A DNA stretch of 64,000 nucleotides, from contig MGJA01000012.1 in the NCBI GenBank assembly GCA_001794025.1, positions 8,455 to 72,454 on the forward strand, read 5' to 3'. Of this stretch, positions 1 to 64,000 are shown in pieces (within the stretch, counting starts at the first letter, position 1; each line of letters begins with the position of its first letter). Source of the DNA: Candidatus Yanofskybacteria bacterium RIFCSPHIGHO2_01_FULL_41_21 (lineage in GTDB: Bacteria > Patescibacteriota > Minisyncoccia > 2-02-FULL-40-12 > GWA2-44-9). The translations under genes and the position numbers were made by a program. Below the pieces are notes generated by a model that made no database searches, had not been told where the DNA came from, and saw only the letters and a program-made list of their open reading frames with translations.

Positions 1-555
1 GTTAGTGAACCTTTCAGTTAGATTCGTTTTATCTAGGAATGCTGCGATGATGAACAGTGGCAATGTCATGCCAACTACATAGGCCAAGGTATACAATGCA
101 CCCCAGACAATTGTGCCGCTTGCCACCGAGAGCGCGAGTACTCCGGCCAACACTGGAGCACAACAGGTGGTGGCGATGGCGGAAAAAATTCCAAGGACAT
201 AAATTGAAGAAACGTGTCGTTTCATTCCGTCACGAACCAAAGTCGGGGTGGCAAACCTCTTGCCAAATAGCATCGTCAATCCCAACACAATCAAGAAAAT
301 TCCGCCGACGGTAAAGATTACATTGTGGTACTGGCTAAATAATTGAGCTAAGAAAGAAGCCCCTAATCCGATTGGCAGAAAAACCGTCAGAACACCCAAG
401 AAAAATATAAAGGTCATAAAGAAAATTTTATATTTCTCTTTGAAGATATTGCCCAAGTAGGACGGGAGCAGAACCGTGATGCAACACGGCGCAAAGAGGG
501 CGGCCACGCCGGCCACAAAAGCCGCTATCAATGATGTGCCTACAAGTATTTCCAT
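1..555 (-). CDS. CcdA/DsbD-family cytochrome c biogenesis / thiol-disulfide transporter membrane protein; partial, C-terminus runs off the window start
   Basis: Minus-strand translation from ATG at 555..553 gives MEILVGTSLIAAFVAGVAALFAPCCITVLLPSYLG... with a paired-Cys motif in the first TM helix and a polytopic membrane profile. No in-frame stop before position 1. Confidence 0.55.
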   Translation of the reverse strand, partial: MEILVGTSLIAAFVAGVAALFAPCCITVLLPSYLGNIFKEKYKIFFMTFIFFLGVLTVFLPIGLGASFLAQLFSQYHNVIFTVGGIFLIVLGLTMLFGKRFATPTLVRDGMKRHVSSIYVLGIFSAIATTCCAPVLAGVLALSVASGTIVWGALYTLAYVVGMTLPLFIIAAFLDKTNLTERFTN

Positions 556-664
556 ATAGATTTTTATATATTTATTAATCCGAGTTGGTAAACGAACAAA
601 AATACCCTTGCTAAAGGATACCTAAAGACAGCACGAAAAAGCTTGCGCTTAATGCGTGCCGTTA

Positions 665-1057
665 CTACAAAGAGGGACTGTGCTCAAATAGAGCAAGCCA
701 GGATGTAATTTTTTGCTGATGACGAGGTCTTGTCTGATTTCTATATCTGTGGAATGAAAATACGGGTTGGGGATAGAATAAATCTTTTCTTAAGATGAAA
801 AATGAAATCACCATAAGAAGCAATGAGAATAATAAAATAGAGACCGTTGACGGTATCAATGCCTGCGAAAATGTTTGTAGTACCGAAATATGATGCAGGG
901 CCATATTTAAAATGTTTGTCGGGCACACTACTCCATCTATGACGGAAGCGACGCAATCACTGCTTGGATTATGCATACTATGATCAAAAATCGCAAAACC
1001 AAAAACAGCTATCCCGATAAAGCTTATTATTAGTAGTGATGAGGTCAAATATCTCAT
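665..1057 (-). CDS. hypothetical membrane protein
   Basis: 130-aa ORF with hydrophobic segments and a CxxxxxxxxxC pair. No recognisable family. Confidence 0.3.
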   Translation of the reverse strand: MRYLTSSLLIISFIGIAVFGFAIFDHSMHNPSSDCVASVIDGVVCPTNILNMALHHISVLQTFSQALIPSTVSILLFSLLLMVISFFILRKDLFYPQPVFSFHRYRNQTRPRHQQKITSWLALFEHSPSL

Positions 1058-1106
1058 AATTCTTTGTCTTTAAAATATACCATCTTTTTTCTATTTAGTC
1101 AATAAT

Positions 1107-1328
1107 CTATAGGATCTCTCCGTGTCTTTCAAGTATTATGTGGTGAATTGTTCCGATTGCAAGCCAAATCGCGATAAGAAGAAGAATTCCAGAACAAAGC
1201 AAAGCATCGACCTTCGTGATTCCGAATACAAGATTATCGGCACTGCCGATAATTGTGAATACAAATGTAACCACTCCAGTAAGACCCGCGGCAACGCTAC
1301 CAATGTGCATTAATTTTGATAGTTTCAT
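1107..1328 (-). CDS. small hydrophobic membrane protein (hypothetical)
   Basis: 73-aa ORF with two predicted TM helices. Co-oriented with the copper operon. Preferred over the overlapping plus-strand ORF, which reads as low-complexity. Confidence 0.35.
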   Translation of the reverse strand: MKLSKLMHIGSVAAGLTGVVTFVFTIIGSADNLVFGITKVDALLCSGILLLIAIWLAIGTIHHIILERHGEIL

Positions 1329-1332
1329 AATT

Positions 1333-1956
1333 TTATTTATACCAATTATTATACCATCCTTGCATTTTAGTTATTTCCCTTGATTGAGATTCGATAATAT
1401 TATTCGCGAGAGTTAGCATCTCAAACCTATTAGTGCCAGACCTCAGCATTTGTGCCATCATAATTGCCAACTGATGATGGGGAATCATACCTTCAATAAA
1501 TGCTTCATCAAAATCTGCTGCATTTTCTAGTATTTTGATATCTTCTTTGCCACCCATATGCATTCCGCCGACCGACATCATCCCTCCACCCATTATAGAG
1601 GTATTTGTTTTTGAAACATCTTTTCCAAACCAATTTTTATACCAACTTATCATGTTTTCTATTTCCTCATTCTGCTCTTTAATAATTGTATTGGCAAGAG
1701 TTTTAATTTCTGGACGCTTTGATTTTTCAAGAGCCAACGTTGCCATGGCAATAGCTCCATCATGGTGTGGAATCATCTGCTCAATAAAATGTTTGTCAAT
1801 GTTACTCGTAATCTGAGAATTGTCAGTATTTCGATAATTACCCATCATTCTGCCACTATTATTCCAAAATACTGGAGACATCATTGACCCAAAGACACTC
1901 GCCAAAACTAACCCAACAACAACTCCTCCTATCCCAAACGAAGTTTTATTGTTCAT
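1333..1956 (-). CDS. DUF305-family periplasmic protein; copper-resistance-associated four-helix family
   Basis: Two repeats of the MIPHH motif (FIEQMIPHHDGAI and FIEGMIPHHQLAI), an N-terminal TM/signal segment and a Met/Gly-rich linker. Lies immediately downstream of copA in the same orientation. Confidence 0.75.
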   Translation of the reverse strand: MNNKTSFGIGGVVVGLVLASVFGSMMSPVFWNNSGRMMGNYRNTDNSQITSNIDKHFIEQMIPHHDGAIAMATLALEKSKRPEIKTLANTIIKEQNEEIENMISWYKNWFGKDVSKTNTSIMGGGMMSVGGMHMGGKEDIKILENAADFDEAFIEGMIPHHQLAIMMAQMLRSGTNRFEMLTLANNIIESQSREITKMQGWYNNWYK

Positions 1957-2024
1957 GTTATTTTTGTTAATTATTTTAATAAATTATCTGTTTTTCGGAA
2001 ACTTATAAATTTTTAATAATCAAT

Positions 2025-4592
2025 CTACACTCTTAAACGCAATGAATTCAAAACAACGCTGATACTGCTAAAGGCCATGGCGACACCGGCGAAAATAGGA
2101 TTGAGCAAGATTCCAAAAAACGGATAGAGGACTCCGGCAGCGACGGGGATAAAAGCAATGTTATAGAAAAATGCCCAGAATAGATTCTGTTTTATTATTT
2201 TCATCGTTTGTTTTGAAATCTTTATTACCTCGGGAATAAGCATCAAATCCCCTCTCATTAAAGTGATATTGGCCGATTCCATCGCAATATCCGTGCCTTC
2301 ACCCATGGCGATACCAATATTGGCTTGGGTAAGCGCGGGAGCGTCGTTAATACCATCGCCAATCATGGCCACAATTTTCCCTTGTTCTTGAAGCTCACGC
2401 ACTTTTTCCGACTTTTTATCGGGTAATACCTCACTCATAATATTTTCTATTCCCACCTCGGCGGCAATAGCTTTGGCGGTGCGACTATTGTCTCCGGTAA
2501 GCATCCAGACCTCTATATTACTATTTTTGAGAGCCCGGACCGCTTCAACTGATTCTTTTTTTAACACATCAGCAACGGCCAGTGCACCTTTAATCTTTTT
2601 ATCAACCGCAAGAATCATTACCGTTTTACCTTCATTTTCAAGCTTGCTAATTTCAATTTCGTATGGAGACATATCGAGACCGATATCCGCAATCAAAGCC
2701 CTATTCCCTAAGTATGCTTCAACTTTTTGAGATTGGATTTGTAAAAATCCCCGCAGACCCTTCCCGGAAATGGCCTTAAAATCTTCAAGTTTATAGAGCT
2801 CAATTTTCTCTCTGGTCGCCTCATCTATAATGGCCCTGTCCAATGGGTGTGAAGATTTTTGATCAATGCTTGCGGCATATTGCAAAATAGCTTGAGCCAA
2901 AGGGTGCTCCGACCGTTGTTCCAATGAAGCGGCAAAATTAAGAATTTCCACTTGATGTTCATAATTGAATGCGACAATATCGGTTAATTGCGGTTTCCCT
3001 TGGGTAAGAGTGCCAGTTTTATCTAAAATTACCGTGTTTATCTTGTTGGCGATTTCAAGCGAAGCGGCATCTTTTATCAAAATTCCTTTACCGGCGGCGC
3101 TACCCGAAGAAACCATAATGGCCATTGGGGTAGCCAGACCCAAAGCGCAGGGACAAGCAATTATTAAGACAGCGACAAAGTTGATTAGTGCAAAAGTAAA
3201 AGCTGGAATCGGTCCGAAAAACAACCAAGTAATAAAAGTTAAAACAGCCACAATGAATACCACCGGAACGAAATATGAAGAGACCAAATCAGCTAGACGT
3301 TGAATCGGCGCCTTAGAACCTTGGGCCTCTTCCACCATTTTAATTATTTGTGAAAGCATCGTATCTTTGCCAATCTTTGTCGCTTGGAAAGTAAACGTTC
3401 CAAATTTGTTTATAGTACTGCCGATAACCGCGCTTCCAATTTTTTTATGGACCGGCATTGATTCTCCGGTAATCATTGATTCGTCAATTTCCGATTCCCC
3501 TTCCGTTATCTTCCCGTCAACCGGAATTCTTTCTCCGGGCCGAACAATTATCATTTCTCCCACTTGCACTTCAGAGATAGGTATTTCAATTTCTTTTCCG
3601 TCTCGCAAAATCTTCGCTGTCTTGGGCTGTAACCCAATAAGTTTTTTAATGGCTTCTGAAGCTCTTCCTTTCATCAAGACCTCAAAATACTTTCCTAAAA
3701 GAATTAAGACGATAATTATCGCCGAGGTATCAAAATATATTGCAGGCGCTATCCCGCCTTTTATGAAGAAAACGGGGAAAACTGTAACCGCCACGCTGTA
3801 AAAATAAGCCGCCAAGGTGCCAATGGCAATCAAGGTGTTCATGTCGGCCGTACGGTATTTAATAAGAAGTTTAAGTCCGCTATAAAATTGGGAGCCAATC
3901 CAGAATTGGACTGGCGTCGTCAAAAGGAGAAGTATCCAATTATTATTTAAAATCTGCGGCACAAAAGAAAACCACTCCGGGAAACTGCCCAGGAATATTA
4001 AAACAGAAAGAATACCGCCAATGATAAGCTTGCGTTTCATGGTTTTTATTTGCTTCTCCCGTATAACTTTCTCTTTATCCAAAATTTCTTCTGCTTCACC
4101 TTCCTCTTCAATCGGTTTGTAGCCAGCATCAACAATAACTTTAAAAATGTTATCAACCTTTACTAAGAACGGATCAAAAACTATTTTTGCTCGCCCGTTT
4201 GAAAAATCAACGTCAATATTTTTGATACCTGACAGATTTTTAAGAGCACCTTCAACAACCATTGCGCAATGAGGAGAATCCATCCCCAAGACCTTTATTG
4301 AAATTATTTCAAATTTATTCTTGGTAGTTATTTCTTCTTTTCTATTAATAACATCTTTGGTAGACACGATTGTTTCTTTTGTTTTAATCTCAAGGTGATA
4401 ACCAACGGATTCAACAATTTTTGCGAGATCCGATTCAGAAATGATATTTTCATCAAATTCAATTAAGGCTGATTCTGAAGCGAAATTAGCCGAAGCCGAA
4501 CGCACTCCGGCAGTTTTTAAAAGAACACGCTCAATTGTGGCGACACAACTCGCACAGTGCATTCCGTGAATTTTATATGTTTCTTTTTTCAT
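2025..4592 (-). CDS. copA: copper-translocating P1B-type ATPase
   Basis: 855 aa. Two N-terminal HMA domains (GMHCASC, GMDSPHCAMVVEG). CPC motif (IIACPCALGLATP), DKTGTLT phosphorylation site, GDGINDAPAL hinge and TGE actuator region. Confidence 0.95.
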   Translation of the reverse strand: MKKETYKIHGMHCASCVATIERVLLKTAGVRSASANFASESALIEFDENIISESDLAKIVESVGYHLEIKTKETIVSTKDVINRKEEITTKNKFEIISIKVLGMDSPHCAMVVEGALKNLSGIKNIDVDFSNGRAKIVFDPFLVKVDNIFKVIVDAGYKPIEEEGEAEEILDKEKVIREKQIKTMKRKLIIGGILSVLIFLGSFPEWFSFVPQILNNNWILLLLTTPVQFWIGSQFYSGLKLLIKYRTADMNTLIAIGTLAAYFYSVAVTVFPVFFIKGGIAPAIYFDTSAIIIVLILLGKYFEVLMKGRASEAIKKLIGLQPKTAKILRDGKEIEIPISEVQVGEMIIVRPGERIPVDGKITEGESEIDESMITGESMPVHKKIGSAVIGSTINKFGTFTFQATKIGKDTMLSQIIKMVEEAQGSKAPIQRLADLVSSYFVPVVFIVAVLTFITWLFFGPIPAFTFALINFVAVLIIACPCALGLATPMAIMVSSGSAAGKGILIKDAASLEIANKINTVILDKTGTLTQGKPQLTDIVAFNYEHQVEILNFAASLEQRSEHPLAQAILQYAASIDQKSSHPLDRAIIDEATREKIELYKLEDFKAISGKGLRGFLQIQSQKVEAYLGNRALIADIGLDMSPYEIEISKLENEGKTVMILAVDKKIKGALAVADVLKKESVEAVRALKNSNIEVWMLTGDNSRTAKAIAAEVGIENIMSEVLPDKKSEKVRELQEQGKIVAMIGDGINDAPALTQANIGIAMGEGTDIAMESANITLMRGDLMLIPEVIKISKQTMKIIKQNLFWAFFYNIAFIPVAAGVLYPFFGILLNPIFAGVAMAFSSISVVLNSLRLRV

Positions 4593-4605
4593 TTTTTATT
4601 TGTTT

Positions 4606-4881
4606 TTATTTTCTTTTAAGTTTATAAACCTTTAGGATTTCGTCTCTGGCTTTATCCGTCTGGCCGGCTTTAACTTGATCCAAAATACAACTGCCCAAAT
4701 GGTTCTCAAGTAATAAGTCCTCCACGTTTGAGAGACCTTGTTTGACGGCCGAGGTTTGCGTGATGACATCAATGCAATAAGTGCCTTCTTCCACCATTTC
4801 TTGCAGTCCCCGAATCTGACCTTCAATAATCTTAAGACGACGGACAATTTGTTGTTTGTTTTTGTTGTGAGAATGTTCCAT
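4606..4881 (-). CDS. csoR: CsoR/RcnR-family metal-sensing transcriptional repressor
   Basis: Conserved C-H-C metal ligand pattern (TYCIDVITQ ... HLGSCIL) in a roughly 90-aa all-helical protein. ORF track starts at a GTG at 4887; the ATG at 4881 is the more likely start. Sits 13 nt upstream of copA. Confidence 0.85.
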   Translation of the reverse strand: MEHSHNKNKQQIVRRLKIIEGQIRGLQEMVEEGTYCIDVITQTSAVKQGLSNVEDLLLENHLGSCILDQVKAGQTDKARDEILKVYKLKRK

Positions 4882-4892
4882 ATCCACAGTAT

Positions 4893-4910
4893 ATACCCCC
4901 TAGGGGGTAT
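4893..4910. promoter_or_regulatory. candidate CsoR operator: 18-bp perfect GC-tract palindrome ATACCCCCTAGGGGGTAT overlapping a -10-like TATATA that sits 8 nt before the csoR ATG (possibly leaderless transcript)
   Basis: Perfect palindrome seen directly. The architecture ACCCCC-N-GGGGGT matches known CsoR operator types. Position is 12 nt upstream of csoR ATG. Confidence 0.55.
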
Positions 4911-4946
4911 TAGTCAAGTCGCCCTGTGGAAAACCTAACATCAATC

Positions 4947-4975
4947 ATAAAACCGCCCTAGGGCGGTTTTATGAT
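4947..4975. terminator. bidirectional rho-independent terminator downstream of hup
   Basis: AAAACCGCCC-TAG-GGCGGTTTT hairpin with A-run and T-run flanks. Confidence 0.6.
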
Positions 4976-4991
4976 TGATGAATCGGAGTCC

Positions 4992-5057
4992 CCAGGTAGT
5001 GAAATTTCCAGCGGTCTAGACCACGCGCGAAGCGCAACTGGAAATTCTACTACCTGG
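4992..5057. mobile_element. Family C MITE-like element, compact copy (C-a)
   Basis: Termini CCAGGTAGTGAAATTTCCAG ... CTGGAAATTCTACTACCTGG, same TIR family as the 14748, 53885, 55125 and 58497 copies. Inner loop contains a GCGCGAAGCGC mini-hairpin. Confidence 0.5.
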
Positions 5058-5073
5058 TCCGATACAGCATTAA

Positions 5074-5358
5074 CTAGAGAATCGCTTCTTTCAAAAGCTT
5101 ACCAGGAGTAAATCTTGGTTTCTTGGAGGCCTTAATGTGGATCGTTTCGCCGGTGCGAGGATTGCGTCCTTCGCGGGCCTTACGGTCTGCAACCTTAAAG
5201 ATACCAAAACCAGTGATATTTACTTTGTTTCCTTTGCGCATTTCGTTGGTGACGATTTCTACAAATGCGTCCACCCATTCCATGCCCTGTTTCTTAGAAA
5301 CACCCATCTTTTCGCCTAAAACGGCGCCAAGCTGACTTTTCTTCATTGCATTTGCCAT
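5074..5358 (-). CDS. hup: DNA-binding protein HU
   Basis: 94 aa with GFGIFKV...R.AREGRNPRTGE, the classic HU/IHF arm motif. Confidence 0.9.
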   Translation of the reverse strand: MANAMKKSQLGAVLGEKMGVSKKQGMEWVDAFVEIVTNEMRKGNKVNITGFGIFKVADRKAREGRNPRTGETIHIKASKKPRFTPGKLLKEAIL

Positions 5359-5756
5359 AGTTTTATAACTTGTCGGGCGCTCGACCAGTCGCCTTTGGCG
5401 ACCAAGGCCGTACGCTTTTGACCAATTTCTTCGTTAAATCCTGCGTTTACTCCTCACCATATGTTTATATGGCTCGTCGTAATACTCGGATTTTCCTTGA
5501 ACTTGGTCAAACCGACTGCGTTCTAAATTATTTGTCTTTTTCAATAGTTAACGACCAGAACTATTGTTTTCCTTGGTTATTTTAACCCTGCTTTCCAATT
5601 GTCTAGGTTTTCCGCGAAAATTGCAACCCCCCTGTTGATAATGCCCATATGCGGTCTAAAAAAAACAGGACCCATCGCGGGTATTGTTTTAAAAAAAATA
5701 AAACTAAAAGCAAGGTTAGTATTCCTGTAAAAATACCATAAAATCGGCTGGAGAAA

Positions 5757-5870
5757 CTGAAAACCTACTTTTTGACCCAGTAGCGGAAGGGGTCCCGCGA
5801 AGCGGGGAAACCGACGGTCCGCCAACTGGCGGATGGTTTCCCGGGTCTGGGGCAAATGAGCAGGTTTTCA
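5757..5870. repeat. Family A GC-rich palindromic multi-hairpin element, copy A1 (variant flanks CTGAAAACCT / AGGTTTTCAG)
   Basis: Core GACCCAGTAGCGGAAGGGGTCCCGCGAAGCGGGGAAACCGACGGTCCGCCAACTGGCGGATGGTTTCCCGGGTCTGGGG is shared with the 7583, 42909 and 59798 copies. Compensatory changes preserve the stems (GGAAACC/GGTTTCC versus GGAACC/GGTTCC; CCCGCGAAGCGGG versus CCCAGCGAAGCTGGG). Confidence 0.6.
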
Positions 5871-5872
5871 GT

Positions 5873-7405
5873 TTATCTGGCGTATTCTAATGCTCGTGTC
5901 TCTCTAATAACATTCACGCGGATTTCGCCTGGGTATTTCATTTCTTCTTCAATTTTGCGGGCGACATCTTTCGCAAGCTTGATAGCACCGAGGTCATCAA
6001 TACGGGTTGGAGTAACGAAAATACGTAATTCACGGCCGGCTTGGATAGCGTAGGATTTTTCAACGCCTTCAAAACTGGTGGCGATTCTTTCTAATTCTTC
6101 CAGACGTTTTAAGTAAACCTCAACCGTATCTTTACGCGCGCCCGGTCGAGCGCCGGAGATGGCGTCGGCGGCCTGAACAATGCGGGCTTCCAAAATCGCA
6201 TAAGGATATTCATCGTGATGGGCCTCCATAGCTTGAATCACCCGCGGGTCTACATTGAATTTTTGCAGAACTTTTCGGCCAATTTCCACGTGCGTCCCCT
6301 GCACTTCATGATCAAGAGCTTTCCCGATGTCATGGAATAAAGCGCCTTTCTTTGCCAAAGAAACATCAGCGCCTAATTCCGAAGCCAGCATGCCCGCAAT
6401 ATGAGTCATCTCTACCGAGTGGCGCAAAATATTTTGTCCGAAACTGGTTCTAAAAGCCAAACGACCTAACAAAAAAGTAAGTTTTGGATCAACTGGGCCA
6501 ACGCCGGTCTCAAATAAAGCTGCCTCCCCTTCTTCTTTAATTTTGGCATTTATCTCTTCGTTGGCCTTTTGAACTTCTTCTTCAATCTTAGCGGGATGAA
6601 TACGACCATCAGCAATAAGTTTTTCAATAGCAATTCTGGCAATTTGGCGACGAACAGGATCAAAACCGGAAATAACCAAGGCCTCCGGTGTATCATCAAT
6701 GATTACATCTACTCCCGTTAAACGTTCAATAGTTTTAATATTACGTCCCTCTTTCCCGATGATTTTACCCTTTACTTCATCTGATGGGAGACCAACAACT
6801 GTGGTCATTGAATCGGAAATATGAGAACCGGCGTAACGCTGGACAGCGAGAGTGACAATTTCACGGGCTTTCTTTTCTATTTCTTCTTGATTATCAGTAT
6901 CGAGCTTGTGTATTTTACGATAAAGTTCATCTTTTGATTCTTCTTCAATTTTAGTAATTAATTCCGCTTTGGCGGTTTCCCGATTTAAACTGGCAATACG
7001 TTCAAGTTCACTAATTTGTTTGAGACGGGTCTCTTCAATTTGAGATTTTATAACCACAACCTCTTCGGCTTTGTTTTTTAGCTGTTCTTTTTCTTGGCCC
7101 AATTCTTTGGATTTTTGTTCCAATTCGGTCTCTTTGCGGATAAGTAAACTTTCAATACGCGAAAGCTGAGCCGAACGCTCTTTTTCTTCTTTCTTTGATT
7201 CTTCCAGGGTCTTTAAAGCCGTATTCTTGGCTTCAAGAACTATGTCTTGGGCCTGCGACTTACCATCGTTGATGATTTGCTGAGCTCGTGACTCAGCGTT
7301 GGTGGCTCGTTTAGAGGCGATGAACTGTCGAGCAAAGTACCCGATTCCAATACCGAAAAGTGCGCCCAAAAGTCCCGCTACAAGCGTGGATAATACAATA
7401 GTCAT
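5873..7405 (-). CDS. rny: ribonuclease Y
   Basis: 510 aa. N-terminal TM, long coiled-coil, KH domain (VVGLPSDEVKGKIIGKEGRNIKTIE) and HD domain (HSVEMTHIAGMLASELGAD...ALFHDIGKA). Confidence 0.9.
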   Translation of the reverse strand: MTIVLSTLVAGLLGALFGIGIGYFARQFIASKRATNAESRAQQIINDGKSQAQDIVLEAKNTALKTLEESKKEEKERSAQLSRIESLLIRKETELEQKSKELGQEKEQLKNKAEEVVVIKSQIEETRLKQISELERIASLNRETAKAELITKIEEESKDELYRKIHKLDTDNQEEIEKKAREIVTLAVQRYAGSHISDSMTTVVGLPSDEVKGKIIGKEGRNIKTIERLTGVDVIIDDTPEALVISGFDPVRRQIARIAIEKLIADGRIHPAKIEEEVQKANEEINAKIKEEGEAALFETGVGPVDPKLTFLLGRLAFRTSFGQNILRHSVEMTHIAGMLASELGADVSLAKKGALFHDIGKALDHEVQGTHVEIGRKVLQKFNVDPRVIQAMEAHHDEYPYAILEARIVQAADAISGARPGARKDTVEVYLKRLEELERIATSFEGVEKSYAIQAGRELRIFVTPTRIDDLGAIKLAKDVARKIEEEMKYPGEIRVNVIRETRALEYAR

Positions 7406-7582
7406 TGGTTGGTAGAGTTAGAAAAACCATTTTGGTACTTCTAGCTAATATTAAAGGAAAGTTAACTCTACTATACCTAAAAGTTTGGTTTTATGCAAAT
7501 TGGGTTGTTAACAGTCCATTTCGCCCGATTACCATTTTATTGCGGCTTCATTGCGAGAAGTCGCACAGTAATTTAATCTTAA

Positions 7583-7762
7583 GTCACTTGGGGGTATACT
7601 CTTAGACCCAGTAGCGGAAGGGGTCCCAGCGAAGCTGGGGGAACCGACGGTCCGCCAGCTGGCGGATGGTTCCCCGGGTCTGGGGATAAGAGTATGCCCC
7701 AAGTGACGTTGATACAATTTGAGGAGCAACTGAGTCGGGAGTTGGGTGGAGGAAGTGGAATC
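7583..7762. repeat. Family A element copy A2 with 22-bp TIRs (GTCACTTGGGGGTATACTCTTA ... TAAGAGTATGCCCCAAGTGAC) and about 55-nt conserved tail
   Basis: Near-identical core to A1 and A4. Flanking TIRs and the GTTGGGTGGAGG tail are seen directly. Lies between rny and gpmI. Confidence 0.6.
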
Positions 7763-7777
7763 TGATATACTGATGAC

Positions 7778-9370
7778 ATGAGACCAATCGTTCTGACAAT
7801 TTTGGATGGGTGGGGATATTCTACTAATACAAGCGGTAATGCAATTGCCAGCGCTGAGACGCCGGTTTTAGACGAAATTTTTCAAAACTATCCATCAATG
7901 CTCTTGCAGGCCTCCGGACCGGCGGTGGGAATGACTTATGGTGAACCCGGTAACAGCGAAGTCGGCCACTTAACTATCGGTGCCGGACGAATTATATTCC
8001 AATACCTGACCAGGATTAACAAAGCAATCAATAACGGTGATTTTTTAAAAAACCCGTCCCTTGAAGAAGCGTTCCATCATATTGAAACGAACAGTTCAAC
8101 CGTCCATATTGTCGGCCTTCTAACCTCCGGAGCAGTTCATGCCCACTTTGATCACCTTGTGGCTTTAATAAAATCCGCACAAGAAAGAAAGGTCCCCTAC
8201 AAAATTCACCTTTTTACCGACGGGCGTGACTCGGGTCTTAAAGAAGCCGGGGAAATTTTAAAAAAACTTTCCGACCAAATCGGCGGACTTGAACACCTGG
8301 CCACCGTTATCGGTAGGGATTTTGCGATGGACCGAAATAATAACTGGGGAAAAACCGAGATTGCTTTTAATCTTCTGACCCAAGGTGTTGGCACCACGAG
8401 CGAAGATATTTTTAAAACACTTGAAGAATATTATAACCAAGATATACGTGACGGCGGAATTCCGGCAACAAGAATGGTAAGTAAAGGTGGTTCGCCGGTC
8501 GAAACTTTAGTGAAAGATGGTGATGCAATTGTGTTTTTTAATTTTCGGGAGGACTCCATGCATCAAATTATTCAAGTGTTCACTGATGAAACATTTGATA
8601 AATTTCCCCGTAAACTTCCAGATAATCTTTATCTTGCCTCAATGACCCGCTATATTGATCTACCAGCTGGCGGACCAATTCTACATGTATTATTTCCACC
8701 GCCACCAGTTGACCACTGTCTTTCAGAAATTTTAAGCATTAACGGGAAAAAACATTTTCATATTGCCGAGACCGAAAAATACGCTCACGCCACATTTTTT
8801 TTCAACGGTCTCCGTAATGCACCCTACGAAAACGAAACTGATTTCTTTATTGAATCACTTGAAAACCCAATTGAGCATCCGGAAATGCGAGCCATGGATA
8901 TAGCTAACAAAGTTAGCGCTGAACTGGATCGCGATGGTTATGATTTATATGTTATCAATATCGCTAACGGTGATATTTTGGCTCATCTTGGAAATCTTGA
9001 ATCAGCCACCCAAGGTGTGCGAGCAGTTGATACTGCTTTAGGGGTTATTAAAGAAAAGGTTTTAGAAAAAGATGGAATTATGATTATTACCTCCGATCAT
9101 GGCAATGTTGAATCAATGATCTACAAAAACACGGGTGCTCAAGAAACAAAACATGATGATAATCCTGTGCCATTTTATCTCGTTGCCAACGAATATAAAC
9201 ATCAACGCACAACTGAAGAAACCACTAAATCTCTAGGTCAGGCAAATGGTCTCTTGTCCGATGTCGCGCCGACGATTCTGGAATTATTAGAAATTAAAGT
9301 GCCGGTCGAGATGACCGGCACCAGCTTGCTCTCAGTCCTCAAACCGGAACTTCTTCAAGAAAGGTACTGA
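7778..9370 (+). CDS. gpmI: 2,3-bisphosphoglycerate-independent phosphoglycerate mutase
   Basis: 530 aa, N-terminus MRPIVLTILDGWGYS typical of iPGM. Full-length alkaline-phosphatase-superfamily architecture. Confidence 0.9.
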   Translation: MRPIVLTILDGWGYSTNTSGNAIASAETPVLDEIFQNYPSMLLQASGPAVGMTYGEPGNSEVGHLTIGAGRIIFQYLTRINKAINNGDFLKNPSLEEAFHHIETNSSTVHIVGLLTSGAVHAHFDHLVALIKSAQERKVPYKIHLFTDGRDSGLKEAGEILKKLSDQIGGLEHLATVIGRDFAMDRNNNWGKTEIAFNLLTQGVGTTSEDIFKTLEEYYNQDIRDGGIPATRMVSKGGSPVETLVKDGDAIVFFNFREDSMHQIIQVFTDETFDKFPRKLPDNLYLASMTRYIDLPAGGPILHVLFPPPPVDHCLSEILSINGKKHFHIAETEKYAHATFFFNGLRNAPYENETDFFIESLENPIEHPEMRAMDIANKVSAELDRDGYDLYVINIANGDILAHLGNLESATQGVRAVDTALGVIKEKVLEKDGIMIITSDHGNVESMIYKNTGAQETKHDDNPVPFYLVANEYKHQRTTEETTKSLGQANGLLSDVAPTILELLEIKVPVEMTGTSLLSVLKPELLQERY

Positions 9371-9787
9371 TGACCGATTTCGAGTGACCTTGAGGACTAT
9401 CTGGGAATACCATGGAAGAGAGTTAACATTAGAGAGGCATTCTTTGTATTCTTCCCTAAGAATTTCTCTAGCTCTAACGGAGATAGAAGAAGCGCTTACT
9501 TTATTTGGGTTTCCTAAGTTCGATACTATCTCTTCAATAACCGCTAAAATTTCTATGATGTCGCTAATCTTCCACCCAAAACGACGTTCAAGCTCACGAA
9601 TGTTACTTCTTATAACATTCTTGAGCTGAGTAGGACGATCATTGTGTTTCAAAGAACCTTTCTTATAAAATAGGGCCATCGCGTCGGTCAATCTACAAAG
9701 GGCCCTTATTCTATTCTCCTCTTCACAGAATATCTGAATGGCTTCCATGTCGATTTCATCCAACAAGAAGAATGAGTCAGTGGACAT
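9332..9787 (-). CDS. hypothetical protein
   Basis: ORF with a strong SD (GGAGG) 5 nt upstream of the ATG at 9787 (MSTDSFFLL...). The ORF-track start at 9799 is probably 4 codons too long. No family recognised. Confidence 0.45.
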   Translation of the reverse strand: MSTDSFFLLDEIDMEAIQIFCEEENRIRALCRLTDAMALFYKKGSLKHNDRPTQLKNVIRSNIRELERRFGWKISDIIEILAVIEEIVSNLGNPNKVSASSISVRAREILREEYKECLSNVNSLPWYSQIVLKVTRNRSSVPFLKKFRFED

Positions 9788-9828
9788 AGCAACCTCCAAA
9801 AAGTTGTGGGGTGCACTTCAGAAACCTA

Positions 9829-11004
9829 TCACACAATAATTCCCCCGCCAAGCATTCGTTGTCCACTGTAAAAAACAGCTGACTGACCGGAAGTAACAGC
9901 CCGTTCGGGTTTTTCAAATCTTAAAATTCCTTTTTTATTTAGAGTTGCTTTAACCGATTTAGTCCGATATCGAACTTTGATATATAAACGAGCAGGTAAA
10001 ATTGGTCTATCTAACCAATTAAAATCTTCAATTCTGGCTTCATTCCCAACAACTTGAGCGTCCGGACCAACATAAATAATATTCTTTTTTATATCTTTAG
10101 CGATGACGTAAAAAGGGCCTTTGCTAGTTTTAATATCCAGTCCATGACGTTGACCAATAGTATAATAATAGACACCATCGTGTGTACCAATCTGCGCTCC
10201 GGAAAATTCGCCTATTCGCCTATTCGCGCGAATAGGCGAATAGGGGTTCTGCTTCTTGTCAAGAAGAATGATTGGTCCTTTTTTGGGTTTGATATATGTA
10301 AGTAAAAATTCTTTCATATCTAGGGGACCAATAAAACACACCCCCTGACTGTCTTTCTTCTCGGCATTCGGTAGTTTAAATTTTTTGGCCAATTTCCTAA
10401 CTTCCGGTTTTAGTAAGTCCCCAACAGGAAATAGACAGTATTTTAACTGTTTTTGGGTCAATGTCCATAGAAAATATGATTGATCTTTATTTTTGTCTTT
10501 CGCCTGATATAATTTGTATATTTCTTTTTTTTGTATTTTTGATTTATTTAGGATTTCGTATTTAGTATTTAAAATTTCCCGCTTTATGCGGGTATAATGT
10601 CCCGTCGCAATATAATCGGCACCTTCTTTTAAGGCCCGTTTTAAAAATAGTCCAAACTTAATTTCTTTATTACACATTACATCAGGATTCGGCGTTCGAC
10701 CGGATTTGTATTCCCGAATCATATAATCGGTTACTAATTTTTTGTATTCTTTGGAAAAATCCCAAGTCAATAACGGAATCCCAATCGCTGTTGCTACCCG
10801 CATCGCATCTTCTCGATCCGCTTGCCAAAGGCAAGCAGTTTCTATTCTAGAGTTTCTAGTTTCTAGTTGTGGACTCCAGGGACGCATAAAGACCCCAACA
10901 ACATTAAATCCCTGCCTTTTCAGCAGGGCTCCTGCCACAGAACTATCTACTCCCCCTGACATCCCGACATACACTGTTTTAATTTTATGTTGACTTTTTA
11001 TCAT
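9829..11004 (-). CDS. mnmA: tRNA-specific 2-thiouridylase MnmA
   Basis: PP-loop VGMSGGVDSSV, catalytic Cys region and C-terminal barrel. Carries an in-frame palindromic insertion (see the 10207 repeat). Confidence 0.9.
   Translation of the reverse strand: MIKSQHKIKTVYVGMSGGVDSSVAGALLKRQGFNVVGVFMRPWSPQLETRNSRIETACLWQADREDAMRVATAIGIPLLTWDFSKEYKKLVTDYMIREYKSGRTPNPDVMCNKEIKFGLFLKRALKEGADYIATGHYTRIKREILNTKYEILNKSKIQKKEIYKLYQAKDKNKDQSYFLWTLTQKQLKYCLFPVGDLLKPEVRKLAKKFKLPNAEKKDSQGVCFIGPLDMKEFLLTYIKPKKGPIILLDKKQNPYSPIRANRRIGEFSGAQIGTHDGVYYYTIGQRHGLDIKTSKGPFYVIAKDIKKNIIYVGPDAQVVGNEARIEDFNWLDRPILPARLYIKVRYRTKSVKATLNKKGILRFEKPERAVTSGQSAVFYSGQRMLGGGIIV
10207..10243. repeat. intragenic perfect palindrome (CCTATTCG x2 then CGAATAGG x2) inserted in-frame in mnmA
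   Basis: Sequence ttcgCCTATTCGCCTATTCGCGCGAATAGGCGAATAGGgg. Encodes extra residues (NPYSPIRANRRIGEFSG) at a position where E. coli MnmA, from memory, has only GDE. Confidence 0.6.
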
Positions 11005-11043
11005 CTAGATGTTTAAATGTACACGAAAGGATGGACTTTTACA

Positions 11044-11817
11044 ATGTATCACAGACCACTGCCATACGTAGGAATAACTGATTTCACTCATCCGGAACAA
11101 GTTGAGCAGATGCTCGCGATTTTCAAAAAATCACTGGCAAAGCATCAACTTATGGTTGGCGTCATGATGAGCTACAAAACACTCCATGGTCTGCCAACCA
11201 AATGGACAAAAGCTTTCCCACCAAAAGAAAGTATCGCTGACATTTTCTATTCGGACGATACCTATAATTGCCTGCACTATGCAGATTACAAGGACTATTC
11301 TATTAGGCTTTGGGAAAATCTAAGTCATGTCATCTCATATGGTGGTATCGGTATTCACGCCCTGCAACTGGATATGATCTGGCCCAACCCTAATGCTATC
11401 TGGCATTCAGTCCACTCATCAAGGAAACAGTTGGAAGTCATCCTCCAACTCAATACCAACGCACTGGCGGAGGTCGGAGATAATCCAGAAGCTCTGGTTA
11501 ATAGACTGGCTGAATACGAAGGTATAGTCCATCGTGTCCTTCTCGATAAGAGTATGGGACGAGGCCTGGGAATGGACGTGAATTTCTTGCGACCATTTCT
11601 TTATGCTCTCTCAACGAAAACGCCTTGGCTATCTCTTGGGGTTGCTGGTGGACTTGGTCCAAAGACGATGCACTTATTGGGAACCTTGCCAAAAGATTTT
11701 CCCAATTTGAGTATTGATGCTCAAGGTCAACTCCGTCCAAGCGGTTCTGCTCTTGACCCAATCGATTGGGATATGGCCAGGGACTACGTTGTACAAGCAT
11801 TAACAATTTTTAGATAA
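11044..11817 (+). CDS. hypothetical protein; weak TrpF/PRAI-like TIM-barrel C-terminal motif
   Basis: ORF 11017..11817, likely starting at the second Met (MYHRPLPYVGITDF). C-terminal AGGLGPKT...IDAQGQLRPSG weakly resembles the AGGLxPxN...VDxSSGVE motif of phosphoribosylanthranilate isomerase. Confidence 0.4.
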   Translation: MYHRPLPYVGITDFTHPEQVEQMLAIFKKSLAKHQLMVGVMMSYKTLHGLPTKWTKAFPPKESIADIFYSDDTYNCLHYADYKDYSIRLWENLSHVISYGGIGIHALQLDMIWPNPNAIWHSVHSSRKQLEVILQLNTNALAEVGDNPEALVNRLAEYEGIVHRVLLDKSMGRGLGMDVNFLRPFLYALSTKTPWLSLGVAGGLGPKTMHLLGTLPKDFPNLSIDAQGQLRPSGSALDPIDWDMARDYVVQALTIFR

Positions 11818-11837
11818 ACTTTATTTACCCGCATTAA

Positions 11838-11880
11838 ACAGGAGACCCGCGCTCCAACAGTGCGGGTTTTCTGTTTTTTA
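11838..11880 (+). terminator. rho-independent terminator
   Basis: ACCCGCG-CTCCAACAG-TGCGGGT hairpin followed by TTTCTGTTTTTT. Confidence 0.55.
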
Positions 11881-11904
11881 TAAATAATCAAGTGAGGTCG
11901 TAAT

Positions 11905-12065
11905 CCAATTCGAGACAATCTAGACGTTACAGGAGTTGGTTGATATAATTAACGGTCAGCAGACCGATCAACCAACGAACTGCAATGCGAGTTTAGCTGA
12001 GGTGACGAAGGTAGCCCGAAGGGTACCAAGGAACCGGAGGCGTGTCGAGAATGGGTTACGACTCC
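11905..12065. repeat. Family B about 160-nt structured element, copy B1, immediately 3' of the 12072..13445 gene
   Basis: About 90% identical to 49908..50068. On the minus (gene-sense) strand it forms nested hairpins GUUGGUUGAU[CGGUC-UGCU-GACCG]...AUCAACCAAC and GGUACCC-UUCG-GGCUACC (UUCG tetraloop). Confidence 0.55.
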
Positions 12066-12071
12066 GCTTGA

Positions 12072-13445
12072 TTATTGAGACAGAGTTGCCAGAGATGAGG
12101 ATTGGTGTTCTTGGAGCCAGCGGAGTTTGACCAGATAGCCCTTGGTTTCGTCTTTGAGACCACCGGTCTTGGAAGTAAGGGCGTTAACCCAGTCCTGAAT
12201 ACCGCCAAGAATTGAGGCGGTGAGGGTCTTATAAACCCACCGAGGCGCGCCATTATAAGAAGAGGCCAAATATTCTTCCAACTTAGGATCATTAACAATT
12301 TCTTTACCATGAGCCAACATCAGACCTCTTAAATTCTCGTCATACAATAAGATGGCGGCCTTCATGGAATTTAAATGATCCGCAGCCCCAGTTTTAAAGT
12401 CCTTAATCAATTTGGCTGAAGGATAACTTTTTACAATATTGGCATAAGTACGGGGAGTAAATTGGAGCCAACCACAGGCGCTTGAACTATTGCAGGTGGC
12501 ATTAAAGGCCTGGTCTTGATTCGCCCCAATTATGACTTGAGCTCGTTCAATAGTATTCTGCGGGTCAATTTGAAATTCAGTAAGATCGGTTTGCTCTAGA
12601 AGTGGAATCCGACTAAAAAAATCGGAACGTGATTTAAAAACATCAATCACTAGCGTTCCGGAAATCGCGCGGGACTTAACATTAGCCACACGAAGGTCAT
12701 CAAAGGCCTTACTAATAACTGTGTTGGTGTAATCTATGCCCGATTTTACCAAATCGGATGAATGTAAATCTGGACTATACGGTGAATATAATTGATATTT
12801 TATAGTTCGTTGAGTGGAATAAACCGTCCTACCTTTTACTTTCTTAGCAACCGTAGTATCTGTTTCGTTTGGATAAACATTGGCAATAACCACACTATCC
12901 GTAGGAATATTGACTTTATAAGCGGTATTCCAGCCATTCCAAATAATTCCATTCGGACGTCGCAGAATATTAATATTAAATCCGGATGGAGCGATTAATT
13001 CTGCCCCACGTTTTATAATGGTTACAATTTTAATCTCGCCTGATGAAATATTCAAAATCGCCAGAGCAATCTCTTTTTCCGGTTCCTTGAAACTTTTTAC
13101 TGTCAGGGCCAATTTCCCTTTAACCGATGTGTAACGTGTTTCCGTGTAAGCGATAGGTTTATTCCCGACGGTTAAAGTTGTATTTCTTAAAAGTTCTTTG
13201 GCTTCTGTAATTTTTTGAGATACAGTCCAAACCGGTGTTGGAATAGGTGTTGCGGTTATAACAGGAGTCGGTGTAACTATAATTTGGCGAGGCGAAAATA
13301 GACCCATTAATATTGGAATATTTTGGGCATAAACATTAAAACTCCCCACAACAATAATAACGCCAACAATGAGGACGCCTAATAATAATTTTGTATTATA
13401 AATTTTGTTCAATTCTATTAGATAGCGCTTGTACTTTATTAGCAT
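12072..13445 (-). CDS. secreted/membrane-anchored protein with C-terminal lytic-transglycosylase-like (SLT-like) region
   Basis: N-terminal TM. C-terminal SSSACGWLQFTPRTY resembles the GxxGLMQxxPxT motif of the SLT domain. The catalytic Glu context is not evident. Confidence 0.5.
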   Translation of the reverse strand: MLIKYKRYLIELNKIYNTKLLLGVLIVGVIIVVGSFNVYAQNIPILMGLFSPRQIIVTPTPVITATPIPTPVWTVSQKITEAKELLRNTTLTVGNKPIAYTETRYTSVKGKLALTVKSFKEPEKEIALAILNISSGEIKIVTIIKRGAELIAPSGFNINILRRPNGIIWNGWNTAYKVNIPTDSVVIANVYPNETDTTVAKKVKGRTVYSTQRTIKYQLYSPYSPDLHSSDLVKSGIDYTNTVISKAFDDLRVANVKSRAISGTLVIDVFKSRSDFFSRIPLLEQTDLTEFQIDPQNTIERAQVIIGANQDQAFNATCNSSSACGWLQFTPRTYANIVKSYPSAKLIKDFKTGAADHLNSMKAAILLYDENLRGLMLAHGKEIVNDPKLEEYLASSYNGAPRWVYKTLTASILGGIQDWVNALTSKTGGLKDETKGYLVKLRWLQEHQSSSLATLSQ

Positions 13446-14736
13446 AATTTACACAATCAGCCCGAGTACTTTTAGAATTACCGCAATAATAGGCCTTGGA
13501 TGCGGCAATTTCGCCGGCTCTGGTTTTAGAATTGGCTCCACCACGAGAAAGTTTTGCCGCCGCCGCGATAAAAGCATCTTCTATATTCCAGGGATTTGCT
13601 AAGGGACGACCCGTAATTCTGGCAACCTCGTCTTTATAGCCCATCCAAGTTGAGGGAATAAACTGGGCCGGCCCCATTGCACCACCCCAACCATTACCTA
13701 TCGGACAAGACACAGCTGTCGTTTCCGGATCCATCCCTAATTCAGATGTAATTTTTAAAAATGGTTGGATATCGCGAGTAGGTTTCATAATAACTCTATA
13801 ACCCTTTGAGGGTGGATCGCCAGCCCGATTACATTTGCCGACATTTCGTCCTAACCCGGATTCAAGTTCAAGTTCAGCAATAAGAAATGCCGGGCGAATA
13901 CCGGTTGCAATTGCGGCCAGATTACCAAATTTAACAGCATCGTCAGCCGTCACGCCATTTTGCTGTAAGTAAAAAATCTCGGCTTTAATTTTTTCTATCT
14001 TAGATTGAGATTGACTTACTAATGTCTGAAATTTTGATTCTTGACCCTTTGTCTCTTTTAAAAGTTTGTCTTTTTGGGCCTTATTTTGATCAACACTTCT
14101 TTTATTAATTTCTTCCAGACCTTTCTGTTTTTCAAGATCGGTTCGTTTGTCTTCCAGTTCTTGCCCCTTTTCTTCAAGTGACACTTTGAGAGCTTGAATC
14201 CCATCTATGACCACCCTCAACTCATCTTGGGTTGTTTTAATACTATTTAAATCAGTGAAAAAATCTGAAAGCGCTTCGTGTTTGAGTAAAACAGTGGTCA
14301 ATGTCTCTTGATCGTTTTGATATAAAATTCTTAAATACTGTCCCAAGATAACCTGATTCTTGGCAATTTCTACTTCGGCTTCCTTAATTTTTTCTTGAGT
14401 GCTTTGAACTTCAGAATTTGTCTTGGCAATGGAGAGACCCAAGCTTTTTATTTCTAAGTTAAGTTGATTTATTTTGGCGTTTAATTTAGATACCTCGCTC
14501 TGAAGCGTCACTTTTGTGGGTTGAATCGCATCAATTTGTTGCTGATATTGTTCTATTTCTCGTTGAATTGCATCAATTTCAGAATATTTTTTATTTACGT
14601 CATCAGTAACAGCTGCTTGAGCCAAAAGACCGAAACACAACCCCGACATGATTATTGCCGAAAACCCGCCCAACCAGATGATTCTGGTCATTCGGGCAGG
14701 TACTAAAAACCCCCGATATTCTAATACTCGTTTCAT
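13396..14736 (-). CDS. coiled-coil protein with C-terminal lytic murein transglycosylase (SLT) domain
   Basis: ELESGLG ... GAMGPAQFIPSTW is a classic SLT catalytic motif. Long N-terminal coiled coil after a TM helix. The ORF-track start 14865 extends through Family C element C-b; the start is probably Met at 14736 (MKRVLEY) or 14691. Confidence 0.7.
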   Translation of the reverse strand: MKRVLEYRGFLVPARMTRIIWLGGFSAIIMSGLCFGLLAQAAVTDDVNKKYSEIDAIQREIEQYQQQIDAIQPTKVTLQSEVSKLNAKINQLNLEIKSLGLSIAKTNSEVQSTQEKIKEAEVEIAKNQVILGQYLRILYQNDQETLTTVLLKHEALSDFFTDLNSIKTTQDELRVVIDGIQALKVSLEEKGQELEDKRTDLEKQKGLEEINKRSVDQNKAQKDKLLKETKGQESKFQTLVSQSQSKIEKIKAEIFYLQQNGVTADDAVKFGNLAAIATGIRPAFLIAELELESGLGRNVGKCNRAGDPPSKGYRVIMKPTRDIQPFLKITSELGMDPETTAVSCPIGNGWGGAMGPAQFIPSTWMGYKDEVARITGRPLANPWNIEDAFIAAAAKLSRGGANSKTRAGEIAASKAYYCGNSKSTRADCVNYANKVQALSNRIEQNL

Positions 14737-14747
14737 CCCAGGTAGTA

Positions 14748-14872
14748 GAAATCCGACCTGCGCTTTGTTTTGCTTACTAAAACGCAAGAATAATATCTCT
14801 ATTTTATCTATTAAATGCCACAAATAGTGAAGGTTAAGCGCATGCAAAACATGTCGGATTTTCACTACCTGG
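14748..14872. mobile_element. Family C MITE-like element, long copy (C-b)
   Basis: TIRs CCAGGTAGTAGAAATCCGAC ... GTCGGATTTTCACTACCTGG. Sits 11 nt upstream of the likely start of the transglycosylase gene. Confidence 0.55.
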
Positions 14873-15008
14873 CATCCTATTCATTGTATCATATATCTAC
14901 GAGTCAAGGGATAATTAAATTACCTTTAAATATTGGTCTCAAAATGAATGGTTGATAATTATTTGGTTTTACCGTGTCAAAAAGTTATAATATATATAAC
15001 AATCCAGA

Positions 15009-17225
15009 ATGATAAAAGTCCAAAATAATCTCCGACGTTTTGTCTGTTTTCTTTTAGTTATCTTAGCATCTTTTATTTTTGTAAATTCGGTCTCAGCTGT
15101 CACTCTTGGAATTTCCGGAAATCGTTTTACTCTTGATGGCCAAGCCAAATTTTTGGTCTTAAGTGGTTATTGGGATGGCTTGGATGCTCCTAATCCATCA
15201 GCTGACCTTAATTATCTTAAATCTAAAGGGTTTGATGGTATTAGAATATTTCCTAATTTGTGGGATTATTGTGCTGGTTGTTCTTCTGAATTTACACCTG
15301 GCAACAACCCAGTTATTAAACCCGATGGAACCATAAACCAATCTAGATTAAATCAATTAATTTCAATTATAGACACGGCAAATAGTTTGGGAATGATTGT
15401 TGATGTAACATTTGCCAGAGAAACAATAGCAGGAAATTGCCAAGCTAGCGCGGGGAATCCTGTTATTTGTATCACAGAATTTAAAAATGGAGTTATATCC
15501 GTCGTTAATGCTCTTAAAAATAAAACTAATGTTTTTTACGATTTATCTAATGAATACGATCATCCAGCAATAGATGTCCCTAATGCTGATATAATAGACC
15601 TCAAAAATAGAATCCGAAGTAACGTGGGGACAAACATAATTCTCTCTGTTTCTAGTAGCCAACCCAGCGGCTCTGTAGCAATAAATAATGCCCGTTCTAT
15701 GGGTATGAATTTAGTAAGTGTTCACTGGGCTTCTGGAACAACAGAATTAAATACCAGCCTTTATCCTGGTTCAATAATTTCATCTTTGCCGACATATGTG
15801 GGAGAGCCATATAATACCCACTCTGTGTCTGGTTACACTTCAGCGGAACTTATAAATGGAGTGGTAGAAGCAAAGAAGGCCGGTATCGCCGCTTGGTTGT
15901 TCCATTCAGATGCCACTTTCTTATCAAATGGTGAATATCCAATTAGATTTCAAAGCAATGAACAAGGATTTGTAAATAGTTTTTTATCGGCTTTACAAAG
16001 TGTAACTTGGGGTGGGGGTGGGGGCGGGGGTGGGACGGTACCACCGCCAACCAGTGGGGCTTGCATAAATCCGGCACCGGCCACATCAACTGTTCCGGAC
16101 ATGAAATCGGTTGTCCAAGGGGTAGCAGCGGCTCATCCAAACTGGTTACAAGACGTGTGTAATAGTTATGATTTTATAGACGAAGTAGTAAGACAATTAA
16201 GGGCTGGCCCAGGCGGGACGAGATGGGCTTATGAAGCGAAGCGGGCCAACTTAAGTGATCCTTGGCAGGAAGGAATTTCTTATTACTACGGTTCAGGAAA
16301 CGCACCAACTCCAGGAACAATGAGTCAATATGAGGTCTTTGCAATTGATATCGTTCATCAATATTGCGGTGTTGCCGGCGGAGGCACAAATACTGCTGAT
16401 TGGAATGTTGCAGATTGGCCTTATCGCAGTCCAAACTTAGTAGAAGTCGCTTATCTCTATCCAAGAAACGCCGGTGGCTCTCTGCCTGCTCCCCAACTTT
16501 GTACGGGGCAACCCCCTCCCCAGCCGCCACCGCCGCCCACCGGTCCGCCGACAATAACCGGTATCAGTCCTCTAAGAGCGGCTATCGGTCAAACAGTAGA
16601 AATTTATGGCACGAATTTAGTTGAAGATATTAAATTAGAATTATCGGATGGAAGATTTTACACGGTAACAGGAGTAGTTGATTTTCAAAGAACAACTCTT
16701 AGTTTCACAGTCCCCGATGCTCCCGCCGGTTCCTACAAAATATCTATCACCGGACCAAGTGGTTCAGCTACCAGTCCTCAAAATTTAGAAGTAGTTGCTG
16801 GTGGTTCCGGCTTCCCCCCTCCCCTTAACCTAGGTGTGCCTTCAGAAGGTCTACCAACTGATTTAGGACAGCTTATTGAGGCAATATTCAGTTGGTCTCT
16901 TTCTTTGATTGGTTTAGTTATCTTTGTCCGTTTCTTCTATGCCGGATTCTTATGGTTTACGGCGGCGGGTAATACAAATAGGACGGGACAAGCAAAAGAT
17001 ATAATGAAAAACGCCATTTATGGCGCTTTGATTCTTTTCTCGGCTTGGTTGATTCTTAATACTATCAACCCTGATTTGGTGGGAGGGGTCTTTGATTTAC
17101 CGGGGCTATCGGGGACGGCACCAACAAGCGGGACAGGAGGAACAGGAACAGCGGTCACTTGTAACAATGGTGTTTGCAGTAATGGTTTTACTGGGCCTTG
17201 TCAGGCCCCAACTGACTGTCAATAA
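15009..17225 (+). CDS. large secreted multidomain protein: signal peptide, GH5-like glycoside hydrolase region, poly-Gly and poly-Pro linkers, IPT/TIG-like domain, C-terminal two-helix TrbC/VirB2-pilin-like module, Cys-rich tail
   Basis: Signal peptide FVCFLLVILASFIFVNSVSA. LSNEYDHP resembles the GH5 NEP acid/base motif. ITGISP...VEIYGTNL is IPT/TIG-like. The C-terminal 100 aa (LIEAIFSWSLSLIGLVIFVRFFYAGFLWFTAAGN...AKDIMKNAIYGALILFSAWLIL) has two hydrophobic helices separated by a short loop. Confidence 0.8.
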   Translation: MIKVQNNLRRFVCFLLVILASFIFVNSVSAVTLGISGNRFTLDGQAKFLVLSGYWDGLDAPNPSADLNYLKSKGFDGIRIFPNLWDYCAGCSSEFTPGNNPVIKPDGTINQSRLNQLISIIDTANSLGMIVDVTFARETIAGNCQASAGNPVICITEFKNGVISVVNALKNKTNVFYDLSNEYDHPAIDVPNADIIDLKNRIRSNVGTNIILSVSSSQPSGSVAINNARSMGMNLVSVHWASGTTELNTSLYPGSIISSLPTYVGEPYNTHSVSGYTSAELINGVVEAKKAGIAAWLFHSDATFLSNGEYPIRFQSNEQGFVNSFLSALQSVTWGGGGGGGGTVPPPTSGACINPAPATSTVPDMKSVVQGVAAAHPNWLQDVCNSYDFIDEVVRQLRAGPGGTRWAYEAKRANLSDPWQEGISYYYGSGNAPTPGTMSQYEVFAIDIVHQYCGVAGGGTNTADWNVADWPYRSPNLVEVAYLYPRNAGGSLPAPQLCTGQPPPQPPPPPTGPPTITGISPLRAAIGQTVEIYGTNLVEDIKLELSDGRFYTVTGVVDFQRTTLSFTVPDAPAGSYKISITGPSGSATSPQNLEVVAGGSGFPPPLNLGVPSEGLPTDLGQLIEAIFSWSLSLIGLVIFVRFFYAGFLWFTAAGNTNRTGQAKDIMKNAIYGALILFSAWLILNTINPDLVGGVFDLPGLSGTAPTSGTGGTGTAVTCNNGVCSNGFTGPCQAPTDCQ
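16803..17110 (+). repeat. duplicated about 308-nt C-terminal module (copy 1) shared with 19264..19571 at about 93-95% nucleotide identity
   Basis: Direct comparison of the two nucleotide stretches; they differ only at scattered positions. Confidence 0.8.
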
Positions 17226-17256
17226 AACACCTTAGAGAAAATAACAAAATAAGATA

Positions 17257-19587
17257 ATGGCAAATCGTATCCTAAAATTACTCTTAATAACGTTTCTTTT
17301 TATATTTCCCATACAATTAGTTTTTTCCAGTATTCCTCAATCTCTTCCTGCTCCGACTCATTCTATAATGTTCGGATATTATCATGTCGACTCACAATAC
17401 GGCGACTTTAAAGATGAAGTAAAGGACTACACAAACACCCAACTTATTCTTCAAGAAAGTTTTTTGAGAAGCGACCTAAATAATATCCAAGAATTTAATG
17501 ATGCTTTTGATGAGACGATAACCTTGGGACATAAAATTGTCTATGTCTTGGGGACGGACTGGAATCAAGGTCTTAATGCCGTTAAGCCCTATTGGAATAA
17601 CGTTGAGTTTATTTACTTAGCTGATGAGCCGAGTTGGGATAAAGCAACAACAGAGACCAATATTACTAATTTTAAAAATTTAGTAACCCAAGCCGGACTG
17701 GCTCAAAAACAGATAGCTATCAATTATACCCCCCAACAAATCCAAACTGGCACCAGTTATCAAGCCGTTAATCTAGACATCATCGGATTTGAAGCATATG
17801 TAGATCCGGCCAAGCAAGATGACCCCAATATCCTGACAATTTTAGAAGATCAGATAGATGCTTCCAAGCAAAAAATAGGCAATAAAAAAATGTTTATTGT
17901 TATTCAGGCCTATGACCGAAACGGTGTCTGGAAAAACATGACCTCTATTCAGGATATCCAAATTACCCCATACTTAAAATCTTACAATGATAGTAATGTC
18001 ATCGGCCTGTTTATGTTTTCTTATGCCCGATCGGGCGGAACGAGAGACAACCCGACCCTAAAAACAGCCCATCAATTAATCAGCGATACTTTGCTCGGAA
18101 AAGGACCCATTGAATCAACAATTACCGACGTCACTACAGGTTGGGGCGGTAGCTTGGCTTTTAATCCAACAAATAATACATGGATGGTTGTTAGTCACCA
18201 TCATACAATGAAAGATATATTTGCTCGTTTACTCGATAATAATGGTAACCCCTTAACCGTTATGACTACCGTTGACCAAGAACCTACATTTCTTACGGGC
18301 GGTCCAGAAGTGGCTTATTCTCCTGATATAAATAAATTCTTAATTGTCTGGTGGCAAGAAAATATTACAGACACTTCCGCGGACATTTATGGTCGTTTCA
18401 TGTCAGCTGACGGTGCTCTCTTGGGGAATGCCTTTAATCTTACCCCAAATGACTCTCGGGTTCCCTATCTCGCCGAAAGTTCAATAATGCAATACGATTC
18501 CCGCAATAAAAAATTTGTCTTTGCTTTTGAAAACAGGGCCCCAGGAAATGTGTCGGTCTATTTAAAAACGGTCGGCATAGACGGAACTGTCGGACCAACT
18601 TTGATGATAGCTGAAAATCCGCCGGATTTTTTGGGCGCACCATCATTAGCGATAAATGAAACAGGAAATGAATATTGCATAAGTTACCAAAATGCCGGCG
18701 CCAATCAACCCAATAAATTAGCCGCAGAATCAAGTAGTTTGGCTGTAAAAAGGATTGATGCCTCCACCATGCAAGTCGGACCTGAAACATTTGTTTCTAA
18801 CGATATGTACTACAACGGTGGTATCGTTTACAATTCACAAGAGGATAAATATTTTGCCACTTGGACCAACTACGCTTTAAGCACCGGACTTGCAAAAACT
18901 CTCAACTCCTGCGACGGTACAGACACTGATGATACTGAAGATATTGATATTTCTACTTCGGGAGTTATTTCTTATAACCCAAAATCAAATACTTATGCTC
19001 TGATTGCTCAAGATTGTTGTAGTGTACGCAACAACTACATTATTTTTGACACGTCTTTAAATGTCCTGGAACAAGGAACCGTGTTCACTGATTCCAAAAA
19101 ATCTGAAATAACAGGTGACCCCGAAGCTGGCGGTAATTTTGCTCCAGTAATCATGGCTAACACTAACAACGGGACATATGGTGCCACTTCCAGTATGGAT
19201 TATGCTACCACAAGATTTGCCTCCAATGTTGGTTCGACTGTTCTGCTTGGTAGAACATATAGCGGTTCCGGCTTCCCCCCTCCACTTAATCTGGGTGTAC
19301 CTTCAGAAGGTCTACCAACTGATTTAGGACAGCTTATTGAGGCAATATTCAGTTGGTCTCTTTCTTTGATTGGTTTAGTTATCTTTGTCCGTTTCTTCTA
19401 TGCCGGATTCTTATGGTTTACGGCAGCTGGTAATACATCAAATACAAGTAAAGCAAAGGATATAATGAAGAACGCCGTTTATGGCGCTTTGATTCTTTTC
19501 TCGGCTTGGTTGATTCTTAATACTATCAATCCTGACCTGGTGGGAGGGGGCTTTGATCTACCGGGATTGAGTGGTGGGATGCCTTAA
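17257..19587 (+). CDS. large secreted protein: signal peptide, glycoside-hydrolase-like region (IYLADEPSW), beta-rich repeat region, same C-terminal TrbC/VirB2-like two-helix module
   Basis: Signal peptide ILKLLLITFLFIFPIQLVFSS. C-terminal 100 aa nearly identical to the preceding gene. Confidence 0.8.
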   Translation: MANRILKLLLITFLFIFPIQLVFSSIPQSLPAPTHSIMFGYYHVDSQYGDFKDEVKDYTNTQLILQESFLRSDLNNIQEFNDAFDETITLGHKIVYVLGTDWNQGLNAVKPYWNNVEFIYLADEPSWDKATTETNITNFKNLVTQAGLAQKQIAINYTPQQIQTGTSYQAVNLDIIGFEAYVDPAKQDDPNILTILEDQIDASKQKIGNKKMFIVIQAYDRNGVWKNMTSIQDIQITPYLKSYNDSNVIGLFMFSYARSGGTRDNPTLKTAHQLISDTLLGKGPIESTITDVTTGWGGSLAFNPTNNTWMVVSHHHTMKDIFARLLDNNGNPLTVMTTVDQEPTFLTGGPEVAYSPDINKFLIVWWQENITDTSADIYGRFMSADGALLGNAFNLTPNDSRVPYLAESSIMQYDSRNKKFVFAFENRAPGNVSVYLKTVGIDGTVGPTLMIAENPPDFLGAPSLAINETGNEYCISYQNAGANQPNKLAAESSSLAVKRIDASTMQVGPETFVSNDMYYNGGIVYNSQEDKYFATWTNYALSTGLAKTLNSCDGTDTDDTEDIDISTSGVISYNPKSNTYALIAQDCCSVRNNYIIFDTSLNVLEQGTVFTDSKKSEITGDPEAGGNFAPVIMANTNNGTYGATSSMDYATTRFASNVGSTVLLGRTYSGSGFPPPLNLGVPSEGLPTDLGQLIEAIFSWSLSLIGLVIFVRFFYAGFLWFTAAGNTSNTSKAKDIMKNAVYGALILFSAWLILNTINPDLVGGGFDLPGLSGGMP
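19264..19571 (+). repeat. duplicated C-terminal module (copy 2)
   Basis: See 16803..17110. Confidence 0.8.
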
Positions 19588-20531
19588 TTTTGAAGTTTTT
19601 TCTTAAAGTCCTCTATCTCAACAACAGCAAGCGGGTCGGTGTTATTTGTTGTCGCCAATTCCAGAGCGGTCCAGTGAGCTATAATTACTGAAGAAATAAT
19701 TTTTTCAATCAAAGAAACACCAACAAGAGGTATCTTGACTACCAACATACCATGCGATTGGAATAATTTAGCGGTTAAATCCATCCGCTGACTGATACGA
19801 TTATCAATATCGTCTTGAAGAAATATAGAATGGAATCCGGCCGCCCAATCTCCTTGAAAGCCGGTAATTTCATTATGGTCTGCTTCGGGAAAACAATTGT
19901 TAAAAGCCGGCATCTTGGCGGTCTCATTTAAAATAATCTTCCAAATATACCCAAGTTCTTTTAAACTTTCTGATGTATAAATAAGGGGAATAGCCAAACC
20001 AATCTGGCGAGCAACTTGAGTACCTCCAGATTTTAACGCTTCAGCGTCAATATGTTGACATGGTGTCAATTCGGTAATATCAAAATCAATGAGAGTGGCT
20101 AATGCTATTAAATCATGAAAAACCATCATTCGTGGAGGCAAATCGCTGTGGGGTAACACGATATGAGGAACCTGGTTTTGATTGGCAATATTAATCAATT
20201 CTCCGCCAGTGGAAACAACTACTAGATTCAACCCATTTTCAATTGCTATTTTCGCCCCCGAGATTGGCTCGGTTGTATTTCCGGAATGAGAGTTTGTAAT
20301 AATAAGTGCCGAGGTAAGTACTTCTTCGTCAAATAATGGTAAATCATAATCGGAATGGATATGAATATCTAATTCCGGTTTCACCATATTTAAAATTCCG
20401 GTTGCTAACCGGGAACCGCCCATACCTAAAACGATAATTTTTTTGAACGGCCGAATCTTTTCTTTTCCGATAATTTCCGGTTTATATTCAAATTGTTTTG
20501 GAACCCCTAAAATTCCTTCTTCGTAGGTCAT
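19584..20531 (-). CDS. bifunctional phosphoglucose/phosphomannose isomerase (SIS domain, archaeal-type PGI/PMI)
   Basis: GMGGSRLATGILNMV and overall SIS-domain architecture. The ORF-track start 20561 runs through the Family D cassette; the true start is the cassette-supplied ATG at 20531 (MTYEEGILG). Confidence 0.75.
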   Translation of the reverse strand: MTYEEGILGVPKQFEYKPEIIGKEKIRPFKKIIVLGMGGSRLATGILNMVKPELDIHIHSDYDLPLFDEEVLTSALIITNSHSGNTTEPISGAKIAIENGLNLVVVSTGGELINIANQNQVPHIVLPHSDLPPRMMVFHDLIALATLIDFDITELTPCQHIDAEALKSGGTQVARQIGLAIPLIYTSESLKELGYIWKIILNETAKMPAFNNCFPEADHNEITGFQGDWAAGFHSIFLQDDIDNRISQRMDLTAKLFQSHGMLVVKIPLVGVSLIEKIISSVIIAHWTALELATTNNTDPLAVVEIEDFKKKLQN

Positions 20532-20638
20532 CCCGTTAGAAATTTTACGACCACCCACCATTTTGCGATGGTGGCTATGGTTAGTAATTTTAGTTAATAA
20601 TTTAATAAGATATTCCCGTAGGGTTAATTTCTAACGGG
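20529..20638 (-). mobile_element. Family D 112-nt promoter/leader/start-codon cassette, copy D1 (15-bp exact TIRs ATCCCGTTAGAAATT / AATTTCTAACGGGAT)
   Basis: Shared with 22202..22314 and 27780..27891. Read on the minus strand it has an entry hairpin, an AT-rich promoter-like stretch (the -10-like hexamer is poorly conserved in this copy), a conserved CCACCA-N8-UGGUGG leader hairpin and UUUCUAACGGG-ATG. It begins at the stop codon of the upstream gene and ends with the start codon of the downstream gene. Confidence 0.6.
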
Positions 20639-20639
20639 A

Positions 20640-21023
20640 TTATTGATTCAGTTTTGATTTGATTTCTTTGATATCGTTTCTAACTTCGTGAACTAAATCA
20701 TAGAGATGTTTAATATATTCATCTTCCTCACGTAAATCAATTTCTGTTTTTTCATCAATTCGTTTGTCGGCCTTGAGACCGGAGATAATTATATTTTCAC
20801 CAATAAAAAATGAGACGAATGTACCCGTCAAAAGCATAATAATAACACTTCCGACCAACCACCAACCAGGATGGATATGAGGGGCTAAATCCGCTAACTC
20901 CCAAACCGCTCGCCAGAATAAAACTATTGATACGCCACCAATTAATGCATAAGGCACTGGATGACGACTTAAGGCGTGCCGGGTTTTATCTTCTAAACGA
21001 TCAAAAAAAGAGAATAACTTCAT
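20640..21023 (-). CDS. hypothetical membrane protein
   Basis: 127 aa with two TM helices and a charged C-terminal helix. No family recognised. Confidence 0.5.
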   Translation of the reverse strand: MKLFSFFDRLEDKTRHALSRHPVPYALIGGVSIVLFWRAVWELADLAPHIHPGWWLVGSVIIMLLTGTFVSFFIGENIIISGLKADKRIDEKTEIDLREEDEYIKHLYDLVHEVRNDIKEIKSKLNQ

Positions 21024-21092
21024 GTTTTCATTGTATAGAATTTAATCGTTTTTGCCAACCTATTTAGTAACAAGAGGATATTAAATATGGAT

Positions 21093-21722
21093 TTAATCTA
21101 ATTCAAAAAATTGTATAAGGTCAAGCCAAGTTGAGAGATCGGATTGTTTTTGAACATAGCCAAGAATATTGATAGTGGAACCAATATGAATGCCCAAATG
21201 AAGATGTTTACGCTCGCCATCAGTTTCAGTGGAATAACCCTTACCGAGAATACCGAGTAAATCCCCTTTTTTTAATGATTGACCAACAACAGGATTAATA
21301 CTTTGTAATTTCAGATGACCATAAATAACCGTAACGGATTCTCCATTTAAATTACACGACTGCACGGCCACACCACCATAACCAGTGGCGTATTTTTTCA
21401 GTAACAATTTACCATCACAGAATACTGGTACAGGAATATCAATACCCGCCTCAGCGGCCGTCGTTTCAAAATCCACACCCGTATGATAACCTGCGAATTT
21501 CTCGGGTTGAACCGGAGAATTTCCCGACGTTATATAAATTCCGAAAGGTTTTTTAGTAACTCTTGTTTTGTCAAAAATGGTGTTTGTTGAGTCAGTTGTT
21601 TTACCGGGGACTAAATTTGTCGGAACAACATCTTCCGGCGCTAAAGCAATTTGATTTTTATATATAAAAATCAAAACCGCCCCAATGATAAAAACTGTGG
21701 CAACAAGAATTGTTTTCTTCAT
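21093..21722 (-). CDS. M23-family peptidoglycan metalloendopeptidase
   Basis: N-terminal TM. HTGVDF and HLHLGIHIG motifs (HxxxD ... HxH) typical of LytM/M23. Confidence 0.75.
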   Translation of the reverse strand: MKKTILVATVFIIGAVLIFIYKNQIALAPEDVVPTNLVPGKTTDSTNTIFDKTRVTKKPFGIYITSGNSPVQPEKFAGYHTGVDFETTAAEAGIDIPVPVFCDGKLLLKKYATGYGGVAVQSCNLNGESVTVIYGHLKLQSINPVVGQSLKKGDLLGILGKGYSTETDGERKHLHLGIHIGSTINILGYVQKQSDLSTWLDLIQFFELD

Positions 21723-21739
21723 ACTCTGTAAATTCTAAA

Positions 21740-22204
21740 CTACTTTACAGTAAGATTACCCTTCATACCCTGCTGGCGATGAGTGCCAATTGAACAATAA
21801 TATTCAAATGTCCCCACTTTATTGGCAACAAATTGGATGGTTTCTTGCTGACCACTTTGAAGAATTTTTGTGGCGGAATTAAACTCGTCAATTTTCCAAT
21901 CATGGGTACCCGATTCGTTTTTGAATATAATTACAACCGTATCTCCTTTGTTTACGGTTATTTGAGAAGGAGTGAAAGAAAATGGCTTACCGACAACAGT
22001 GAATGTCTTTATACTTGAGACCACGGTGGCAGTTGGAGAAGCTGAAGGAGAAACCGAAACGGTTGGAGAAACAGAGGGACTAACGGAAACTTCCGGAGAC
22101 GGACTACCGGTCGGATTGGCAACTTCTTTCGTTCCAATCTGGAACATATATGCTACCACTCCCAATAATATAACTATTACCACGAAAATGATTAATTTTT
22201 TCAT
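21740..22204 (-). CDS. cupredoxin (type-1 blue copper) domain protein with Ser/Pro-rich linker
   Basis: GTHDWKIDEF ... YYCSIGTHRQQGMKG supplies His, Cys, His and Met ligands in plastocyanin-like spacing. N-terminal TM anchor. The ORF-track N-terminus (MVCKISNG) is encoded by the Family D cassette; true start MKKLIIF at 22204. Confidence 0.7.
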   Translation of the reverse strand: MKKLIIFVVIVILLGVVAYMFQIGTKEVANPTGSPSPEVSVSPSVSPTVSVSPSASPTATVVSSIKTFTVVGKPFSFTPSQITVNKGDTVVIIFKNESGTHDWKIDEFNSATKILQSGQQETIQFVANKVGTFEYYCSIGTHRQQGMKGNLTVK

Positions 22205-22314
22205 CCCGTTAGAAATTTTACAAACCATCCACCATTTTGTAGTGGTGGAACTGGCAAGTAATCTTAATTAGTGATTTATTATAATATTCCCGTAGGGTTA
22301 ATTTCTAACGGGAT
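22202..22314 (-). mobile_element. Family D cassette, copy D2 (contains TATAAT -10-like hexamer)
   Basis: See 20529..20638. Supplies the ATG of the cupredoxin gene. Confidence 0.6.
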
Positions 22315-22362
22315 TTATAGTTTTATTGTATAATGGCTTAAGATTAATTTCAATAGAAGACA

Positions 22363-22968
22363 ATGAACAAGACAATTATTAAGCACTGTATCACTATTTT
22401 TGCCTGCCTGGCAATTATTTATCCAATTTCAGTAAACGTCGGGAATATGTCGTGGACTCTAAATTCTTCTTTAATATTCAACCTTTTCCCGATATTTGGA
22501 CTGTTTGCTTTTACACTTTTATGGCTCCACACCATCAGTGGAGCATTTGAGTCATGGCTTAGAAAATACATTGACTTTGATCAATTTGTACAGAATACGT
22601 CTATTTTGATTCTTGTTTCTATTATTCTTCATCCGCTTTTACTACTGATTCCTGTTGGTTTTAATTTTAATCAAGTATTCACTTACGGAGAAAAATATAT
22701 CTGGTTGGCGATTATCGGATGGTTTTTACTGATTACTTATGACATCGCTAAATTCTTGAAGGATAAATATGACTTTTTTGCAAAAAATTGGACTAATATT
22801 TTAATAATAAGCAACATCGGATTTTTGATAACTTTTTTTCATTCCCTTGGCGTCGGCGACGATTTACAATCAGGACCATTGAGAACTGTTTGGATTTTTT
22901 ATGGCATAACCGCCATTGTAGCCATAGTGTACACTTACGGAATCAAAAAATATCGAGCAGATAAATAG
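22363..22968 (+). CDS. polytopic membrane protein (hypothetical)
   Basis: 201 aa with 5-6 hydrophobic helices. Confidence 0.55.
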   Translation: MNKTIIKHCITIFACLAIIYPISVNVGNMSWTLNSSLIFNLFPIFGLFAFTLLWLHTISGAFESWLRKYIDFDQFVQNTSILILVSIILHPLLLLIPVGFNFNQVFTYGEKYIWLAIIGWFLLITYDIAKFLKDKYDFFAKNWTNILIISNIGFLITFFHSLGVGDDLQSGPLRTVWIFYGITAIVAIVYTYGIKKYRADK

Positions 22969-22970
22969 AA

Positions 22971-23600
22971 CTATTTTTTATTCTTATTTTCTTTATCTGT
23001 TAAAGATAAACTGGCCCACATATAACGAGCGCCATGAGTCCGGTATGGTCTCCACGTCTCTACAATCTTTTGAACCTGCTTAATAGTTGGTTCTTTTTTG
23101 AAACTATAGACCTTCTTAACACCATTCCGGAGTCCCAAATCACCATAAGAAAATACATCTTCCCGTCCAAGCGAGAAAATCATAAACATTTCTACTGACC
23201 AGATGCCAATACCTTTAATCTCCGTCAAAAGTTTTATGACTTCTTCATCGGTCAGTTTATGAACTCGTTTTATTTCTTTCTCCCGTTCCATAAAAAATCG
23301 GGCTACATTTTTAGTGTAAGCCACTTTAGAATTAGAAAACCCTGCCGAACGCAACTTCATATCGGACATTTTTAAATATTCTTGCGGGGTTGGGAATTTA
23401 TTAGATTTAAATAAGGCGACCACCCGATTCAAAATTGTCTGGGCCGCCTTACCTGATAATTGTTGGTTGGCGACGGCCCGAATAAGGGCTTCAAAATAGT
23501 TCTTCCGTAATTTGAGCGGTTGAAGTTTAACCCGCTTCATAAGAGCTCGGAGAATAGGGTCAGATTTTGCCAGATGTACTTCATTTTTATTGCTCGACAT
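22971..23600 (-). CDS. HhH-GPD DNA glycosylase (3-methyladenine DNA glycosylase II / AlkA-like)
   Basis: HhH motif LTEIKGIGIWSVEMF followed by a GDLGL region; the expected catalytic Asp is not evident. Overall length and pattern fit AlkA/HhH-GPD. Confidence 0.7.
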   Translation of the reverse strand: MSSNKNEVHLAKSDPILRALMKRVKLQPLKLRKNYFEALIRAVANQQLSGKAAQTILNRVVALFKSNKFPTPQEYLKMSDMKLRSAGFSNSKVAYTKNVARFFMEREKEIKRVHKLTDEEVIKLLTEIKGIGIWSVEMFMIFSLGREDVFSYGDLGLRNGVKKVYSFKKEPTIKQVQKIVETWRPYRTHGARYMWASLSLTDKENKNKK

Positions 23601-23610
23601 GGCAAGATAA

Positions 23611-24609
23611 TTATAACGATGCCTGATACTGGTTGGAGATATGAATCGGAATTTTTTCCAAACGATTAATCTTGGAATCTTTCAACCATACTTTAACCGC
23701 CAATCCGGTCATTGTCTCAACTGAAAAATTTTGATCAAATACAAAATTACCCAAACTATAAACAATATACTTGCCCTTATATTGCTCAACATCTTCCACC
23801 ACATGAGGATGGTGCCCAATAATTAAATCCGCTCCGGCATCAATCGCTTTGTGAGCTATTTCTTCTTGTAAAGCATTATGTACGGGAATATATTCTTCGC
23901 CCCAATGGAAAGAAACAACTACCAGTTTAGAACGACTTTTCATCAGCTGTATATCATCAACCATTTTGACCTCATCCAGTACCGCTACTCCGGCACTGTC
24001 TCCCGTAGCCGATACGGACTTGGGCAGAAGATTGGTGTACCCAAGAAAACCAACGTCTGTCTTTCCAACTTTCTTTATTACTCCCGTATGCGCTTCATAT
24101 TCATTGTGACCACCACCGACATAAGAAATCCCCGCTTCGGCAAGATGATATAAAGTATCGCTAAAGGCATCTCGGCCATAATCCCAGGCATGATTGTTGG
24201 CTACCGATAAAATATCAAAACCGGCAAAAATTAAACCACTAACTACTTTTGGGTCACTTCGAAAAGAATAAATACTGCCAACTTTAACACCCCGATTTGA
24301 TACGGGTGTTTCCAGATTGGCAAAAGTCAAATCGGCTCCATTCAAAAAATCTGCAATTTGTCTGAATGGCCATAAATAATCATTTTTAGTGGTCATGAGT
24401 GCTCCCACTGAACGCGAAAGCATAATATCACCGACAAATAACATGTTTGTTTCTGAAGGCGCCGGTGTCGGCTCGGATGATTGAGTATTTATAAAATCAA
24501 CGGAAAAAACTTTATTTAAAAATATATTTCTTTTGATACCAAAACCGACAACGACAATAACGACGACGGTTGTGAAAATGATTAAATAATTTTTGAATAT
24601 TTTAGACAT
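23611..24609 (-). CDS. CapA/PGA_cap-family metallophosphatase (poly-gamma-glutamate biosynthesis-like)
   Basis: N-terminal TM. LFVGDIML, ANNH and GHHPH motifs of the calcineurin-like CapA family. Confidence 0.75.
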   Translation of the reverse strand: MSKIFKNYLIIFTTVVVIVVVGFGIKRNIFLNKVFSVDFINTQSSEPTPAPSETNMLFVGDIMLSRSVGALMTTKNDYLWPFRQIADFLNGADLTFANLETPVSNRGVKVGSIYSFRSDPKVVSGLIFAGFDILSVANNHAWDYGRDAFSDTLYHLAEAGISYVGGGHNEYEAHTGVIKKVGKTDVGFLGYTNLLPKSVSATGDSAGVAVLDEVKMVDDIQLMKSRSKLVVVSFHWGEEYIPVHNALQEEIAHKAIDAGADLIIGHHPHVVEDVEQYKGKYIVYSLGNFVFDQNFSVETMTGLAVKVWLKDSKINRLEKIPIHISNQYQASL

Positions 24610-24836
24610 AATTGTAATTTTTGCTTTTTTGATAGTCGCTTAATTGCCACTTCACGTTTTAACGCCGTTGACCGATTTTTACATTTTTCAGTGTACACTA
24701 TTTTAATCACCTTATGCGACCTGGTATAATTTCCACCCTTCCCAAATTGATGTTCCTTAAACCTCCGCTTCATATCGGTCGTAATTCCGCAGTATAAACT
24801 GCCATCAACGCATTTTAATATATAAACAAGATACAT
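24582..24836 (-). CDS. GIY-YIG nuclease family protein
   Basis: YLVYILKCVDGSLYCGITTDMKRRFKEH: GIY...YIG with conserved Arg and Glu. Confidence 0.75.
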   Translation of the reverse strand: MYLVYILKCVDGSLYCGITTDMKRRFKEHQFGKGGNYTRSHKVIKIVYTEKCKNRSTALKREVAIKRLSKKQKLQLCLKYSKII

Positions 24837-24930
24837 TTTAAGATCTTAGCACATTCTATCACACCCTTGTATTCTATTAACCTTTTGTTACCATAAGCGC
24901 GTCAGAATGCACGCTACATAATCTTAAAAC

Positions 24931-24962
24931 AAAAACCACCTTTTGGTGGTTTTTGTTTACCT
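24931..24962. terminator. bidirectional rho-independent terminator
   Basis: AAAAACCACC-TTTT-GGTGGTTTTT hairpin downstream of the helicase gene. Confidence 0.6.
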
Positions 24963-24988
24963 GTCTAAAAAACGGAATAATTGTTTAT

Positions 24989-26203
24989 TTATTCTATAAA
25001 TGTCAGGGCCTTACCGGTCTTGTTAGCCCGACCGGTTCGGCCAATACGGTGAACATAATCATCATAAGTTGCCGGCAGGTCATAGTTAATGACATGACTG
25101 ACATCAGGAATATCAAGACCACGAGCAGCGACATCCGTTGCAATAAGAATTTGGATGTGATTTTCTTTAAACGATTTTAATGCCTTCTGACGTCGAGCAT
25201 GGTTTTTGTCACCATGAATTGACTCAGCTTTGAATCCGCTGGTAACCAAAGTGTTATATAATCGTTCAACACCATGTTTGGTTCGTCCGAATATTAAAAC
25301 CTTATTAAAACCCGGTTGAGCCAAAAGCTCTTCCAAAACTTGTAACTTGCCCTTGCCATTATTAACCCGGACAATATCTTGATCAACATTTTTAGCTGTG
25401 TCTTGGGTTTTTACCGAAATCCGAACCGGTGTTCGGAGAAATTCATTAATCAATCCTTCAATTTCACGAGTGATGGTAGCGGAAAAGAATAAAGTATGTC
25501 GTTCCTTCGGCATCGCTGCCATCATTGTGCGCATATCTTTAATAAAGCCCATATCCAACATTCTATCAGCTTCATCTAAGACAACGGTCTTGAATCTGGC
25601 TAAATTAATAAACCGACGTTCCATTAAGTCCTTAATGCGACCAGGGGTGCCGATAATAAAATTGTGCTGACGACGAAGATTAGAAATCTGATAACCGATA
25701 CTCGCCCCACCCACACAACAAACGGAAAACATTCGCATTCCCAGAGCAAATCCACGAAGTTCATCATCAATCTGAATTGCCAGTTCCCGAGTTGGAACAA
25801 CAATCAAAACATTCTCTTGTGGATTCAAAAGAACTTTATTTATCAGCGGAATAAGAAACGCGGCTGTTTTTCCGGTACCGGTATTAGCAATACCCACCAG
25901 ATCAGAACCGCGCAAAATATGCGGAATGGTTTTATCTTGGATTGGTGTTGGCTCAACGTAGCCCTTACGGGTAATGTTTGTTTTCAATCGGGTATCCACA
26001 TTAAAATCCGCGAATTTGTGTTCGGGTACAAAAACTTCAACCTGCTCGGTGATGACAGCTTTTTTGACAAAACGCGTCGGATCAATACGTTGGCCTTGAA
26101 ATCCACCACGACTTGAACGAACAGGACGACTACCTGGTTTACGACTTCCAAAACTACTTGGGCGACGACCAAAAGCCGACGCTCGGTTAAAACTTCTCTG
26201 CAT
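24989..26203 (-). CDS. DEAD-box ATP-dependent RNA helicase
   Basis: Q-motif, Walker A-like NTGTGKTAAF, DEAD, SAT, HRIGRTGR. RG-rich N-terminus. Confidence 0.9.
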   Translation of the reverse strand: MQRSFNRASAFGRRPSSFGSRKPGSRPVRSSRGGFQGQRIDPTRFVKKAVITEQVEVFVPEHKFADFNVDTRLKTNITRKGYVEPTPIQDKTIPHILRGSDLVGIANTGTGKTAAFLIPLINKVLLNPQENVLIVVPTRELAIQIDDELRGFALGMRMFSVCCVGGASIGYQISNLRRQHNFIIGTPGRIKDLMERRFINLARFKTVVLDEADRMLDMGFIKDMRTMMAAMPKERHTLFFSATITREIEGLINEFLRTPVRISVKTQDTAKNVDQDIVRVNNGKGKLQVLEELLAQPGFNKVLIFGRTKHGVERLYNTLVTSGFKAESIHGDKNHARRQKALKSFKENHIQILIATDVAARGLDIPDVSHVINYDLPATYDDYVHRIGRTGRANKTGKALTFIE

Positions 26204-26338
26204 CCTTTAATTACTCTTTGAGACCTGATGAGATAGATAAGAAAAACGATAACTCCAGATACCAAATGAGATATATTGATTGTCCTTTAATTATATCAAA
26301 AAAATATTATAAAGTCAACCGTGGTTGTTGAAAAGGTC

Positions 26339-26908
26339 TTAAACCCCTAAAAGCTTATAAATAACGAACAAAATGACGTCTTTTCCTACAAACACATAGA
26401 GGGCACAAGATATACTCTCGCCTATAAAAACGCCCAGAAGAAATTTCCGAATGTTAACCCTTAATGATCCGCACATATAACACATCAGGTCTGTCGGGGT
26501 AAAAGGGAAGAAACTCCAACTGATAACAATGGGTAATTCATTTTTTTTAAGCACTAATCTTAGCTGGGCAATTTGACGAGAGTATCGACGTTCAAAATAA
26601 TTGGCCAAGCCCAAATATTCAGCAAAATAATAAATACAAGCCGAAGAAACCATTACACCAACCATTATTAAAATATAGGCCGGAAGAGCAGGTAAAAATA
26701 TCAGACCGAGAAAAATTATATATGTAACGGGAATTAGAGTAAAACCGCGCAGACATCCCAAAATCAGAAAAACAGCATAACGCCACGATAGAGGCCTACT
26801 CATTAACCAAGATACACCTAATCGGACTAAATCATTCTGAAAAAAATAAAAATAAAAAGCGGTCAGGATAACTAAGACCCACAACAAAAATACAATGCGC
26901 TTATTCAC
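26339..26908 (-). CDS. TVP38/TMEM64 (DedA-related) family membrane protein
   Basis: Polytopic. Pattern RGFTLIPVTYIIFLGLIF ... SFFPFTPTDLMCYMCG resembles VTT-domain proteins. Confidence 0.55.
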   Translation of the reverse strand: MNKRIVFLLWVLVILTAFYFYFFQNDLVRLGVSWLMSRPLSWRYAVFLILGCLRGFTLIPVTYIIFLGLIFLPALPAYILIMVGVMVSSACIYYFAEYLGLANYFERRYSRQIAQLRLVLKKNELPIVISWSFFPFTPTDLMCYMCGSLRVNIRKFLLGVFIGESISCALYVFVGKDVILFVIYKLLGV

Positions 26909-26923
26909 TTTTACGGAGATGCT

Positions 26924-27322
26924 TTATTCGCTCGTCACACCGTCAAAATGTTCATCTTCATCGGCAATAGCATCAGCTTTAGTTGTGTGCACCACACCGT
27001 CCCGATGATTAGGCGGGGAATAAACTGTATAAAGTTTAAGAGGAGTATCCGAAGACGTATTGATAATATTATGTTTGGCTCCAGCCGGAACTACGACTGC
27101 AAATCCATCTTTAACATCATGTTCCACTCCGTCTAAAATTGCTTTGCCTTGGCCGGCCTCAACCCGTATAAACTGATCCAGCTGATGAATTTCTTCACCA
27201 ATATCTTCATTGGGATTTAAACTCATAACTACAAGCTGACTGTTTTTGGCAGTGTATAAAACCCTACGAAAATTTTCGTTTTTAATTGATTCCTCCTCTA
27301 TGTTTATAATATATCCTTTCAT
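26924..27322 (-). CDS. cupin domain protein
   Basis: HQLDQFIRVEAGQG ... VVVPAGAKHNIIN: two cupin motifs, G(X)5HXH-like and PxGxxHxxxN. Confidence 0.7.
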   Translation of the reverse strand: MKGYIINIEEESIKNENFRRVLYTAKNSQLVVMSLNPNEDIGEEIHQLDQFIRVEAGQGKAILDGVEHDVKDGFAVVVPAGAKHNIINTSSDTPLKLYTVYSPPNHRDGVVHTTKADAIADEDEHFDGVTSE

Positions 27323-27335
27323 TTATTTATTTTTA

Positions 27336-27782
27336 TTATTTATTTTTTCTAAAATATTTTTCTAACCCCCAATAATTACCGGCCCTGAAAACGGCTAGTA
27401 CAATCAAGACCGCAATGTAAATAATATGCTCATCAACAATAAACGAATTTAAACTTGGAAAACCCGGGTAAGGAAACTTGAGAATTGGAAGATAATACAA
27501 AACCATAAGTAAAACCCCGAGAGGAGCACTCCAGCGAACAAATATACCTAAAATTAACGAAGCCCCCAGTAATGTTAAGCCCCATTCATTCATAAAATTA
27601 GTAATTGGCAACATTCCTGGAGAAGCAAACCAACTAAATAATTCCGGAAATGTTTTGGCCCCCTGTAAAAATTTCTCTGCTGACCAGGCCGGATTTAATA
27701 CCTTAGTAATCCCCGCCCAGAAAAAAACCCAGCCCAGCCCGATTCGTAAAACAAATAATGAAATTCTTTGTAATTTATTCAT
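27336..27782 (-). CDS. DoxX-family membrane protein
   Basis: LFVLRIGLGWVFFWAGITK is the DoxX signature. Start codon is the terminal CAT of the Family D cassette. Confidence 0.7.
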   Translation of the reverse strand: MNKLQRISLFVLRIGLGWVFFWAGITKVLNPAWSAEKFLQGAKTFPELFSWFASPGMLPITNFMNEWGLTLLGASLILGIFVRWSAPLGVLLMVLYYLPILKFPYPGFPSLNSFIVDEHIIYIAVLIVLAVFRAGNYWGLEKYFRKNK

Positions 27783-27891
27783 CCCGTTAGAAATTCACAA
27801 ACCGTTCACCATTTTGTGGTGGTAGGACCGGCAAGCAAATTTAATTAGTAATTTATTATGATATTCCCGTAGGGTTAATTTCTAACGGGAT
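27780..27891 (-). mobile_element. Family D cassette, copy D3 (CATAAT -10-like)
   Basis: See 20529..20638. Confidence 0.6.
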
Positions 27892-27952
27892 TAATTTATT
27901 GCTTGCTATAATTATAATACTAACAAAAACCCGACACAAGCTAAAAAAGTGG

Positions 27953-29350
27953 TTATTTTTGAGATGGTAAATTACGAACTTCTTTTCGTCTTTCTTTAAT
28001 ATCAATCGGGTATTTACCAGTAAAACAAGAAGTACAAAACAAGGACTCTTTAAGCCCGGTGGCTTTAACCATGCCCGAATATGATAGGAAGTTGAGCGAA
28101 GTTGAGCCAAGGTAAGTATTCATCTGTTCAATGGTTTTATCAACAACCAGAAGGCCATATTGCCAAGGTAAATCAATGCCATAAAAATCCGGGAATCGGA
28201 CCGGCGGCGAACTGACCAGAAAATGAACTTCTTTCGCGCCGGTTTCAAAAAGCATCTTTACGATTTGGCGTGATGTCGTCCCCCGAACAATAGAATCATC
28301 AATCACAATTACCCGTTTTCCTTTTATAATTTCTTTGAGAGGCGCGAGTTTTAATTTTACGCCCTGCTCCCGAATATGTTGTTCCGGCTCAATAAATGTC
28401 CGGTGAATATACCGACTTTTTATCAATCCCATTTCAAAAGGAATACCGGAAGCATTGGCATAACCGATTGCTACAGGGATGGCGGTCTCGGGAACCGGAA
28501 TGACTACATCTGCAGAAATTTTATTTTCTTCAAATAATTTTTCCCCGAATTTTTTTCTGACATCATAAACCGATTGTCCCAATAAAATACTGTCCGGCCG
28601 AGAAAAATAAACAAATTCAAAGATGTCCAGTTTTTGAATGCTTTTAACAATCTGTTTTTTGTGAATTCCATTTTTATCAACTACGACTATCTCGCCCGGT
28701 TTTACAACACCTATAAATTCTGCGCCAATTGGATGAAAAGCGCATGTCTCGGAAGCAAAAACATAACCCCCATTTAATTTACCGATGGAAAGCGGGCGGA
28801 TACCATATTGGTCACGCACGGCAATTAGTTTGTCTTTGGTCATAATTAAAAGCGAAAAAGACCCCGTCATTAGGGGAAAAATTTCTTCAAGGGCTTTTTC
28901 TATTTTCATTCCTTCCTTCGTGAGGCAATAGAGCGCTTCAGTGATGAGTTTTGAATCAGAAACATCCGACAAGACCACACCTTTTTTCTTTAAAAAACTA
29001 TTAAGCGCTTTTACCGACGGTAAATTACCATTATGAGCCAAGGCGATTGAATGATCGGCGGTTTCAATGGGTTGGGCGTGTTTTACATCAGTACCCGATG
29101 AAGTAGAATAGCGATTATGTCCAATGGCGCAATGGCCAAATAAACTCCTGATTATTTCTTCATTAAAAACTTGAGCGACAAGACCATTATCTTTATAGCA
29201 GTAAATATTATTGCCGTCAGTTGAGGCAATTCCGGAACTCTCCTGTCCCCGATGTTGTAAGGCATATAAACCAAAAAAGGTCAGGCGACTTACATCCAGA
29301 CCTTTCCCATAAATCCCGAAAACAGCGCATTTTTCTCCAATGCTTTTCAT
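27953..29350 (-). CDS. purF: amidophosphoribosyltransferase
   Basis: Propeptide then nucleophile Cys (EKCAVFGIYG), glutamine amidotransferase type-2 N-domain, PRTase motif VVIDDSIVRGTT and C-terminal Cys cluster CFTGKYP. Confidence 0.9.
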   Translation of the reverse strand: MKSIGEKCAVFGIYGKGLDVSRLTFFGLYALQHRGQESSGIASTDGNNIYCYKDNGLVAQVFNEEIIRSLFGHCAIGHNRYSTSSGTDVKHAQPIETADHSIALAHNGNLPSVKALNSFLKKKGVVLSDVSDSKLITEALYCLTKEGMKIEKALEEIFPLMTGSFSLLIMTKDKLIAVRDQYGIRPLSIGKLNGGYVFASETCAFHPIGAEFIGVVKPGEIVVVDKNGIHKKQIVKSIQKLDIFEFVYFSRPDSILLGQSVYDVRKKFGEKLFEENKISADVVIPVPETAIPVAIGYANASGIPFEMGLIKSRYIHRTFIEPEQHIREQGVKLKLAPLKEIIKGKRVIVIDDSIVRGTTSRQIVKMLFETGAKEVHFLVSSPPVRFPDFYGIDLPWQYGLLVVDKTIEQMNTYLGSTSLNFLSYSGMVKATGLKESLFCTSCFTGKYPIDIKERRKEVRNLPSQK

Positions 29351-29386
29351 ATAATTTCAGTATACCGCACTACTATAAAACAATAA

Positions 29387-29632
29387 TTAAATTAATTTCT
29401 TCGTCCTTCGGCCACGAAAATAAGCGACTAAAATCCAAATGATCAAAGAAATTATACACAAAATTCCAAAAATAGTCACGTAAATTAGGGCTACTACTGG
29501 CATAACAATTACGCCACCCAAACCTGCCTTACTTGACGGAGACGCTAAGTGATAAAAAACGTACACGATAATACTCAGTGAACCCAAAACAAAAACGATA
29601 AAATGATAAATGAATATTTTAGCTTTTTTCAT
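29387..29632 (-). CDS. small membrane protein (hypothetical)
   Basis: 81 aa with 2 TM helices. Confidence 0.4.
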   Translation of the reverse strand: MKKAKIFIYHFIVFVLGSLSIIVYVFYHLASPSSKAGLGGVIVMPVVALIYVTIFGILCIISLIIWILVAYFRGRRTKKLI

Positions 29633-29931
29633 TATATATTTTCCAACCTAGGTTTAAGCCACTTTATAAGCCGATCGTATAAATTAGTTAAATGTGCGTA
29701 TTCCTCAGGAGAAGTGCTTTGAAGAAAAGATTTTTCAACGAATAAAACATTGGAAAGGTTTTCCAGGGCCAGAACATCCTCTTCTTCTATTGCTCTAATA
29801 TGAACATTTTTGAGATCTTCACCATAACGGTCAGTTTTGTCCTTATATCGCCCTTCAACCCAAATTCTAAGGCCTTCCTTAGGAAGAGTTGGACCTAATT
29901 CATTTATTTCTATAGATTTTTCGGGAGACAT
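29632..29931 (-). CDS. hypothetical protein
   Basis: 99-aa soluble ORF. Start overlaps the stop of the upstream gene (operon-like). Confidence 0.4.
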   Translation of the reverse strand: MSPEKSIEINELGPTLPKEGLRIWVEGRYKDKTDRYGEDLKNVHIRAIEEEDVLALENLSNVLFVEKSFLQSTSPEEYAHLTNLYDRLIKWLKPRLENI

Positions 29932-29940
29932 GGATTGCTT

Positions 29941-30171
29941 TTAGGTATTATTCTTTTTAAAATATTTTTTCCAGAGATTAAGACAATTATTCTTTGTCTT
30001 TTGCCACCTCGGCCAACGGTCACCAAAAACCATATCCAGTCCAATAATAAGCAAGATTGACCCGGGCGTGAACGGAGTAATTAAAATTAGAAAACCAACG
30101 ATAATAAAAAAGATGCCGAGCAATTTTTTCGTCTTTGCTGGCTGGTTTATCTCTTGCTGGTAGGTCATCAA
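29941..30171 (-). CDS. small membrane protein (hypothetical)
   Basis: 76 aa with one TM hairpin. Confidence 0.4.
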   Translation of the reverse strand: MMTYQQEINQPAKTKKLLGIFFIIVGFLILITPFTPGSILLIIGLDMVFGDRWPRWQKTKNNCLNLWKKYFKKNNT

Positions 30172-30234
30172 AGATATTATATGTCTTTTAAATAATATCT
30201 CCTAGTGACAAATTATTCGTACTGGCTAGGTCTT

Positions 30235-30798
30235 TTATTTGTTTATCATTTTGCTTATCAATAATTTACTGACGAGAATTCCCAATACCAACAAAATAAG
30301 ATAGGTACCCGCAAAATATAGAATATGCGGTCTGAATGTCCTCGGTAATTGGGTAATCACGAATATACTGTACCAAGACAAAATTGAGACGGTTCCGGAA
30401 AACGCAAGTCGCCATGATATTTTTTTTATTTTTTCTGCAGTCAAAGAAGAATCAACCAACTGTTTCAATCTTGGAAAAATATAAAATTTAAAAAACAGTC
30501 CATTTAAAAATACGATCCCTACCAACGACAATTTCGTTTGCCAACGTGGAGAAGACAACAAGGCCAAAGAACCCTGCTCTGCATAAATCAAAGCGAAGAT
30601 AATCAATCCGGATACAATTAATAATCCCAGACCAACCCAAATAACTTTTGATAAAATGCCCAGAAACTCCAAATTTTCACGGGATAAGTATCGCTTCCGC
30701 AATACTTTGAAAAAAGTGATATCACTCACAGTTGCCCCGCCAAGACCAAGAGCAAACCCCACAAGATGCACAGCCAACAAAATTTTTTGTATATCCAT
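30235..30798 (-). CDS. membrane protein (hypothetical)
   Basis: 187 aa with 4-5 TM helices. Confidence 0.5.
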   Translation of the reverse strand: MDIQKILLAVHLVGFALGLGGATVSDITFFKVLRKRYLSRENLEFLGILSKVIWVGLGLLIVSGLIIFALIYAEQGSLALLSSPRWQTKLSLVGIVFLNGLFFKFYIFPRLKQLVDSSLTAEKIKKISWRLAFSGTVSILSWYSIFVITQLPRTFRPHILYFAGTYLILLVLGILVSKLLISKMINK

Positions 30799-30926
30799 AT
30801 TTATTAATACTTTAACTAAGTTATAACTTTAGCTGCTGCCGAGCCGCGATTCGAACTAATGTTAAATTTCCTCTTAAAACCTTGATTTTTTATTCTATAT
30901 TTCAGTTCAAATCTTAGACCCAGTCC

Positions 30927-32744
30927 TTATTTAAAAGTTGCTTCAAAAAAATCTGCTATTCTTTGATATAAAACTTTTTGATTCTTCGGTTTTGAAATTC
31001 CGTGCCCCTCATCATCAAAAATTAATTTTTCGTAAGGGATATCATACTCTTTTAGTTTCTCCTCGACCGCTTTTACATTTTCTGGAGTAACGTTTGGGTC
31101 TCGAGCGCCTTGAACGATTAAAAGTTTGCCTTTTATATTTTCAATAAAGTTAATTGGAGACCGTTCTTTATAAATTTCAGGAACTTGAGTCGGTGAACCA
31201 CCCATCATTTCCTCACCGTAAACCCTAAGGTCTGGTCGAGTTGTATTATAATCCACCACCAAATCGGTCATTCCACAAATAGGAGCTGCGACTGAAATAT
31301 ACTCCAACGGAAAATGAGTAATCGCATACCACGAAGAATACCCGCCATACGAAGTACCGGTCATGGCAACTTTAAATGGCTCGGCAATCCCATCTTTGAT
31401 TAATGCTTTAATACCCTCGAGTATATCCAGTTGTTCTTTACCACCCCAACTATCTTTTTTAATTAACTCTTGAAATTCTAACCCGAATCCCGTGCTGCCC
31501 CGGTAATTTGGGTCAAAGACATTAAAGCCACGAGAAACATAGTATTGGATTTCTCGATCAAAAGAATCATCACTATGGCTGGTTGGTCCACCATGAACTG
31601 AAACAATAGTCCCTCTTGTTTTTCCTTGTACCTTGTATAGCCATCCTTGAATTTTTAATCCATCAACTGATTGCCAATAGTACGGTTCTGCTTTAGCCAA
31701 GTCTTCTTGAGAATATGGCACATGTTTAAAAACATCGGTTATATTTTTAATAACTTGTCCTGAGTTAGTATTCCATAAAACCAAAGTGTCTGGCTGTTTT
31801 GAATTAAAATATCTACTTAACCAAGTATCTTCTAATACTGGGGTAATCGGTAGTATTGTTCTTGTTTTAGGAAGGGCTGTCTCTTTAAAAGAAATGGGAT
31901 TAACAAATAAAGTTTTATATTGAGCATCTTCGATTTCAGTAATTTTAAATAAATCAGTACCATATGGATTCACAATAGAAGTTATGTTTCTTTTGGGGTC
32001 ATCGACGATCCATTTGATTTGATCAGTTTCAATATTGTATATGCCGGCCCTACGAAATTTATTTTCTTCAGTGGTGAAAAGAATATCTTTGCCGTTGTTA
32101 TGCCAAGATGCCCAGACTTTTGAAGTTGGGCCAAAGTTTAAGATCTCTTTGTCTTTTTTGCCATCAATATCCACGAGCCAAATTTGGACACCTGCAGGAT
32201 TAATATCATTGCGAGTGTAGAAAATATAGATACCGGTATAGTTCATCTCGACATCTGTATATCCTGGTTTTTGAGGTTTAGCCAACGCAATCCGTTCATC
32301 TGTTTCGAGATTGTGTTTATAAATAAACGCTATTTCAGTTTCTTTCTGTTCTCCAAAATCATAGTTAGCAGCATAAACTAAAAATTTTCCGTCGGGAGTA
32401 ACCTGCCCGCCATGGATATAATAATTTGGGTGCTCTGGCGTTAATGGTTTTGTTTCCAATGTCTCGGTATTCACCAAATATAGCCGGGCGCGCTCATCGC
32501 CATCATAATCATGGCTTACTACCACATGTTTGTTATCTGTAAACCATGAACGGAATCTGGTATGTTGTTTAAAGTCAGTTATCTTTTTCGCAGGAGCAGA
32601 ACCATCACTTGGAGAAAAATATAAATCCCTTACTGGGGCAAGGTTAACCCAATTCCAAACAACCCATTTGGCATCTGGGCTCGTACTAACATTGCCGATC
32701 TTAGGTGTTTTTAATAAATTATCTAGATTTAATTCCATAGTCAT
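30927..32744 (-). CDS. S9-family serine peptidase (prolyl oligopeptidase / acylaminoacyl-peptidase-like)
   Basis: N-terminal beta-propeller region. C-terminal alpha/beta hydrolase with GTSYGGYSS nucleophile elbow and DDEGHG near the C-terminus. Confidence 0.85.
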   Translation of the reverse strand: MTMELNLDNLLKTPKIGNVSTSPDAKWVVWNWVNLAPVRDLYFSPSDGSAPAKKITDFKQHTRFRSWFTDNKHVVVSHDYDGDERARLYLVNTETLETKPLTPEHPNYYIHGGQVTPDGKFLVYAANYDFGEQKETEIAFIYKHNLETDERIALAKPQKPGYTDVEMNYTGIYIFYTRNDINPAGVQIWLVDIDGKKDKEILNFGPTSKVWASWHNNGKDILFTTEENKFRRAGIYNIETDQIKWIVDDPKRNITSIVNPYGTDLFKITEIEDAQYKTLFVNPISFKETALPKTRTILPITPVLEDTWLSRYFNSKQPDTLVLWNTNSGQVIKNITDVFKHVPYSQEDLAKAEPYYWQSVDGLKIQGWLYKVQGKTRGTIVSVHGGPTSHSDDSFDREIQYYVSRGFNVFDPNYRGSTGFGLEFQELIKKDSWGGKEQLDILEGIKALIKDGIAEPFKVAMTGTSYGGYSSWYAITHFPLEYISVAAPICGMTDLVVDYNTTRPDLRVYGEEMMGGSPTQVPEIYKERSPINFIENIKGKLLIVQGARDPNVTPENVKAVEEKLKEYDIPYEKLIFDDEGHGISKPKNQKVLYQRIADFFEATFK

Positions 32745-32843
32745 TAGTTTTAACTTTTTAAAACCTATGGGTCTAGGTCATGGGGTCTAGGACTAGAACC
32801 AAAATAACCCGCAATACACCTAGGTCCTCGATACTTCCAACCT

Positions 32844-32917
32844 TGGCTGCGGGGGAAGGAATCGAACCTTCATTTTAGGATTCAAAGTCCCGCGTCCTAC
32901 CGTTAGACGACCCCGCA
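32844..32917 (-). tRNA. tRNA-Gln (anticodon TTG), CCA encoded
   Basis: Minus strand: UGCGGGG-UC-GUCUAACGGUAGGAC-G-CGGGA-CUUUGAA-UCCUA-AAAU-GAAGG-UUCGAUU-CCUUC-CCCCGCA-G-CCA. Cloverleaf folds with a 7-bp acceptor, GG-containing D-loop, UUCGAUU T-loop and anticodon UUG. One C-A mismatch closes the anticodon stem. Confidence 0.75.
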
Positions 32918-32921
32918 AATA

Positions 32922-33617
32922 TTATTTTTTTGGAATAGAATTTATTATACCATTTGTCCAGCCAGAAATCTTTCTATTTAATTCAGAACTTGCCAATATG
33001 TTAATCCTCAATACCCCATAATAATCGTTACCAACATTCATTCTCCTTGTATTAATCTTATTCTTTTTAAAATAGATGTGCCTGAACTTATCCACCAAAA
33101 TAGATGTTTCTTTTGACCAAAACTTTATCACTGCCGGTATTCTATCTCTGTGACTTTCATGTATGTAGATTTCTGGAATAATCCTTTCTTTAGAAATACC
33201 GCATACTTTAACTAACCAAAACATGAAAAATCTTATCATATTTTGGTCAGAATTGCTAAATTTAGCTGAAGACCCCGGACGCAACTCTTTTTCTTTAGAT
33301 CCTTCTGCCCAATAAAGAGCAACGCCTATGAGCCACAATTCCCTTTTGGATAATACTCCTATTTCTTCTTCAGCTATTGTTTTAATTCTATAACTTCGTT
33401 CAATTCTTTGTTCCTTTTTTTTAAGGCCCCCTCGCAATGCAGAAGCTAATTTTTTGTCAGTAAGTCGTTGTTTCTGTTTTTTAGATAATCCAACGGACTG
33501 TAACCAAAGAGCTAAACTAGATTTTGCAACCGGAATTTGAGCAAGAATTTCAGAATAAGAAAGACCTTGTTTTCTCAATTCTACGGCCTTAATTTTTTCT
33601 GATTCTTTTTTAATCAT
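32922..33617 (-). CDS. HTH-domain protein with degenerate single-motif LAGLIDADG-like endonuclease fold
   Basis: N-terminal resolvase-type HTH (GLSYSEILAQIPVAKSSLALWL). WLIGVALYWAEGSKE ... FFMFWLVKVCGI parallels the LAGfvDGDGS ... fLdkLvdeiGvG of I-CreI-like proteins. Stop codon is 5 nt from the tRNA-Gln 5' end. Confidence 0.45.
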   Translation of the reverse strand: MIKKESEKIKAVELRKQGLSYSEILAQIPVAKSSLALWLQSVGLSKKQKQRLTDKKLASALRGGLKKKEQRIERSYRIKTIAEEEIGVLSKRELWLIGVALYWAEGSKEKELRPGSSAKFSNSDQNMIRFFMFWLVKVCGISKERIIPEIYIHESHRDRIPAVIKFWSKETSILVDKFRHIYFKKNKINTRRMNVGNDYYGVLRINILASSELNRKISGWTNGIINSIPKK

Positions 33618-33760
33618 CCGAACCTAGGTTATACACTTAAGTATATCATCTAGGTTTTTGGTTGCAAGTGTATAATTTTTATTATGCATTATTCTTAAAC
33701 TTCTCAAATAAATTTGACAGATGTTAATAATGATTATATATTCCACAAAGGGGGCACATA

Positions 33761-34030
33761 ATGTCAATATACAGTTTGGTCAGAACTAGAATATTGCAAG
33801 TTATTATATACTCACTCATTCTTGGTCTGGGTGTAACTTCACCGTTTCTTTCGTTTCAATTGGCGATTTTAATTATCGTTGCCGTATCAACGCTCTTCAC
33901 CACATACTGGCTTCGAGGCCGGTTCATGAGTTTCATTGAAATATGGATAATTCCCCTGCTGTTTTACTCGGGATTTATCTTGGGAACAATCGTAAAATTC
34001 GTTTTATACCTGTACTTCCCCTCTGGTTAA
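33761..34030 (+). CDS. small membrane protein (hypothetical)
   Basis: 89 aa with 3 TM helices. Preceded by SD GGGGG and an extended -10 TGTATAAT about 70 nt upstream. Confidence 0.45.
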   Translation: MSIYSLVRTRILQVIIYSLILGLGVTSPFLSFQLAILIIVAVSTLFTTYWLRGRFMSFIEIWIIPLLFYSGFILGTIVKFVLYLYFPSG

Positions 34031-34112
34031 CAAACCAGCAACCGCCCGGCGCATTGCGCCGGGCCATTTCTTTTTTAACTAAATTTGAAACTACCAATCA
34101 AGGATGAATCCT

Positions 34113-35183
34113 TTACAAGGACATCACCGCGAGTTCCAGGGGTAGTTGAGGAATAGGAGAGAATTTTATTTGGCTTCGGGCTAAAGTAAACGTATTTATA
34201 ATTTTGATGAGTTTTTCGTTATCTATAGTATTAAGGGCAGAGAATTGTTGGTGAGCTTCGGGACCTTCAATGGAGGCCGAGAGGGTTGGATTTACCCGTG
34301 AAAGCAAAGCGCTTCGGGCGTAAGATATAAATTCCTTAGTAAAATGTTCCAAGTCCATGCCCGCATCATGAATGGTATGAATAAGGGCTACAGCCGAGGC
34401 CTTGTCGCCCGAAGCAAGAAATCCTAATAATTTAGGATGATAGGAAATAGGTATTAAACCCAAGACATCTGCCACTTCTTTTTCTCCAATTGGACCCGAA
34501 GGAATCATGCTTCGGATTTTGGTTAATGCCACTTCGGCGTCACGAAGCGCGCCATCGGATGATTTGGCAATCGCCAACAAGGCCAAGTCATCAATCTGAA
34601 TTTTTTCGGCTTGAGCGATGGATTTTAATTTAGTGACCATTTCGGCGGGAGTAATGCGTTTGAAATCAAAACGCTGGACGCGGGAAAGAACCGTCGCTAA
34701 AATTTTATGGGGTTCGGTTGTGGCGAGAATAAACACCACGTGAGCCGGCGGTTCTTCAAGAATTTTTAATAAGGCATTAAAAGAATCCTTAGTAAGCATA
34801 TGAACCTCGTCAATCAAAAAGACCTTATATCCGCCCGACGGCGCAGAGACCTGGGCCGATTCTTTGAGAGCACGAATTTCATCAATTCCGCGATTAGAAG
34901 CGGCATCTATTTCAATTAAATCCAACGAGGTGCCATTATTGACCGAGAGACAGGCCTCACATGTATTACAGGGTAGGATAGTCCCCTTCTTCCCAAAATC
35001 TGCGCAATTGAGCGCCTTCGCAAAGATTCTCGCTATTGTTGTCTTTCCTGTCCCTCGCGGGCCCGTAAATAAATAGGCCTGACCCACTCGGCCAGACGAA
35101 AGCGCCCCTTCAAGAGTTCTGACCACATGCTCTTGTCCTACTAATTGTGAGAATACTTGAGGTCGGTATTTTCTGTACAGCAT
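34113..35183 (-). CDS. dnaX: DNA polymerase III subunit gamma/tau (short form)
   Basis: MLYRKYRPQVFSQLVGQEHV, Walker A GPRGTGKTT, zinc module CNTCEAC, SRC motif. Confidence 0.9.
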   Translation of the reverse strand: MLYRKYRPQVFSQLVGQEHVVRTLEGALSSGRVGQAYLFTGPRGTGKTTIARIFAKALNCADFGKKGTILPCNTCEACLSVNNGTSLDLIEIDAASNRGIDEIRALKESAQVSAPSGGYKVFLIDEVHMLTKDSFNALLKILEEPPAHVVFILATTEPHKILATVLSRVQRFDFKRITPAEMVTKLKSIAQAEKIQIDDLALLAIAKSSDGALRDAEVALTKIRSMIPSGPIGEKEVADVLGLIPISYHPKLLGFLASGDKASAVALIHTIHDAGMDLEHFTKEFISYARSALLSRVNPTLSASIEGPEAHQQFSALNTIDNEKLIKIINTFTLARSQIKFSPIPQLPLELAVMSL

Positions 35184-35188
35184 AAAAT

Positions 35189-35218
35189 AGTAATTAGCGA
35201 TTAGAACCTAGGACTTAG
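35189..35218. repeat. left inverted repeat / heptamer array (AGTAATTAG-CGATTAG-AACCTAG-GACTTAG) flanking the four-helix-bundle gene
   Basis: Matches 35573..35602 in inverted orientation, with the two middle heptamers swapped. Confidence 0.45.
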
Positions 35219-35558
35219 CCCTTTTTATCATACTATTCAACATTTTCCTAACTTCAGTAAGTAAGTTAACTATATCAGTATAACCTGACTTTATATAGTT
35301 CAGTTCATATGCCAATATTAATTGGGATTCAATTTCACTTGTTGAACCAAATGCCATAGAAAGAAACTGCTGTCCCTCTTTAAATGTTCTTCTACTAAAT
35401 CCTTCTGCAATATTGGACATAACTGAAACAGAAGCTCTTCTGAGCTGATTAGTGAGCCCGTATATTTCAGACCTAGGAAATGATTCTGTTACCCGATATA
35501 TTTCCTTAGTAAGGACCAGCGATTTCTGCCAAACAATTAGATCTTTGTAAGAATTCAT
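35208..35558 (-). CDS. four-helix-bundle protein (family commonly found in 23S rRNA intervening sequences)
   Basis: DLIVWQKS...E.YGLTNQLRRASVSVMSNIAEGFSR...E..QFL.MA.GS..E...QL.LA is the characteristic pattern of this family. Confidence 0.8.
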   Translation of the reverse strand: MNSYKDLIVWQKSLVLTKEIYRVTESFPRSEIYGLTNQLRRASVSVMSNIAEGFSRRTFKEGQQFLSMAFGSTSEIESQLILAYELNYIKSGYTDIVNLLTEVRKMLNSMIKRAKS

Positions 35559-35572
35559 ATCCTTCTGTTTTT

Positions 35573-35602
35573 CTAAGTCCTAATCGCTAGGTTCTAATTA
35601 CT
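35573..35602. repeat. right inverted repeat of the four-helix-bundle cassette
   Basis: CTAAGTC-CTAATCG-CTAGGTT-CTAATTACT. Confidence 0.45.
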
Positions 35603-36269
35603 TCCTGAAGACGGCGAGTTTGAAGCCGACGAAACTGAAGACCAAAGCTATTGCCGAACCGGCGACAGCACCGACGTTAGCCCAGATATGGGCGTTCAAA
35701 CCGGCAAAAGGTTGAATATAATTTACAACCAATGTGGCGATGCCAACATTAATAGAGAATGAAACAACAGTGACTATAAAAAACTTACCGAATTCAGTGG
35801 CTCCGCCTTCGTTATTTTTGGAGTGAAAAGCCCAATATTTATTCCAAATATAACTGGAACAAAGAGCAATCAGAAACGAGATTGATTTCATGGCCGAATA
35901 ACCCTTGCCGTCAACGAAACCAGTTTGCGAGATAAGAATATTTAAAATTCCAAAATCAACGGCAGCATTTGTAAAGCCAATAGCCGAAAATTTTCCGAAT
36001 TGGTTGAAAAATTCCAACCACTCCCCAAGAAGGTACCCCAACAATACACCAAGAATCCAAAGAACAGGAACCAGAAATATTAACCAAGTCCAAGAAATGC
36101 CATCTGTCGCAGACCCGAAACAATAACCCATATCACAATTTATTCCACTGGAAAGTAATTCCGGTATTTTTAAAAACTCAAATATCTTCCACCCAATCGT
36201 GCCCGTGAGCAATCCTGTCAACACCGCAAACCCCAGATCACGCTTAGTAAATTTTCGCAAAAAATTCAT
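35598..36269 (-). CDS. GtrA-like family membrane protein
   Basis: C-terminal half has the GtrA pattern (G..N...DF..LN.L ... NKYWAF) with 4 TM helices. N-terminal extra TM region. Confidence 0.5.
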   Translation of the reverse strand: MNFLRKFTKRDLGFAVLTGLLTGTIGWKIFEFLKIPELLSSGINCDMGYCFGSATDGISWTWLIFLVPVLWILGVLLGYLLGEWLEFFNQFGKFSAIGFTNAAVDFGILNILISQTGFVDGKGYSAMKSISFLIALCSSYIWNKYWAFHSKNNEGGATEFGKFFIVTVVSFSINVGIATLVVNYIQPFAGLNAHIWANVGAVAGSAIALVFSFVGFKLAVFRK

Positions 36270-36271
36270 GA

Positions 36272-36622
36272 TTAAATGTTATTCTGTTTTAATTTTTCTT
36301 TTTTCGCTTCATAAGCAGCTTGATACACTGCCTGTTTACGCCATAATTCTGTATTTAGTATATCTAACTCCTCTTTTCGTGGTCCAACCGCATTTTCCCA
36401 TTCTTCATAAAATTCATTATCGAGAAGCATGGTCTTTTTAGCATTAAGTTCTGCAGGGGAAGAATCTCCGTTTAATAATTCATTAAACAACTGAATCTCT
36501 TCAGCAGTCACTTCAAGTTTAAATATACTATTCTGGCGTTCATGCCACGCAAATACTTCTTTTAATTTTGTTGGGACTTCTTCTTTCTTTTCTGTTGAAT
36601 TGTCAGGCATTTCATGACTCAT
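36272..36622 (-). CDS. hypothetical acidic protein
   Basis: 116-aa soluble ORF translationally coupled (3-nt gaps) between the VirB4-like and GtrA-like genes. Confidence 0.45.
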   Translation of the reverse strand: MSHEMPDNSTEKKEEVPTKLKEVFAWHERQNSIFKLEVTAEEIQLFNELLNGDSSPAELNAKKTMLLDNEFYEEWENAVGPRKEELDILNTELWRKQAVYQAAYEAKKEKLKQNNI

Positions 36623-36625
36623 GAT

Positions 36626-39061
36626 TTATTTTGTTAATTTATTTTGATTGAATTTGGCTTTGATTTCGTCTTCAACTTCTTGGCGATGGCGGGCAAATTT
36701 GGAACGGGATAATTGCTTGAGGTACGCAGTCATCTCAGGATTGCCGGCGCCAAAGACCCGTTCGGTTTCCAATTTAATATTGAACGGTAAAGCGGTTTGA
36801 CCGCCGATAAGCAAATTAACATATGCGTTCAAATTATCAATGTTCATAATATCTTGGGCATTAAAAACGGGTTCAAATTTATTCTTCATAAACTCGGCAT
36901 CGTCGGGACCGATACGGAAGGAAGCAATTGAACCGACATTGCCGAAGACGGCGTCGCGAATCCCATCTTTTAATTGTTTGACGAACTGGTGGGCAATAAT
37001 CAAGTCCAAATGATATTTGCGGGCTTCGGACAGAATTGTGGAAATGCTGTCGGTGGTAAAGTTTTGGAATTCATCAATATACAAATACATGTCCTTACGG
37101 GCGGATTCGTCGGCAATATCAACCCGCGACAGCGCCGACATGAGAAGTTTGCCCACAATAATCATACCCAAAAGATTGGCGTTGAGGTCGCCGATGCGAC
37201 CTTTAGACAGATTGACGACCAAAATTTTCTGACTATCCATAACTTCTCGGAAATTGAATGAACTCTTTTGTTGATTGATAATCGGTCGGAGAAATTCATT
37301 AAAAACAAATGACGTAATCTTTGAGGTGATATACGGCGCCATACTGGCTAAACTTTGTTCACCTTGAGCTTTCTCGGCTTCAAGTTGCCAAAATTGAACA
37401 ACGAGCGGATTTGTTTCCCGAGTTAATTTGTCAGCCCGATAAGCGTCGTCCACTAACACGCGAGAAATATCCGCCAAGGTCGGCACTTCATGCGCGTAAT
37501 CATCCAACAAAAGTAAAGCTGAATTTTTGAAATATTTTTCAAACATCGGTCCGCCGGTTGTTTTTAAGTCGTACAATTTATCAAAAATCCCAAACAACTC
37601 ATCAATAACCATAGATTTTTGTTCGGGATGAGTCGGGTCAATTTCAAACATATTTAGACCCATGGGAAAATCAATATCACCGGGGTCAAAATAAATGACA
37701 TCTTCGGCCCGTTCGGGTGGAACGATTGAAAGGACGAATTCAGCAAAATCACCGTGAGGATCAATCACACAAACACCTTTACCATTCTCCACATCTTGTC
37801 TAAGCATGGATTTCATAAAGACGGTTTTGCCCGTACCCGTCTGTCCGATAACATACAAATGACGTCGGCGGTCGGCATCGGACATCCGAACCTCTTTTTC
37901 AATCCCCCGAAAAACACTTTTGCCAAGCACCACGCCTTCATTGGGAAGATTCAAGGGAGCGGGAGCGGATTTTGAATTGACAAATTTTACGCCCGCCGAA
38001 GTGGTGGAAATCGGAAAATGATATAAACTGGCGAGTTCTTCAGATGAAAGTAAGACCTTCTGACTTTCGTTAAACATTCGAAATGAAAAATTAAAAAGGA
38101 AAGAACGCAGATAGCGACCCGTCATTTTGTTAAGCGAAAATTCATTTTGATCAGTCGTTGAAAATTGAGCCAGCGCACCCGCCAAAATATCTAACAATTG
38201 ACTGGCCCGCGGTTCTGATTCAGCGGAGACAACCAATCGGATATTGGCATCAAACCATGGTTTGGATGCTTTCGTTTGAATACCTTTAATCACTTCTTCC
38301 TCAAAAGGCGTAACGACTTTGGGTGGTTGTTTGGCTAATTCTTCAGGAGTCGGTTCTTTGGGTGGATTCTTAGTCCGTTTTATGGCGTCTTTGAGTTGGT
38401 GGCCATGTTGCATTTGCCGAACCACTTTTTCCGCAAATTTACGTTGACCATCTTGATGAGATGGTCTGAATAAAATTTGAAGTGCGGCACCCTCTCCTTG
38501 ATGATTGATTTTAGAAAGACAAGCTAAAATTTCTCCCAGCGGATCGCTTTCTAATTTTTGATAGGTCTTGATAGGCAAGATTGAATCATTTTTCTGGGTG
38601 ACAGAAGCGCCTAGGGCCACACCTCCGGGATGAAAAACGGAATAATCCTGCACCGGTTCAATGTGGGCTTCGGGATACAGGCCGTGAATTTGTTTTTCAA
38701 AAATATCTTCAATGCTTCTGGGTACGGCCATATAGAATTGAATATCCTGGCCGATATGTCTCACGGCAATTTCTAAAACTAGATATGGCTCACCATATAT
38801 AAACTTGTTCCAACCCTTGGTGTGGATATTGGTAAAAGACCCGTATAACTGTTCCATGATGCCAATAAGTTCTTTTTCGGGACGTTGAGGAGCACCTTGA
38901 AAACCCGGCAATGTCGGTCGTGGAAGCGTAATTGAAAAAAGCGCCATATTCAGCGCCCGAGCGATTGAACCCTTAGAACGTAAAGAATTAAGCGTAACTA
39001 GCGCTGAAACAATAATCAAAACCAGAACGACACCATATACAATCAGAAGAAATATAGACAC
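36626..39061 (-). CDS. VirB4/TrbE/CagE-family type IV secretion ATPase-like protein
   Basis: 811 aa. N-terminal TM. Walker A GQTGTGKT at about residue 405, Walker B LYIDEFQNF, and downstream AHQ region. Placement of the NTPase domain in the C-terminal half is typical of VirB4. Confidence 0.65.
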   Translation of the reverse strand: MSIFLLIVYGVVLVLIIVSALVTLNSLRSKGSIARALNMALFSITLPRPTLPGFQGAPQRPEKELIGIMEQLYGSFTNIHTKGWNKFIYGEPYLVLEIAVRHIGQDIQFYMAVPRSIEDIFEKQIHGLYPEAHIEPVQDYSVFHPGGVALGASVTQKNDSILPIKTYQKLESDPLGEILACLSKINHQGEGAALQILFRPSHQDGQRKFAEKVVRQMQHGHQLKDAIKRTKNPPKEPTPEELAKQPPKVVTPFEEEVIKGIQTKASKPWFDANIRLVVSAESEPRASQLLDILAGALAQFSTTDQNEFSLNKMTGRYLRSFLFNFSFRMFNESQKVLLSSEELASLYHFPISTTSAGVKFVNSKSAPAPLNLPNEGVVLGKSVFRGIEKEVRMSDADRRRHLYVIGQTGTGKTVFMKSMLRQDVENGKGVCVIDPHGDFAEFVLSIVPPERAEDVIYFDPGDIDFPMGLNMFEIDPTHPEQKSMVIDELFGIFDKLYDLKTTGGPMFEKYFKNSALLLLDDYAHEVPTLADISRVLVDDAYRADKLTRETNPLVVQFWQLEAEKAQGEQSLASMAPYITSKITSFVFNEFLRPIINQQKSSFNFREVMDSQKILVVNLSKGRIGDLNANLLGMIIVGKLLMSALSRVDIADESARKDMYLYIDEFQNFTTDSISTILSEARKYHLDLIIAHQFVKQLKDGIRDAVFGNVGSIASFRIGPDDAEFMKNKFEPVFNAQDIMNIDNLNAYVNLLIGGQTALPFNIKLETERVFGAGNPEMTAYLKQLSRSKFARHRQEVEDEIKAKFNQNKLTK

Positions 39062-39079
39062 GGATTGAATTTATAAAAA

Positions 39080-39487
39080 CTACTTAACGACCTCTACTCG
39101 CTTCTGTTCCACGAGCATTTGATAGAGGTTGCCCGTCAGAGCGCTGTGAAATGCATCAATCAGAGCAATGTCATTAGAGTCCTTGGCAGTTTTAATCCCC
39201 TCGGCCAAACTTTTGGTAAAAGCGATATTAACCCAGCCCTGAATTTTTTCTTGAGCATCCGGAGGTAAAGAATCGTCAGTCGTGGTCGTATGAGACGAGG
39301 CCTTAAATTCCGGGACGTGTTGTTGAATCGCTCCCTCAATAACTTGAGACATTGTCTCATGTTCAGTTGGTGATGGTGCCTCGGCACCCAATTCGCCCCG
39401 TTCTTTCATTTGTTGCTCAATCTCCGCCCGCTTCTGCTGGTATTCCTGTTCCACTTGCTGTAATTGTTCGGCCGATGTTCCTTCCAT
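39080..39487 (-). CDS. hypothetical protein (Gln/Glu-rich N-terminus)
   Basis: 135-aa ORF, first gene of the minus-strand cluster ending at 35598. Confidence 0.45.
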   Translation of the reverse strand: MEGTSAEQLQQVEQEYQQKRAEIEQQMKERGELGAEAPSPTEHETMSQVIEGAIQQHVPEFKASSHTTTTDDSLPPDAQEKIQGWVNIAFTKSLAEGIKTAKDSNDIALIDAFHSALTGNLYQMLVEQKRVEVVK

Positions 39488-39568
39488 TCCTATATTCTAT
39501 AATACCAGCCAGAATTAACTATCGGTATGTGTGGATAAAAATCACGTAAATTCTGATATTATTAATAC

Positions 39569-41083
39569 ATGCAAAGATACTCGCACAGAGAAATATTAAT
39601 TATTGTTGGTATTCTTATTATCGCATCATTCTTCCGGTTCTATCAATTAGATAAATATCCGCCGGGTCTCTATCCCGACGAAGCCATGAATGGTTCCAAC
39701 GCTCTCGTCGCCAATGCTACGGGTGATTATAAAATTTTCTATCCTGAAAATTTTGGCCGAGAGGGCTTATTTATTAATATCCAAGCCCTCTCAATTAAGT
39801 GGTTCGACGTCAATTCGTGGTCGCTACGAAGCGTTTCCGCCATTTTCGGAATTCTAACTGTCTTGGGTCTTTTTCTGTTGGCCCGAGAACTATTTAGTTG
39901 GCAGGTTGGAGCAGTATCAAGTTTTTTGCTGGCAATTTCATTTTGGCATGTAAATTTTTCTCGGATTGGATTCAGGGCAATTATGTTGCCTTTTATTTTG
40001 GTCTATTTATTTTATTTCCTCTGGAAGGGTCTGAAACATTCAAGTTGGATAGATTTCTTTTGGGCTGGAATTTTAGGTGGATTGGGATTTTATACCTATA
40101 CCTCATACCGTATCGCGCCTTTAATCGCCATCCTTATCTTCATTAACTACTGGATGTTTATAAAAAAGGACTTTCATCACGAAAATTACGAACATACCCG
40201 CAATCGTTTTTTGGGTGGTTTCTCTCTTTTTATGATTACTGTCTTTTTTGTTGCTCTGCCAATTGGTATCTACTTCTTGAAAAATCCGGAAAACTTTATG
40301 CAACGCAACACGCAATCGGTGTTTGCTCAAGAACAATCATTTCGTGAGCTTGGGGGTAGCGTCATTAAAACACTAGGCATGTTTACCTTTCAAGGTGATG
40401 GTAATGTCCGCCATAATCTAGATAGTCAACCCATGTTGGGCTGGCCAATTGCTATTTTGTTTGCTATTGGATTTTTAAAAGAGTTATATCATTGGTTAAG
40501 ACGAAAACACGGTCATTTTTCACCCGTCCATACGTTATTGTTTGTCTGGTTCTTCGTGTTTCTTATTCCGGGATTTCTTTCAACCGAAGCACCTCACGCC
40601 TTGCGCGCTGTCGGCGTAATTCCCGTCGTTATGATATTTGCTGCGAGGGGTTTTATGTGGTTATTTAACGCCGCTGAAGGATGGGAAAAAATTACTCATC
40701 CCTGGATGGCCCAAGGCCACCGTCAATTTGTTTTACCAATTTTAGTAGCATTTTCCCTCTTGGGCGCATTCAGTTTCTACGAATACAACCGGTATTTTAA
40801 TATTTGGGGACCAAGCCAAAAAACGGCCGATTCTTTCTCTGTAAATTATGTTGAGATTGCCAATGAAATAAATGCCTCACCAATAACTAAAAAGAAATAT
40901 GTTATTGTAAGCCCTTCATCAGTTGATGCTTATGGTTTACCAATTCGTGCCGAAACGGTTATGTTTTTAACTGACACGGTTTTACCTCCCACTCAGCGCG
41001 CTAAAAATTTAACCTACCTAACAGTTGACCAAGCAAAAAATTATAAATTCAGCCCAAACGCTTCGGTTTGGTATGTTAAATAA
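39569..41083 (+). CDS. GT39/ArnT-like (PMT-family) polyprenyl-phosphate-sugar-dependent glycosyltransferase
   Basis: N-terminal YPPGLYPDEAMNGSNA (DE motif in first loop) and about 11 TM helices. Confidence 0.75.
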   Translation: MQRYSHREILIIVGILIIASFFRFYQLDKYPPGLYPDEAMNGSNALVANATGDYKIFYPENFGREGLFINIQALSIKWFDVNSWSLRSVSAIFGILTVLGLFLLARELFSWQVGAVSSFLLAISFWHVNFSRIGFRAIMLPFILVYLFYFLWKGLKHSSWIDFFWAGILGGLGFYTYTSYRIAPLIAILIFINYWMFIKKDFHHENYEHTRNRFLGGFSLFMITVFFVALPIGIYFLKNPENFMQRNTQSVFAQEQSFRELGGSVIKTLGMFTFQGDGNVRHNLDSQPMLGWPIAILFAIGFLKELYHWLRRKHGHFSPVHTLLFVWFFVFLIPGFLSTEAPHALRAVGVIPVVMIFAARGFMWLFNAAEGWEKITHPWMAQGHRQFVLPILVAFSLLGAFSFYEYNRYFNIWGPSQKTADSFSVNYVEIANEINASPITKKKYVIVSPSSVDAYGLPIRAETVMFLTDTVLPPTQRAKNLTYLTVDQAKNYKFSPNASVWYVK

Positions 41084-42897
41084 TGAAAAGATATTCGCTC
41101 ATCGCTGGCGTATTGATTGTTGTCACCAGTATTATCGCCATTGCCAGTGCTTGGCATGATTCCCCTATTGTTGACGAAATTCCTCACATCGGCGCCGGTT
41201 ATTCATACGTTTCCGGTCATACATATCAATTCAATCCCGAACATCCTCCGCTGGCAAAAGATTTTGCCGGTCTAGCCCTTCTGACACTCAAGATTAATCC
41301 CAACTTTCTTTCATCTTATAATATTTCTCACCAAGGAATAGTAAACGACCAATGGAATTTTGGACGACAACTGATATACCACTCCGGCGTTGATCCGGCT
41401 ACTATTGTTCATACTGCTAAACTCCCCCTTATATTATTCTTTATTTTATCCGGTTGGCTTATCTATGCTTGGGGAAAACGAACATATAATCACCGTACCG
41501 CTCTTCTGGCGGTATTTCTGTTTGCATTTTCTCCGACTATAATCGCTCACAGTCGATTTGTGACAACCGATGTCCCCGCTCTCTTTGGAATTTTATTCGC
41601 GACCTATTTTTTTCTTCGTTACCTGCGAGAACATAACACTTTAAATTTTTGGTTGGCTTCAGTCACATTCGGCGTCGCCCTGCTCACTAAGTTTTCAACA
41701 TTTCTCCTTATTCCCTACTTCTTACTCTTGGCTCTTGTTTGGGTCTGGATTCAAAACAATGAGTATATTAAACCCACTTTTCGTTTGCTTACAAGGACCG
41801 CCCTCGTAATGGTGGTGGGATTCGTTGTAATTGTTGGACCGATTTATCAATTACAAATTTTTAATTATCCACCCACTCAGCAAAAAAATGACACTGAAAT
41901 AATTCTTAGAAATTATCCCGTCCCCACCCTTTCTAAAGCCGTCATCTGGGCGTCGGACAAACCAGTACTTCGGTCATACGCTCAATGGGGTCTGGGAATG
42001 GCAATGGTTTTTCAACGCGCCGAAGGCGGTAACAATACTTATTTCCTTGGTCAATTCTCTAATAAATCATTTAAAGCATATTTCCCAGTTGTCTATGTCC
42101 TTAAAGAACCAATTCCGTTTTTAATTCTTCTTTTAAGCGCAATCTGGCTCGGTTGGAGGGCGTGGCGTAATAATCGCGAACCATTTAAAAATAAACTGCG
42201 TGACCGCTTTCCGGTTTTTGCTATGCTTCTTTGGATTTTTATCTATGTCGCCACAAGTATCAACGCCAATCTTAATATCGGCGTTCGCCATCTTATTCCA
42301 ATCTACGGATTTATCTTTATTCTAACGGCCGGGGCAATTGAAAAAATGATTACGGATTACGGATTACGGATTAAAACCGGATCGGGTAAATTCGTAATTC
42401 GTAATTCGCAATTCGTAATTGTTGGATTATTAATTTGGTATTTGGTTGAATTTATCTCCTTCTATCCTAACTACCTAACCTACTTTAATCAATTTGCTCT
42501 TTTCCGTCCTTCTTGGGTTTCAGAAGAACAAAAAAATTGGCCGAGAGGCGGATATAATTATGTCGTTGATTCTAATCTTGATTGGGGTCAAGATCTCTGG
42601 CGTTTGGACGATTTTATAAAACAAAATAAAATTCAAAAGATATATCTTGATTATTTCGGCTGGGCTGATCCAACCTTTTATCTCGGTGACGCCTTTGTTT
42701 GGATAGTGGGCGGAAAATACACCAGCGCCGAGTCCTTTCTTAAAGACAACCCCGCCGGCGGTTGGCTTGGCGTCTCCGCCAGTTTCTACCAAGAATCAAC
42801 CGTTAATCCCGCCAGTCCATATACCTGGCTTGAAAATATAAAACCGACGGCGATGGTTGGTAACTCAATTTTCGTCTGGCATATCACTCAACCTTAG
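41083..42897 (+). CDS. GT39/GT83-like membrane glycosyltransferase, second copy
   Basis: N-terminal HDSPIVDEIPHIGAGYSY...EHPPLAK, polytopic. Start overlaps the stop of the upstream gene. Contains an in-frame tandem/inverted heptamer insertion (see 42355). Confidence 0.7.
   Translation: MKRYSLIAGVLIVVTSIIAIASAWHDSPIVDEIPHIGAGYSYVSGHTYQFNPEHPPLAKDFAGLALLTLKINPNFLSSYNISHQGIVNDQWNFGRQLIYHSGVDPATIVHTAKLPLILFFILSGWLIYAWGKRTYNHRTALLAVFLFAFSPTIIAHSRFVTTDVPALFGILFATYFFLRYLREHNTLNFWLASVTFGVALLTKFSTFLLIPYFLLLALVWVWIQNNEYIKPTFRLLTRTALVMVVGFVVIVGPIYQLQIFNYPPTQQKNDTEIILRNYPVPTLSKAVIWASDKPVLRSYAQWGLGMAMVFQRAEGGNNTYFLGQFSNKSFKAYFPVVYVLKEPIPFLILLLSAIWLGWRAWRNNREPFKNKLRDRFPVFAMLLWIFIYVATSINANLNIGVRHLIPIYGFIFILTAGAIEKMITDYGLRIKTGSGKFVIRNSQFVIVGLLIWYLVEFISFYPNYLTYFNQFALFRPSWVSEEQKNWPRGGYNYVVDSNLDWGQDLWRLDDFIKQNKIQKIYLDYFGWADPTFYLGDAFVWIVGGKYTSAESFLKDNPAGGWLGVSASFYQESTVNPASPYTWLENIKPTAMVGNSIFVWHITQP
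42355..42420. repeat. intragenic tandem-inverted heptamer repeat (GATTACG x2.5 then AATTCGT x4) in-frame within the GT39-like gene
   Basis: acggattacggattacggattaaaaccggatcgggtaaattcgtaattcgtaattcgcaattcgtaatt, encoding ITDYGLRIKTGSGKFVIRNSQFVIV. Confidence 0.45.
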
Positions 42898-42908
42898 TGG
42901 TTTTCTTG

Positions 42909-43127
42909 CGGCTTCCGCTCGGAGTTCGCTCCCTCCACCCCAAACTCGATTATCCATCAAATTGTGTCAACGTCACTTGGGGTATACTCTTATCCCCAGA
43001 CCCAGGGAACCAGTCCCGTCGGTTCCCGAGGCGATTCTAGAGGCGGCTAAAGCACGCCTCCAAGAAACTTCGCCTTGACCAAAGGGTCCCCTTCCGCTAC
43101 TGGGTCTAAGAGTATACCCCAAGTGAC
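42909..43127. repeat. Family A element copy A3 (inverted orientation; GCGAAGC hairpin replaced by a 56-nt nested-hairpin insert)
   Basis: TIRs GTCACTTGGGGTATACTCTTA ... TAAGAGTATACCCCAAGTGAC. Core and tail match A2/A4 in reverse complement. Confidence 0.6.
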
Positions 43128-43171
43128 TTAAAATTAAATTACTCTCTTTTTTGGGTATTTTTTTAAATAAA

Positions 43172-43210
43172 AAAAGACCCCGTCGGAAGTCGCAATGTGG
43201 ACGGGGCTTT
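43172..43210 (-). terminator. rho-independent terminator (strong on minus strand)
   Basis: GACCCCGTC-GGAAGTCGCAATGTG-GACGGGGC. On the minus strand it is followed by UCUUUUUUUAUUU. Confidence 0.6.
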
Positions 43211-43700
43211 GTAGATTTTGGAGAGTAACGGGTCCGGACGGTGCGAACGAGTGATTTCCTCGTCGCACCGTCCGGCCGCCAGCCGGGCGATCGGCACGGA
43301 TCTTGGGCGCGGAGGTGTCACACCGCCCTCACCTTTAGCCGACCGCCCCGACTTCGTTTTCTCTGGCCGCCACAGAATTGTCATTGGTGCCGGTACGGGT
43401 ACGGGGAGCTCTCCCGACCCATGCGGCCCACCAAGCAATTGGTGAGGGCCAGACGTTCATCGCGATTGAGTCGCGACACTTACAGACCGGGTAAATAAAG
43501 GTCTCTATGAGAACATCGTCGAACCCCTCCTGGGGTGTACCTTTATCCACACACGGTCTTTTTAATGACCTGGGTTGCTGGAGACAGTTGGACGTCTCGG
43601 AGTTTTTTATTTCTCCGGCTCCCTTAGGCCCAGGTCAATTCATGAGCAACGGGCTCGCAAAAACCAATACCTACTCGCCCGTCCGTAGTTATACGGAGGA
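43211..43700 (-). ncRNA. GC-rich (about 60% GC) roughly 500-nt non-coding island with multiple stable hairpins; candidate structured ncRNA of unknown class, or a decayed GC-rich mobile insertion
   Basis: No credible ORF. Composition is very different from the roughly 38% GC surroundings. Has a 15-bp hairpin GGACGGUGCGAACGAG/CUCGUCGCACCGUCC and ends at the 43172 terminator on the minus strand. I tested tmRNA, RNase P and SRP consensus motifs by eye and could not place them. Confidence 0.3.
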
Positions 43701-44031
43701 GGGCTAACGCTCGCTATATATACGAACTTCTCTATGTTTCTATCGGCCTATTCAACTAAATAAAGTGATGATGCCTGAAAATAGCGTATTTACTGGTTTT
43801 TGCGAGCCCATTACTGGGCTCTTTATAAAGAACAGACCTATACAACCATTATAGCACCCTGCGCCTAGGAAGTCAACCCCGCCGTTGAGAAGCGACATTT
43901 AGGGCTAATTAATGGCTTTAAACCTATGTAAATTGTTCCCACCATTATTTTACCTATAGTCCATTTGAAGAATATTCATCGCTTCTCAACGGCGGGGTCA
44001 ATACCCCACAAAATTGGTATAACATAAGGGG

Positions 44032-44886
44032 CTATTTGAAGTATACTCGGTCATCAAAGCGTAAATCTATGTATTGGGGTTTAAGTGTTCCATTGGCCAT
44101 TTTCTGGGTTCTAAATATACGAAACGTATCAAGCTGGTTTTGAAGATTTGAATCAATACTAAACTTAACTAAATAACTTGCTCCAATCGGTAAGATGGGG
44201 TCATTAACCAGAACATCAAACTCTGTGTATGTATCAACGGGGATGGTAATATTTTTAACTTTAACACCTTGCTCAATCAAAATTGGGACGACAGTTTGGA
44301 TGGCTTTAAGAAATTTTGAATAGACCGTTAATGGAGACGTTGATGCCGATTGAATTCGCATATCATTAACGTTGAGTAAAAGCACGCCCGATGATTGAAT
44401 CGCTTGGCCAAACGTCACACCATCGTGGTCAAAGTATCGACAATCGGGAATTTCTTGAGATGAACCCGTAGAAACAAAACACCAGACCCCTTCTGCCCGA
44501 CGTTCGGTCACGGATATTTTTAAGGTATGCAAATATTTTTTCTTAACGGAAACATTCTCTATAAATGAGAATCGGGAAATTAATTCAGCGACTAAAGAAT
44601 CAGATTGAACAAAAAATATATCTCGTCCTATTGGAATACCGAACACTTTACGATTCAGATTCTCATCAATGACCCCCTGAACATCTCTCTGGTGCCCGTC
44701 AGTCAATCCTTCATATGAAATAGTGGTTACTCTCAACCACGGCGCATAAAAAAGAGCGTAACCAATGCCGACAAGAATAACGACAACAACAAAAATAATT
44801 AATCCTATTTTTATCTCAAAACGATGGCGTCGTTTAGACGCCAATTTATCGTTGTGTTTAAATTTTTTAATATCAACAGGACGCAT
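44032..44886 (-). CDS. ftsQ: cell division protein FtsQ/DivIB-like (TM + POTRA)
   Basis: Single TM (IGLIIFVVVVILVGIGYALF) followed by a POTRA-like region. The ORF-track N-terminus MAVMCG is encoded by the TIR of the 44885 element; start is probably MRPVDIKKF at 44886. Confidence 0.6.
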   Translation of the reverse strand: MRPVDIKKFKHNDKLASKRRHRFEIKIGLIIFVVVVILVGIGYALFYAPWLRVTTISYEGLTDGHQRDVQGVIDENLNRKVFGIPIGRDIFFVQSDSLVAELISRFSFIENVSVKKKYLHTLKISVTERRAEGVWCFVSTGSSQEIPDCRYFDHDGVTFGQAIQSSGVLLLNVNDMRIQSASTSPLTVYSKFLKAIQTVVPILIEQGVKVKNITIPVDTYTEFDVLVNDPILPIGASYLVKFSIDSNLQNQLDTFRIFRTQKMANGTLKPQYIDLRFDDRVYFK

Positions 44887-45022
44887 CCCGCACATAACAG
44901 CCATAAATTGCTTTAAGGCAGTACTACGTGTTTAGTACTCGCATGCAACTTCACTATAGCTGTGATTATTAAACTAAGTTAGTCCCGCAATTAGTACTGC
45001 AAATGGCTGTTATGTGCGGGAT
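44885..45022. mobile_element. about 138-nt element with perfect 20-bp TIRs (ATCCCGCACATAACAGCCAT / ATGGCTGTTATGTGCGGGAT) bridging the serS stop and ftsQ start
   Basis: TIRs seen directly. The right TIR contains the last 3 codons and stop of serS; the left TIR overlaps the ftsQ ATG. The interior has AT-rich -10-like hexamers on the minus strand. Confidence 0.55.
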
Positions 45023-46281
45023 TTGATTTCTTTGAATCCGCAATATTTTTGGAGGACTTTGGGGATTTTAATGGAACCGTTTTTTTGTTGGAAGTTTTCT
45101 ATGATGGCAATTGGCCAGCGACTTGAATAATTAATGGCCGTGCCGTTAAGTGTGTGAACAAATTCAGTATCGCCGTTTTCTTTTCGGTAACGAATATTTA
45201 ATCGGCGGGCCTGAAAGTCAGTGCAATTAGAAGCACTGGTAATTTCTCCGTATCCGCCGGTTGATGAGGCGGAGTCGCCTTTCATGACCATCCAGGCCTC
45301 AATATCAAATTTACGGTAAGCCGGCCCACCTAGATCTTGGCTCGCCACGTCTATCACACGATATGGGAATCCAAGTCCACTAGCAATTTCACGTTCAATG
45401 GTTAAAATTTCCTGATGCATTACTTCACTTTCTTCGGGTTTACAAAAAACAAACATCTCTAATTTCACGAATTGATGGACCCGATACATACCTTTTGAAG
45501 TCCGACCATAAGCTCCGGCTTCGGTACGAAAACAATGAGACAAAGCCACATATTTCTTTGGACCCTTAGAAAGATCTAGAATTTCGTTGGCGTGATATCC
45601 CCCGATTGTAATCTCGGCTGTTCCTATTAAAGATAGGTCATTATTATCAATTGAATATATTTGTGTTTCCGGGCCGCGGGGATTAAATCCGATTCCTTCC
45701 AAAATTTCGTCTTTGGCTAAATCGGGGGTCTCCATTAATTCATAACCATGTTTGGTAACAATATCAATGCCGTACTGAATCAGGGCCTGATTTAATCGGA
45801 CCAAGTCACCTTTAGAAAAGAAAAACTTATTACCGGCTACTTTGGTACCACGTTCAAAATCTATCAGACCTAAATCCAGCAAAATGGCTTCGTGGTCTTT
45901 TGGTTCAAAATTAAACTTTGGTATTTTGCCTTCGGTTGCCAGGACTTTGAAATCCTCCTCTCCACCGATGGGAGTTTCGGGATGGGTTAAATTGGGTACT
46001 GCTTTTAATAATTTATTATAATCAATCTCAATAGTTGCCAACTCTTTTTCAAGCGTCGCTATCTGATCACCGACTTGGCGCATTTTGGCGATATCTTCCT
46101 CGCTCGGTTTGCCTTTGGAACCCTGATTTCTTTGGGCCCGTAATTCTTCAATTTGAGCCATATGCGCCCGACGATCACGATCAAGCGTTAAAAGATTATC
46201 CAAATCCAAAACCACACCTCTGTTTTTCAAATTTTCTTTTATCAGTTCCGCGTGTTCGCGAATATATTTTATATCAAGCAT
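45010..46281 (-). CDS. serS: seryl-tRNA synthetase
   Basis: N-terminal coiled-coil arm. Class II motifs 2 (FRTEAGAYGR-like: CFRTEAGAYGRTSKGMYRVHQF) and 3 (GGYG...). 423 aa. Confidence 0.9.
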   Translation of the reverse strand: MLDIKYIREHAELIKENLKNRGVVLDLDNLLTLDRDRRAHMAQIEELRAQRNQGSKGKPSEEDIAKMRQVGDQIATLEKELATIEIDYNKLLKAVPNLTHPETPIGGEEDFKVLATEGKIPKFNFEPKDHEAILLDLGLIDFERGTKVAGNKFFFSKGDLVRLNQALIQYGIDIVTKHGYELMETPDLAKDEILEGIGFNPRGPETQIYSIDNNDLSLIGTAEITIGGYHANEILDLSKGPKKYVALSHCFRTEAGAYGRTSKGMYRVHQFVKLEMFVFCKPEESEVMHQEILTIEREIASGLGFPYRVIDVASQDLGGPAYRKFDIEAWMVMKGDSASSTGGYGEITSASNCTDFQARRLNIRYRKENGDTEFVHTLNGTAINYSSRWPIAIIENFQQKNGSIKIPKVLQKYCGFKEIKSRT

Positions 46282-46282
46282 T

Positions 46283-46322
46283 TTTTAGGATTTAGAACTT
46301 AGGAATTAGGACTTAGAACTTA
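46283..46322. repeat. tandem heptamer array NNNNTAG (GATTTAG-AACTTAG-GAATTAG-GACTTAG-AACTTAG) between serS and lysS
   Basis: Same heptamer family as the arrays flanking the four-helix-bundle gene. Confidence 0.35.
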
Positions 46323-46353
46323 GTTTCTGACCCTATGTCCTAATGGCTAATTA

Positions 46354-47688
46354 CTAGTGGCTATCTTTGGGTCGCATGGTTGGGAAAAGAATAACTTCGC
46401 GCAGGGAATGGGAATCGGTTAAAAGGGCGACGAGGCGGTCAATGCCGATACCGAAGCCGGCTGAAGGTGGCATGCCGTATTCAAGGGCTTCAATGAAATC
46501 ATTGTCCATGCGTTGAGCTTCTTCATCACCTTTGGCGCGCATATTTTCTTGGGCCTTAAATCTTTCCTGTTGATCAATCGGGTCGTTTAATTCGGTGAAG
46601 GCCTTAACTAGCTCTGTTCCGCCGGCATAAAATTGAAAGGCCTCTACGACATCCGTACCGGGCTTTAATTTAGTAAGAGGTAACATATCTTTTGGATAGT
46701 CCATAACAAATGTTGGTTCAATCAGTGTCCCCCGAATTTTTTCTTTAAAAACAGTGTCCTCCAAACTGCCAACGTCCTGCATGAGTTCTTTGTAGGTAAT
46801 TCGGCGAAATGGTTTTTTGAATCTTTCAGGCGCAATTGTAACCATTAAGTCCTCAATAAAATCCATACCCCAATTATAGTCCTTATAAGCGACATAAAAT
46901 TCTACGGCTGAAAATTCAGGATTGTGTTCTCGATCAATGCCTTCATTTCTAAAATTAGTGGTAAATTCAAAAACCCGATCTAACCCGCCAACCAAAAGAC
47001 GCTTTAAATATAGTTCCGGCGCAATACGAAGAAACATATCTTGATCAAGAGCATTTAAATGGGTCTTGAACGGGCGGGCAGAAGCACCACCATATAACGG
47101 TTGCAGAGTCGGTGTGGTTACTTCCAAAAATTCATGTTTCATTAAATAGTGACGAATGGCTTGGATAATCTCGGCGCGCTTGATAAATTTCTCGCGAACT
47201 TCAGTACTCATCAATAAATCAAGATAGCGTTTACGGAAACGTTCTTCCACATCAATCAATCCGTGCCACTTTTCCGGCAACGGCAAAAGGGTCTTGGTCA
47301 ATATCCCTATTTCGGTGGCTTCTATAGTGCGTTCGTCTTTTTTGGTTTTGAAAAGAGTTCCCCTAACCTCAATGATGTCACCAATATCAATCAGTTCATT
47401 AAAAAATTTAAACCCATCCGCGCCAAGGGTGTCTTCTTTGGCACAACCTTGGATTTTTGAACCATCTTCATTCAAGTCAAAGAAAATAAGTCCGCCATGT
47501 CCACGTTGGGCCATAATCCTGCCAGCTAGGGTTACCTCTTTTTTTGACTCTGCAAGTTCATCAAATCTTTCCAATGCTTCAACCACGCTCATTGAGCGTT
47601 TTGTTGTCGCCGGATACGGATCTATCCCCATCTTCCGTATTTCCTTCAACTTATCCATTTTTACTTGCCGAATATCATCAAGAGCCAT
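46354..47688 (-). CDS. lysS: lysyl-tRNA synthetase (class II)
   Basis: OB-fold N-domain and class II catalytic core (motif 2 FRNEG, motif 3 GIGIDRL). Start is likely the internal Met (MALDDIRQ) rather than the ORF-track 47727. Confidence 0.9.
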   Translation of the reverse strand: MALDDIRQVKMDKLKEIRKMGIDPYPATTKRSMSVVEALERFDELAESKKEVTLAGRIMAQRGHGGLIFFDLNEDGSKIQGCAKEDTLGADGFKFFNELIDIGDIIEVRGTLFKTKKDERTIEATEIGILTKTLLPLPEKWHGLIDVEERFRKRYLDLLMSTEVREKFIKRAEIIQAIRHYLMKHEFLEVTTPTLQPLYGGASARPFKTHLNALDQDMFLRIAPELYLKRLLVGGLDRVFEFTTNFRNEGIDREHNPEFSAVEFYVAYKDYNWGMDFIEDLMVTIAPERFKKPFRRITYKELMQDVGSLEDTVFKEKIRGTLIEPTFVMDYPKDMLPLTKLKPGTDVVEAFQFYAGGTELVKAFTELNDPIDQQERFKAQENMRAKGDEEAQRMDNDFIEALEYGMPPSAGFGIGIDRLVALLTDSHSLREVILFPTMRPKDSH

Positions 47689-47878
47689 CCGAGTAGTAGA
47701 AGTTCCGGAATAATAATACAGACCCAAGCAGCCGGAACTTCACTACTTGGTTCATAGTATTAAGTATATAGTATTACGTATTATGTATCCAGAGCTTTAA
47801 AATATCAAATAAAACTAAACGCCGTCTCGGAACACCTCCTTGTTAGTGATGGCGTTTAGTGAGACGGCGGAAATTTGG

Positions 47879-49222
47879 CTAAGAGGGGGTGGGCAACGAG
47901 ATTCCCAGTTCTTCAACAAGAACACGCTTTACTTCAGCGACTGGGTCTTTTTCGTTAAGGACTTGGCGACCTAACACGATGTAATTAGCACCGTTTTCAA
48001 TGGCCCGTTTCGGCCTAGCAATCTCATCTGACCTGACTCCCGGCGTGACAAAAATCTTATCGAACGGGAACATTGCTTTCAGGCGTGAAACCTCTTGCGG
48101 TGGGCATACAAAACCGTCTGTCCTACCATTGTCAGCTTCAGTTGCCAGTCGTTTGACAGTATTGAGCAAAGTTTTTCTGTAGATCATCTTGCAGTCATCG
48201 TCACTCAAAGACGTCAGAGCCGTAATTGCCAAGACCTTGGTATTAGTATTGAATAATGCTTCCTTAGCAGCCCTGACCATTCTCATACCGCCCGAGGCGT
48301 GAACTGTTACGGCCCACACATTATGTTTGGCCAGACGCCGACAAGTGTTTTCAACGGTATTGGGAATATCGTGACACTTGAGATCAACCATGATTCGTCC
48401 ATAGACGGACAGTTCCGGCAACAAGTGATCCATTCCTTCAGCAAACAATAAATCATTCACCTTAAGAATGCACCCCATTGTCCGCAACTGTTCTACGATT
48501 GGCAGAATTTCATCCCACGACTTGCCATCAAGGGCAACAATGATTGGGTTTTGTTCTTTGACCGCCTCGTCGCATTGCTTCATCTCGCCCATATTGATGA
48601 GCTCACGGCGGACGTCATGAAGTGTCATCCCAGACCAAACATCAACACCCAAAATTCGCATGGTTTCTTTCCAGCCCTGCTGACGATCAACCAGAACCAC
48701 CAGAGCCAGGACGTCAAGACCAAGATTGAAGCACTCATTACAAGGAATGAACTTCGTCGTGCCATCGGTAATAACGTCGTCAATCAGACAGACCTGTTCG
48801 CCTTTGACGGCATCACCAATCACTTTTGCATTGCCGACACGGCCTTCTTTGGCCTCGCCCCGAATCGTGAGATACGGGATATTTGAAGCCACCGATAGTG
48901 TTCCGGCAAAACAAGAAACCGAGTCCGGTATTTCTACGAACCGCTGAACATTGAGCCGTTGCAACGGCTCCATGAACAGTTCTGTAAGAAAACTGATAGC
49001 TTTGGAATTATTTCGCGCATCACGCAAGTTGATATAGATGTCCGTTTTGCCACCACTCGCCAAGGGTAGGTTCCGACCGTTATCAAACTCCAACAATCCG
49101 AAGTCAAGTAGACGCCTGACAACTTCCCGTTGGTGCTCGCGCGGAATCCACGGCTGTTTCATTGATAATAGTTTCAAGGTACACACTCCTCCAGCCAAAT
49201 TTGGCTGGCCATATTCTGCCAT
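47879..49222 (-). CDS. bifunctional orotate phosphoribosyltransferase / orotidine-5'-phosphate decarboxylase (PyrE-PyrF fusion, UMP-synthase-like order)
   Basis: N-terminal PRTase motif VCLIDDVITDGTT. C-terminal ODCase motifs IVALDG, DLKCHDIPNT, VHASGG, VTPGVR, LGRQV. Local GC is visibly higher than the surroundings. Confidence 0.85.
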   Translation of the reverse strand: MAEYGQPNLAGGVCTLKLLSMKQPWIPREHQREVVRRLLDFGLLEFDNGRNLPLASGGKTDIYINLRDARNNSKAISFLTELFMEPLQRLNVQRFVEIPDSVSCFAGTLSVASNIPYLTIRGEAKEGRVGNAKVIGDAVKGEQVCLIDDVITDGTTKFIPCNECFNLGLDVLALVVLVDRQQGWKETMRILGVDVWSGMTLHDVRRELINMGEMKQCDEAVKEQNPIIVALDGKSWDEILPIVEQLRTMGCILKVNDLLFAEGMDHLLPELSVYGRIMVDLKCHDIPNTVENTCRRLAKHNVWAVTVHASGGMRMVRAAKEALFNTNTKVLAITALTSLSDDDCKMIYRKTLLNTVKRLATEADNGRTDGFVCPPQEVSRLKAMFPFDKIFVTPGVRSDEIARPKRAIENGANYIVLGRQVLNEKDPVAEVKRVLVEELGISLPTPS

Positions 49223-49328
49223 TTCGTATAAATAAAATCAAGCAAACCCCTTAAAAATCCAAGGTGGAACCTTATATTTTTAAGTTGACATTATAACTAT
49301 CCTAGTATATAATACGCAACAGACGGCT

Positions 49329-49823
49329 TTGTTTCCGCCCACAATGGGCAAGGAGGTTGCGATGGGTTTGAAAAAGTTGAATCGGTTGACACCAGTGATG
49401 ATGGACGATATCGTTGCTGGTCAGACGTACATCAGAGTAATTGTAGATGTGTACGGCTGGATGAGATTGTCGTACCAAGTTTTCTACGGAAGGGCTTTCA
49501 AAGACAAAGCGATTGTTGTGGATTCTTGGTGGATTAGAATCTCTGAAAACGGGAGAGCAGTTCAGGTTCAGTCATTAACGGATATGGGTATGGATCCATC
49601 CCATTTTCACAACGACCATCGAACCTTCAGAAACACGGGGAAAAACGAGCAGAAGCTCAATGATCTCGTAGAACGCCAAGCTCTCGCCGAGTACCTTACT
49701 CTCATTGGTTACAGTGACCCAAAAGATGAGGTTGCCAAGATTAAGGTTCAAGGTGAAGATCACCGTAGATTCGCTCGCGTGTTAGACAGCATGAAATATG
49801 AATCGGATGATCTTTCGCTTTAA
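49329..49823 (+). CDS. hypothetical protein
   Basis: 164-aa ORF in the GC-richer patch. No family recognised. Confidence 0.4.
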   Translation: MFPPTMGKEVAMGLKKLNRLTPVMMDDIVAGQTYIRVIVDVYGWMRLSYQVFYGRAFKDKAIVVDSWWIRISENGRAVQVQSLTDMGMDPSHFHNDHRTFRNTGKNEQKLNDLVERQALAEYLTLIGYSDPKDEVAKIKVQGEDHRRFARVLDSMKYESDDLSL

Positions 49824-49907
49824 CCGAACCACCCCCCGGACGACTAGGACGTCCGGGGGTAAATTATTTTATACAAAAAAATCACTTAAAGTAACCAGGA
49901 GTCCTTG

Positions 49908-50068
49908 CCAATTTGAGACAATCGAGACGTTGCAGGAGTTGGTTGATATAATATTTGGTCAGCAGACCGATCAACCAACGAACTGCAATGCGAGTTTAGC
50001 TGAGGTGACGAAGGTAGCCCGAAGGGTACCGAGGAGCCGGAGGCGTGTCGAGAATGGTAAGGACTCTT
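49908..50068. repeat. Family B structured element, copy B2, ending 2 nt before the greA stop codon
   Basis: See 11905..12065. Confidence 0.55.
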
Positions 50069-50070
50069 GG

Positions 50071-50532
50071 TTACTTAACTTCCAAAATCTTGTACTGCTC
50101 TATACCGCGAGGGGTGCGGACTTCGACAGTGTCGCCTTTTTTGTGGCCGAGGAAGGCCTTACCAAGAGGTGACTCATTGGAGATAAACCCGGCGGTTGGG
50201 TTTGATTCGGTCACGCCGACAATAACAAATTGCTGAGAACCTTTACCGGATTCAACCTTAACATTTGAACCGACAACAACAACTCCACCGGACTTGGCGC
50301 CGTCAGATACAATAATGGCATTTTCAATGGTTTGACGGATTTCTTCTATTCGCCCTTCATTGATTGATTGGGCTTCTTTGGCGGCATCAAACTCGGCATT
50401 TTCGGATAAGTCGCCCTGTTCTTTTGCCTCTTTGATACGCTTGGAAATTTCCGGGCGAAGAACACTAGTTCTTTCCAAAAGCTCATTTTTAAGTTTTTCC
50501 AGACCTTCCTTGCTAAAATATTGGTTAGACAT
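50071..50532 (-). CDS. greA: transcription elongation factor GreA
   Basis: 153 aa. N-terminal coiled-coil with acidic tip (DLSENAEFD), C-terminal FKBP-like domain. Confidence 0.9.
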   Translation of the reverse strand: MSNQYFSKEGLEKLKNELLERTSVLRPEISKRIKEAKEQGDLSENAEFDAAKEAQSINEGRIEEIRQTIENAIIVSDGAKSGGVVVVGSNVKVESGKGSQQFVIVGVTESNPTAGFISNESPLGKAFLGHKKGDTVEVRTPRGIEQYKILEVK

Positions 50533-50701
50533 TCAATAAATGGGGTTATATTGCTTTTATGATACCGAACTATACTACGATTATTATCATTCTGCAAGAT
50601 GATGTGGATAAATATATCTTTCCTACTAATTACAAATATTTACTAATGTACAAATAAAGAATTCTGTATTCGTATATTTGTATTGATTAGTAATTAGTAG
50701 T

Positions 50702-52651
50702 TCATCGTGTGAAGTACCATTTCAAAACATTATTGGCGGTGCGGATGGCTAAACCATCAATGATGGGATTTTCCACCAATATTGTCATAGCGATTTGGGG
50801 ATGATCAAACGGCGCAAAAACTGTAAAAAGAGAATTGATTTGTTGGCCACTAACTACCTGTGTAGTACCGGTTTTGGCTCCGACCGTAACGGGTAAGTCA
50901 TTTAATAAGGTTGCGGTTCCTGATAAAATTGTTTCTCTCATATCTTCTTTCATGATTGTCATATTCTGATCACTGAAAGGAAGTTTACCGATAATTTTAG
51001 GATCAAAAGTTTCAAGAGTATCTTTATTATTATCAACGATCCGGCTCGCGACTTGGGGCTTATAAATTGTTCCACCATTTGCAATCGCGGAGAGATAGGT
51101 GTTAAGCCAAAGAGGAGTAACGGATAAATCGCCCTGACCAATAGAGATGTTGTAGGTGTCTCCTTGATACCATGGCTCGCCTCTTGTCTCTTCTTTCCAA
51201 TCCGGTGTAGGCACAAAACCACGGCCTTCACCGGGCAAATCAATACCCAAAACCTTATCAACAAAACTATTTTTAAAATATTGCACCATTTTGTTAACCC
51301 CGAGACCAACAATGTCACCGAATCCACCGCCCACAGAAGCAAAGAAAATATTGCAGGAATTAGCGATAGAACGACGCAAATTAAATGGGCCAAGATCTAC
51401 TCGCCAGTTATGAAAAGTATAGGCATCATCGGGATTAAATGGATTAAGAATAGAAATACTAATACAATCCTGAATTGTGGTATTAGGTGTAATTACATGC
51501 TCCTGTAAACCCATTAAACCGATTAAGGGCTTAATGGTTGAACCCGGATTATAGATACCGCTTACAACCCTATTAAATAAGGGTCGGCCTGGATTTTTAA
51601 ATATTAAATTATATTCGGCTTGAGATAGAGTGCCTGAAAAAATATTATTATCAAATCCCGGGAAACTGACCATTGCCAAAACTGCGCCCGTTTGAGGGTT
51701 TTGAATAATCGCTGCTCCCCGAGATAAACCCGCACCAACCAAAACACTTCGAAGTTCTTTATAAAGATGTTCCTGGAGTTCCGAATCAATATTCAAAACA
51801 ATATTCCCTCCATTTTTGGCATCAATATTTATTGTATTGGTTGTATCGCCAAAAAATATCCGACCATGTTCACCGCGAAGTATTGATTCATATTGGGCCT
51901 CAATACCCATTCGACCGATAGTGTCAGTGGCCATATAATATTGGTCTTCTTTGAGATCGTCTTTATTTACTTTACCAACATACCCAAGCACAGTTGAAAA
52001 TTCCGGCCCATTTACATAAACCCGCTGAACATCGGGAATGATATAGATACCCGGAGTATTAAGGCCTTGAATGGCCAGAATTTGTTCTTTTTTTAAATTA
52101 TTGGAAATGAAAAAGACATTTGCCTGTTGAACTTGTTCATTAAGCATCGTCCTAAGAGTATCGGCGTCCATATTCAAGGCCGAGCCAAGTTGCTCAAGGT
52201 TAAGTGTTTCATTCTTGAGAGCTGTTTTAACTTCCTTAGAAACAGCAACCACATCAAATTGAGGAATATTTTTAACTAACGGTTGACCAAGTTTATCAAA
52301 AATAATTCCCCGAGCCGGTGGAATGGAAAAATTTGCAGAGCGATTTTGAAAAGCAAGATTTGAATAATATGAATGGTTAATAATACTCAAATTAGCGCTC
52401 GCCAAAAACATAAACCCCAGTACTCCCGTCACGCCCCAAAATATCACCCTAAAGATAGTGGGGCGAATTGGCCGTTCAATATCCGAAAACGTACTATCAC
52501 CATCCAAAAGGGTCTCCTCCGGAGCAATGACATGATCCTCAATGTTGACATGGTATTCTTTAGGCATAGTTAAATTTTCACTACCCGGCATTTTTGGGGT
52601 AATAAATAAAACGAAATATAAAAAGTGCGACAACGAGCTCAATCGCGACAA
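50702..52651 (-). CDS. mrdA: penicillin-binding protein 2 (elongasome transpeptidase)
   Basis: SxxK (GSTIKP), SxN (ANSCN) and KTGT (GAKTGTTQ) motifs. N-terminal TM and dimerisation domain. N-terminal codons MPGSENLT are encoded by a Family C half-element, so the true start may be the internal Met at about 52561. Confidence 0.85.
   Translation of the reverse strand: MSRLSSLSHFLYFVLFITPKMPGSENLTMPKEYHVNIEDHVIAPEETLLDGDSTFSDIERPIRPTIFRVIFWGVTGVLGFMFLASANLSIINHSYYSNLAFQNRSANFSIPPARGIIFDKLGQPLVKNIPQFDVVAVSKEVKTALKNETLNLEQLGSALNMDADTLRTMLNEQVQQANVFFISNNLKKEQILAIQGLNTPGIYIIPDVQRVYVNGPEFSTVLGYVGKVNKDDLKEDQYYMATDTIGRMGIEAQYESILRGEHGRIFFGDTTNTINIDAKNGGNIVLNIDSELQEHLYKELRSVLVGAGLSRGAAIIQNPQTGAVLAMVSFPGFDNNIFSGTLSQAEYNLIFKNPGRPLFNRVVSGIYNPGSTIKPLIGLMGLQEHVITPNTTIQDCISISILNPFNPDDAYTFHNWRVDLGPFNLRRSIANSCNIFFASVGGGFGDIVGLGVNKMVQYFKNSFVDKVLGIDLPGEGRGFVPTPDWKEETRGEPWYQGDTYNISIGQGDLSVTPLWLNTYLSAIANGGTIYKPQVASRIVDNNKDTLETFDPKIIGKLPFSDQNMTIMKEDMRETILSGTATLLNDLPVTVGAKTGTTQVVSGQQINSLFTVFAPFDHPQIAMTILVENPIIDGLAIRTANNVLKWYFTR
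52573..52588. repeat. Family C half-element (solo TIR AATTTTCACTACCCGG) at the PBP2 start
   Basis: Matches the right-hand TIR of C-c and C-e. No partner TIR within 150 nt. Confidence 0.35.
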
Positions 52652-53102
52652 TAATAATTACTACCGGAGAAAATACAATCCGGAACAAAGTTGACGGACT
52701 AAGTCCTGATTCATATGCCAAACGACTTATTACCCACAGCGCCCCTTCACCAACAGCAAAAATAACAATTCCGAATAAAGTAAACGGGATAATAGTTCCG
52801 AAGAAATTATTTTCGTTCATTGATTCTATATTTAAAAATTTAAAAAAAACATGTCCGATCCATGCCATCACTAGCCATGTCCCTATAATCACACCGAAAT
52901 ATGCTCCAAGAATTAGTTCGGTAACGCCAGCGATAATTATTCCGGAACCAATCACCCAACGATGAACACCGAAAGTTATCATTAAAGCCAATAAAAACAC
53001 CAGTATTCCAAAACCAGCAGGTAAACTGGTTAACGCCGGTAGAATGATACCGTCACTGACAAAGATAATAAACCAAATAACAACAACTAGGAGACGTCTC
53101 AT
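52581..53102 (-). CDS. mreD: rod shape-determining protein MreD
   Basis: 173-aa polytopic membrane protein in the conserved position between mreC and mrdA. Confidence 0.55.
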   Translation of the reverse strand: MRRLLVVVIWFIIFVSDGIILPALTSLPAGFGILVFLLALMITFGVHRWVIGSGIIIAGVTELILGAYFGVIIGTWLVMAWIGHVFFKFLNIESMNENNFFGTIIPFTLFGIVIFAVGEGALWVISRLAYESGLSPSTLFRIVFSPVVIIIVAIELVVALFIFRFIYYPKNAG

Positions 53103-53884
53103 TACCGTATAACAACGACCGAACCTTGACCAGGTTGAACCGAAGGATTAACACTTATTTTTTTAAAAAGTTGGGTGTCATTATTATCAATATTCCGAAC
53201 AACCCCAATCACTAAACCGGCCGGAGTTGTATCGTCTCCTGTTGTAATAATTATATCTTCTTCCGAAATGACATCGACCTGGGTGATAAGGTTAAAATTC
53301 ATGCCATCAGCCAATGCGCCATGGATAATACCGCTGGTTTGACCGTTTAATACACGGGCGGTAACTGAAAAGGCGGGATCAGTTATAAGCATCACTCGAG
53401 ATGACGTTGAAAAAACTGAACTTATTTTACCGATAAGCTCTCCATTCAAAGAAACAGCCATTTGGTCCACAGTGACTCCATCCGTCAATCCCTTGTTAAT
53501 CAACGCGTAATGGCCATCGGGTCCAAGAGAGATGTTAAATATTCCGGCCGACAACAAATCACGTTTTAAACGGGTCTTCAGACCAATTGCTTTTTTTAAA
53601 ATATCATTTTCGTTTTGGAGCGCTTCAATAGTCGCCAAGGTTGAGACCTGATTGGCGATTAAATCACGGAGCTTGGCGTTTTCAGTAGATAAATTTTTCC
53701 ATTGTTTAACATATCCGAACCATTCCCTTGTCTGGCCGACAATATCAAATAACGAAACCCCCGCAGATATCCCCGGCGCATATTGACGACGCACAGCGTG
53801 AAGCAAAACAATGTTTAGGGCGATTAGGACCGTAAGAATTATGGCTGAAATAAATAATAGTTTAGAAATATTTTCACTGCGCAT
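53102..53884 (-). CDS. mreC: rod shape-determining protein MreC
   Basis: N-terminal TM, coiled-coil, then beta-domains with G-rich motifs (LINKGLTDGVTVDQMAV ... GQTSGIIHG). Confidence 0.8.
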   Translation of the reverse strand: MRSENISKLLFISAIILTVLIALNIVLLHAVRRQYAPGISAGVSLFDIVGQTREWFGYVKQWKNLSTENAKLRDLIANQVSTLATIEALQNENDILKKAIGLKTRLKRDLLSAGIFNISLGPDGHYALINKGLTDGVTVDQMAVSLNGELIGKISSVFSTSSRVMLITDPAFSVTARVLNGQTSGIIHGALADGMNFNLITQVDVISEEDIIITTGDDTTPAGLVIGVVRNIDNNDTQLFKKISVNPSVQPGQGSVVVIR

Positions 53885-54020
53885 CCGGGATAGTAGAAAT
53901 TCGACCTGCGCTTTAGGTTTTTATACCTAAATGCGTACTATCGAATATCATTAAAAACATAATTATGACAAATATTTAATCTAGGCGCCAAAAAAACCCA
54001 GTCGAATTTTCACTACCCGG
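53885..54020. mobile_element. Family C MITE-like element, long copy (C-c), abutting the mreC ATG
   Basis: TIRs CCGGGATAGTAGAAATTCGAC ... GTCGAATTTTCACTACCCGG. Interior shares GACCTGCGCTTTAGGTTTTT and AAACCCAGTCG with C-e. Confidence 0.55.
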
Positions 54021-54025
54021 CATCG

Positions 54026-55075
54026 TTAAAACAAATTATCGCTTTGCGTGGATAAAAGCATCGGACGAAGTTCATCAAGATGTTCAAGCACAAAACCACA
54101 ACCACGAGCGACCGCCGTCAGTGGATCATCTACAATTTTAACATCTAATTTTGTTTCATGAGAAATCAATTCATCAAAACCTTTCAGAAGCGCGCCCCCA
54201 CCAGCTAAGTAAATGTTGCGATTAACTAAGTCGGCCGTCAGTTCTGGTGGAATTTCTTCAATTGTATTTTTAATGGCGGACACAATACTCTTAACCGACC
54301 TTTGCATAGCTGTCCTAATTTCTTCTGAAGTAACCACAACTTCTTTTGGTAATCCCGAAACCAAATCCCGGCCTCGAATTCGGCCTTCAAGTTCTTCCTC
54401 CAGCGGATAGGCGGAACCGAGATGAATTTTTAAATTTTCGGCCGTTGCTTCGCCGACCAGCAGATTTCGTTCTTGACGCATATAACGAAGAATATCGTCA
54501 GTGAGCTTGTCTCCGGCAACCCGAAGAGAGCGTGAAGCAATCATCCCGCCCATTGAAATCACCGCCACTTCCGTAGTGCCACCACCCATATCAACAATTA
54601 CGTTAGCTACTGCATCTTGAACGGGCAGACGCGAACCAATCGCGGCGGCCATCGGTTCTTCAATTAAATAGACCTCTCGGGCGCCGGCGCTATAAGCAGC
54701 ATCTTCAACCGCACGCTTTTCCACTTCGGTCACACCTGATGGTACACCAATCACAACTCTTGGCCGAGGTAATAATGAAAATCGGCCCTGATGAACTTTG
54801 TCAATAAAATATTTGAGCATCTGCTCGGTAACTTCAAAATCCGAAACGACACCGTTCACCAACGGACGGGTAACAGTAATATAACCGGGTGTCCGGCCAA
54901 CCATGGTTCGGGCTTGAGTACCGATTGCCAGAATTTTTCCTGTTTTTTGATTTAAGGCGACAATTGACGGTTCATTGATTGTAATCCCCTTGTCATGCAC
55001 ATAAACCAGCGTATTTGCGGTTCCTAAATCAATCCCGATATCTTGTGACCAGAAGCTAAAAAGCTTATTTAACAT
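54026..55075 (-). CDS. mreB: rod shape-determining protein MreB
   Basis: Actin-fold motifs IGIDLGTANT, DMGGGTTEVAVIS, GGGALL. Confidence 0.95.
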   Translation of the reverse strand: MLNKLFSFWSQDIGIDLGTANTLVYVHDKGITINEPSIVALNQKTGKILAIGTQARTMVGRTPGYITVTRPLVNGVVSDFEVTEQMLKYFIDKVHQGRFSLLPRPRVVIGVPSGVTEVEKRAVEDAAYSAGAREVYLIEEPMAAAIGSRLPVQDAVANVIVDMGGGTTEVAVISMGGMIASRSLRVAGDKLTDDILRYMRQERNLLVGEATAENLKIHLGSAYPLEEELEGRIRGRDLVSGLPKEVVVTSEEIRTAMQRSVKSIVSAIKNTIEEIPPELTADLVNRNIYLAGGGALLKGFDELISHETKLDVKIVDDPLTAVARGCGFVLEHLDELRPMLLSTQSDNLF

Positions 55076-55124
55076 ATAAAAATAGTGTGCATTTTTATGA
55101 CAATCTCCAACGTGGATACCTTAG

Positions 55125-55191
55125 CCAGGTAGTGAAAGTTGTTGAGTATCTTCAGCGACTTTCAGTCGCAACAGCAACTTCTACTACCTGG
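55125..55191. mobile_element. Family C element, compact copy (C-d)
   Basis: CCAGGTAGTGAAAGTTG ... CAACTTCTACTACCTGG with internal GCGACTTTCAGTCGC hairpin. Lies between proS and mreB. Confidence 0.5.
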
Positions 55192-55233
55192 TTAGGATAT
55201 CAGAAAAAAGTGAGGAAACAAGAGGATAAAAAA

Positions 55234-56694
55234 CTAGTAGGACTGGGCAAAGAGCCACTTATGGAGAGCGGGTTTGCCACAGTGGACACAGGGCGTGTCG
55301 GAGAGAACTTCTTGGATGCGGTCCAATTCAAGACAACGGGTACCGGCTTTGGTTTCTTCCTTGATAGTCGCTTCGCAGGATGCATCTTCACACCAAGGAG
55401 CGCGAATAAACATTTTCTTATCGGTCATGACTGATTTAAATTCATCCCAAGTTGAAACTTCTGTAGTCAGGTCATTACGGGACTGCTCCGATTTTTTGTA
55501 TAAGTCCTTTTGAATAATTTCCAACAAAGCCGGCACTTCCAATGACAATAAGTCGGTGTTGGTCTGATGCTTCGCGAAAGTATCACGTCGGACTAGGGTG
55601 GTATTTTGGGCTTCTAATTCTTTACCACCGACTTCAATCCGCAAAGGCACACCTTTCAATTCCCAATCATTAATTCTAAAACCAAGTGTTTTTCTGAAAT
55701 CAATATCGGAGACCACACGGACACCGGCATCTTTAAGTATTTTATGAATATGGCCGACATAAGTAGCCACTTTTTCTTCCATTTCTTGATCTTTACCGGC
55801 TATACCAATAATTACAACTTGTTGGGGCGCGACAGCCGGAGGCAAGACCAATCCTGAATCATCACCGTGGACAAATATCAGTCCACCAATGGCCCGAGTT
55901 GAAAGACCCCATGATGTTTGATGGGCCAATTTTTTATTCCCTTCTTCGTCTAAATATTCAACATTAAAGACCTTAGTGAAATGGTCGGCGAGATAATGAG
56001 AAGTAGCCGACTGTAATGCTTTGCCGTCCGGGACAACAATTTCCACTGAATAAGTATCTTCTGCGCCGGCGAACTTTTCTGATTGACTTTTTAGACCAAC
56101 ATACGGGGCAATGGCGAAATATCCACGATAAAATTTGGAATACCATTCAAGCGCGGTCATAACCATAACCATGGCATCTTTTTTGTCAGCATGAACGGTG
56201 TGACCTTCTTGCCACAAAAATTCCGAGGTTCTTAAAAACGGATAGGTACGTTTTTCCCAACGGACAATATTGCACCATTGGTTAAGCTTCATAGGTAAAT
56301 CACGATGACTCTGAACCCAATCGGAGAATTTTTGCGTAATAACAATTTCTGAAGTTGGGCGAACGGCCAGTGGTTCGGCCAGTTCTTCTCCGCCGGCGTG
56401 AGTAACAACCGCCAGTTCCGGGGAAAATCCTTCCACGTGTTCTTTTTCTTTTTGAAACGCACTCATGGGAATAAAGACCGGGAAATAACAATTCTGGACA
56501 CCATCTTCTTTAAACCAACCATCTAACACGCTTTGAGTTTTCTCCCATAACGCATAACCGTGGGGTTTGATAATCATGCAACCCTTAACGTCAGCGTACT
56601 CCGCCAAACCAGCCCGCAATACGACATCATGATACCAATCCGAAATATTTTCGGATTTTTTGGTCAGACCTTTTTTTCCAAAAACTTTAGACAT
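55234..56694 (-). CDS. proS: prolyl-tRNA synthetase (archaeal/eukaryotic-type, C-terminal zinc-binding domain)
   Basis: Class II core, anticodon-binding domain, C-terminal CVHCGKP. No bacterial-type INS editing domain. Confidence 0.9.
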   Translation of the reverse strand: MSKVFGKKGLTKKSENISDWYHDVVLRAGLAEYADVKGCMIIKPHGYALWEKTQSVLDGWFKEDGVQNCYFPVFIPMSAFQKEKEHVEGFSPELAVVTHAGGEELAEPLAVRPTSEIVITQKFSDWVQSHRDLPMKLNQWCNIVRWEKRTYPFLRTSEFLWQEGHTVHADKKDAMVMVMTALEWYSKFYRGYFAIAPYVGLKSQSEKFAGAEDTYSVEIVVPDGKALQSATSHYLADHFTKVFNVEYLDEEGNKKLAHQTSWGLSTRAIGGLIFVHGDDSGLVLPPAVAPQQVVIIGIAGKDQEMEEKVATYVGHIHKILKDAGVRVVSDIDFRKTLGFRINDWELKGVPLRIEVGGKELEAQNTTLVRRDTFAKHQTNTDLLSLEVPALLEIIQKDLYKKSEQSRNDLTTEVSTWDEFKSVMTDKKMFIRAPWCEDASCEATIKEETKAGTRCLELDRIQEVLSDTPCVHCGKPALHKWLFAQSY

Positions 56695-56857
56695 ATATCT
56701 TATAATACTATAACGTAGCTGGCTTGACTAAGTTCGAGGCAAAATCGAGCACCAGGCCGAGCCATATAGACATATGGTGAGGACTGGGCGGAGATTTTAA
56801 CGAAGGAATTGGTCAAGAGCGTCCTCGCCAAAGATTGTGGCGAGAGCGGCCAGCAAG

Positions 56858-57940
56858 TTATTTGATAAAAAATCTAGCAATATCTTTATAGGTAATATAG
56901 AGCATAAGGACAATAAGAAGATAAAAACCGGCGATGTTAATCAAATTTTCAGCGCTCTTGTGAACCGGCGAACCCTTGGCTTTTTCAATCAAGAGAAGCA
57001 CGACTCGGCCACCATCAAGCGCGGGAAAGGGAATAATGTTTAGGACGGCTAAGTTAATTGAAATCATCGCCACGAACTGTAAAAGATAATTAAATCCCAC
57101 CCGAGCAGCTTGCCCCGTTAGGCCGGCGATACCAATCGGTCCTGAAACATCTGCAATCAATCTACCATGAATAAACAAGGTTTTCAAAAGCGAATAATAG
57201 CCCTGGACTGTGGCGATAGTCAAAAAAGCAGCATCAGAAATACCCCGCCAAATTGCCTCATGCCATGGATAAACAATTGTCCCCGTTAAAGCCAGCGAGA
57301 TTCCAATCGCTCCTTGACCCTCGGGTGGATTAACACGAGGAGTCAATGTCTTTTCCACGACGCCGGTTCCGCTTTCAATCTCCAATGTTAAAGGACGACC
57401 CAAATGAGAGGCGACGGCATCTTGAACATCTTGAGTTGTATGAATCGGCACAACGACGCCGTTTTCTTTATAACCCTCAATCGCATCAAGAGGTCGCAAA
57501 CCGGCAATTTCAGCGGGACTGCCGGCCGTAACGCTGACGATTTGAACTTTTATATTTTGGGCCGAACCGGTATCGCCGTCTATAAGACCAATCCGCAATC
57601 CGAAGAAATTTACAATCATCAGCAAGACCGCCGCCAAAAAGAAATTCATAACGACACCGGCTACCAACACCAGTAACCGATTTAAAAAAGACGCCGAAGC
57701 AAAACTGTGTGGAGCGCGTGTGTCACCGTCTTCTCCTAAAATTTTCACAAACCCGCCGAAAGGAATCCAATTAAAAGAATAAACGGTCTCACCTTTTTTC
57801 CAACTAAACAAACGGGGTGGAAATCCAAATCCAAATTCCTCCACTTTCATCCCCGCTCTTTTGGCCATTATAAAATGACCAAACTCGTGCACCAGCACGA
57901 GCACCCCAATCACAATAATAAAAATAATCGCGGTTAACAC
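56858..57940 (-). CDS. rseP: RIP metalloprotease RseP (site-2 protease)
   Basis: HEFGHF zinc motif in TM1, PDZ domain, C-terminal LDGG motif. Confidence 0.85.
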   Translation of the reverse strand: MLTAIIFIIVIGVLVLVHEFGHFIMAKRAGMKVEEFGFGFPPRLFSWKKGETVYSFNWIPFGGFVKILGEDGDTRAPHSFASASFLNRLLVLVAGVVMNFFLAAVLLMIVNFFGLRIGLIDGDTGSAQNIKVQIVSVTAGSPAEIAGLRPLDAIEGYKENGVVVPIHTTQDVQDAVASHLGRPLTLEIESGTGVVEKTLTPRVNPPEGQGAIGISLALTGTIVYPWHEAIWRGISDAAFLTIATVQGYYSLLKTLFIHGRLIADVSGPIGIAGLTGQAARVGFNYLLQFVAMISINLAVLNIIPFPALDGGRVVLLLIEKAKGSPVHKSAENLINIAGFYLLIVLMLYITYKDIARFFIK

Positions 57941-58518
57941 TAGCTTGTCATTAATTCTTGCTCTTTTTTCTTAACCATCTCGTCAATCTTTTTTTGGAGG
58001 TCGTCTACGATTTTTTGAAGTTCGTCTTTGGCTTTGAAGGCCTCATCTTCGCGGGCAGTTTTTTCTTTGACGGCGGTTTGAACTTTTTTAAGAATATCTT
58101 CACGGGTTTGGCGGATGCGGATGCGGACTTCTTCTATTTTTTGATGGAGAATTTTGGTGAATTCTTTGCGTCGTTCTTCATTTAAGGGTGGAATAGTGAG
58201 ACGAATAGTATGACCGTCATTAGCCGGATTCAAACCCAACGAGCTTTCACGAATCGCTTTTTCAATTAATGGCACGACAGTCGCATCCCAGGGTTGAATC
58301 ACAATCACCCGCGGTTCCGGCGCACTAATACTGGCCAGTTCTTTGACTCGTGAACGCGCGCCCAAATATTCAACTTGAATATCTTCTACCAATGATGGGT
58401 TAGCTCGGCCTGTCCGAATTGAGGCCGCTTCCATTTTGGCCATTTCTAAAGCCGAATCAAAATCCTTTTTCCTAGATGCGATTAATTCCTTATACACCAG
58501 GTAGTAGAAATCCGACAT
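57940..58518 (-). CDS. frr: ribosome recycling factor
   Basis: IRTGRANPSLVEDIQVEYLG and C-terminal helical arm. First 8 codons (MSDFYYLV) are encoded by the TIR of Family C element C-e. Confidence 0.85.
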   Translation of the reverse strand: MSDFYYLVYKELIASRKKDFDSALEMAKMEAASIRTGRANPSLVEDIQVEYLGARSRVKELASISAPEPRVIVIQPWDATVVPLIEKAIRESSLGLNPANDGHTIRLTIPPLNEERRKEFTKILHQKIEEVRIRIRQTREDILKKVQTAVKEKTAREDEAFKAKDELQKIVDDLQKKIDEMVKKKEQELMTS

Positions 58519-58632
58519 GCACCTTAGGTTTTAGACCTAACCATGCAACATCAAATTACTTGTTTATATTTAAATTCCCAGATAGTTGATATAATCGGTG
58601 CTACTAAAACCCAGTCGGATTTTCACTACCTG
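58497..58632. mobile_element. Family C MITE-like element, long copy (C-e), overlapping the frr start
   Basis: TIRs CCAGGTAGTAGAAATCCGAC ... GTCGGATTTTCACTACCTGG. Interior contains TTGATATAAT (a -10-like sequence). Confidence 0.55.
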
Positions 58633-58647
58633 GTACATAATCTTATC

Positions 58648-59502
58648 TTAGAGGTTTATTAAAGTATTTTCAAGGAGGGCGCGATGGTTGTATTGAGGTT
58701 GGTTTATGTACTGATGGAGCATTAAGAGCTGACTAAGAACGTGGTGGGCGTTGGTAAGGGTGGCGCGGTTGGTGTAGGCCCAAGCAAGCCAATAATTAAC
58801 CTGTTCTTGGTAGGGCTGTTTTTCAAAAAGTGTTTTAGCAAAAAGCATTCGTTCGGCGAGCGGACTTTTTAAAATCGTACTGAAATCGACGACGGCCTGT
58901 TTGATATCTTTTATATTTCCACTCTCACTGGCGGTAATAGCCCAGCCAATCCGACCCCGAGCCAAAGCGGTGACTAATTCTTGATCGGTTTTGGATAATT
59001 TAGTGATTACAAGTGATTGAGCAACAATTTTATCGTTGTGAGGCAAAAAAGAAATATGTTGACCACGAGAACTGATGGTCTGGAGTAATTCTTGGGGTTG
59101 GCTAGTAACTAATACGAAAACGACCTTGCCCGTCGGTTCTTCTAAAAGTTTTAAAAACGCATTTGACGCTTCAGGGGTCAGACGATGGGCGTCATCAATA
59201 ATCACAAATTGATAGGGGCCATAATAGGGCCGAAACGAAAGAAATGTTTTTAAATCACGGATGTCTTCTATGTATATTTTTGTATCCCCCTCGGTCACGC
59301 GCGGAGCGATATTAAATAAATCCGGGTCGGTAGAATCAAATTTTTCTCGCCCATTTACCTGTACAAATAAGTCCTGGGCAAACATTTTCTTCCCGATATG
59401 TTTGGGCCCCTGAAAAATATAAGCGTGCGACAAAGCACCTTGTTTAATCAGGTCTTCAAACGTCTTTTTCTGATTATCAAATCCGATTGTTCGCCAAGTC
59501 AT
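58648..59502 (-). CDS. holB: DNA polymerase III delta-prime subunit
   Basis: AAA+ fold with degenerate Walker A (GPKHIGKKMFA), hhhhDDAH box (FVIIDDAHRL) and SRC-like TISSRGQ. Confidence 0.75.
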   Translation of the reverse strand: MTWRTIGFDNQKKTFEDLIKQGALSHAYIFQGPKHIGKKMFAQDLFVQVNGREKFDSTDPDLFNIAPRVTEGDTKIYIEDIRDLKTFLSFRPYYGPYQFVIIDDAHRLTPEASNAFLKLLEEPTGKVVFVLVTSQPQELLQTISSRGQHISFLPHNDKIVAQSLVITKLSKTDQELVTALARGRIGWAITASESGNIKDIKQAVVDFSTILKSPLAERMLFAKTLFEKQPYQEQVNYWLAWAYTNRATLTNAHHVLSQLLMLHQYINQPQYNHRALLENTLINL

Positions 59503-59797
59503 ATGATAATTTAACCATATCTAGAATCACTTCGCCACTGGGTTTATTATCGCGGCTTCCTCTTGGACTATTTCTACTCGCTTCTCCTAATTTCTCTGAC
59601 CGCCCGAAGCAACTCCTGTCGGGCCATGCGGCTTCGCTTCGCTCACCCGTTCCCGACATCCTCGGAACGGTTCCCAGAGAAATAGCGTTGAAACTCGTGA
59701 AATAGAACCAATCGTGCAGATGCTCAATAAACCCAGTGGCTCAGTGCTTTTTCTAGAAAAACCCAAAGCGAGAAGTCACGTAGCAATTTAATTCTAA

Positions 59798-59958
59798 GTC
59801 ACTTGGGGTATACTCTTAGACCCAGTAGCGGAAGGGGTCCCAGCGAAGCTGGGGGAACCGACGGGACTGGTTCCCCGGGTCTGGGGATAAGAGTGTACTC
59901 CAAGTGACGTTGATACAGACGGATAATCAAGTCGGGGGTTGGGGTGGAGGGAGCGGAG
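59798..59958. repeat. Family A element copy A4 (TIRs + core + tail; tail overlaps the last codons of murG)
   Basis: Near-identical to A2, with a shortened central hairpin (GGAACCGACGGGACTGGTTCC). Confidence 0.6.
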
Positions 59959-61098
59959 CTATTGCAGCAAAATTTGGGCTATATTTTGGGCGGCGTTGGG
60001 TTTGGCGAAGGTTTTTATTTTGGCGCTTACTTCCGCATAACGAGTGGGCTCAAGGAGTTCTTGAATTTGGTTGACGATAATGTGGGGGGTGATATTGGCT
60101 TCTTCAATGACCACGGCACCATATTTATGAAATTCATTAGCGTTATCAATTTGGTCGCCCCGGCTAGCAGAAGTGGAAAGTGGAATAATAATCGCCGGTT
60201 TCCCAAGAGAAGCAATCTCAAATAAATTAGAAGCGCCACCCCGAGAAATAATAATATCTGTCACCGAATAAGCCATGCCCATATCTTGAGGATTTAAAAA
60301 CGGATAGAGACGATAGTTGGCGCTAATCATGGGACCATAGGAATTCTCTCCTTCTTTTGTATATTGGTCAACGACGGTCTTCACATTTTCGTATTGGGAA
60401 TCACCGCACTGATGAATAATTTGAAAATTCTGAACCAACGGAACTAGGGCCTCAAGGATGGCCTCATTGATTCGCTTGGCACCCTGACTGCCTCCGGTAA
60501 CTAGAATTGTTTTCTTATCCGCCAGAAAATTAAACTGCTGAAGAGCAACTGCTTTATCCCCCGTCAATAATTCCGGCCGGACAGGATTACCGACAAGAAT
60601 TGCTTTACCCGGTTTACCCCGCCCATCCGGGCGGGGCGAGAAATATTTGGCCGTGGATTCAAATGATGTAAATACTGTTTTTGCGACCTTACTGATAACC
60701 TTATTAGCCAGACCGGGAACAGAATCCGATTCGTGGGTATAAACGGGAATAAAATATAACCTAGCAACAAAAGAAGGCATTATTGATGTGTAACCACCCT
60801 TGGTAAAGATAGCGTCTGGCATATATACAAATAGAATCCAAAGAGATTGAAAAAATCCGATAATTGCCTGAAATGGCGCCAGAAAAGTCCAGAAACTAAA
60901 ATAACGACGAAGTTTGCCGGCTTTGACTGTTTTATATGGTAAACCAGCTGCTGTTACAGCATCAGCGAGAAATGGGCCATTACCAAGCACGAGGAGTTCA
61001 ACTCCTGCATCAGCCGTACGCAAGGCCTCCGCCACCGCTATGAGCGGAAAAACGTGGCCACCGGAACCACCACCGACAAGTAAGATTCGTTTAGACAT
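59959..61098 (-). CDS. murG: UDP-N-acetylglucosamine--N-acetylmuramyl-(pentapeptide) pyrophosphoryl-undecaprenol N-acetylglucosamine transferase
   Basis: RILLVGGGSGGHVFP N-terminal G-loop, GT28 fold. The ORF-track start 61209 overlaps ogt; likely start MSKRILL at 61098. Confidence 0.85.
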   Translation of the reverse strand: MSKRILLVGGGSGGHVFPLIAVAEALRTADAGVELLVLGNGPFLADAVTAAGLPYKTVKAGKLRRYFSFWTFLAPFQAIIGFFQSLWILFVYMPDAIFTKGGYTSIMPSFVARLYFIPVYTHESDSVPGLANKVISKVAKTVFTSFESTAKYFSPRPDGRGKPGKAILVGNPVRPELLTGDKAVALQQFNFLADKKTILVTGGSQGAKRINEAILEALVPLVQNFQIIHQCGDSQYENVKTVVDQYTKEGENSYGPMISANYRLYPFLNPQDMGMAYSVTDIIISRGGASNLFEIASLGKPAIIIPLSTSASRGDQIDNANEFHKYGAVVIEEANITPHIIVNQIQELLEPTRYAEVSAKIKTFAKPNAAQNIAQILLQ

Positions 61099-61102
61099 TA
61101 AA

Positions 61103-61381
61103 TTACTTAAATACTTTTTCTCCTTTAAGTAATTGTAACTTTTTATTGGGCCCGGACGCAAATCCTCCAATAGTGCCATCAGACCTGATAACACGATGAC
61201 ATGGGACATTCCCTCCCAAATTAAAAGAAAAAGGATTTTTATTTAAAACATTCCCGACAGCCCGATACGCTTTGGGTCTGCCAACCCCAACGGCGACCTG
61301 TTTGTATGTTAAAACTTTCCCTTTAGGAATTTTACGAACAAATTCATATACTTCTTTTTGAAATTGAGTAATAGATGGCAA
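61103..61381 (-). CDS. ogt: methylated-DNA--protein-cysteine methyltransferase (C-terminal DNA-binding domain only)
   Basis: PCHRVIRSDG active-site motif, 92 aa. Confidence 0.8.
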   Translation of the reverse strand: MPSITQFQKEVYEFVRKIPKGKVLTYKQVAVGVGRPKAYRAVGNVLNKNPFSFNLGGNVPCHRVIRSDGTIGGFASGPNKKLQLLKGEKVFK

Positions 61382-61384
61382 AAT

Positions 61385-62005
61385 CTAGGTAACCTTATCT
61401 GGTTCGGCTTTAACTTGACCTTGAGGAACTTTTTTCTTTAAGTCCTTAAAAATAAGAATTTGCATCAATCCACCGAAGATGGCAAAAATCCCGCCAATAA
61501 TAAATACGAAATTAAAACCGAATCTTTGGGCAATAATACCGCCCAAAGCGGCTGCGCCCGCCGCCGCTAAACCAATAGACACCGAATCAAGCGTCCATTC
61601 AAAACTTTCGTGCATTTTATCTAAGTGTCTGGAAAAAATCGCGTACCAAGGGGGCACGACAAACGCGATACCGACCCCATATATTGCCTGTATAATATAG
61701 ATGTGAATTATTGAATTAGCAAAAAGATAAGCAAAAGGGACCATAGCAATAAGGGTACTACCGATAATAAGAGAATAAAAATCATCATACTCGCCATGGT
61801 TTTTATCTAAAATTTTAGCCAAAGGTAACTCAACAATTATTTTACACAATTGAACAATGGCCGCACCAAAACCTATTGCTTCAATGGTTCCGCCGGAAAT
61901 TTGGCGGGTAATAAAAATCGCCACCACGGGCGCAAAGACACTAAATCCGGCATTCACAAAAAAATCAGCTAGAACTAAAGTTCTAATAACGCGATTAATA
62001 CGCAT
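61385..62005 (-). CDS. MFS-type transporter (6-TM half-size)
   Basis: 206 aa with 6 TM helices and MFS-like loops. Confidence 0.5.
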   Translation of the reverse strand: MRINRVIRTLVLADFFVNAGFSVFAPVVAIFITRQISGGTIEAIGFGAAIVQLCKIIVELPLAKILDKNHGEYDDFYSLIIGSTLIAMVPFAYLFANSIIHIYIIQAIYGVGIAFVVPPWYAIFSRHLDKMHESFEWTLDSVSIGLAAAGAAALGGIIAQRFGFNFVFIIGGIFAIFGGLMQILIFKDLKKKVPQGQVKAEPDKVT

Positions 62006-62104
62006 GCAAGTTTACGGTTTACAGTTTCTTGTTTACAGTATAGCAAAATTAAAACAGCCAGCAAATCGCTGATCTGTAAACTGTGAACTAGAAACTAGAA
62101 ACTT

Positions 62105-63295
62105 TTACAACTGTGGCATCCCCCAACCGGAATCGGAATCATCGCCGGAAGGAAGGATATCCAAAGAAAATTTATGTAAAAGTTCGCGCGTGGCTTGGGC
62201 TGGCTTTTTAGCATATGTCTCCCATTCTTTAGCGGCTAAGCCGGTAATGTGAGCAGCAGCCATAGAAGCACCGGATGAAGTCGTATAGTAACCATTGTTT
62301 GCGGTTGATTCAATATTTACTCCCGGTCCGACAAGTTCCAAATCGCCGAAATTTCTTTCATATGAAGTGGAGGCCTCATTATTCCCTCGAGCGCTCCAAT
62401 CAGGAACAACAAGAATTTCATCAACCACTCCGACACTTACAACATCTACGTTGGAGGCCGGATAATCAATACTGTTCTTGTAAGGGCCATCGTTGCCGGC
62501 GGCACCGATAATCATTACTCCTTTTTCTGTGGCATAAGAAATTGCATCATTAATAAGTGAGCTTTCGGAATCAGAACCCAAACTCAAGAGGATGATATTA
62601 GCTCCAGTGTCAACGCTTTGTCTGATTGCTTCGGCAACGTCATCCGTGAAACAAGTACCGTCATTATTACAGACCTTATAAATCATTAATCCGGATTGAG
62701 GGGCGACGCCATAAATACCTTTACCCATCGGTCCGCCATTGCCGGCGACAACACCCGCCACCAAAGTTCCGTGACCGTTTTTATCTTCGCAACTTTCTTC
62801 AACAAAGGAATCAAAGCCCGACAAATCGTTGCAAGCGATAATTTGATCTTTTAAATCAGGATGATTGACTAAAACACCCGTATCTAAGATTGCAACCTTA
62901 ATTCCATCGCCACCGGATGGTACTGCATCATTAAGAGTATCACCGTAAATGGCCTTAACACCCCAGCCAATCTGACTCGTTGGGGTCTTGATAACAGGTT
63001 TCGTAGTTGTCTTTTTAACTGCTACTGTCGTGGCTAGAATATTTAACCTTTTGACTGGAGTCACTTCAACGCCAAAGACCTTGGCGACTTTTAATTGCCA
63101 ATCTGTGAGATTAGCCGTAAATCCGGAATCAAAAACATTCCGTACTTGAAACGATTTTTTCCAGAATTGAGAGGTGGATTTTACGAAATAACGACTATCG
63201 GTCCCTTGGTTAGATTGACTAGCTGCCTGGACACCCGACGTCGCCACAAAAAACAAGGTAAAGACCAAGCAAACTAGGGCTTTCTTTATATTCAT
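62105..63295 (-). CDS. secreted subtilisin-like serine protease (S8 family)
   Basis: Catalytic triad contexts ILDTGV (Asp), HGTLVAGVVAG (His), GTSMAAAHITG-like GASMAAAHITG (Ser). Signal peptide MNIKKALVCLVFTLFFVATSGVQA; start is the internal Met at 63295 rather than 63454. Confidence 0.85.
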   Translation of the reverse strand: MNIKKALVCLVFTLFFVATSGVQAASQSNQGTDSRYFVKSTSQFWKKSFQVRNVFDSGFTANLTDWQLKVAKVFGVEVTPVKRLNILATTVAVKKTTTKPVIKTPTSQIGWGVKAIYGDTLNDAVPSGGDGIKVAILDTGVLVNHPDLKDQIIACNDLSGFDSFVEESCEDKNGHGTLVAGVVAGNGGPMGKGIYGVAPQSGLMIYKVCNNDGTCFTDDVAEAIRQSVDTGANIILLSLGSDSESSLINDAISYATEKGVMIIGAAGNDGPYKNSIDYPASNVDVVSVGVVDEILVVPDWSARGNNEASTSYERNFGDLELVGPGVNIESTANNGYYTTSSGASMAAAHITGLAAKEWETYAKKPAQATRELLHKFSLDILPSGDDSDSGWGMPQL

Positions 63296-63355
63296 GGTTA
63301 TGCTGGCTAGTATAGCATAATGGGGGCAAGCCAGCAATCCACAGGGGTCGCTCGA

Positions 63356-63546
63356 CCATTGTATTCTTCTCGCTGTTCTCTCCGCCTGTCTCGTAACCTC
63401 AATTTCCTCATTGCTTCCGAACAAATAGGCCACCTTGCCTTCAGCCACCCTCAAAGGGTGGCTTTCGGTTCCTATTTGTTACCGAAAGAATTTCGGAAAT
63501 TTTCGGACGAGAAGACGGCGTCGTTCAGCGCTCAAGAATACAATGG
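63356..63546. repeat. about 190-nt nested palindromic intergenic element (outer IR CCATTGTATTCTTCTCGCTG / CAGCGCTCAAGAATACAATGG with inner hairpins)
   Basis: Outer 20-bp imperfect IR, inner GAACAAATAGG...CCTATTTGTT and GCCACCC-TCAAA-GGGTGGC hairpins. Between the S8 protease start and the DedA stop. Confidence 0.4.
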
Positions 63547-63573
63547 CCTCACTCTTTTTAAAAAAGATGGTGT

Positions 63574-64000
63574 TTACGACAAAAACTTATCAATGCCGTC
63601 TCGGAATTTGTCGCCGAGGTCGTGGAGGTGTTCGGTGGTGGTGAGGGACTGGATGAATTTTGATTTAAATATCACTTTGAATACATAGACGAGGATAATG
63701 GCGCTGGCCAAGAAAAGCGCAATGTAACCGATATTATTAACGAGAGTAACCGCGCGATAGCCCTTCCCGAAAACATATCCCACAGTAAACGTGATCGTAA
63801 CCCAACCAAGACCGCCGATAAAATTGTAGTACGAAAATTTTCTAAAATTGTATTTAAATGAGCCGGCCATAATCATGGTTGCAATCGTGAGGGACCAAGT
63901 TAATTTTGTAAAAACAATAGCCCGCCCGCTATAGCGATGGAAATAACGTTCAACGGTCTCAATAATTTTTCGGCTCTTGGGATCTTTTCGTCCCCACTTA
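63574..64000 (-). CDS. DedA-family membrane protein (partial; N-terminus beyond window end)
   Basis: The reading frame stays open upstream of the listed Met to the window edge. C-terminal region FKYNFRKFSYYNFIGGLGWVTITFTVGY fits the DedA conserved segment. Confidence 0.55.
   Translation of the reverse strand, partial: KWGRKDPKSRKIIETVERYFHRYSGRAIVFTKLTWSLTIATMIMAGSFKYNFRKFSYYNFIGGLGWVTITFTVGYVFGKGYRAVTLVNNIGYIALFLASAIILVYVFKVIFKSKFIQSLTTTEHLHDLGDKFRDGIDKFLS

Follow-up and report, generated by a model that had tools for sequence, protein, structure and literature searches.

Two adjacent genes, here called A and B, lie on the plus strand of the window (the whole 64-kb stretch of DNA that was analyzed) and are separated by a 31-nt spacer (Table 1). 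Gene A encodes, in order, a signal peptide, a GH5-like barrel, a mobile domain without a known family, an IPT/TIG domain, a PF18895 hairpin, and a Cys-rich tail; gene B encodes a signal peptide, an alpha/beta barrel, a 7-bladed beta-propeller, a linker, and a PF18895 pilin hairpin. The locus is also present, at 99.9% identity over 22 kb, on an independent metagenome contig, where gene A is identical. Because independent assemblies show the same architecture, which is also seen at 40 to 60% identity, an assembly or frameshift artifact was rejected. Exact-protein look-ups returned no contig for A or for the protein P0014 and one contig for P0040. Promoter and terminator sites in positions 14700-19800 were no more numerous than in shuffled sequence.

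Table 1. Genes and domains of the A/B locus, with coordinates counted from the first letter of the window
Feature	Coordinates	Strand	Basis
Second neighbor, 457-aa signal-anchored protein	12072..13445	-	Homologues in same position in 9 related loci
SLT_2/MltB-like neighbor, divergent	13396..14865	-	PF13406 26.3 bits, cutoff 24.3; weak MltB matches
Gene A	15009..17225	+	738-aa ORF; Pfam PF18895, TIG, near-threshold Cellulase; same architecture in orthologues
A predicted Sec signal peptide (aa 1-30)	15009..15098	+	Hydrophobic segment aa 11-29; putative cleavage between ...VNSVSA and VT
A GH5-like (beta/alpha)8 catalytic domain (aa ~31-335)	15099..16013	+	Near-cutoff PF00150; NE/GE motifs
A domain without Pfam family (aa ~345-500)	16041..16508	+	Matches in L002 and L003 proteins
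A IPT/TIG Ig-like domain (aa 514-592)	16548..16784	+	PF01833 30.3 bits, cutoff 20.9
A shared pilin module (aa 599-705)	16803..17123	+	99/107 identical to B; PF18895 aa 619-686; AF2 hairpin
A 33-residue tail with four Cys, after helix 2, plus stop codon	17124..17225	+	Sequence
Gene B	17257..19587	+	776-aa ORF; Pfam; AF2 model pLDDT 78; PF18895-bearing orthologues
B alpha/beta barrel (aa 38-280)	17368..18096	+	AF2 alternating strand/helix, pLDDT about 90
B 7-bladed beta-propeller (aa 296-650)	18142..19206	+	AF2 prediction
B shared pilin module (aa 670-776), to stop codon	19264..19587	+	PF18895 aa 690-757; AF2 helices

The first-pass annotation of this DNA, made from the sequence alone, had called gene A GH5-like. 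The motifs and the orthologues agree with that description, while A itself scores 21.3 bits against PF00150 (Cellulase), just under the Pfam cutoff of 23.5. PF00150 is recorded for the A orthologues P0042-P0046 and P0052, several orthologues score above the cutoff, and the GH5-type NE (DLSNEY) and GE (YVGEP) catalytic motifs are kept in all 10 of the 10 aligned GH5-type sequences. The domain that follows matches aa 57-135 of a 677-aa protein in locus L002 and aa 711-837 of an 838-aa protein in locus L003; the same mobile domain is N-terminal in the former, central in A, and placed past the hairpin in the latter. Pfam has no family for it, nor for the post-hairpin domains of the homologues. The IPT/TIG domain, also proposed at first reading, scores above its Pfam cutoff and is confirmed. 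The Cys-rich tail of A is probably extracellular; in P0173, P0180, and P0188, too, the hairpin is succeeded by a Cys-rich tail or by an entire domain.

In the predicted barrel of B, the D of ADEPSW and the E of GFEAY are invariant. Pfam gives only weak single-member matches to GH clan-A families, from which no hydrolase family is assignable, and a search of PDB sequences found no match; the domain may be termed glycoside-hydrolase-like, with no family assigned. After the propeller, AF2 predicts a disordered linker and then the helical hairpin.

The sole significant BLASTP match between A and B joins residues 599-705 of A to residues 670-776 of B (99/107 identical, E 3e-60), and nothing else aligns; outside this module the two proteins are unrelated. 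At the nucleotide level, 16803..17110 and 19264..19571 are identical at 280 of 308 ungapped positions (90.9%), and BLASTN gives 92.5% over 16803..17104; the near-identity reported earlier is therefore real, but the value given for it (93 to 95%) was slightly too high. The likeness has a sharp 5′ boundary at 16803/19264 and includes a 125-nt perfect run at 16839-16963. Eighteen of the codon differences are synonymous and 8 are non-synonymous, the latter clustering in the inter-helix loop. As read along A, the module consists of a Pro/Gly linker, a GLPTDLGQLI motif, helix 1, a basic loop (NTNRTGQAKD), helix 2, and an NPDLV..LPGL motif. It had been placed at the C-terminal end of both proteins, which is correct for B but not for A, where the Cys-containing tail follows. 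Searches of all six-frame ORFs of the window with phmmer and the module HMM found no copy other than those in A and B.

The modules cluster by genome and not by enzyme, and in a Yanofskybacteria genome the same gene pair has been homogenized as well. The two modules of L002 share 84.8% nucleotide identity with an identical core (99% protein identity over 85 core positions) and are only 57 to 61% identical to those of the window. This grouping and the homogenization outside the window support recurrent gene conversion and module shuffling, which had been postulated as alternatives from A and B, and indicate that conversion between adjacent genes accounts for the near-identity of the two copies and has recurred in other lineages. 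Gene conversion between adjacent repeats does not require a functional reason.

With 38.7 bits in A and 39.1 bits in B, both copies exceed the gathering score of PF18895 (T4SS_pilin; 26.6 bits), and each spans positions 5-71 of the 71-position profile, so that the module belongs to a pilin family and the earlier comparison with pilins is supported in this respect. Two C-terminal hydrophobic segments are seen in the hydropathy profiles of both proteins. AF2 folds the module alone into a helical hairpin (helices 19-53 and 58-88), and the hairpin helices of full-length B are placed at 690-721 and 727-757. The suggestion that the module might be a novel anchor falls away, since it is an already curated Pfam family and a module profile search reached about 89,000 protein clusters. 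Nor is it restricted to A and B, a restriction that the first-pass annotation had listed as refuting its reading: besides the matches of the profile search, PF18895 is carried by both A-type (43 to 57% identity) and B-type (39 to 62%) orthologues in other Patescibacteria. A search of the NCBIfam models gave only a suggestive match below threshold, to the “Mbov_0395 pilin-like” family of a Mycoplasma ICE (E 4-6e-3). By tblastn, the module has no match among 72,556 plasmids, and its identification as a plasmid conjugation pilin was rejected on that basis.

The closest database relatives of the module are stand-alone pilins of 108 to 148 aa (57 to 69% identity), and an A-type enzyme shares 86% identity with a 129-aa free pilin across the core of its module. 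Among 401 complete module-bearing ORFs from 83 loci, 39 are at least 400 aa long. Tandem concatemers of 2 to 17 modules occur, as do giant proteins in which an N-terminal module is followed by TIG, Big_5, and fn3 repeats. Judged from these sequences, the fusion of PF18895 hairpins to large surface proteins is both old and recurrent.

The more specific likeness to TrbC/VirB2 proposed in the first-pass annotation was recovered in weak profile links and not in a fold match to solved pilins. The PF04956 HMM did not match A or B at E values up to 1; a fused homologue of 1921 aa (L073) gave 22.6 bits (E 1.2e-4), under the cutoff of 27.9. In hhalign, the module aligned to Agrobacterium-type VirB2 with 26.8% probability when 11 sequences were used and with 61.6% probability (E 7.8e-5, 40 columns, matching register) when 202 were used, and the reversed-sequence control gave 0.5%. 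When the module model was compared with PDB structures by Foldseek, the Aeropyrum pernix conjugative pilus (8dfu) came first, but at a non-significant E of 1.6 and among generic helical hairpins; a two-helix hairpin is too simple a fold for such a comparison to decide pilin kinship. A profile search of PDB sequences retrieved no pilin, just ABC-transporter TM noise at E values above 0.1.

The protein encoded divergently from A has a TM segment, an extended coiled coil, and, at its C-terminus, an SLT_2/MltB-like lytic transglycosylase domain; it has no relatives in the PDB. Its gene adjoins a PF18895 gene in L001-L004, L010, and L012-L016, and a VirB1-like role is possible. The slot beside it is occupied in relatives by a 129-aa pilin (L016) or by proteins of 248, 263, 783, 838, or 919 aa. 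Its own neighbor, the 457-aa protein, has no match in Pfam, NCBIfam, or the PDB. The surroundings of A and B are otherwise housekeeping genes: the window contains no free-standing pilin and no T4SS cluster, and virB3, virB4, and virB6 were not recognized in it. Many pilin arrays and fused genes elsewhere likewise have no recognizable T4SS gene within 10 kb.

A “VirB4-like ATPase” had been reported 17 kb away. For a VirB4 assignment we required full-length matches to TIGR00929 and PF03135 plus T4SS neighbor genes. The ORF in question (36626..39061) matches TraD/TrwB/VirB4/HerA models around the P-loop only and far under all family cutoffs (TIGR00929, 15.5 bits against a cutoff of 643; SXT_TraD, 46 against 366; PDB TrwB, E 1e-3), and it is flanked by genes for soluble coiled-coil proteins, GtrA, a 23S-IVP protein, and dnaX. 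In another genome, too, a dnaX-like gene keeps synteny with this ORF. Since the matches are confined to the P-loop, no T4SS genes are adjacent, and the dnaX synteny recurs, the VirB4 label was dropped and a link between this ATPase and A/B was rejected for want of evidence.

The explanation we favor, with moderate confidence, is that A and B are modular VirB2-like pilins, that is, large extracellular proteins of enzyme type that have a PF18895 hairpin as a covalent part. What the analysis shows of the two genes is the family they belong to, how their domains are arranged, where the module occurs, their synteny, and their concerted evolution. Both N-termini are hydrophobic and signal-peptide-like, the inter-helix loop is net positive with acidic flanks, and in homologues a folded domain or a Cys-rich tail may stand before the hairpin or after it. 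The conserved NE and GE motifs speak for enzyme competence of A. The N-terminal signal peptide would direct the chain through Sec; helix 1 would then halt transfer, the short basic loop would remain cytoplasmic, and helix 2 would cross back. Both ends of the hairpin would come to lie outside, which is the topology of membrane VirB2/TraA propilins and fits the presence of extra domains before or after the hairpin in homologues. By this prediction, the GH5 and TIG domains of A and the barrel and propeller of B would be exposed, held on the cell surface by the Pro/Gly linker, where they may bind or cleave glycans, with the adjacent lytic transglycosylase perhaps clearing a way through the wall. 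The hairpin of A and B and the pilins that stand alone in related genomes are one and the same unit; the hairpin probably keeps their protein-protein contacts instead of serving as a merely passive anchor. The enzymatic activities, the transglycosylase role, and any interaction with other pilins are inferred. Weighing against this explanation are the missing free pilin and T4SS cluster in the window, the weak sequence and fold links to solved VirB2/TraA-type pilins, a barrel in B that fits no hydrolase family, and the fact that adjacent repeats may convert each other irrespective of function.

A stronger version, which we regard as doubtful, has a T4SS extracting the hairpins of A and B and co-polymerizing them with small PF18895 pilins, so that the enzymes decorate or cap a VirB2-type pilus and face the host envelope. 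In F- and T-pili, the pilin termini point outwards, so that terminal fusions are geometrically possible. The modules of the enzymes are as conserved as free pilins, including the extracellular flanks GLPTDLGQLI and NPDLV..LPGL; fused members sit within tandem arrays of small pilins elsewhere (494 and 754 aa in L021; 769 aa in L059); and the conserved lytic transglycosylase neighbor recalls VirB1 beside VirB2 in virB operons. Against this stand the missing free pilin and T4SS cluster in the window and the bulk of the 65-kDa ectodomain, which is probably too big to pack on every subunit and would allow sparse incorporation only. Moreover, no pilus has been seen so far for any Patescibacteria T4SS (PMC12857230).

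Conversely, exaptation might have turned the hairpin into a passive membrane anchor with two passes that has lost its pilin and T4SS function, with the identity of A and B reflecting neutral gene conversion. The housekeeping surroundings, the distance (>10 kb) of many arrays and fused genes from recognizable T4SS genes, and the variety of unrelated ectodomains, which a generic anchor would be expected to carry, agree with such a role. For anchoring, however, hydrophobicity would suffice, whereas the module keeps 57 to 69% identity to free pilins across proteins with unrelated ectodomains, along with the conserved extracellular flanks; free pilins, which have nothing to anchor, hold the same syntenic slot, and the concatemers point to module-module packing. 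We therefore consider a pure anchor improbable.

VirB2/TraA propilins are processed at both ends. By analogy with their long leaders, or with sortase-type C-terminal signals, cleavage before or within the GLPTDL region could be imagined to free the enzyme into the medium or to split a mature pilin from its very long leader, and LPTDLG, a hydrophobic helix, and basic residues superficially resemble a three-part sortase signal; this is highly improbable, as no hydrophobic leader for signal peptidase lies directly 5′ of the module and a second helix with conserved C-terminal motifs or whole domains follows. A sortase (LPXTG) signal as such was rejected: LPTDLG lacks T-G, two helices and conserved sequence come after it, and the motif is not kept across the family, where GLGSKDL, GLSGTDP, and DKPTNF take its place.

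Read as modular VirB2-like pilins, A and B share several features with canonical TrbC/VirB2/TraA proteins (PF04956; T-pilus and F-pilus): a predicted signal peptide, a hairpin whose two hydrophobic helices are linked by a basic loop, a predicted topology with both termini outside, and an adjacent lytic transglycosylase. They differ from these in having no PF04956 match and no virB3 or virB4 alongside, and in carrying large passenger domains, which the canonical pilins do not. Modular T4P pilins that combine a pilin module with a functional one, such as a lectin or vWA domain, are known, e.g., Streptococcus sanguinis PilB/PilC. A and B resemble them in that a small polymerizing or anchoring pilin module is grafted onto an adhesive or enzymatic one; the T4P pilins, however, have an unrelated fold, a class III signal peptide, a single N-terminal helix, and assembly by a PilB/PilC-type ATPase, in contrast to the predicted Sec-type signal peptides and two-helix hairpin of A and B. 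Sortase substrates with LPXTG/LPXTA motifs reportedly anchor monoderm carbohydrases at the C-terminus, e.g., in Bacillus cellulosilyticus, and there too one conserved C-terminal module is common to unrelated secreted glycoside hydrolases of a genome. Unlike these substrates, A and B have no LPXTG and two helices, not one, and their module, unlike a sortase signal, also occurs free-standing, at N-termini, and in concatemers.

The nearest relatives are the VirB2-like pilins of the same phylum, with which A and B share PF18895, a two-helix hairpin with a short basic loop, and 57 to 86% identity. It is accepted that PF18895 pilins are the VirB2-like components of the T4SS in Patescibacteria, and a six-gene array of them is essential in Southlakia epibionticum (PMC10633639, PMC12102498, PMC12857230); the family name “T4SS_pilin” is itself inferred, since no experiment has shown a PF18895 protein forming a pilus. 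The members described so far are stand-alone proteins of about 110 to 160 aa in arrays of 2 to 11 genes, often near virB4, whose identity within arrays averages 25% and reaches 54% at most (PMC12102498). In contrast, A and B are proteins of 738 and 776 aa with enzyme-type ectodomains and 93%-identical modules, are present in just two copies instead of a tandem array of small pilins, and adjoin a lytic transglycosylase. We found no paper describing fusions of PF18895 pilins to large enzyme-type proteins.

The pilin unit is thought to be central to the life of Patescibacteria on other cells: both the T4SS and its array of VirB2-like pilins are essential to epibiotic growth (PMC10633639, PMC12857230). 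This unit has recurrently been joined to enzymes of glycoside-hydrolase type, to beta-propellers, and to giant Ig-repeat proteins; it is homogenized within genomes and paired with a lytic transglycosylase. Such fusions supply concrete, testable candidates for the molecules that the pilin system would display to the host surface. It is conceivable, although we think it unlikely, that PF18895 hairpins act as a general handle for decorated VirB2-type pili, in which glycan-cleaving enzymes like A and B and giant Ig-repeat adhesins with an N-terminal module co-assemble with small pilins. If so, the essential T4SS filament of epibionts would be an enzyme- and adhesin-bearing organelle of attack or attachment, and decorated pili would explain the adhesin that the literature reports as undetected in Patescibacteria systems. 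If the fusions are anchors only, they would still constitute a widespread surface-tethering device in a phylum whose cell-surface biology is little known. In automated annotation, fused PF18895 proteins are labeled just “pilin” or “hypothetical.”

Genes A and B, two same-strand neighbors separated by 31 nt (see the table), are real open reading frames with the boundaries first assigned to them, and they are not an assembly artefact, because an independent metagenome contig (ENA ERZ28563625, ANAN16-1 scaffold_4159) is 99.9% identical to the window over 22 kb. Their common module (residues 599 to 705 of A and 670 to 776 of B) is identical at 99 of 107 positions (BLASTP, E 3e-60), and BLASTP finds no further significant alignment between the two proteins. 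The near-identity of the module DNA noted in the first-pass annotation holds, at values slightly below its 93 to 95%: 280/308 nt (90.9%, ungapped) for 16803..17110 versus 19264..19571, and 92.5% over 16803..17104 by BLASTN. Similarity sets in abruptly at 16803/19264 and includes a perfect 125-nt run (16839-16963); the differences comprise 18 synonymous and 8 non-synonymous codons, the latter clustered in the inter-helix loop. In the clade of the window modules, which includes the homologous proteins P0154, P0173, and P0188, a charged Arg stands midway along hydrophobic helix 1 (FVRFFYAGF in both A and B), a position taken by Met or Gln in other members.

Profile scores of 38.7 (A) and 39.1 (B) bits, both above the gathering score of 26.6, establish both modules as members of PF18895 (T4SS_pilin), so that the earlier option of a novel membrane anchor gives way to an already curated family. 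Modeled on its own, the module is a two-helix hairpin (pLDDT 67.7). The evidence best supports a reading of A and B as modular VirB2-like pilins, and this reading is probable: a pilin hairpin, functionally the same unit as the free (stand-alone) pilins, would tether ecto-enzymes exported through Sec, and gene conversion would have homogenized the two modules. This grading applies to the umbrella reading; three more specific models are graded separately below. The enzyme-fused form is new here, and the pilin module itself was known. In the literature, PF18895/VirB2-like pilins are small proteins whose genes form arrays of 2 to 11, at an identity averaging 25% (PMC12102498), and they are essential in Southlakia epibionticum (PMC10633639, PMC12102498, PMC12857230). 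No PrgB-type adhesin has been detected in the Patescibacteria T4SS systems described in the literature, and in the literature searched, which omits most subscription-journal papers, we found no description of enzyme- or adhesin-fused PF18895 members.

The assignment of A as GH5-like with an IPT/TIG domain stands in part. The IPT/TIG domain scores above the Pfam cutoff and the GH5 (Cellulase) match falls just under it; PF00150 is on record for several A orthologues, and the GH5-type NE and GE catalytic motifs are kept in all 10 GH5-type sequences aligned. For B, the Pfam search found no domain other than the pilin module. Its AlphaFold model (pLDDT 78) places an alpha/beta barrel at residues 38-280 and a beta-propeller at 296-650, followed after a disordered linker by a helical hairpin at 690-757; the barrel could not be placed in any family, with no PDB sequence match and, among family members, no more than scattered weak matches to GH clan A. 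Orthologues of A (43 to 57% ectodomain identity) and B (39 to 62%) occur in other Patescibacteria, nearly all with PF18895, and NCBI gives the name "pilin" to a B-type protein of 660 aa.

Far from being confined to two paralogues, the module is thus found in orthologues, and its profile retrieved 89,052 cluster representatives at E <= 1e-3 (30,287 at E <= 1e-10) from 1.84 billion proteins. Its nearest relatives in a 5.8-billion-protein set are stand-alone pilins of 108 to 148 aa (57 to 69% identity) with signal peptides of their own. We counted 401 complete module-bearing ORFs in 83 related loci (297 shorter than 200 aa, 65 of 200 to 400 aa, and 39 of at least 400 aa), proportions that are not representative because the loci are the best 80 matches to the module profile plus three orthologue loci (L002-L004). 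Of the 39 long ORFs, 11 have the module close to the C-terminus and 25 close to the N-terminus. The latter type includes gene pairs of ~630-890 aa and 1,900-3,467 aa with TIG, Big_5, and fn3 repeats. Each protein of these conserved pairs has an adhesin-like layout of signal peptide, PF18895 module, and then repeats; besides the two pairs in the table, similar ones occur in L025, L027, L029, L039, L068, L079, L081, and L083. The fused pilin architecture is widespread and experimentally tractable.

Sequence comparison supports both of the processes offered earlier as alternatives, gene conversion between neighbors and a shuffling of domains about a module that stays constant. In L002 (a Candidatus Yanofskybacteria MAG, GCA_016185505.1), the A-type and B-type genes are also adjacent, and their modules are homogenized (84.8% DNA identity with an identical core; 99% protein identity over 85 core positions), yet their identity to the window modules is just 57 to 61%. 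Among 29 proteins compared, modules group by lineage, not by ectodomain type, with free pilins interleaved among fused ones; for instance, the module of one A-type enzyme shares 86% identity with a free pilin of 129 aa. P0154, whose module is 86 to 89% identical to those of the window, joins the GH5 domain of A to a PD40-type propeller region (WWPSLSPDGKYVAYGN) also found in the B-type 716-aa protein of L002.

The proposed resemblance to a pilin largely holds through PF18895, and homology to classical TrbC/VirB2 is plausible but weakly shown. Neither A nor B matches PF04956 in the Pfam search, and the module profile found no pilin among PDB sequences. Foldseek ranked an archaeal conjugative pilus first for the module model, though only at E 1.6. 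An hhalign comparison with annotated VirB2 proteins gave 26.8% probability with a thin profile and 61.6% (E 7.8e-5, 40 columns, matching register) with 202 module sequences, versus 0.5% for reversed VirB2. One fused homologue (1921 aa, L073) matches both PF18895 and, under the cutoff, PF04956 (E 1.2e-4). VirB2 homology of PF18895 pilins has been asserted from structure-based annotation (PMC10633639, PMC12102498).

The N-termini of A and B resemble signal peptides. The loop NTNRTGQAKD carries a net positive charge and has acidic flanks, which by the positive-inside rule predicts a cytoplasmic loop. The central domain of A, which has no Pfam match, changes place among orthologues, from N-terminal in L002 to post-hairpin in L003. 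In other homologues helix 2 is followed by a tail rich in Cys or by an entire domain, and in A 33 further residues, four of them Cys, extend beyond the module. The occurrence of domains on both sides of the hairpin is consistent with an arrangement, like that of VirB2/TraA propilins, in which the two ends would lie outside.

Locations of the features discussed (window coordinates unless a locus is named)
Feature	Location	Strand	Description
Gene A	15009..17225	+	ORF, 738 aa
Gene B	17257..19587	+	ORF, 776 aa
Mobile domain, A	16041-16508 (aa 345-500)		central
Mobile domain, orthologue	L002:7941-9974 (aa 57-135)		N-terminal
Mobile domain, orthologue	L003:10001-12517 (aa 711-837)		after hairpin
Helix-1 Arg	16914-16916 (A); 19375-19377 (B)
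457-aa protein	12072-13445	-	signal-anchored, of unknown family; ~10 related loci
SLT_2 gene	13396-14865	-	TM, coiled coil, SLT_2 lytic transglycosylase; ~10 related loci
dnaX-like gene	34113-35183		ATPase neighbor
23S rRNA-IVP protein	35208-35558		ATPase neighbor
GtrA-like gene	35598-36269	-	membrane protein
ATPase	36626-39061	-	811 aa
PMT_2-type genes	39569-41083; 41083-42897	+	adjacent glycosyltransferases
Adhesin-like pairs	L023:7959-20092; L073:9848-18330
Repeat family 1	5766-5852; 7553-7725; 42927-43143; 59768-59955
Repeat family 2	20528-20648; 22193-22315; 27771-27900		just upstream of three minus-strand genes
Repeat family 3	11905-12064; 49908-50066
Repeat family 4	5412-5531; 56702-56822

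A block in which the 457-aa protein and SLT_2 genes diverge from PF18895 protein gene(s) and PGI is kept in L001-L004, L010, and L012-L016. As called, the first two ORFs share 50 nt. The lytic transglycosylase beside a pilin gene recalls classical virB operons, in which virB1 stands beside virB2, an adjacency also seen in plasmid records taken as controls. Incorporation of the A and B hairpins into a T4SS pilus is nevertheless unlikely: the 64-kb window contains neither a T4SS cluster nor a free pilin, subunits could not pack if each bore a large passenger domain, and no pilus has so far been observed in the phylum (PMC12857230). Elsewhere the window is given over to housekeeping functions (aminoacyl-tRNA synthetases, MreBC, PBP2, MurG, RRF, dnaX, and copper-handling genes). 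The ATPase 17 kb away, earlier called VirB4-like, carries a TM segment at its N-terminus, and its centrally placed P-loop belongs to the FtsK/HerA/T4CP/VirB4 type. We dropped it as a T4SS link, since its matches to TraD/TrwB/VirB4/HerA models surround the P-loop only and fall far under every cutoff, no T4SS genes are among its neighbors, and its synteny with a dnaX-like gene recurs in L079.

A purely passive anchor is still less probable. The extracellular flanks of the hairpin are conserved, and the slot beside the SLT_2 gene is filled by a 129-aa free pilin in L016 and by PF18895 proteins of 248, 263, 783, 838, and 919 aa in other loci. Module concatemers also speak against it: 2 to 17 modules occur within one protein, without internal signal peptides and with up to 34 predicted TM helices (P0054, 1775 aa, 17 modules; P0055, 552 aa, 6; P0076, 220 aa, 2), which suggests side-by-side packing of the modules. 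That A and B are proteolytically processed precursors is very improbable.

The PMT_2 and GtrA-like genes flank the ATPase region, a position that points to a possible role in surface glycosylation. Four families of short intergenic repeats (60-160 nt, 79 to 95% identity), some inverted, are scattered over the window, and none matched an Rfam family. Many TPA_asm MAGs with typical Patescibacteria pilin arrays (L021, L024, L025, and others) are titled "uncultured Gammaproteobacteria bacterium," the L016 record is titled Pseudomonadota, and one partial pilin is ascribed to Loigolactobacillus; these records are probably mislabeled or contaminated.

Follow-up and report, generated by a model that had tools for sequence, protein, structure and literature searches.

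A probable MITE-like element with conserved 14-bp terminal repeats at gene borders in a Candidatus Yanofskybacteria genome and other phyla

The repeated ~110-bp sequence termed family D in this Candidatus Yanofskybacteria genome is very probably a non-autonomous, MITE-like element that encodes no protein, is bounded by 14-bp repeats (YCCCGTTAGAAATT), belongs to a group spread over several phyla and rebuilds start codons at gene borders. Three copies (D1–D3), ~110 bp each, were read directly on the gene (minus) strand of the analysed 64-kb stretch of DNA (the window).

The sequence AATTTCTAACGGGAT had six exact matches in the window, forming three inverted pairs (20530–20544/20626–20640; 22203–22217/22300–22314; 27781–27795/27877–27891), in agreement with the preliminary description of three copies with exact terminal inverted repeats on the gene strand. 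The terminal inverted repeat proper was 14 bp (TCCCGTTAGAAATT), and the 15th pair (A..T) was derived from the flanks. D1 (20531..20639, minus strand; 109 bp) was located between the TAA of a 127-aa ORF and the ATG of a PGI-like gene and, as had been described, began right after that stop codon (20640–20642). D2 (22204..22313, minus strand; 110 bp) and D3 (27782..27890, minus strand; 109 bp) were flush with the ATG of a cupredoxin gene and a DoxX gene, respectively. On the minus strand, the gene-distal repeat TCCCGTTAGAAATT occupied 20626–20639 in D1, 22300..22313 in D2 and 27877–27890 in D3, and the gene-proximal repeat AATTTCTAACGGGA occupied 20531–20544, 22204..22217 and 27782–27795. The last base of the proximal repeat was in each copy the A of the ATG that opened a long ORF, encoding a PGI C-terminal SIS domain (315 aa) after D1, a cupredoxin (154 aa; 21740–22204, minus strand) after D2 and DoxX (148 aa; 27336–27782, minus strand) after D3. 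The DoxX start was supported by homologues of the same length that aligned over 100% of the query, and its ATG was identical in the element-free allele.

Within the copies, a gene-distal fold-back CCCGTTAGAAATTAACCCTACGGG (D1 20615–20638, D2 22289..22312, D3 27866–27889, minus strand) paired the terminal CCCG with an inverted copy further inside; the fold-back was invariant in D1–D3 and near-invariant across the 13 distinct family D sequences. The other internal features reported earlier were also found: the entry hairpin CCCGUUAGAAAUUAACCCUACGGG was identical in all three copies, the -10-like hexamers read TATAAT in D2, CATAAT in D3 and a degenerate form in D1, and the CCACC..GGUGG hairpin was found in each (in D2 as TCCACCA-N8-TGGTGGA, 22228..22249, minus strand). 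The three copies shared ~83–90% identity and their flanks were unrelated; therefore, segmental duplication was rejected as their source.

The 13/14-bp repeat YCCCGTTAGAAATT bounded more than 114 elements of ~100 bp in public loci, with a size peak at 101–103 bp. Loci with an exact repeat pair came from Patescibacteria, Planctomycetota, Omnitrophota, Desulfobacterota, Gammaproteobacteria-labelled and other MAGs, the phylum labels being those in the titles of the MAG records. The interiors were AT-rich and unrelated between genomes, and the inner parts of both repeats varied in concert between subfamilies. These features, a length within the MITE range (109–110 bp in the window against <~300–500 bp), a non-coding interior and terminal inverted repeats exact over 14 bp in D1–D3 and at the >114 public loci, are those of MITEs. 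Against the MITE reading, a 13-nt repeat that is identical from phylum to phylum is, to our knowledge, uncommon among IS-derived elements.

Of 117 elements, 69 (59%) were flanked by an exact 4-bp duplication, in most cases of the form T-N-N-A, compared with 10.5 on average, and never more than 21, in shuffled pairings. The commonest were TGAA/TTCA (29), TTTA/TAAA (14) and TTGA/TCAA (8); TTAA was absent among the 69. Some elements were nested inside others, each with its own duplication. The target-site duplication expected of MITEs is thus a property of the wider family and not of D1–D3 themselves, which lacked an exact one (one mismatch in D2, one in D3 and three in D1).

Orthologous loci were compared, as the preliminary description had proposed. 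In a close relative (L127), whose DoxX was 87% identical and whose gene order was the same, the D2 and D3 sites were empty, and the D1 site retained a diverged element; the D3 site was also empty in L123. The orthologous cupredoxin and DoxX genes thus exist without the element. Relative to the empty alleles, D2 and D3 lacked an additional 5–23 nt of native leader, and therefore these junctions were not simple insertions; the presence/absence polymorphism typical of MITEs is accordingly seen among relatives of the same gene order with junctions that differ by this further length. At the DoxX junction of L124, an element of a different family (family E) occupied the position of D3, and the DoxX start of L145 was likewise occupied by family E. 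The proposal that family D is mobile was borne out by the empty sites in the relative, the 4-bp duplications, the nested copies and the spread of >100 copies over many phyla.

At least three further families of the same build were found within the window. A family E element (44886..45021, minus strand) with a 19-bp repeat (TCCCGCACATAACAGCCAT) was flush with the ATG of a 284-aa ORF, and the seryl-tRNA synthetase ORF upstream of it stopped at a TAA within its repeat. An element of a third family, with identical termini (CCCCGCCGTTGAGAAGCGA; 43877..43997, no strand assigned), was flanked on each side by TCAA, an exact 4-bp duplication. A family X element (repeat CCAGGTAGTGAAAATCCGAC; 14738..14872, minus strand) had a GATG duplication and was flush with the start of the ORF at 13395–14736; further copies were located at 47689–47750, at 53885–54020 by the MreC start and at 58497–58633 by the gene for ribosome recycling factor, where the upstream ATGTA was kept and the downstream start is now GTG.

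The position at gene borders was pronounced in the wider family. Fifty-six of 118 elements adjoined an ORF (≥60 aa) whose start was formed by the terminal repeat base (A/G) plus TG; counted by ends, 57 of 236 abutted such a start, against a background of 0.6% for positions overall and 5% for those matching R|TNNA (p ~1e-23 or lower). At 47%, the share of elements at start codons lies far above the level expected from neutral intergenic insertion, which counts against the MITE reading unless selection or true targeting is invoked. The old ATG was still present in the upstream (left) duplicate of 30 of 55 start-abutting elements. Where the repeat is of the C/G type, the sequence runs ATGAA|C...G|TGAA, and the element has therefore contributed the initial G of the GTG start now in use. 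Hence the element, credited earlier with supplying the start codon, provides only its first base, A or G, and TG is contributed by the target duplicate. Stop codons of long ORFs lay within the left duplicate in 16 cases and at the TAG of the repeat in five (21 in total), and in six cases an ancestral ATGA stop/start overlap had been split by the element. Copies also occurred within operons, for example before ruvB and rplR.

The border position is a real pattern, and we infer its cause as follows. An enzyme acting in trans would insert the element by a 4-bp staggered cut, usually at T-N-N-A targets such as TGAA, TAAA or TTGA. In these compact genomes, the surviving copies would be those placed precisely at the border between two genes. 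There, the 4-bp duplicate on the upstream side can keep the stop codon (TGA or TAA) of the preceding gene, and the final repeat base (A or G) together with the TG of the downstream duplicate forms an ATG or GTG start for the next gene. Decay of the old start in the upstream duplicate (ATA in D2, ATT in D3) would then make the terminal base of the element essential to the gene, and its retention would be favoured. The element would be co-transcribed with its host gene, and in a read-through transcript the two repeats would presumably pair into a 14–15-bp stem that buries the AUG. Expression would therefore have to use one of three routes: ribosomes terminating at a flush upstream stop might open the stem (as in D1), RNase III might cut it, or transcription might start within the element.

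In another reading, which could apply to family D alongside mobility, the element would be a co-opted expression module with an outward promoter (TAGAAA-18-TATAAT) in the distal repeat and adjacent interior. Transcripts starting internally would lack the 5′ arm and have a free AUG, while read-through would be silenced by the stem, insulating the gene. The AUG region was predicted to be ~93% paired in full-length read-through transcripts (6–8% unpaired) and 28–55% unpaired in transcripts without the first 45 nt, which is in favour of this. An unstructured leader would also matter in this host because it lacks Shine-Dalgarno sequences, which were near-absent in the genome (2–3 of 51 genes). Moreover, family D, comprising 14 loci with 13 distinct sequences, had a single polarity throughout, and in the wider family the fold-back was gene-distal in 26 cases and gene-proximal in none (p = 3e-8), which calls for a directional function or mechanism. 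The promoter-like region proposed earlier was indeed present in D2 (10 of 12 matches) and D3 (9 of 12). However, it was neither conserved nor enriched: the -10 varied across the 13 distinct family D sequences (CACAAT, CACGAT, CTTATT and GCGCGAT occurred), repeat-anchored -10 matches in the wider family did not face the gene more often than the opposite direction (14 vs. 15 of 55), and promoter-like matches did not exceed those in shuffles. The insulating terminator suggested in the preliminary description is likewise only hypothetical. Native promoter-like sites also persisted directly upstream of the copies. The site of the cupredoxin gene, TTGAAA-17-TACAAT (22325..22353, minus strand), was immediately upstream of D2, with its -10 retained in the empty allele of L127, and transcripts from it would include the whole of D2; a TATAAT (27911..27916, minus strand) upstream of D3 was retained in the empty alleles. 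Together with the copies inside operons, this made an expression module a rather unlikely account.

The preliminary description had also put forward the shared cis-regulatory leader of a regulon. Such a leader might be a riboswitch, a thermometer or a pair of operators, and the regulon one for sugar metabolism, copper or redox functions. The leader is highly structured, and cupredoxin, DoxX and PGI in the window are plausibly related themes. But the genes downstream of the 14 family D loci and of 56 wider-family loci were unrelated housekeeping genes, including those for SecG-like and RNase J-like proteins, ribosomal protein L18 and RuvB besides PGI, DoxX and cupredoxin, and therefore a regulon was excluded; the orthologous genes also work without the element. 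The sequence of the inner hairpin was conserved across family D, as reported, but its covariation was at or below that of controls, so the proposed conservation of the stem with a varying loop held for the sequence alone. No Rfam family was matched, even at E up to 10. The covariation and related downstream genes of a riboswitch or cis-regulatory RNA were thus both missing, and with interiors unrelated between genomes we consider such a leader very improbable.

The fixed polarity could also reflect strand-specific insertion at replication forks, if a single-strand hairpin element were moved by an HUH/Y1 enzyme (of the REPIN/RAYT or IS200/IS605-derived type) rather than by cut-and-paste DDE transposition. 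The ~100-nt unit formed hairpins strongly (z = -3.4 to -7), its polarity was strict and co-oriented with genes, and the inner repeat parts co-varied between subfamilies; the absence of a linked transposase would fit a single-copy host enzyme. IS200/IS605 elements and REPINs make no target duplication and use a fixed target tetranucleotide, whereas variable 4-bp duplications were found in 59% of the copies here. The repeats here were also terminal and perfect instead of subterminal and imperfect, and no RAYT or TnpA was seen in the loci by ORF clustering, a search that used no HMMs. This mode of movement appears improbable to us.

Resemblance to integron attC sites in an integrase-less cluster was also considered, given the ~100-bp size, palindromic ends that enclose a variable centre and a GTTAGAA/TTCTAAC motif similar to the GTTRRRY/RYYYAAC core sites. 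The attC sites have the order R''/L''...L'/R' (RYYYAAC...GTTRRRY) and an imperfect stem containing extrahelical bases, and they are arranged in cassette arrays. Here, the motif order was inverted (GTT.. in the 5′ arm, ..AAC in the 3′ arm), stems were perfect without extrahelical bases, 4-bp duplications flanked the elements, copies lay as much as 5.5 kb apart with housekeeping genes of either strand between them, and no integrase was found in the window. An attC identity is contradicted by this anatomy and scarcely conceivable.

For the preferred MITE-like reading, the autonomous, transposase-encoding partner with the same repeats was sought in 1.15 Mb of collected loci and in the window. ORF clustering gave no recurrent transposase gene among the 114 loci, the 1.15 Mb included no long element with the ends of the family and no protein like the transposase of ISEcp1 (IS1380 family), and the 64-kb window contained no transposase. 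In our judgement, the missing partner does not exclude the MITE class, as for the Correia elements.

Among known systems, REPINs/RAYT are likewise ~100-nt non-coding hairpin repeats dispersed at gene borders without a linked transposase. REPINs have a species-specific sequence, a conserved GTAG-type tetranucleotide and no known target duplication, unlike the variable 4-bp duplications and the same repeat across phyla found here. The piggyBac/IS1380 group shares with the present elements the 4-bp T-N-N-A duplication, asymmetric ends and repeats that start with CC(C) and contain TAGA (piggyBac CCCTAGAAAGATA, ISEcp1 CCTAGATTCTACGT, here CCCGTTAGAAATT; the piggyBac repeat was taken from an oligonucleotide in PMC7351741), and piggyBac has its prokaryotic relative in IS1380 (PMC10140906). 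However, the piggyBac target is TTAA, which occurred in 0 of 69 exact duplications here, and none of the collected sequences encoded a transposase of the IS1380 or piggyBac type. The likeness of the repeats is short, may be due to chance and is a lead only.

The ERIC/IRU, RUP and Chunjie MITEs are likewise small, palindromic and mobile, tolerated within operons and co-transcribed. ERIC exerts orientation-dependent effects on mRNA via RNase E (PMC10969869), and insertion of Chunjie into an operon without disturbing operon structure is indicated by the title of Chen et al. (2008; cited in PMC10969869). Unlike the elements here, these are restricted to a species or genus, and re-creation of a start codon is not described for them; the terms "start codon" and "stop codon" are both absent from the 2024 review (PMC10969869).

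A further parallel is offered by the Correia elements (NEMIS/CREE) of Neisseria, which are likewise non-coding, ~100–150 bp long and bounded by terminal inverted repeats with a short target duplication, and are abundant beside genes and co-transcribed, with a long repeat stem in the mRNA. No transposase is known for Correia, and none was found for the elements here. The Correia repeat is 26 bp and the duplication TA; neither this repeat nor a TA duplication was found here, where the repeat is a different one of 14 bp and the duplication a 4-bp T-N-N-A. In Neisseria, the mRNA stem is cleaved by RNase III (PMC10969869). Outward promoters are documented for Correia and unsupported here, and Correia is confined to one genus, whereas the present group extends over many phyla. 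Unlike Correia, the elements described here are flush with start and stop codons, and the start codon is rebuilt.

The preliminary description had reported three copies of a cassette bounded by terminal inverted repeats, and all three were recovered. Exactly six occurrences of the 15-mer AATTTCTAACGGGAT were found in the window, forming three inverted pairs at the positions first given; the copies D1 (20531–20639), D2 (22204–22313) and D3 (27782–27890) lie on the minus strand with 14-bp terminal inverted repeats. The minus-strand reading and the alignment contained every part of the described anatomy: an invariant entry hairpin, an AT-rich stretch, a CCACC..GGTGG hairpin and an invariant tail ending in ATG. 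The hexamer in the AT-rich stretch was TATAAT in D2, CATAAT in D3 and degenerate in D1. A long ORF opened at the ATG of each copy, encoding a PGI-like protein (D1), a cupredoxin (D2) and DoxX (D3), which agreed with the proposed role of this ATG as the start codon; same-length homologues of DoxX covered 100% of the query. D1 directly followed the TAA that ends the upstream ORF, as had been stated. Segmental duplication of the three copies was ruled out, because their flanks were unrelated. The window derives from a Patescibacteria (CPR) genome whose close relatives are Rifle groundwater MAGs of Parcubacteria; among the proteins encoded in the window are large ones carrying T4SS-pilin domains at their C termini.

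The wider family sharing the family D repeat was collected by scanning one genome per species with the pattern CCCGTTAGAAATT-N65–95-AATTTCTAACGGG, which gave at least 114 loci. The MAGs with matches listed were labeled as many Patescibacteria classes, Pirellulales, Phycisphaerae, Planctomycetia, Omnitrophota, Smithellaceae, Thermodesulfobacteriota and Gammaproteobacteria. The size, counted with the 14-bp repeats, showed a sharp peak at 101–103 bp among the matches listed from this N65–95 scan, and base pair 14 of the repeat was T/A in 54 and C/G in 60 of them. The interiors were alike inside a genome or lineage and unrelated from genome to genome. Some subfamilies had changed jointly in the inner parts of both repeats (AAGTT/AACTT, AGTTT/AAACT, and GAGATA/..ATCTC). 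Planctomycete copies carried GGAGG right before the proximal repeat, which fits hosts that use Shine-Dalgarno sequences. Two copies in a Planctomycetia MAG (locus L021, 1084–1190 and 2320–2424) split a yebC-like-ruvC-ruvA-ruvB operon; both had this GGAGG, suggesting that the interiors adapt to the translation signals of the host. No copy was found among the IMG/VR viral contigs, so a phage vector was without support. Rfam gave no match to the element at the gathering threshold, nor when the cut-off was relaxed to E = 10.

That the element is mobile, one of the readings first offered, was supported by 4-bp duplications, nested copies and empty sites in a close relative. Among the matches listed, identical 4-mers flanked 69 of 117 elements, against a mean of 10.5 and a maximum of 21 when left and right flanks were paired at random. 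Most of these duplications followed T-N-N-A (TGAA 19, TTCA 10, TTTA 10, TTGA 6, TAAA 4), and TTAA never occurred among the 69 identical pairs listed. In 59 of the 69 listed elements, the base just outside the duplication, on one side or both, matched the base that ends the repeat at the other end of the element; thus, 5 bp of the target are usually mimicked. Nested copies at three loci (L027, L030, and L074) each had their own duplication.

A close relative (L123/L127) kept the gene order PurF, DoxX, DEAD-box helicase gene, cupredoxin and PGI, with a DoxX 87% identical to that of the window. It lacked the element at the D3 site (gcaataaattaatttaaATGAATAAA) and at the D2 site, and a diverged copy was kept at the D1 site. 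More distant relatives had no element before DoxX and were arranged alike, their −10 box lying ~25 nt ahead of the ATG; this indicated that the empty state at this gene is ancestral. Exact flanking duplications were absent from D1–D3, and compared with the empty alleles the native leader adjoining the element was shorter by 5–10 nt at D3 and by 19–23 nt at D2. Two explanations were proposed for these junctions: loss, following insertion, of the upstream duplicate that held the old ATG, or insertion further upstream (at TTAA or TAAA) followed by a deletion that made the element flush with the gene. In the same region, an M23 peptidase gene (21093–21722) between the cupredoxin gene and a 127-aa ORF was missing in the syntenic L127, where a terminator-like hairpin (15990–16030) was found at the corresponding position.

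The position of the elements at gene borders was far above background. In 56 of the 118 elements listed (57 of 236 when counted by ends), the terminal repeat base and the two adjoining flank bases together formed the start codon of an ORF of ≥60 aa, whereas the background was 0.6% for positions overall and 5% for R|TNNA positions. The upstream duplicate was still ATG in 30 of the 55 gene-linked elements listed. In C/G-type copies the layout was ...ATGAA|C...G|TGAA..., so that the original ATG start is now GTG, its G being part of the element. Stop codons were rebuilt as well: in the listed matches, 16 stops of long upstream ORFs coincided with the left duplicate and five with a TAG in the repeat. 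Six of the listed elements interrupt what was once an ATGA stop/start overlap (in L021, for example, that of the yebC-like gene with ruvC), and one copy besides D1 was flush with TAA. For the ORFs at 19584–20561 and 21740–22228 of the window and at 218–673 of locus L124, the first in-frame ATG lay within the element, either in its inner hairpin (AAAATGG) or in the family E repeat. Mechanical calling therefore starts these ORFs inside the element, and at least one public annotation does the same, for the 151-aa DoxX of L124. The element thus explains a class of mis-called starts, with PGI, cupredoxin and a DoxX homologue called from within it.

Other element families of the same build were present in the window. 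Family E (44886–45021, minus strand), with the 19-bp repeat TCCCGCACATAACAGCCAT, was flush with a start codon; the final codons and the stop codon of the seryl-tRNA synthetase ORF came from it, as did the A of the following gene's ATG. The CCCCGCCGTTGAGAAGCGA element (43877–43997) had an exact TCAA duplication, and both had YCCCG...CGGGR ends. All four minus-strand copies of family X, with the repeat CCAGGTAGTGAAAATCCGAC (14738–14872, 47689–47750, 53885–54020, and 58497–58633), were flush with start codons, those of an SLT-domain gene, a class II aminoacyl-tRNA synthetase gene, MreC and RRF. The duplications of family X were GATG and TGTA. The working start of RRF had changed from ATG to GTG, with the old ATGTA kept upstream. 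In total, at least eight of ~51 genes of the window began where an element of this build ends. Family E also occupied the DoxX start in two other genomes: locus L124 had the exact D3 junction of the window (aaattaa|T...A|TGAATAAA) with a family E element in it (100–236), and locus L145 carried one at 1385–1520. This suggested that the DoxX junction underwent in-place replacement or is a recurrent hot spot.

A region of ~1.1 kb without a long ORF (42900–44030) was dense in inverted-repeat elements (42972–43127, 43645–43815, and 43877–43997) and looks like a place where small mobile elements accumulate. Inverted-repeat elements were also located at 5739–5889, 11883–12076 and 59525–59749. Short, perfect, terminator-like palindromes were found at gene ends (24927–24958, 4939–4980, and 10206–10244); the first underlies a sub-threshold Rfam match to STnc370 that is most likely due to chance.

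The family D interior was found at 14 distinct loci in several Parcubacteria genomes, always in one polarity and with an ORF starting at A|TG (14 of 14). The downstream genes included those of SecG-like and RNase J-like proteins, ribosomal protein L18, PGI, cupredoxin and DoxX. The alternative first proposed for the cassette, the shared leader of a regulon, was excluded by these genes, which are unrelated. The two ends of family D were not equivalent, because conservation extended over ~28 nt at the left end (the repeat plus AACCCTACGGGAAT) and ~18 nt at the right end. Among the wider-family matches listed, a CGGG/GGGG fold-back lay within 32 nt of the gene-distal repeat in 26 of 55 gene-linked copies and near the gene-proximal repeat in none (p = 3e-8), and family E had the same layout.

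The promoter-like region ascribed to the cassette was recovered in part: TAGAAA-18-TATAAT/CATAAT existed in D2 and D3, but the hexamer was not conserved in family D. Counts of promoter-like sites were not above those of shuffles. A promoter anchored to the repeat was rejected as a family feature, with 14 of 55 directed toward the gene and 15 of 55 away from it in the wider family. Native promoter-like sites were still present directly upstream of D2 and D3, so read-through transcripts should carry the whole element. The CCACC..GGTGG hairpin was conserved in sequence as described, but its covariation did not exceed shuffled or slid controls. Folding predicted a closing stem of 14–15 bp (z = −3.4 to −7), and the region from −12 to +3 was predicted to be only 6–8% unpaired in full transcripts, compared with 28–55% without the first 45 nt.

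Only 2–3 of the 51 long ORFs in the window had a Shine-Dalgarno-like motif. Many window genes had a −10-like hexamer ending 6–9 nt before the ATG (e.g., upstream of 21023, 23600, 39487, and 56694), and this sequence pattern suggests that leaderless or near-leaderless mRNAs may be frequent in this genome. Translation of the genes behind the stem could proceed in three ways. A ribosome terminating at the flush stop would open the stem, in D1 and the operon cases; RNase III might cleave the stem, as it does in Correia elements (PMC10969869); or transcription may start inside the element.

Some repeats were associated with tRNA genes. The repeat end CGGGG replaced the first five bases of tRNA-Pro in two genomes (L013, 5186–5263; L061, 838–909), and in three genomes a repeat pair surrounded an intact tRNA gene (Pro in L054, 1437–1540, and L114, 7048–7151; Ala in L093, 7889–7995). 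A tRNA-derived origin of the interiors was rejected as a general origin, with only 3 of 118 being tRNAs and relaxed thresholds performing no better than shuffles.

The ORFs of the 114 loci were clustered in search of a linked transposase, and no ORF family was present in more than six loci. No YCCCG end pairs 300–3500 bp apart with a matching duplication were detected in the collected locus sequence, and tblastn with the ISEcp1 transposase gave no match there. Pfam/NCBIfam searches of nearly all long ORFs of the window revealed no transposase beyond a weak match to the IS3 N-terminal helix-turn-helix (E = 0.001), in a 231-aa ORF without a Pfam match (32922–33617) beside tRNA-Gln (32844–32917); this is probably a DNA-binding domain only. 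In its 4-bp T-N-N-A duplication and in the CC..TAGA at the beginning of its repeat, the element resembles piggyBac and IS1380, a likeness that is only a lead, since no such transposase was found in the collected sequence.

The elements would represent a hitherto undescribed and apparently very widespread mobile group in the CPR and several other phyla; to our knowledge, transposable DNA in small CPR genomes has hardly been characterized. The elements point to a route by which selfish DNA persists in genomes with almost no spare DNA: landing on a gene border and rebuilding the split stop and start codons, whereby the last base of the element becomes part of the host gene. They also provide a natural system for studying translation initiation beside a strong hairpin in bacteria without Shine-Dalgarno sequences, and the 13-nt repeat common to several phyla is a marker of gene flow among groundwater lineages, or of an enzyme that they share. 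A more far-reaching proposal, which we consider unlikely when taken as a whole, is that D, E, X and the CCCCGCCGTTGA type form a cross-phylum hairpin superfamily that actively homes to translation starts rather than merely surviving there, in hosts not using Shine-Dalgarno sequences. Its members would be translationally transparent by build: the perfect stem would place the upstream stop or leader beside the rebuilt AUG, so that initiation or coupling is bridged over the hairpin base, or RNase III trimming would yield a near-leaderless mRNA, and selfish DNA would become obligatory in essential and tRNA-Pro genes.

Literature searches found nothing relevant on the repeat sequence, on MITEs in CPR or on start-codon MITEs, and a 2024 review of prokaryotic MITEs mentioned neither regeneration of start or stop codons nor CPR (PMC10969869). 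The element belongs to none of the named families with which it was compared. It works like a bacterial MITE and has the defining features of one, except for a known autonomous partner; its closest analogues are Correia, ERIC, RUP and Chunjie.

Follow-up and report, generated by a model that had tools for sequence, protein, structure and literature searches.

A four-helix-bundle gene between inverted heptamer arrays upstream of dnaX resembles rRNA intervening sequences

Intervening sequences (IVSs) of 23S and 16S rRNA that carry an S23p (PF05635) open reading frame (ORF) are found in Coxiella, Leptospira, Brucella, and Xanthomonas, and such ORFs are also reported from insertions in CPR rRNA (PMC4990558; bioRxiv 10.1101/2024.02.27.582315). 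The 23S rRNA IVS of Coxiella has three copies of the heptamer GACAGAT upstream of the S23p ORF, in variable copy number; RNase III has been shown experimentally to cut at the first heptamer repeat, and its protein product is apparently not made (PMC4990558). We describe here a cassette in a 64-kb window, by which we mean the whole stretch of DNA that was analyzed. Like the rRNA IVSs, it encodes a protein of the same family in sense orientation within the host transcript, and its complementary termini enclose the ORF in a stem-loop. Tandem heptamers are a further likeness to the Coxiella IVS, whose GACAGAT is a CAG-type unit in the 5' arm. As with rRNA IVSs, the ORF decays and the RNA element persists (PMC4990558; bioRxiv 10.1101/2024.02.27.582315). 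In contrast to rRNA IVSs, the window cassette lies between protein-coding genes, where cleavage would split an operon message rather than fragment an rRNA. No rRNA was found in the 64-kb window, and Rfam at the gathering threshold returned one tRNA only.

Heptanucleotide repeats are also known from intergenic DNA, as cyanobacterial STRR sequences, GGGAATC in Xanthomonas, GGGGA(C/T)T in Nostoc, and TAACTGA in Beggiatoaceae (PMC4692102, PMC4679880), and in the first of these reports heptamer repeats are described as over-represented in bacterial intergenic DNA. The arrays of the window share with STRR-type repeats the 7-nt tandem unit, the location in short intergenic spacers, the variable copy number, and the genome-specific units. 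They differ in forming inverted pairs, usually around a PF05635 gene. A term search of PMC4692102 and PMC4679880 returned no mention of S23p, four-helix-bundle (4HB) proteins, or intervening sequences. Organisms that host such repeats are also rich in 4HB genes: Nostoc and Calothrix dominate the plasmid matches of the family, and Xanthomonas is the source of the solved structure 2GSC.

The cassette resembles MITEs and palindromic elements in having short inverted repeats, without a transposase of its own, in or between genes. Such elements are co-transcribed with the host gene and fold into hairpins. Correia/NEMIS elements are palindromic and are cut by RNase III, and Rickettsia palindromic elements are in-frame insertions, to which the gene-less array pairs that we found in frame inside mnmA and inside a GT39 gene are comparable. 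The cassette has terminal inverted repeats, as do TIR transposons and MITEs, but its termini are tandem arrays and not a unique TIR. Unlike MITEs, the arms differ between copies instead of forming a conserved TIR, no target-site duplication is seen, and most gene-sized copies hold one particular gene. Neither a transposase within the element nor, in the window, the many near-identical copies typical of MITEs were found, and no integrase was noticed among the few neighbors scanned. Resemblances to integron attC sites and REP/RAYT elements are not borne out by the unit consensus, which fits neither GTTRRRY nor GTAG. The base 5' of the YAG core was G in 4 of 53 units.

Cassette at the GtrA-like/dnaX junction

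On the minus strand, the junction between a GtrA-like gene and dnaX is filled by a 4HB gene of the PF05635/TIGR02436 family (35208 to 35558), which encodes 116 aa and is the sole ORF of the cassette. Both host genes, the upstream gene for a GtrA/DPMS-type membrane protein (35598 to 36269, minus strand) and the downstream gene dnaX for the clamp-loader gamma/tau subunit (34113 to 35183, minus strand), have the same orientation as the cassette. The upstream (5') arm (35573 to 35602, minus strand) reads AGTAATTAG AACCTAG CGATTAG GACTTAG on the coding strand and is kept in relatives L001 to L004; the TAA stop of the GtrA-like gene (35598 to 35600) lies within its first unit. Between this arm and the 4HB gene is the leader AAAAACAGAAGGAT (35559 to 35572, minus strand), with a Shine-Dalgarno-like GAAGGA, directly 5' of the 4HB ATG; L001 and L004 have the same leader. 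The downstream (3') arm (35189 to 35218, minus strand) reads CTAAGTC CTAGGTT CTAATCG CTAATTACT on the coding strand. Its first unit codes for the final residues of the 4HB protein, its second unit contains the 4HB stop codon (35208 to 35210), and only 5 nt lie between its end and the dnaX ATG (35181 to 35183).

On the plus strand, positions 35189 to 35218 read AGTAATTAG CGATTAG AACCTAG GACTTAG, and the reverse complement of 35573 to 35602 consists of the same four units with the middle two in exchanged order. The sequence thus confirms the inverted NNNNTAG arrays with exchanged middle units that a preliminary description had reported around the 4HB gene. The exchange, termed a segment swap in that description, does not reflect design: unit order and number vary freely between arms and among relatives.

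No promoters or terminators above shuffle expectation were detected around the cassette, and none in the arms. A Shine-Dalgarno-like sequence for dnaX is absent in the filled loci. The 64-kb window contains no second 4HB copy (tblastn), and PADLOC defense models gave no match.

By its sequence, the 4HB protein is a member of the PF05635/TIGR02436 (S23p, 23S rRNA IVS protein) family. It scored 127.5 bits against PF05635 (cutoff, 33.8; E value, 3e-37), 124.7 bits against TIGR02436 (cutoff, 24), and 138.7 bits against NF008911 (cutoff, 137). The closest solved relatives found by phmmer were 2GSC (XCC0516 of Xanthomonas; E value, 4e-21) and 2RLD (E value, 6e-4), with five chains in each entry. The gene is under purifying selection, with a dN/dS of 0.04 to 0.07, and a tblastn search of 50,697 phage records gave no match. 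The protein resembles Avd, the accessory protein of diversity-generating retroelements, in its homologous four-helix-bundle fold and family clan and as a basic, pentamer-forming protein. Weak matches to the bAvd-like model PF22296 (26.1 bits), NF033474 (23.9 bits), and phrog_3206 might suggest that the gene is itself an Avd gene, which we consider highly improbable. The cutoffs of PF22296 (40 bits) and NF033474 (80 bits) are far above these scores, no reverse transcriptase is present among the neighbors here or in syntenic contigs, and a pair of template and variable repeats is absent. Avd was rejected on the basis of the scores and the missing reverse transcriptase.

Heptamer arrays in the window and at 4HB loci

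The pattern TAG(N4)TAG(N4)TAG(N4)TAG occurred 8 times in the window, compared to 0.00 times in 100 dinucleotide-preserving shuffles, and all 8 matches were at the 4HB cassette or between lysS and serS. By lag self-similarity, the window contains 7 period-7 arrays versus 0.16 expected, which was confirmed by TRF, and periods of 5, 6, and 8 to 10 were at or below chance. A chance origin of the arrays is excluded by the shuffle comparison. A stricter array criterion (at least 80% identity over 35 nt) misses the degenerate arrays of the window itself.

A gene-less inverted pair of the NNNTTAG unit family (46283 to 46356) fills the spacer between the lysS stop (46354 to 46356) and the serS ATG (46279 to 46281). 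It consists of a direct array (46283 to 46323) and an opposed array (46333 to 46356) whose arms are about 9 nt apart, and the pair has the units GACTTAG and TAATTAG in common with the 4HB cassette. The recurrence of NNNNTAG heptamers between serS and lysS had been noted before; the opposed array had been missed. We read this pair as a decayed cassette. At the same junction, arms of this kind enclose a 111-aa, P-II-like ORF in L165 (serS 96% identical), and L166 (serS 83% identical) has a 10-nt spacer without an array. A second unit family forms another gene-less inverted pair (62008 to 62104; AGTTTAC/AGTTTCT ... TGTAAAC/TAGAAAC), which lies between the stop of the gene at 62105 to 63454 and the ATG of the gene at 61385 to 62005. 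Its units are those of the type B 4HB cassettes found at the GtrA/dnaX junction in relatives. The other array sites in the window have units in common with the cassette, not whole sequences. The arrays are not exclusive to 4HB genes: gene-less pairs, in-frame copies inside genes, and a few other small cargo genes exist. One of these is a PDDEXK_3 gene between such arms in L037.

We additionally examined 82 4HB loci from many phyla. Period-7 or period-8 arrays were present within the 90-nt flanks of 76 of these loci, whereas of 2,490 control windows taken from those loci 3.5% carried period-7 and 1.9% carried period-8 arrays. The arrays are therefore enriched at this gene family and are not the randomly distributed sequence that would have spoken against a link. 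An independent TRF run detected arrays in 129 of 170 flanks (104 with period 7 and 21 with period 8); the median copy number was 4.3. The upstream flank matched the reverse complement of the downstream flank at 58 of 82 loci, compared to 25 of 406 pairs taken across loci. Arrays are lacking at about 7% of the 4HB loci, and a few loci (L010 and L048) have direct rather than inverted arrays.

When read inward, the units have a common Y-A-G core and are otherwise free. AG only was found in 53 inward-read arrays and CT only in 3 (p = 8e-13), and gene-less pairs show the same inward polarity (13 versus 2). The spacing of inverted pairs is bimodal, with 21 pairs at 0 to 60 nt and 62 pairs at 330 to 480 nt; a 4HB gene lies inside 60 of the latter 62, in a locus set that was itself selected for 4HB genes. 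At 54 of 65 loci, both neighbors have the orientation of the 4HB gene; the median gaps are 55 and 45 nt. The proteins of period-8 cassettes do not group as a clade (permutation p = 0.28), and the period as a property of the protein was rejected on this basis. This gene family is very common, and inverted heptamer arrays appear to be a general and hitherto undescribed hallmark of it. In the full-text literature, of which coverage was incomplete so that a prior description is possible, nothing linked the 4HB family to heptamer arrays except the Coxiella IVS heptamers.

Exchange, relocation, and decay of the cassette

Synteny was compared in relatives, as had been proposed earlier, and the cassette was found to be present, absent, or replaced at the GtrA/dnaX junction. 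Some junctions are empty and have no arrays. Others carry a 4HB gene of 45 to 51% identity flanked by TAGTTTC/CAGTTTA units (type B), and further states include a truncated 4HB gene with both arms as well as other inserts. The dnaX tree is incongruent with cassette type, and between the window and L001 the dS of the 4HB gene is 0.6 versus 1.7 for dnaX. The nearest 4HB relatives (63 to 67% identical) lie at LemA/M48 peptidase, glutaredoxin/thioredoxin-reductase-like, and DsbA/DnaG junctions and have the same NNNTTAG units. The suggestion that a flanked mini-cassette of an IVS-associated family implies mobility is supported by presence, absence, and replacement at the GtrA/dnaX junction, and further by the occurrence of this 4HB-plus-heptamer lineage at three unrelated junctions and by the lower dS of the 4HB gene. 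Homologous recombination in the flanking genes could account for part of the GtrA/dnaX polymorphism.

The cassette replaces the entire spacer from the upstream stop codon to the downstream start codon, in sense orientation, and the gene travels with its arms in inheritance, exchange, and relocation. In decay, the ORF is lost by internal deletion, which leaves inverted arrays without a gene and, later, single arrays. Sequence constraint acts on the arms, which differ at 3/60 and 4/60 positions, compared to synonymous-site differences of 0.415 and 0.60 (P = 1e-10 and 3e-18). Lineage-specific units are common to both arms of a locus (Jaccard index of 0.43 versus 0.014 between loci), and heptamer identity follows the 4HB phylogeny (Mantel p = 0.0015). 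Comparison of filled and empty GtrA/dnaX junctions by eye showed no target-site duplication. No recombinase or transposase was found, and no transposase adjoins any cassette examined.

Pairing and possible roles of the arms

The 30-nt arms are 73 to 79% complementary in several registers. In the minimum-free-energy fold, the arms of the cassette are paired through 6 bp, a 7-nt bulge, and a further 17 bp (z = -3.4), and the RNA can also pair in another register via G.U pairs. Among the few changes between the orthologues of the window, L001, and L004, U.G to U-A preserves base pairing and G-C to A.C disrupts it, once each. The duplex energies of sense and antisense RNA did not differ (36 versus 45 of 81 loci; p = 0.30), and the use of G.U pairs showed no strand bias. 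With no strand difference in pairing, nothing favors RNA pairing over a role at the DNA level.

We consider it somewhat more probable than not that the feature is a promoterless, mobile mini-cassette that shares the architecture of rRNA IVSs and resides in an mRNA operon and not in an rRNA gene. In order, it consists of a first arm with about four YAGNNNN heptamers, a short leader that bears a ribosome-binding site, the 4HB ORF, and a second arm with about four reverse-complement heptamers. By analogy with the rRNA elements, the arms may pair in the host transcript to form an imperfect double-stranded RNA stem of about 23 to 30 bp, which would bring the downstream start close to the upstream stop. 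RNase III would probably cut this stem, as in the heptamer stem of the Coxiella IVS, and the cut would free the 4HB message and part the host cistrons. The basic, pentamer-forming 4HB protein may in turn act on the arms. The requirement for a stem alone does not account for the Y-A-G core and the strict 7- to 8-nt period.

A tentative proposal is that the arms are binding sites of the 4HB protein, in which a pentameric ring would engage about five YAG heptamers of single-stranded RNA or DNA, one unit per subunit. Such a complex would promote the spread or maintenance of arrays and can coexist with RNA pairing; gene-bearing cassettes would be autonomous and gene-less arrays non-autonomous, comparable to transposons and MITEs. 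The Y-A-G core in otherwise free units, the fixed inward polarity also seen in gene-less pairs (13 versus 2), the copy number centered on 4 to 5 units, and the five chains each of 2GSC and 2RLD are consistent with binding, as are the homology of the family to Avd of diversity-generating retroelements, the covariation of heptamers with the 4HB phylogeny, the strong purifying selection on the 4HB gene, and the unit family that the gene-less lysS/serS pair has in common with the resident cassette. However, simple linkage equally predicts the covariation, the period-8 cassettes are no protein clade (p = 0.28), type B gene-less arrays occur in the window with no type B 4HB gene in the 64 kb, and Coxiella apparently does not produce the protein (PMC4990558). 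The somewhat less probable possibility that the arms are DNA-level TIRs for a recombinase or transposase encoded elsewhere, MITE-like or attC-like, with the 4HB gene as mere cargo, agrees with the inverted termini, the presence/absence polymorphism, and the relocation to unrelated sites. It would also accommodate the P-II-like ORF in L165, the PDDEXK_3 gene in L037, the gene-less pairs in frame inside mnmA and the GT39 gene, and the pairing energy without strand bias. Against it are the filled and empty junctions, which show no target-site duplication, the termini, which differ even among very close genomes to a degree that a sequence-specific transposase would not tolerate, and the lack of a transposase gene beside any cassette examined; the 4HB gene in 60 of 62 gene-sized pairs is also too uniform for arbitrary cargo, albeit in a 4HB-centered locus set.

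It is unlikely that the arrays serve mainly as frame-independent translation stops, in which a TAG every 7 nt closes all three frames to ribosomes that enter from either side and a cassette could land after any gene in any frame. Every unit of the resident window arrays contains TAG, upstream genes end in the first unit here and at three other junctions, and enrichment is confined to periods indivisible by three (7 and 8 but not 6 or 9). Three frames are closed inward in 32 of 73 arrays and outward in 16 of 73 (p = 0.0025), but 16 of 73 arrays have no inward stop, and one or more frames remain open in 41 of 73. What is conserved is a YAG core, with C, G, or A in roughly half of all units, and the complementarity of the arms is left unexplained by stops. 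It is very improbable that the arrays originated as ordinary AT-rich microsatellites prone to slippage, or by chance, unconnected with the gene. Relatives do differ in copy number and unit order, as simple repeats would, and heptamer repeats are over-represented in bacterial intergenic DNA (PMC4692102), but zero matches are expected by chance, array enrichment at 4HB genes is strong across phyla, the arms are far better conserved than synonymous sites, and polarity is fixed. We rejected this origin because the shuffle, enrichment, conservation, and polarity tests contradict it. The earlier alternative of iteron-like sites for a separate regulator is not supported as stated, since cassettes that occupy one and the same locus differ in their units.

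PF05635 is among the most common families of small bacterial genes that have no assigned function. If the mini-cassette architecture is general, the role of PF05635, the origin of rRNA IVSs, and the intergenic heptamer excess would become one testable system, with a defined protein and a defined RNA or DNA substrate, (YAGNNNN)n, with natural filled, empty, and decayed alleles at one site, and with the simple prediction of RNase III processing inside operons. Gene-less heptamer arrays would then mark former cassette sites, and in-frame arrays would account for odd insertions in conserved proteins. It is conceivable, though doubtful, that PF05635 genes with inverted YAG-heptamer arrays constitute a ubiquitous, unrecognized class of mobile elements, of which rRNA IVSs are the special case that landed in rRNA, and in which a pentameric 4HB protein recognizes about one unit per subunit and drives the spread or maintenance of arrays, with gene-less arrays as non-autonomous derivatives. 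If so, this class would account for the heptamer excess of cyanobacterial STRR sequences, Xanthomonas, and Beggiatoaceae and for in-frame copies in conserved genes. In an independent check, the same architecture was found on annotated plasmids of cultured Nostoc, Azospirillum, Riemerella, and Stanieria, and the plasmid matches of the 4HB family were mostly from Nostoc and Calothrix.

The GtrA|dnaX cassette

The window has a G+C content of 41% and a gene content typical of Patescibacteria/CPR, and the nearest homologues of its proteins carry the names Paceibacterota, Parcubacteria or Patescibacteria. A 116-aa open reading frame (ORF) on the minus strand (35208-35558) lies between the gene for a GtrA/DPMS-type membrane protein upstream (35598-36269, minus) and dnaX downstream (34113-35183, minus). 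It is a full-length member of both PF05635 (23S rRNA intervening-sequence protein; E = 3e-37) and TIGR02436 (four helix bundle protein), and its product matches the solved pentamers 2GSC and 2RLD. We refer to the gene as 4HB, and to the gene with its two heptamer arms as the cassette. On the coding strand, the upstream arm reads AGTAATTAG AACCTAG CGATTAG GACTTAG, the first unit containing the stop codon of the GtrA-like gene, and then comes a 14-nt leader carrying the ribosome-binding site GAAGGA. The downstream arm begins in the last 4HB codons and reads CTAAGTC CTAGGTT CTAATCG CTAATTACT, with the 4HB stop codon inside its second unit and the dnaX ATG 5 nt beyond its end. Direct reading of the sequence bears out the preliminary description, according to which the arms share one set of four units but differ by a swap of the middle two. 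Beyond dnaX, directly after a tRNA gene (32847-32917, minus), comes a 231-aa ORF (32922-33617) to which no Pfam family matched; L001 (L numbers denote fetched homologous loci) likewise has a copy of it behind dnaX.

The gene and the arms are both under selection. The dN/dS of the 4HB gene was 0.04 to 0.07, similar to that of dnaX (0.05). The arms of the window differ from those of L001 and L004 at 3 and 4 of 60 positions, compared to synonymous-site differences in the enclosed gene of 0.415 and 0.60, respectively (binomial P = 1e-10 and 3e-18). Lineage-specific units are shared by both arms of one locus (CGATTAG and AACCTAG in the window, CCATTAG in L179, GATTTAG and AACTTAG in L175); with the ubiquitous GACTTAG left out, the Jaccard index of unit sharing was 0.43 within and 0.014 between four independent loci. 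Heptamer similarity followed 4HB protein similarity (Mantel p = 0.0015), and pairs with identical consensus units had a mean protein identity of 72%, compared to about 46% overall.

Arrays in the window and across the 4HB family

The window contains 8 runs of four TAGs spaced in 7-nt phase, compared to 0.00 in 100 dinucleotide-preserving shuffles, and all 8 fall within the two sites named in the preliminary description. A detector free of any TAG requirement found 7 period-7 arrays where 0.16 were expected, and no other period in the window rose above chance. The second of the two sites, between lysS and serS, had been described as a direct array; the site was confirmed, but the array is one arm of an inverted pair (46283-46323 facing 46333-46356); the arms are separated by about 9 nt, which hold no gene. 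The units GACTTAG and TAATTAG are common to this pair and the GtrA|dnaX cassette. Another gene-less inverted pair (62008-62104) occupies the spacer that separates two co-oriented genes of the minus strand. Its units (AGTTTAC GGTTTAC AGTTTCT TGTTTAC ... TGTAAAC TGTGAAC TAGAAAC TAGAAAC) are those of a second kind of 4HB cassette, type B, which relatives carry at GtrA|dnaX; the window itself lacks a type B 4HB gene. A single array of about 5 AGTATTA-like copies (47755-47788) immediately precedes the lysS start codon; no array facing it was detected.

Arrays also occur inside coding sequences. A GT39 glycosyltransferase gene (41083-42897, plus strand) contains an inverted pair at 42349-42419 (GATTACG x3.7 facing AATTCGT x4.6, also written GATTACG/CGTAATT) that keeps the reading frame and encodes ...ITDYGLRIKTGSGKFVIRNSQFVIV... 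The protein is up to about 20 aa shorter here in many homologues, the closest ones excepted; one that is 90% identical is only 6 aa shorter, and a similar insert occurs in a subset of homologues. The tRNA 2-thiouridylase gene mnmA (9829-11004, minus) contains three short in-frame arrays (10206-10244, 10545-10571, and 10851-10868), comprising an 8-mer palindrome (ATTCGCCT/GCGAATAG), TATTTAG x3.9, and type B AGTTTCT x2.6. Against solved MnmA structures, an insertion is present at every one of the three (19, 15, and about 6 aa), and the mnmA arrays resemble the Rickettsia palindromic elements.

We examined 90 nt on each side of the gene at 80 PF05635 loci from one-genome-per-species contigs of Acidobacteriota, Bacteroidota, Patescibacteria, Bacillota, Planctomycetota, Pseudomonadota, and other phyla; with the window and two close relatives, 82 loci were scored. 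Period-7 or period-8 self-similarity was present in at least one flank of 76 of the 82, compared to 3.5% and 1.9% of 2,490 same-locus control windows, an enrichment at this gene family on which the preliminary description had made its proposal depend. Period 7 was present on both sides of the gene at 40/82 loci. An independent run of TRF found arrays in 129 of 170 flanks (period 7, 104; period 8, 21; other, 4) with a median copy number of 4.3; about 20 nt separate the upstream array from the ATG, and about 7 nt the stop codon from the downstream array. The upstream flank matched the reverse complement of the downstream flank at 58 of 82 loci, compared to 25 of 406 cross-locus comparisons. The unit sequence differs in almost every genome. 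Read inward to the gene, however, 65 of 73 arrays contained AG and 15 contained CT (AG only versus CT only, 53 versus 3; p = 8e-13), with the consensus Y-A-G-K-K-N-N, and the same polarity held in gene-less inverted pairs (13 versus 2).

The 4HB gene was co-oriented with both neighbours in 54 of 65 loci, with median gaps of 55 and 45 nt that are made up mostly of arrays. In all fetched sequence, 21 inverted pairs had a spacing of 0 to 60 nt (gene-less) and 62 a spacing of 330 to 480 nt, of which 60 enclosed a 4HB gene. Annotated plasmids of cultured organisms gave a matching picture in N. punctiforme (CAGGAGT units), Azospirillum, and Riemerella, and a partial match in Nostoc PCC 7120 and Stanieria.

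Junctions in relatives

The GtrA|dnaX junction was read in dnaX-anchored metagenome loci, and its forms were compared mainly among genomes with dnaX 84 to 94% identical to that of the window. The window's cassette, type A, is present in L001 to L004. L085, L086, L090, L092, and L098 carry type B, with TAGTTTC/CAGTTTA ... GAAACTA/TAAACTG units and a 4HB only 45 to 51% identical to that of the window, as do L094 and L096 (dnaX 71% identical). The junction is empty, with an 11- to 51-nt spacer and no array, in L088 and the more distant L095, L097, L100, L108 to L110, L114, and L117, showing that arrays are not a prior property of the junction. In L087 and L091 it is empty with the left type B array retained, and in L107 it holds a gene-less inverted pair. 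Internally deleted 4HB remnants that keep both arms and the N- and C-terminal coding ends (L111, 2289-2500; L123, 1372-1651) are intermediate in form between a full cassette and a gene-less pair of arrays. The junction, a hot spot for small inserts, also holds unrelated ones: HicA/B-like genes (a HicA toxin and a DUF7387 partner; L089) and a small hydrophobic membrane ORF (L093). L115 has a ~300-aa ORF, phosphotransferase-like by eye, together with a divergent 4HB gene bracketed by CATGNNN arrays. Behind a cassette, dnaX has no Shine-Dalgarno-like sequence (window, 35184-35188; L086, L090, L094, L098) because the arm reaches within 3 to 5 nt of the ATG; GAGG, AAGG, or GGAGG precedes the ATG at several empty junctions (compared in L087, L088, L095, and L100).

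Cassette type and the dnaX tree disagree: the window (type A) is nearest to L086 (type B, 94% dnaX identity), while L001 (type A) clusters with genomes that are empty or carry type B. The 4HB gene has a dS of 0.6 between the window and L001, and the adjacent dnaX one of 1.7. The next-nearest 4HB relatives (63 to 67% identical) lie at unrelated junctions (LemA|M48 peptidase, glutaredoxin|thioredoxin-reductase-like, and DsbA|DnaG), at all three exactly between stop codon and start codon. They have NNNTTAG units as in the window (GACTTAG, GATTTAG, AACTTAG, CCATTAG), and their ORFs end in CTAAGTCC-TAA. On these comparisons, the 4HB gene and its arms move together. The mobility proposed in the preliminary description is supported by filled, empty, and replaced junctions, tree incongruence, and relocation to three other junctions. 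Neither a target-site duplication nor a recombinase was seen at the cassettes and junctions examined.

At lysS|serS, where the window has only arrays, the cargo of L165 (serS 96% identical; 300-700) is not 4HB but a 111-aa ORF whose only match is weak and P-II/CutA-like; the arms around it belong to the window's unit family (...TGATTAG GACTTAG ... CTAAGTT CTAATAT CTAAGTC...). In a relative with 83% identical serS, the spacer measures 10 nt and contains no array. From these sequences, loss of the ORF from a cassette is therefore the best reading of the gene-less pair in the window. At lysS|serS, a further relative carries an ORF of 106 aa.

Likeness to rRNA intervening sequences and possible roles of the arms

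Of the systems already described, the rRNA intervening sequence (IVS) comes closest. In Coxiella, an S23p (PF05635) ORF, decaying in some strains, is enclosed in a 28-bp terminal stem whose 5' arm has three GACAGAT heptamers, strain-variable in number, with RNase III cutting at the first (PMC4990558). This unit is of the CAG type, consistent with the Y-A-G rule, and the window's cassette is predicted to fold like the Coxiella IVS. Unlike an IVS, however, it is not located in rRNA, the defining feature of such elements. Identity with Avd, the accessory protein of diversity-generating retroelements, was rejected, as the window's 4HB does not show what characterizes Avd. The 4HB family, its presence in rRNA IVSs, and its placement inside operons are already known, for example between cmr3 and cmr2 (PMC3936711) and between gmk and nadD in Flavobacterium (PMC5524665), as are unexplained intergenic heptamer repeats (PMC4692102, PMC4679880). 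A full-text literature search of incomplete coverage, so that its result is absence of evidence, returned no description of a family-wide cassette with inverted 7- to 8-nt arrays and a YAG core, of its mobility as a unit, or of its decay into gene-less arrays.

We infer that the feature is most likely an IVS-type cassette in an operon. It would be transcribed from a host promoter, and the transcript would fold through its two arms, probably be processed by RNase III, and draw the upstream stop and downstream start together at the base of the stem. In the minimum-free-energy fold of the 437-nt transcript (z = -3.4), AGUAAU pairs with AUUACU, the 7-nt unit UAGAACC is bulged, and a continuous 17-bp helix follows (UAGCGAUUAGGACUUAG with CUAGGUUCUAAUCGCUA) that includes two G.U pairs, a register that circumvents the segment swap. 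Sense and antisense strands pair equally well, so the arms may instead act at the DNA level. The hairpin leaves unaccounted for a few 4HB loci where the flanking arrays are direct, not inverted (L010, with GGGACTA-type units on both sides, and L048). Nor does a stem alone require the conserved YAG core, the fixed 7- to 8-nt period, and the 4 to 5 copies, which suggests, as a rival or complement to the stem, that something reads the units; the obvious candidate is the encoded pentamer-forming basic 4HB protein. The same properties would also supply inward stop codons in all three frames, again as a rival or complementary role; such stops are more common inward than outward (32/73 versus 16/73 arrays) but far from universal.

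A PDDEXK_3 gene ("GxxExxY," PF13366; E = 9e-44) in L037 (1100-1600) lies within inverted repeats of GCAGAGAC/GCGGAGAC units. Together with the further arrays of the window, it suggests that arrays can exist and spread without the 4HB gene; the 4HB cassette may be the autonomous and gene-less arrays the non-autonomous form. PDDEXK_3 may be a second common cargo family for such arms, and the L037 gene is located about 1.4 kb from a 4HB cassette.
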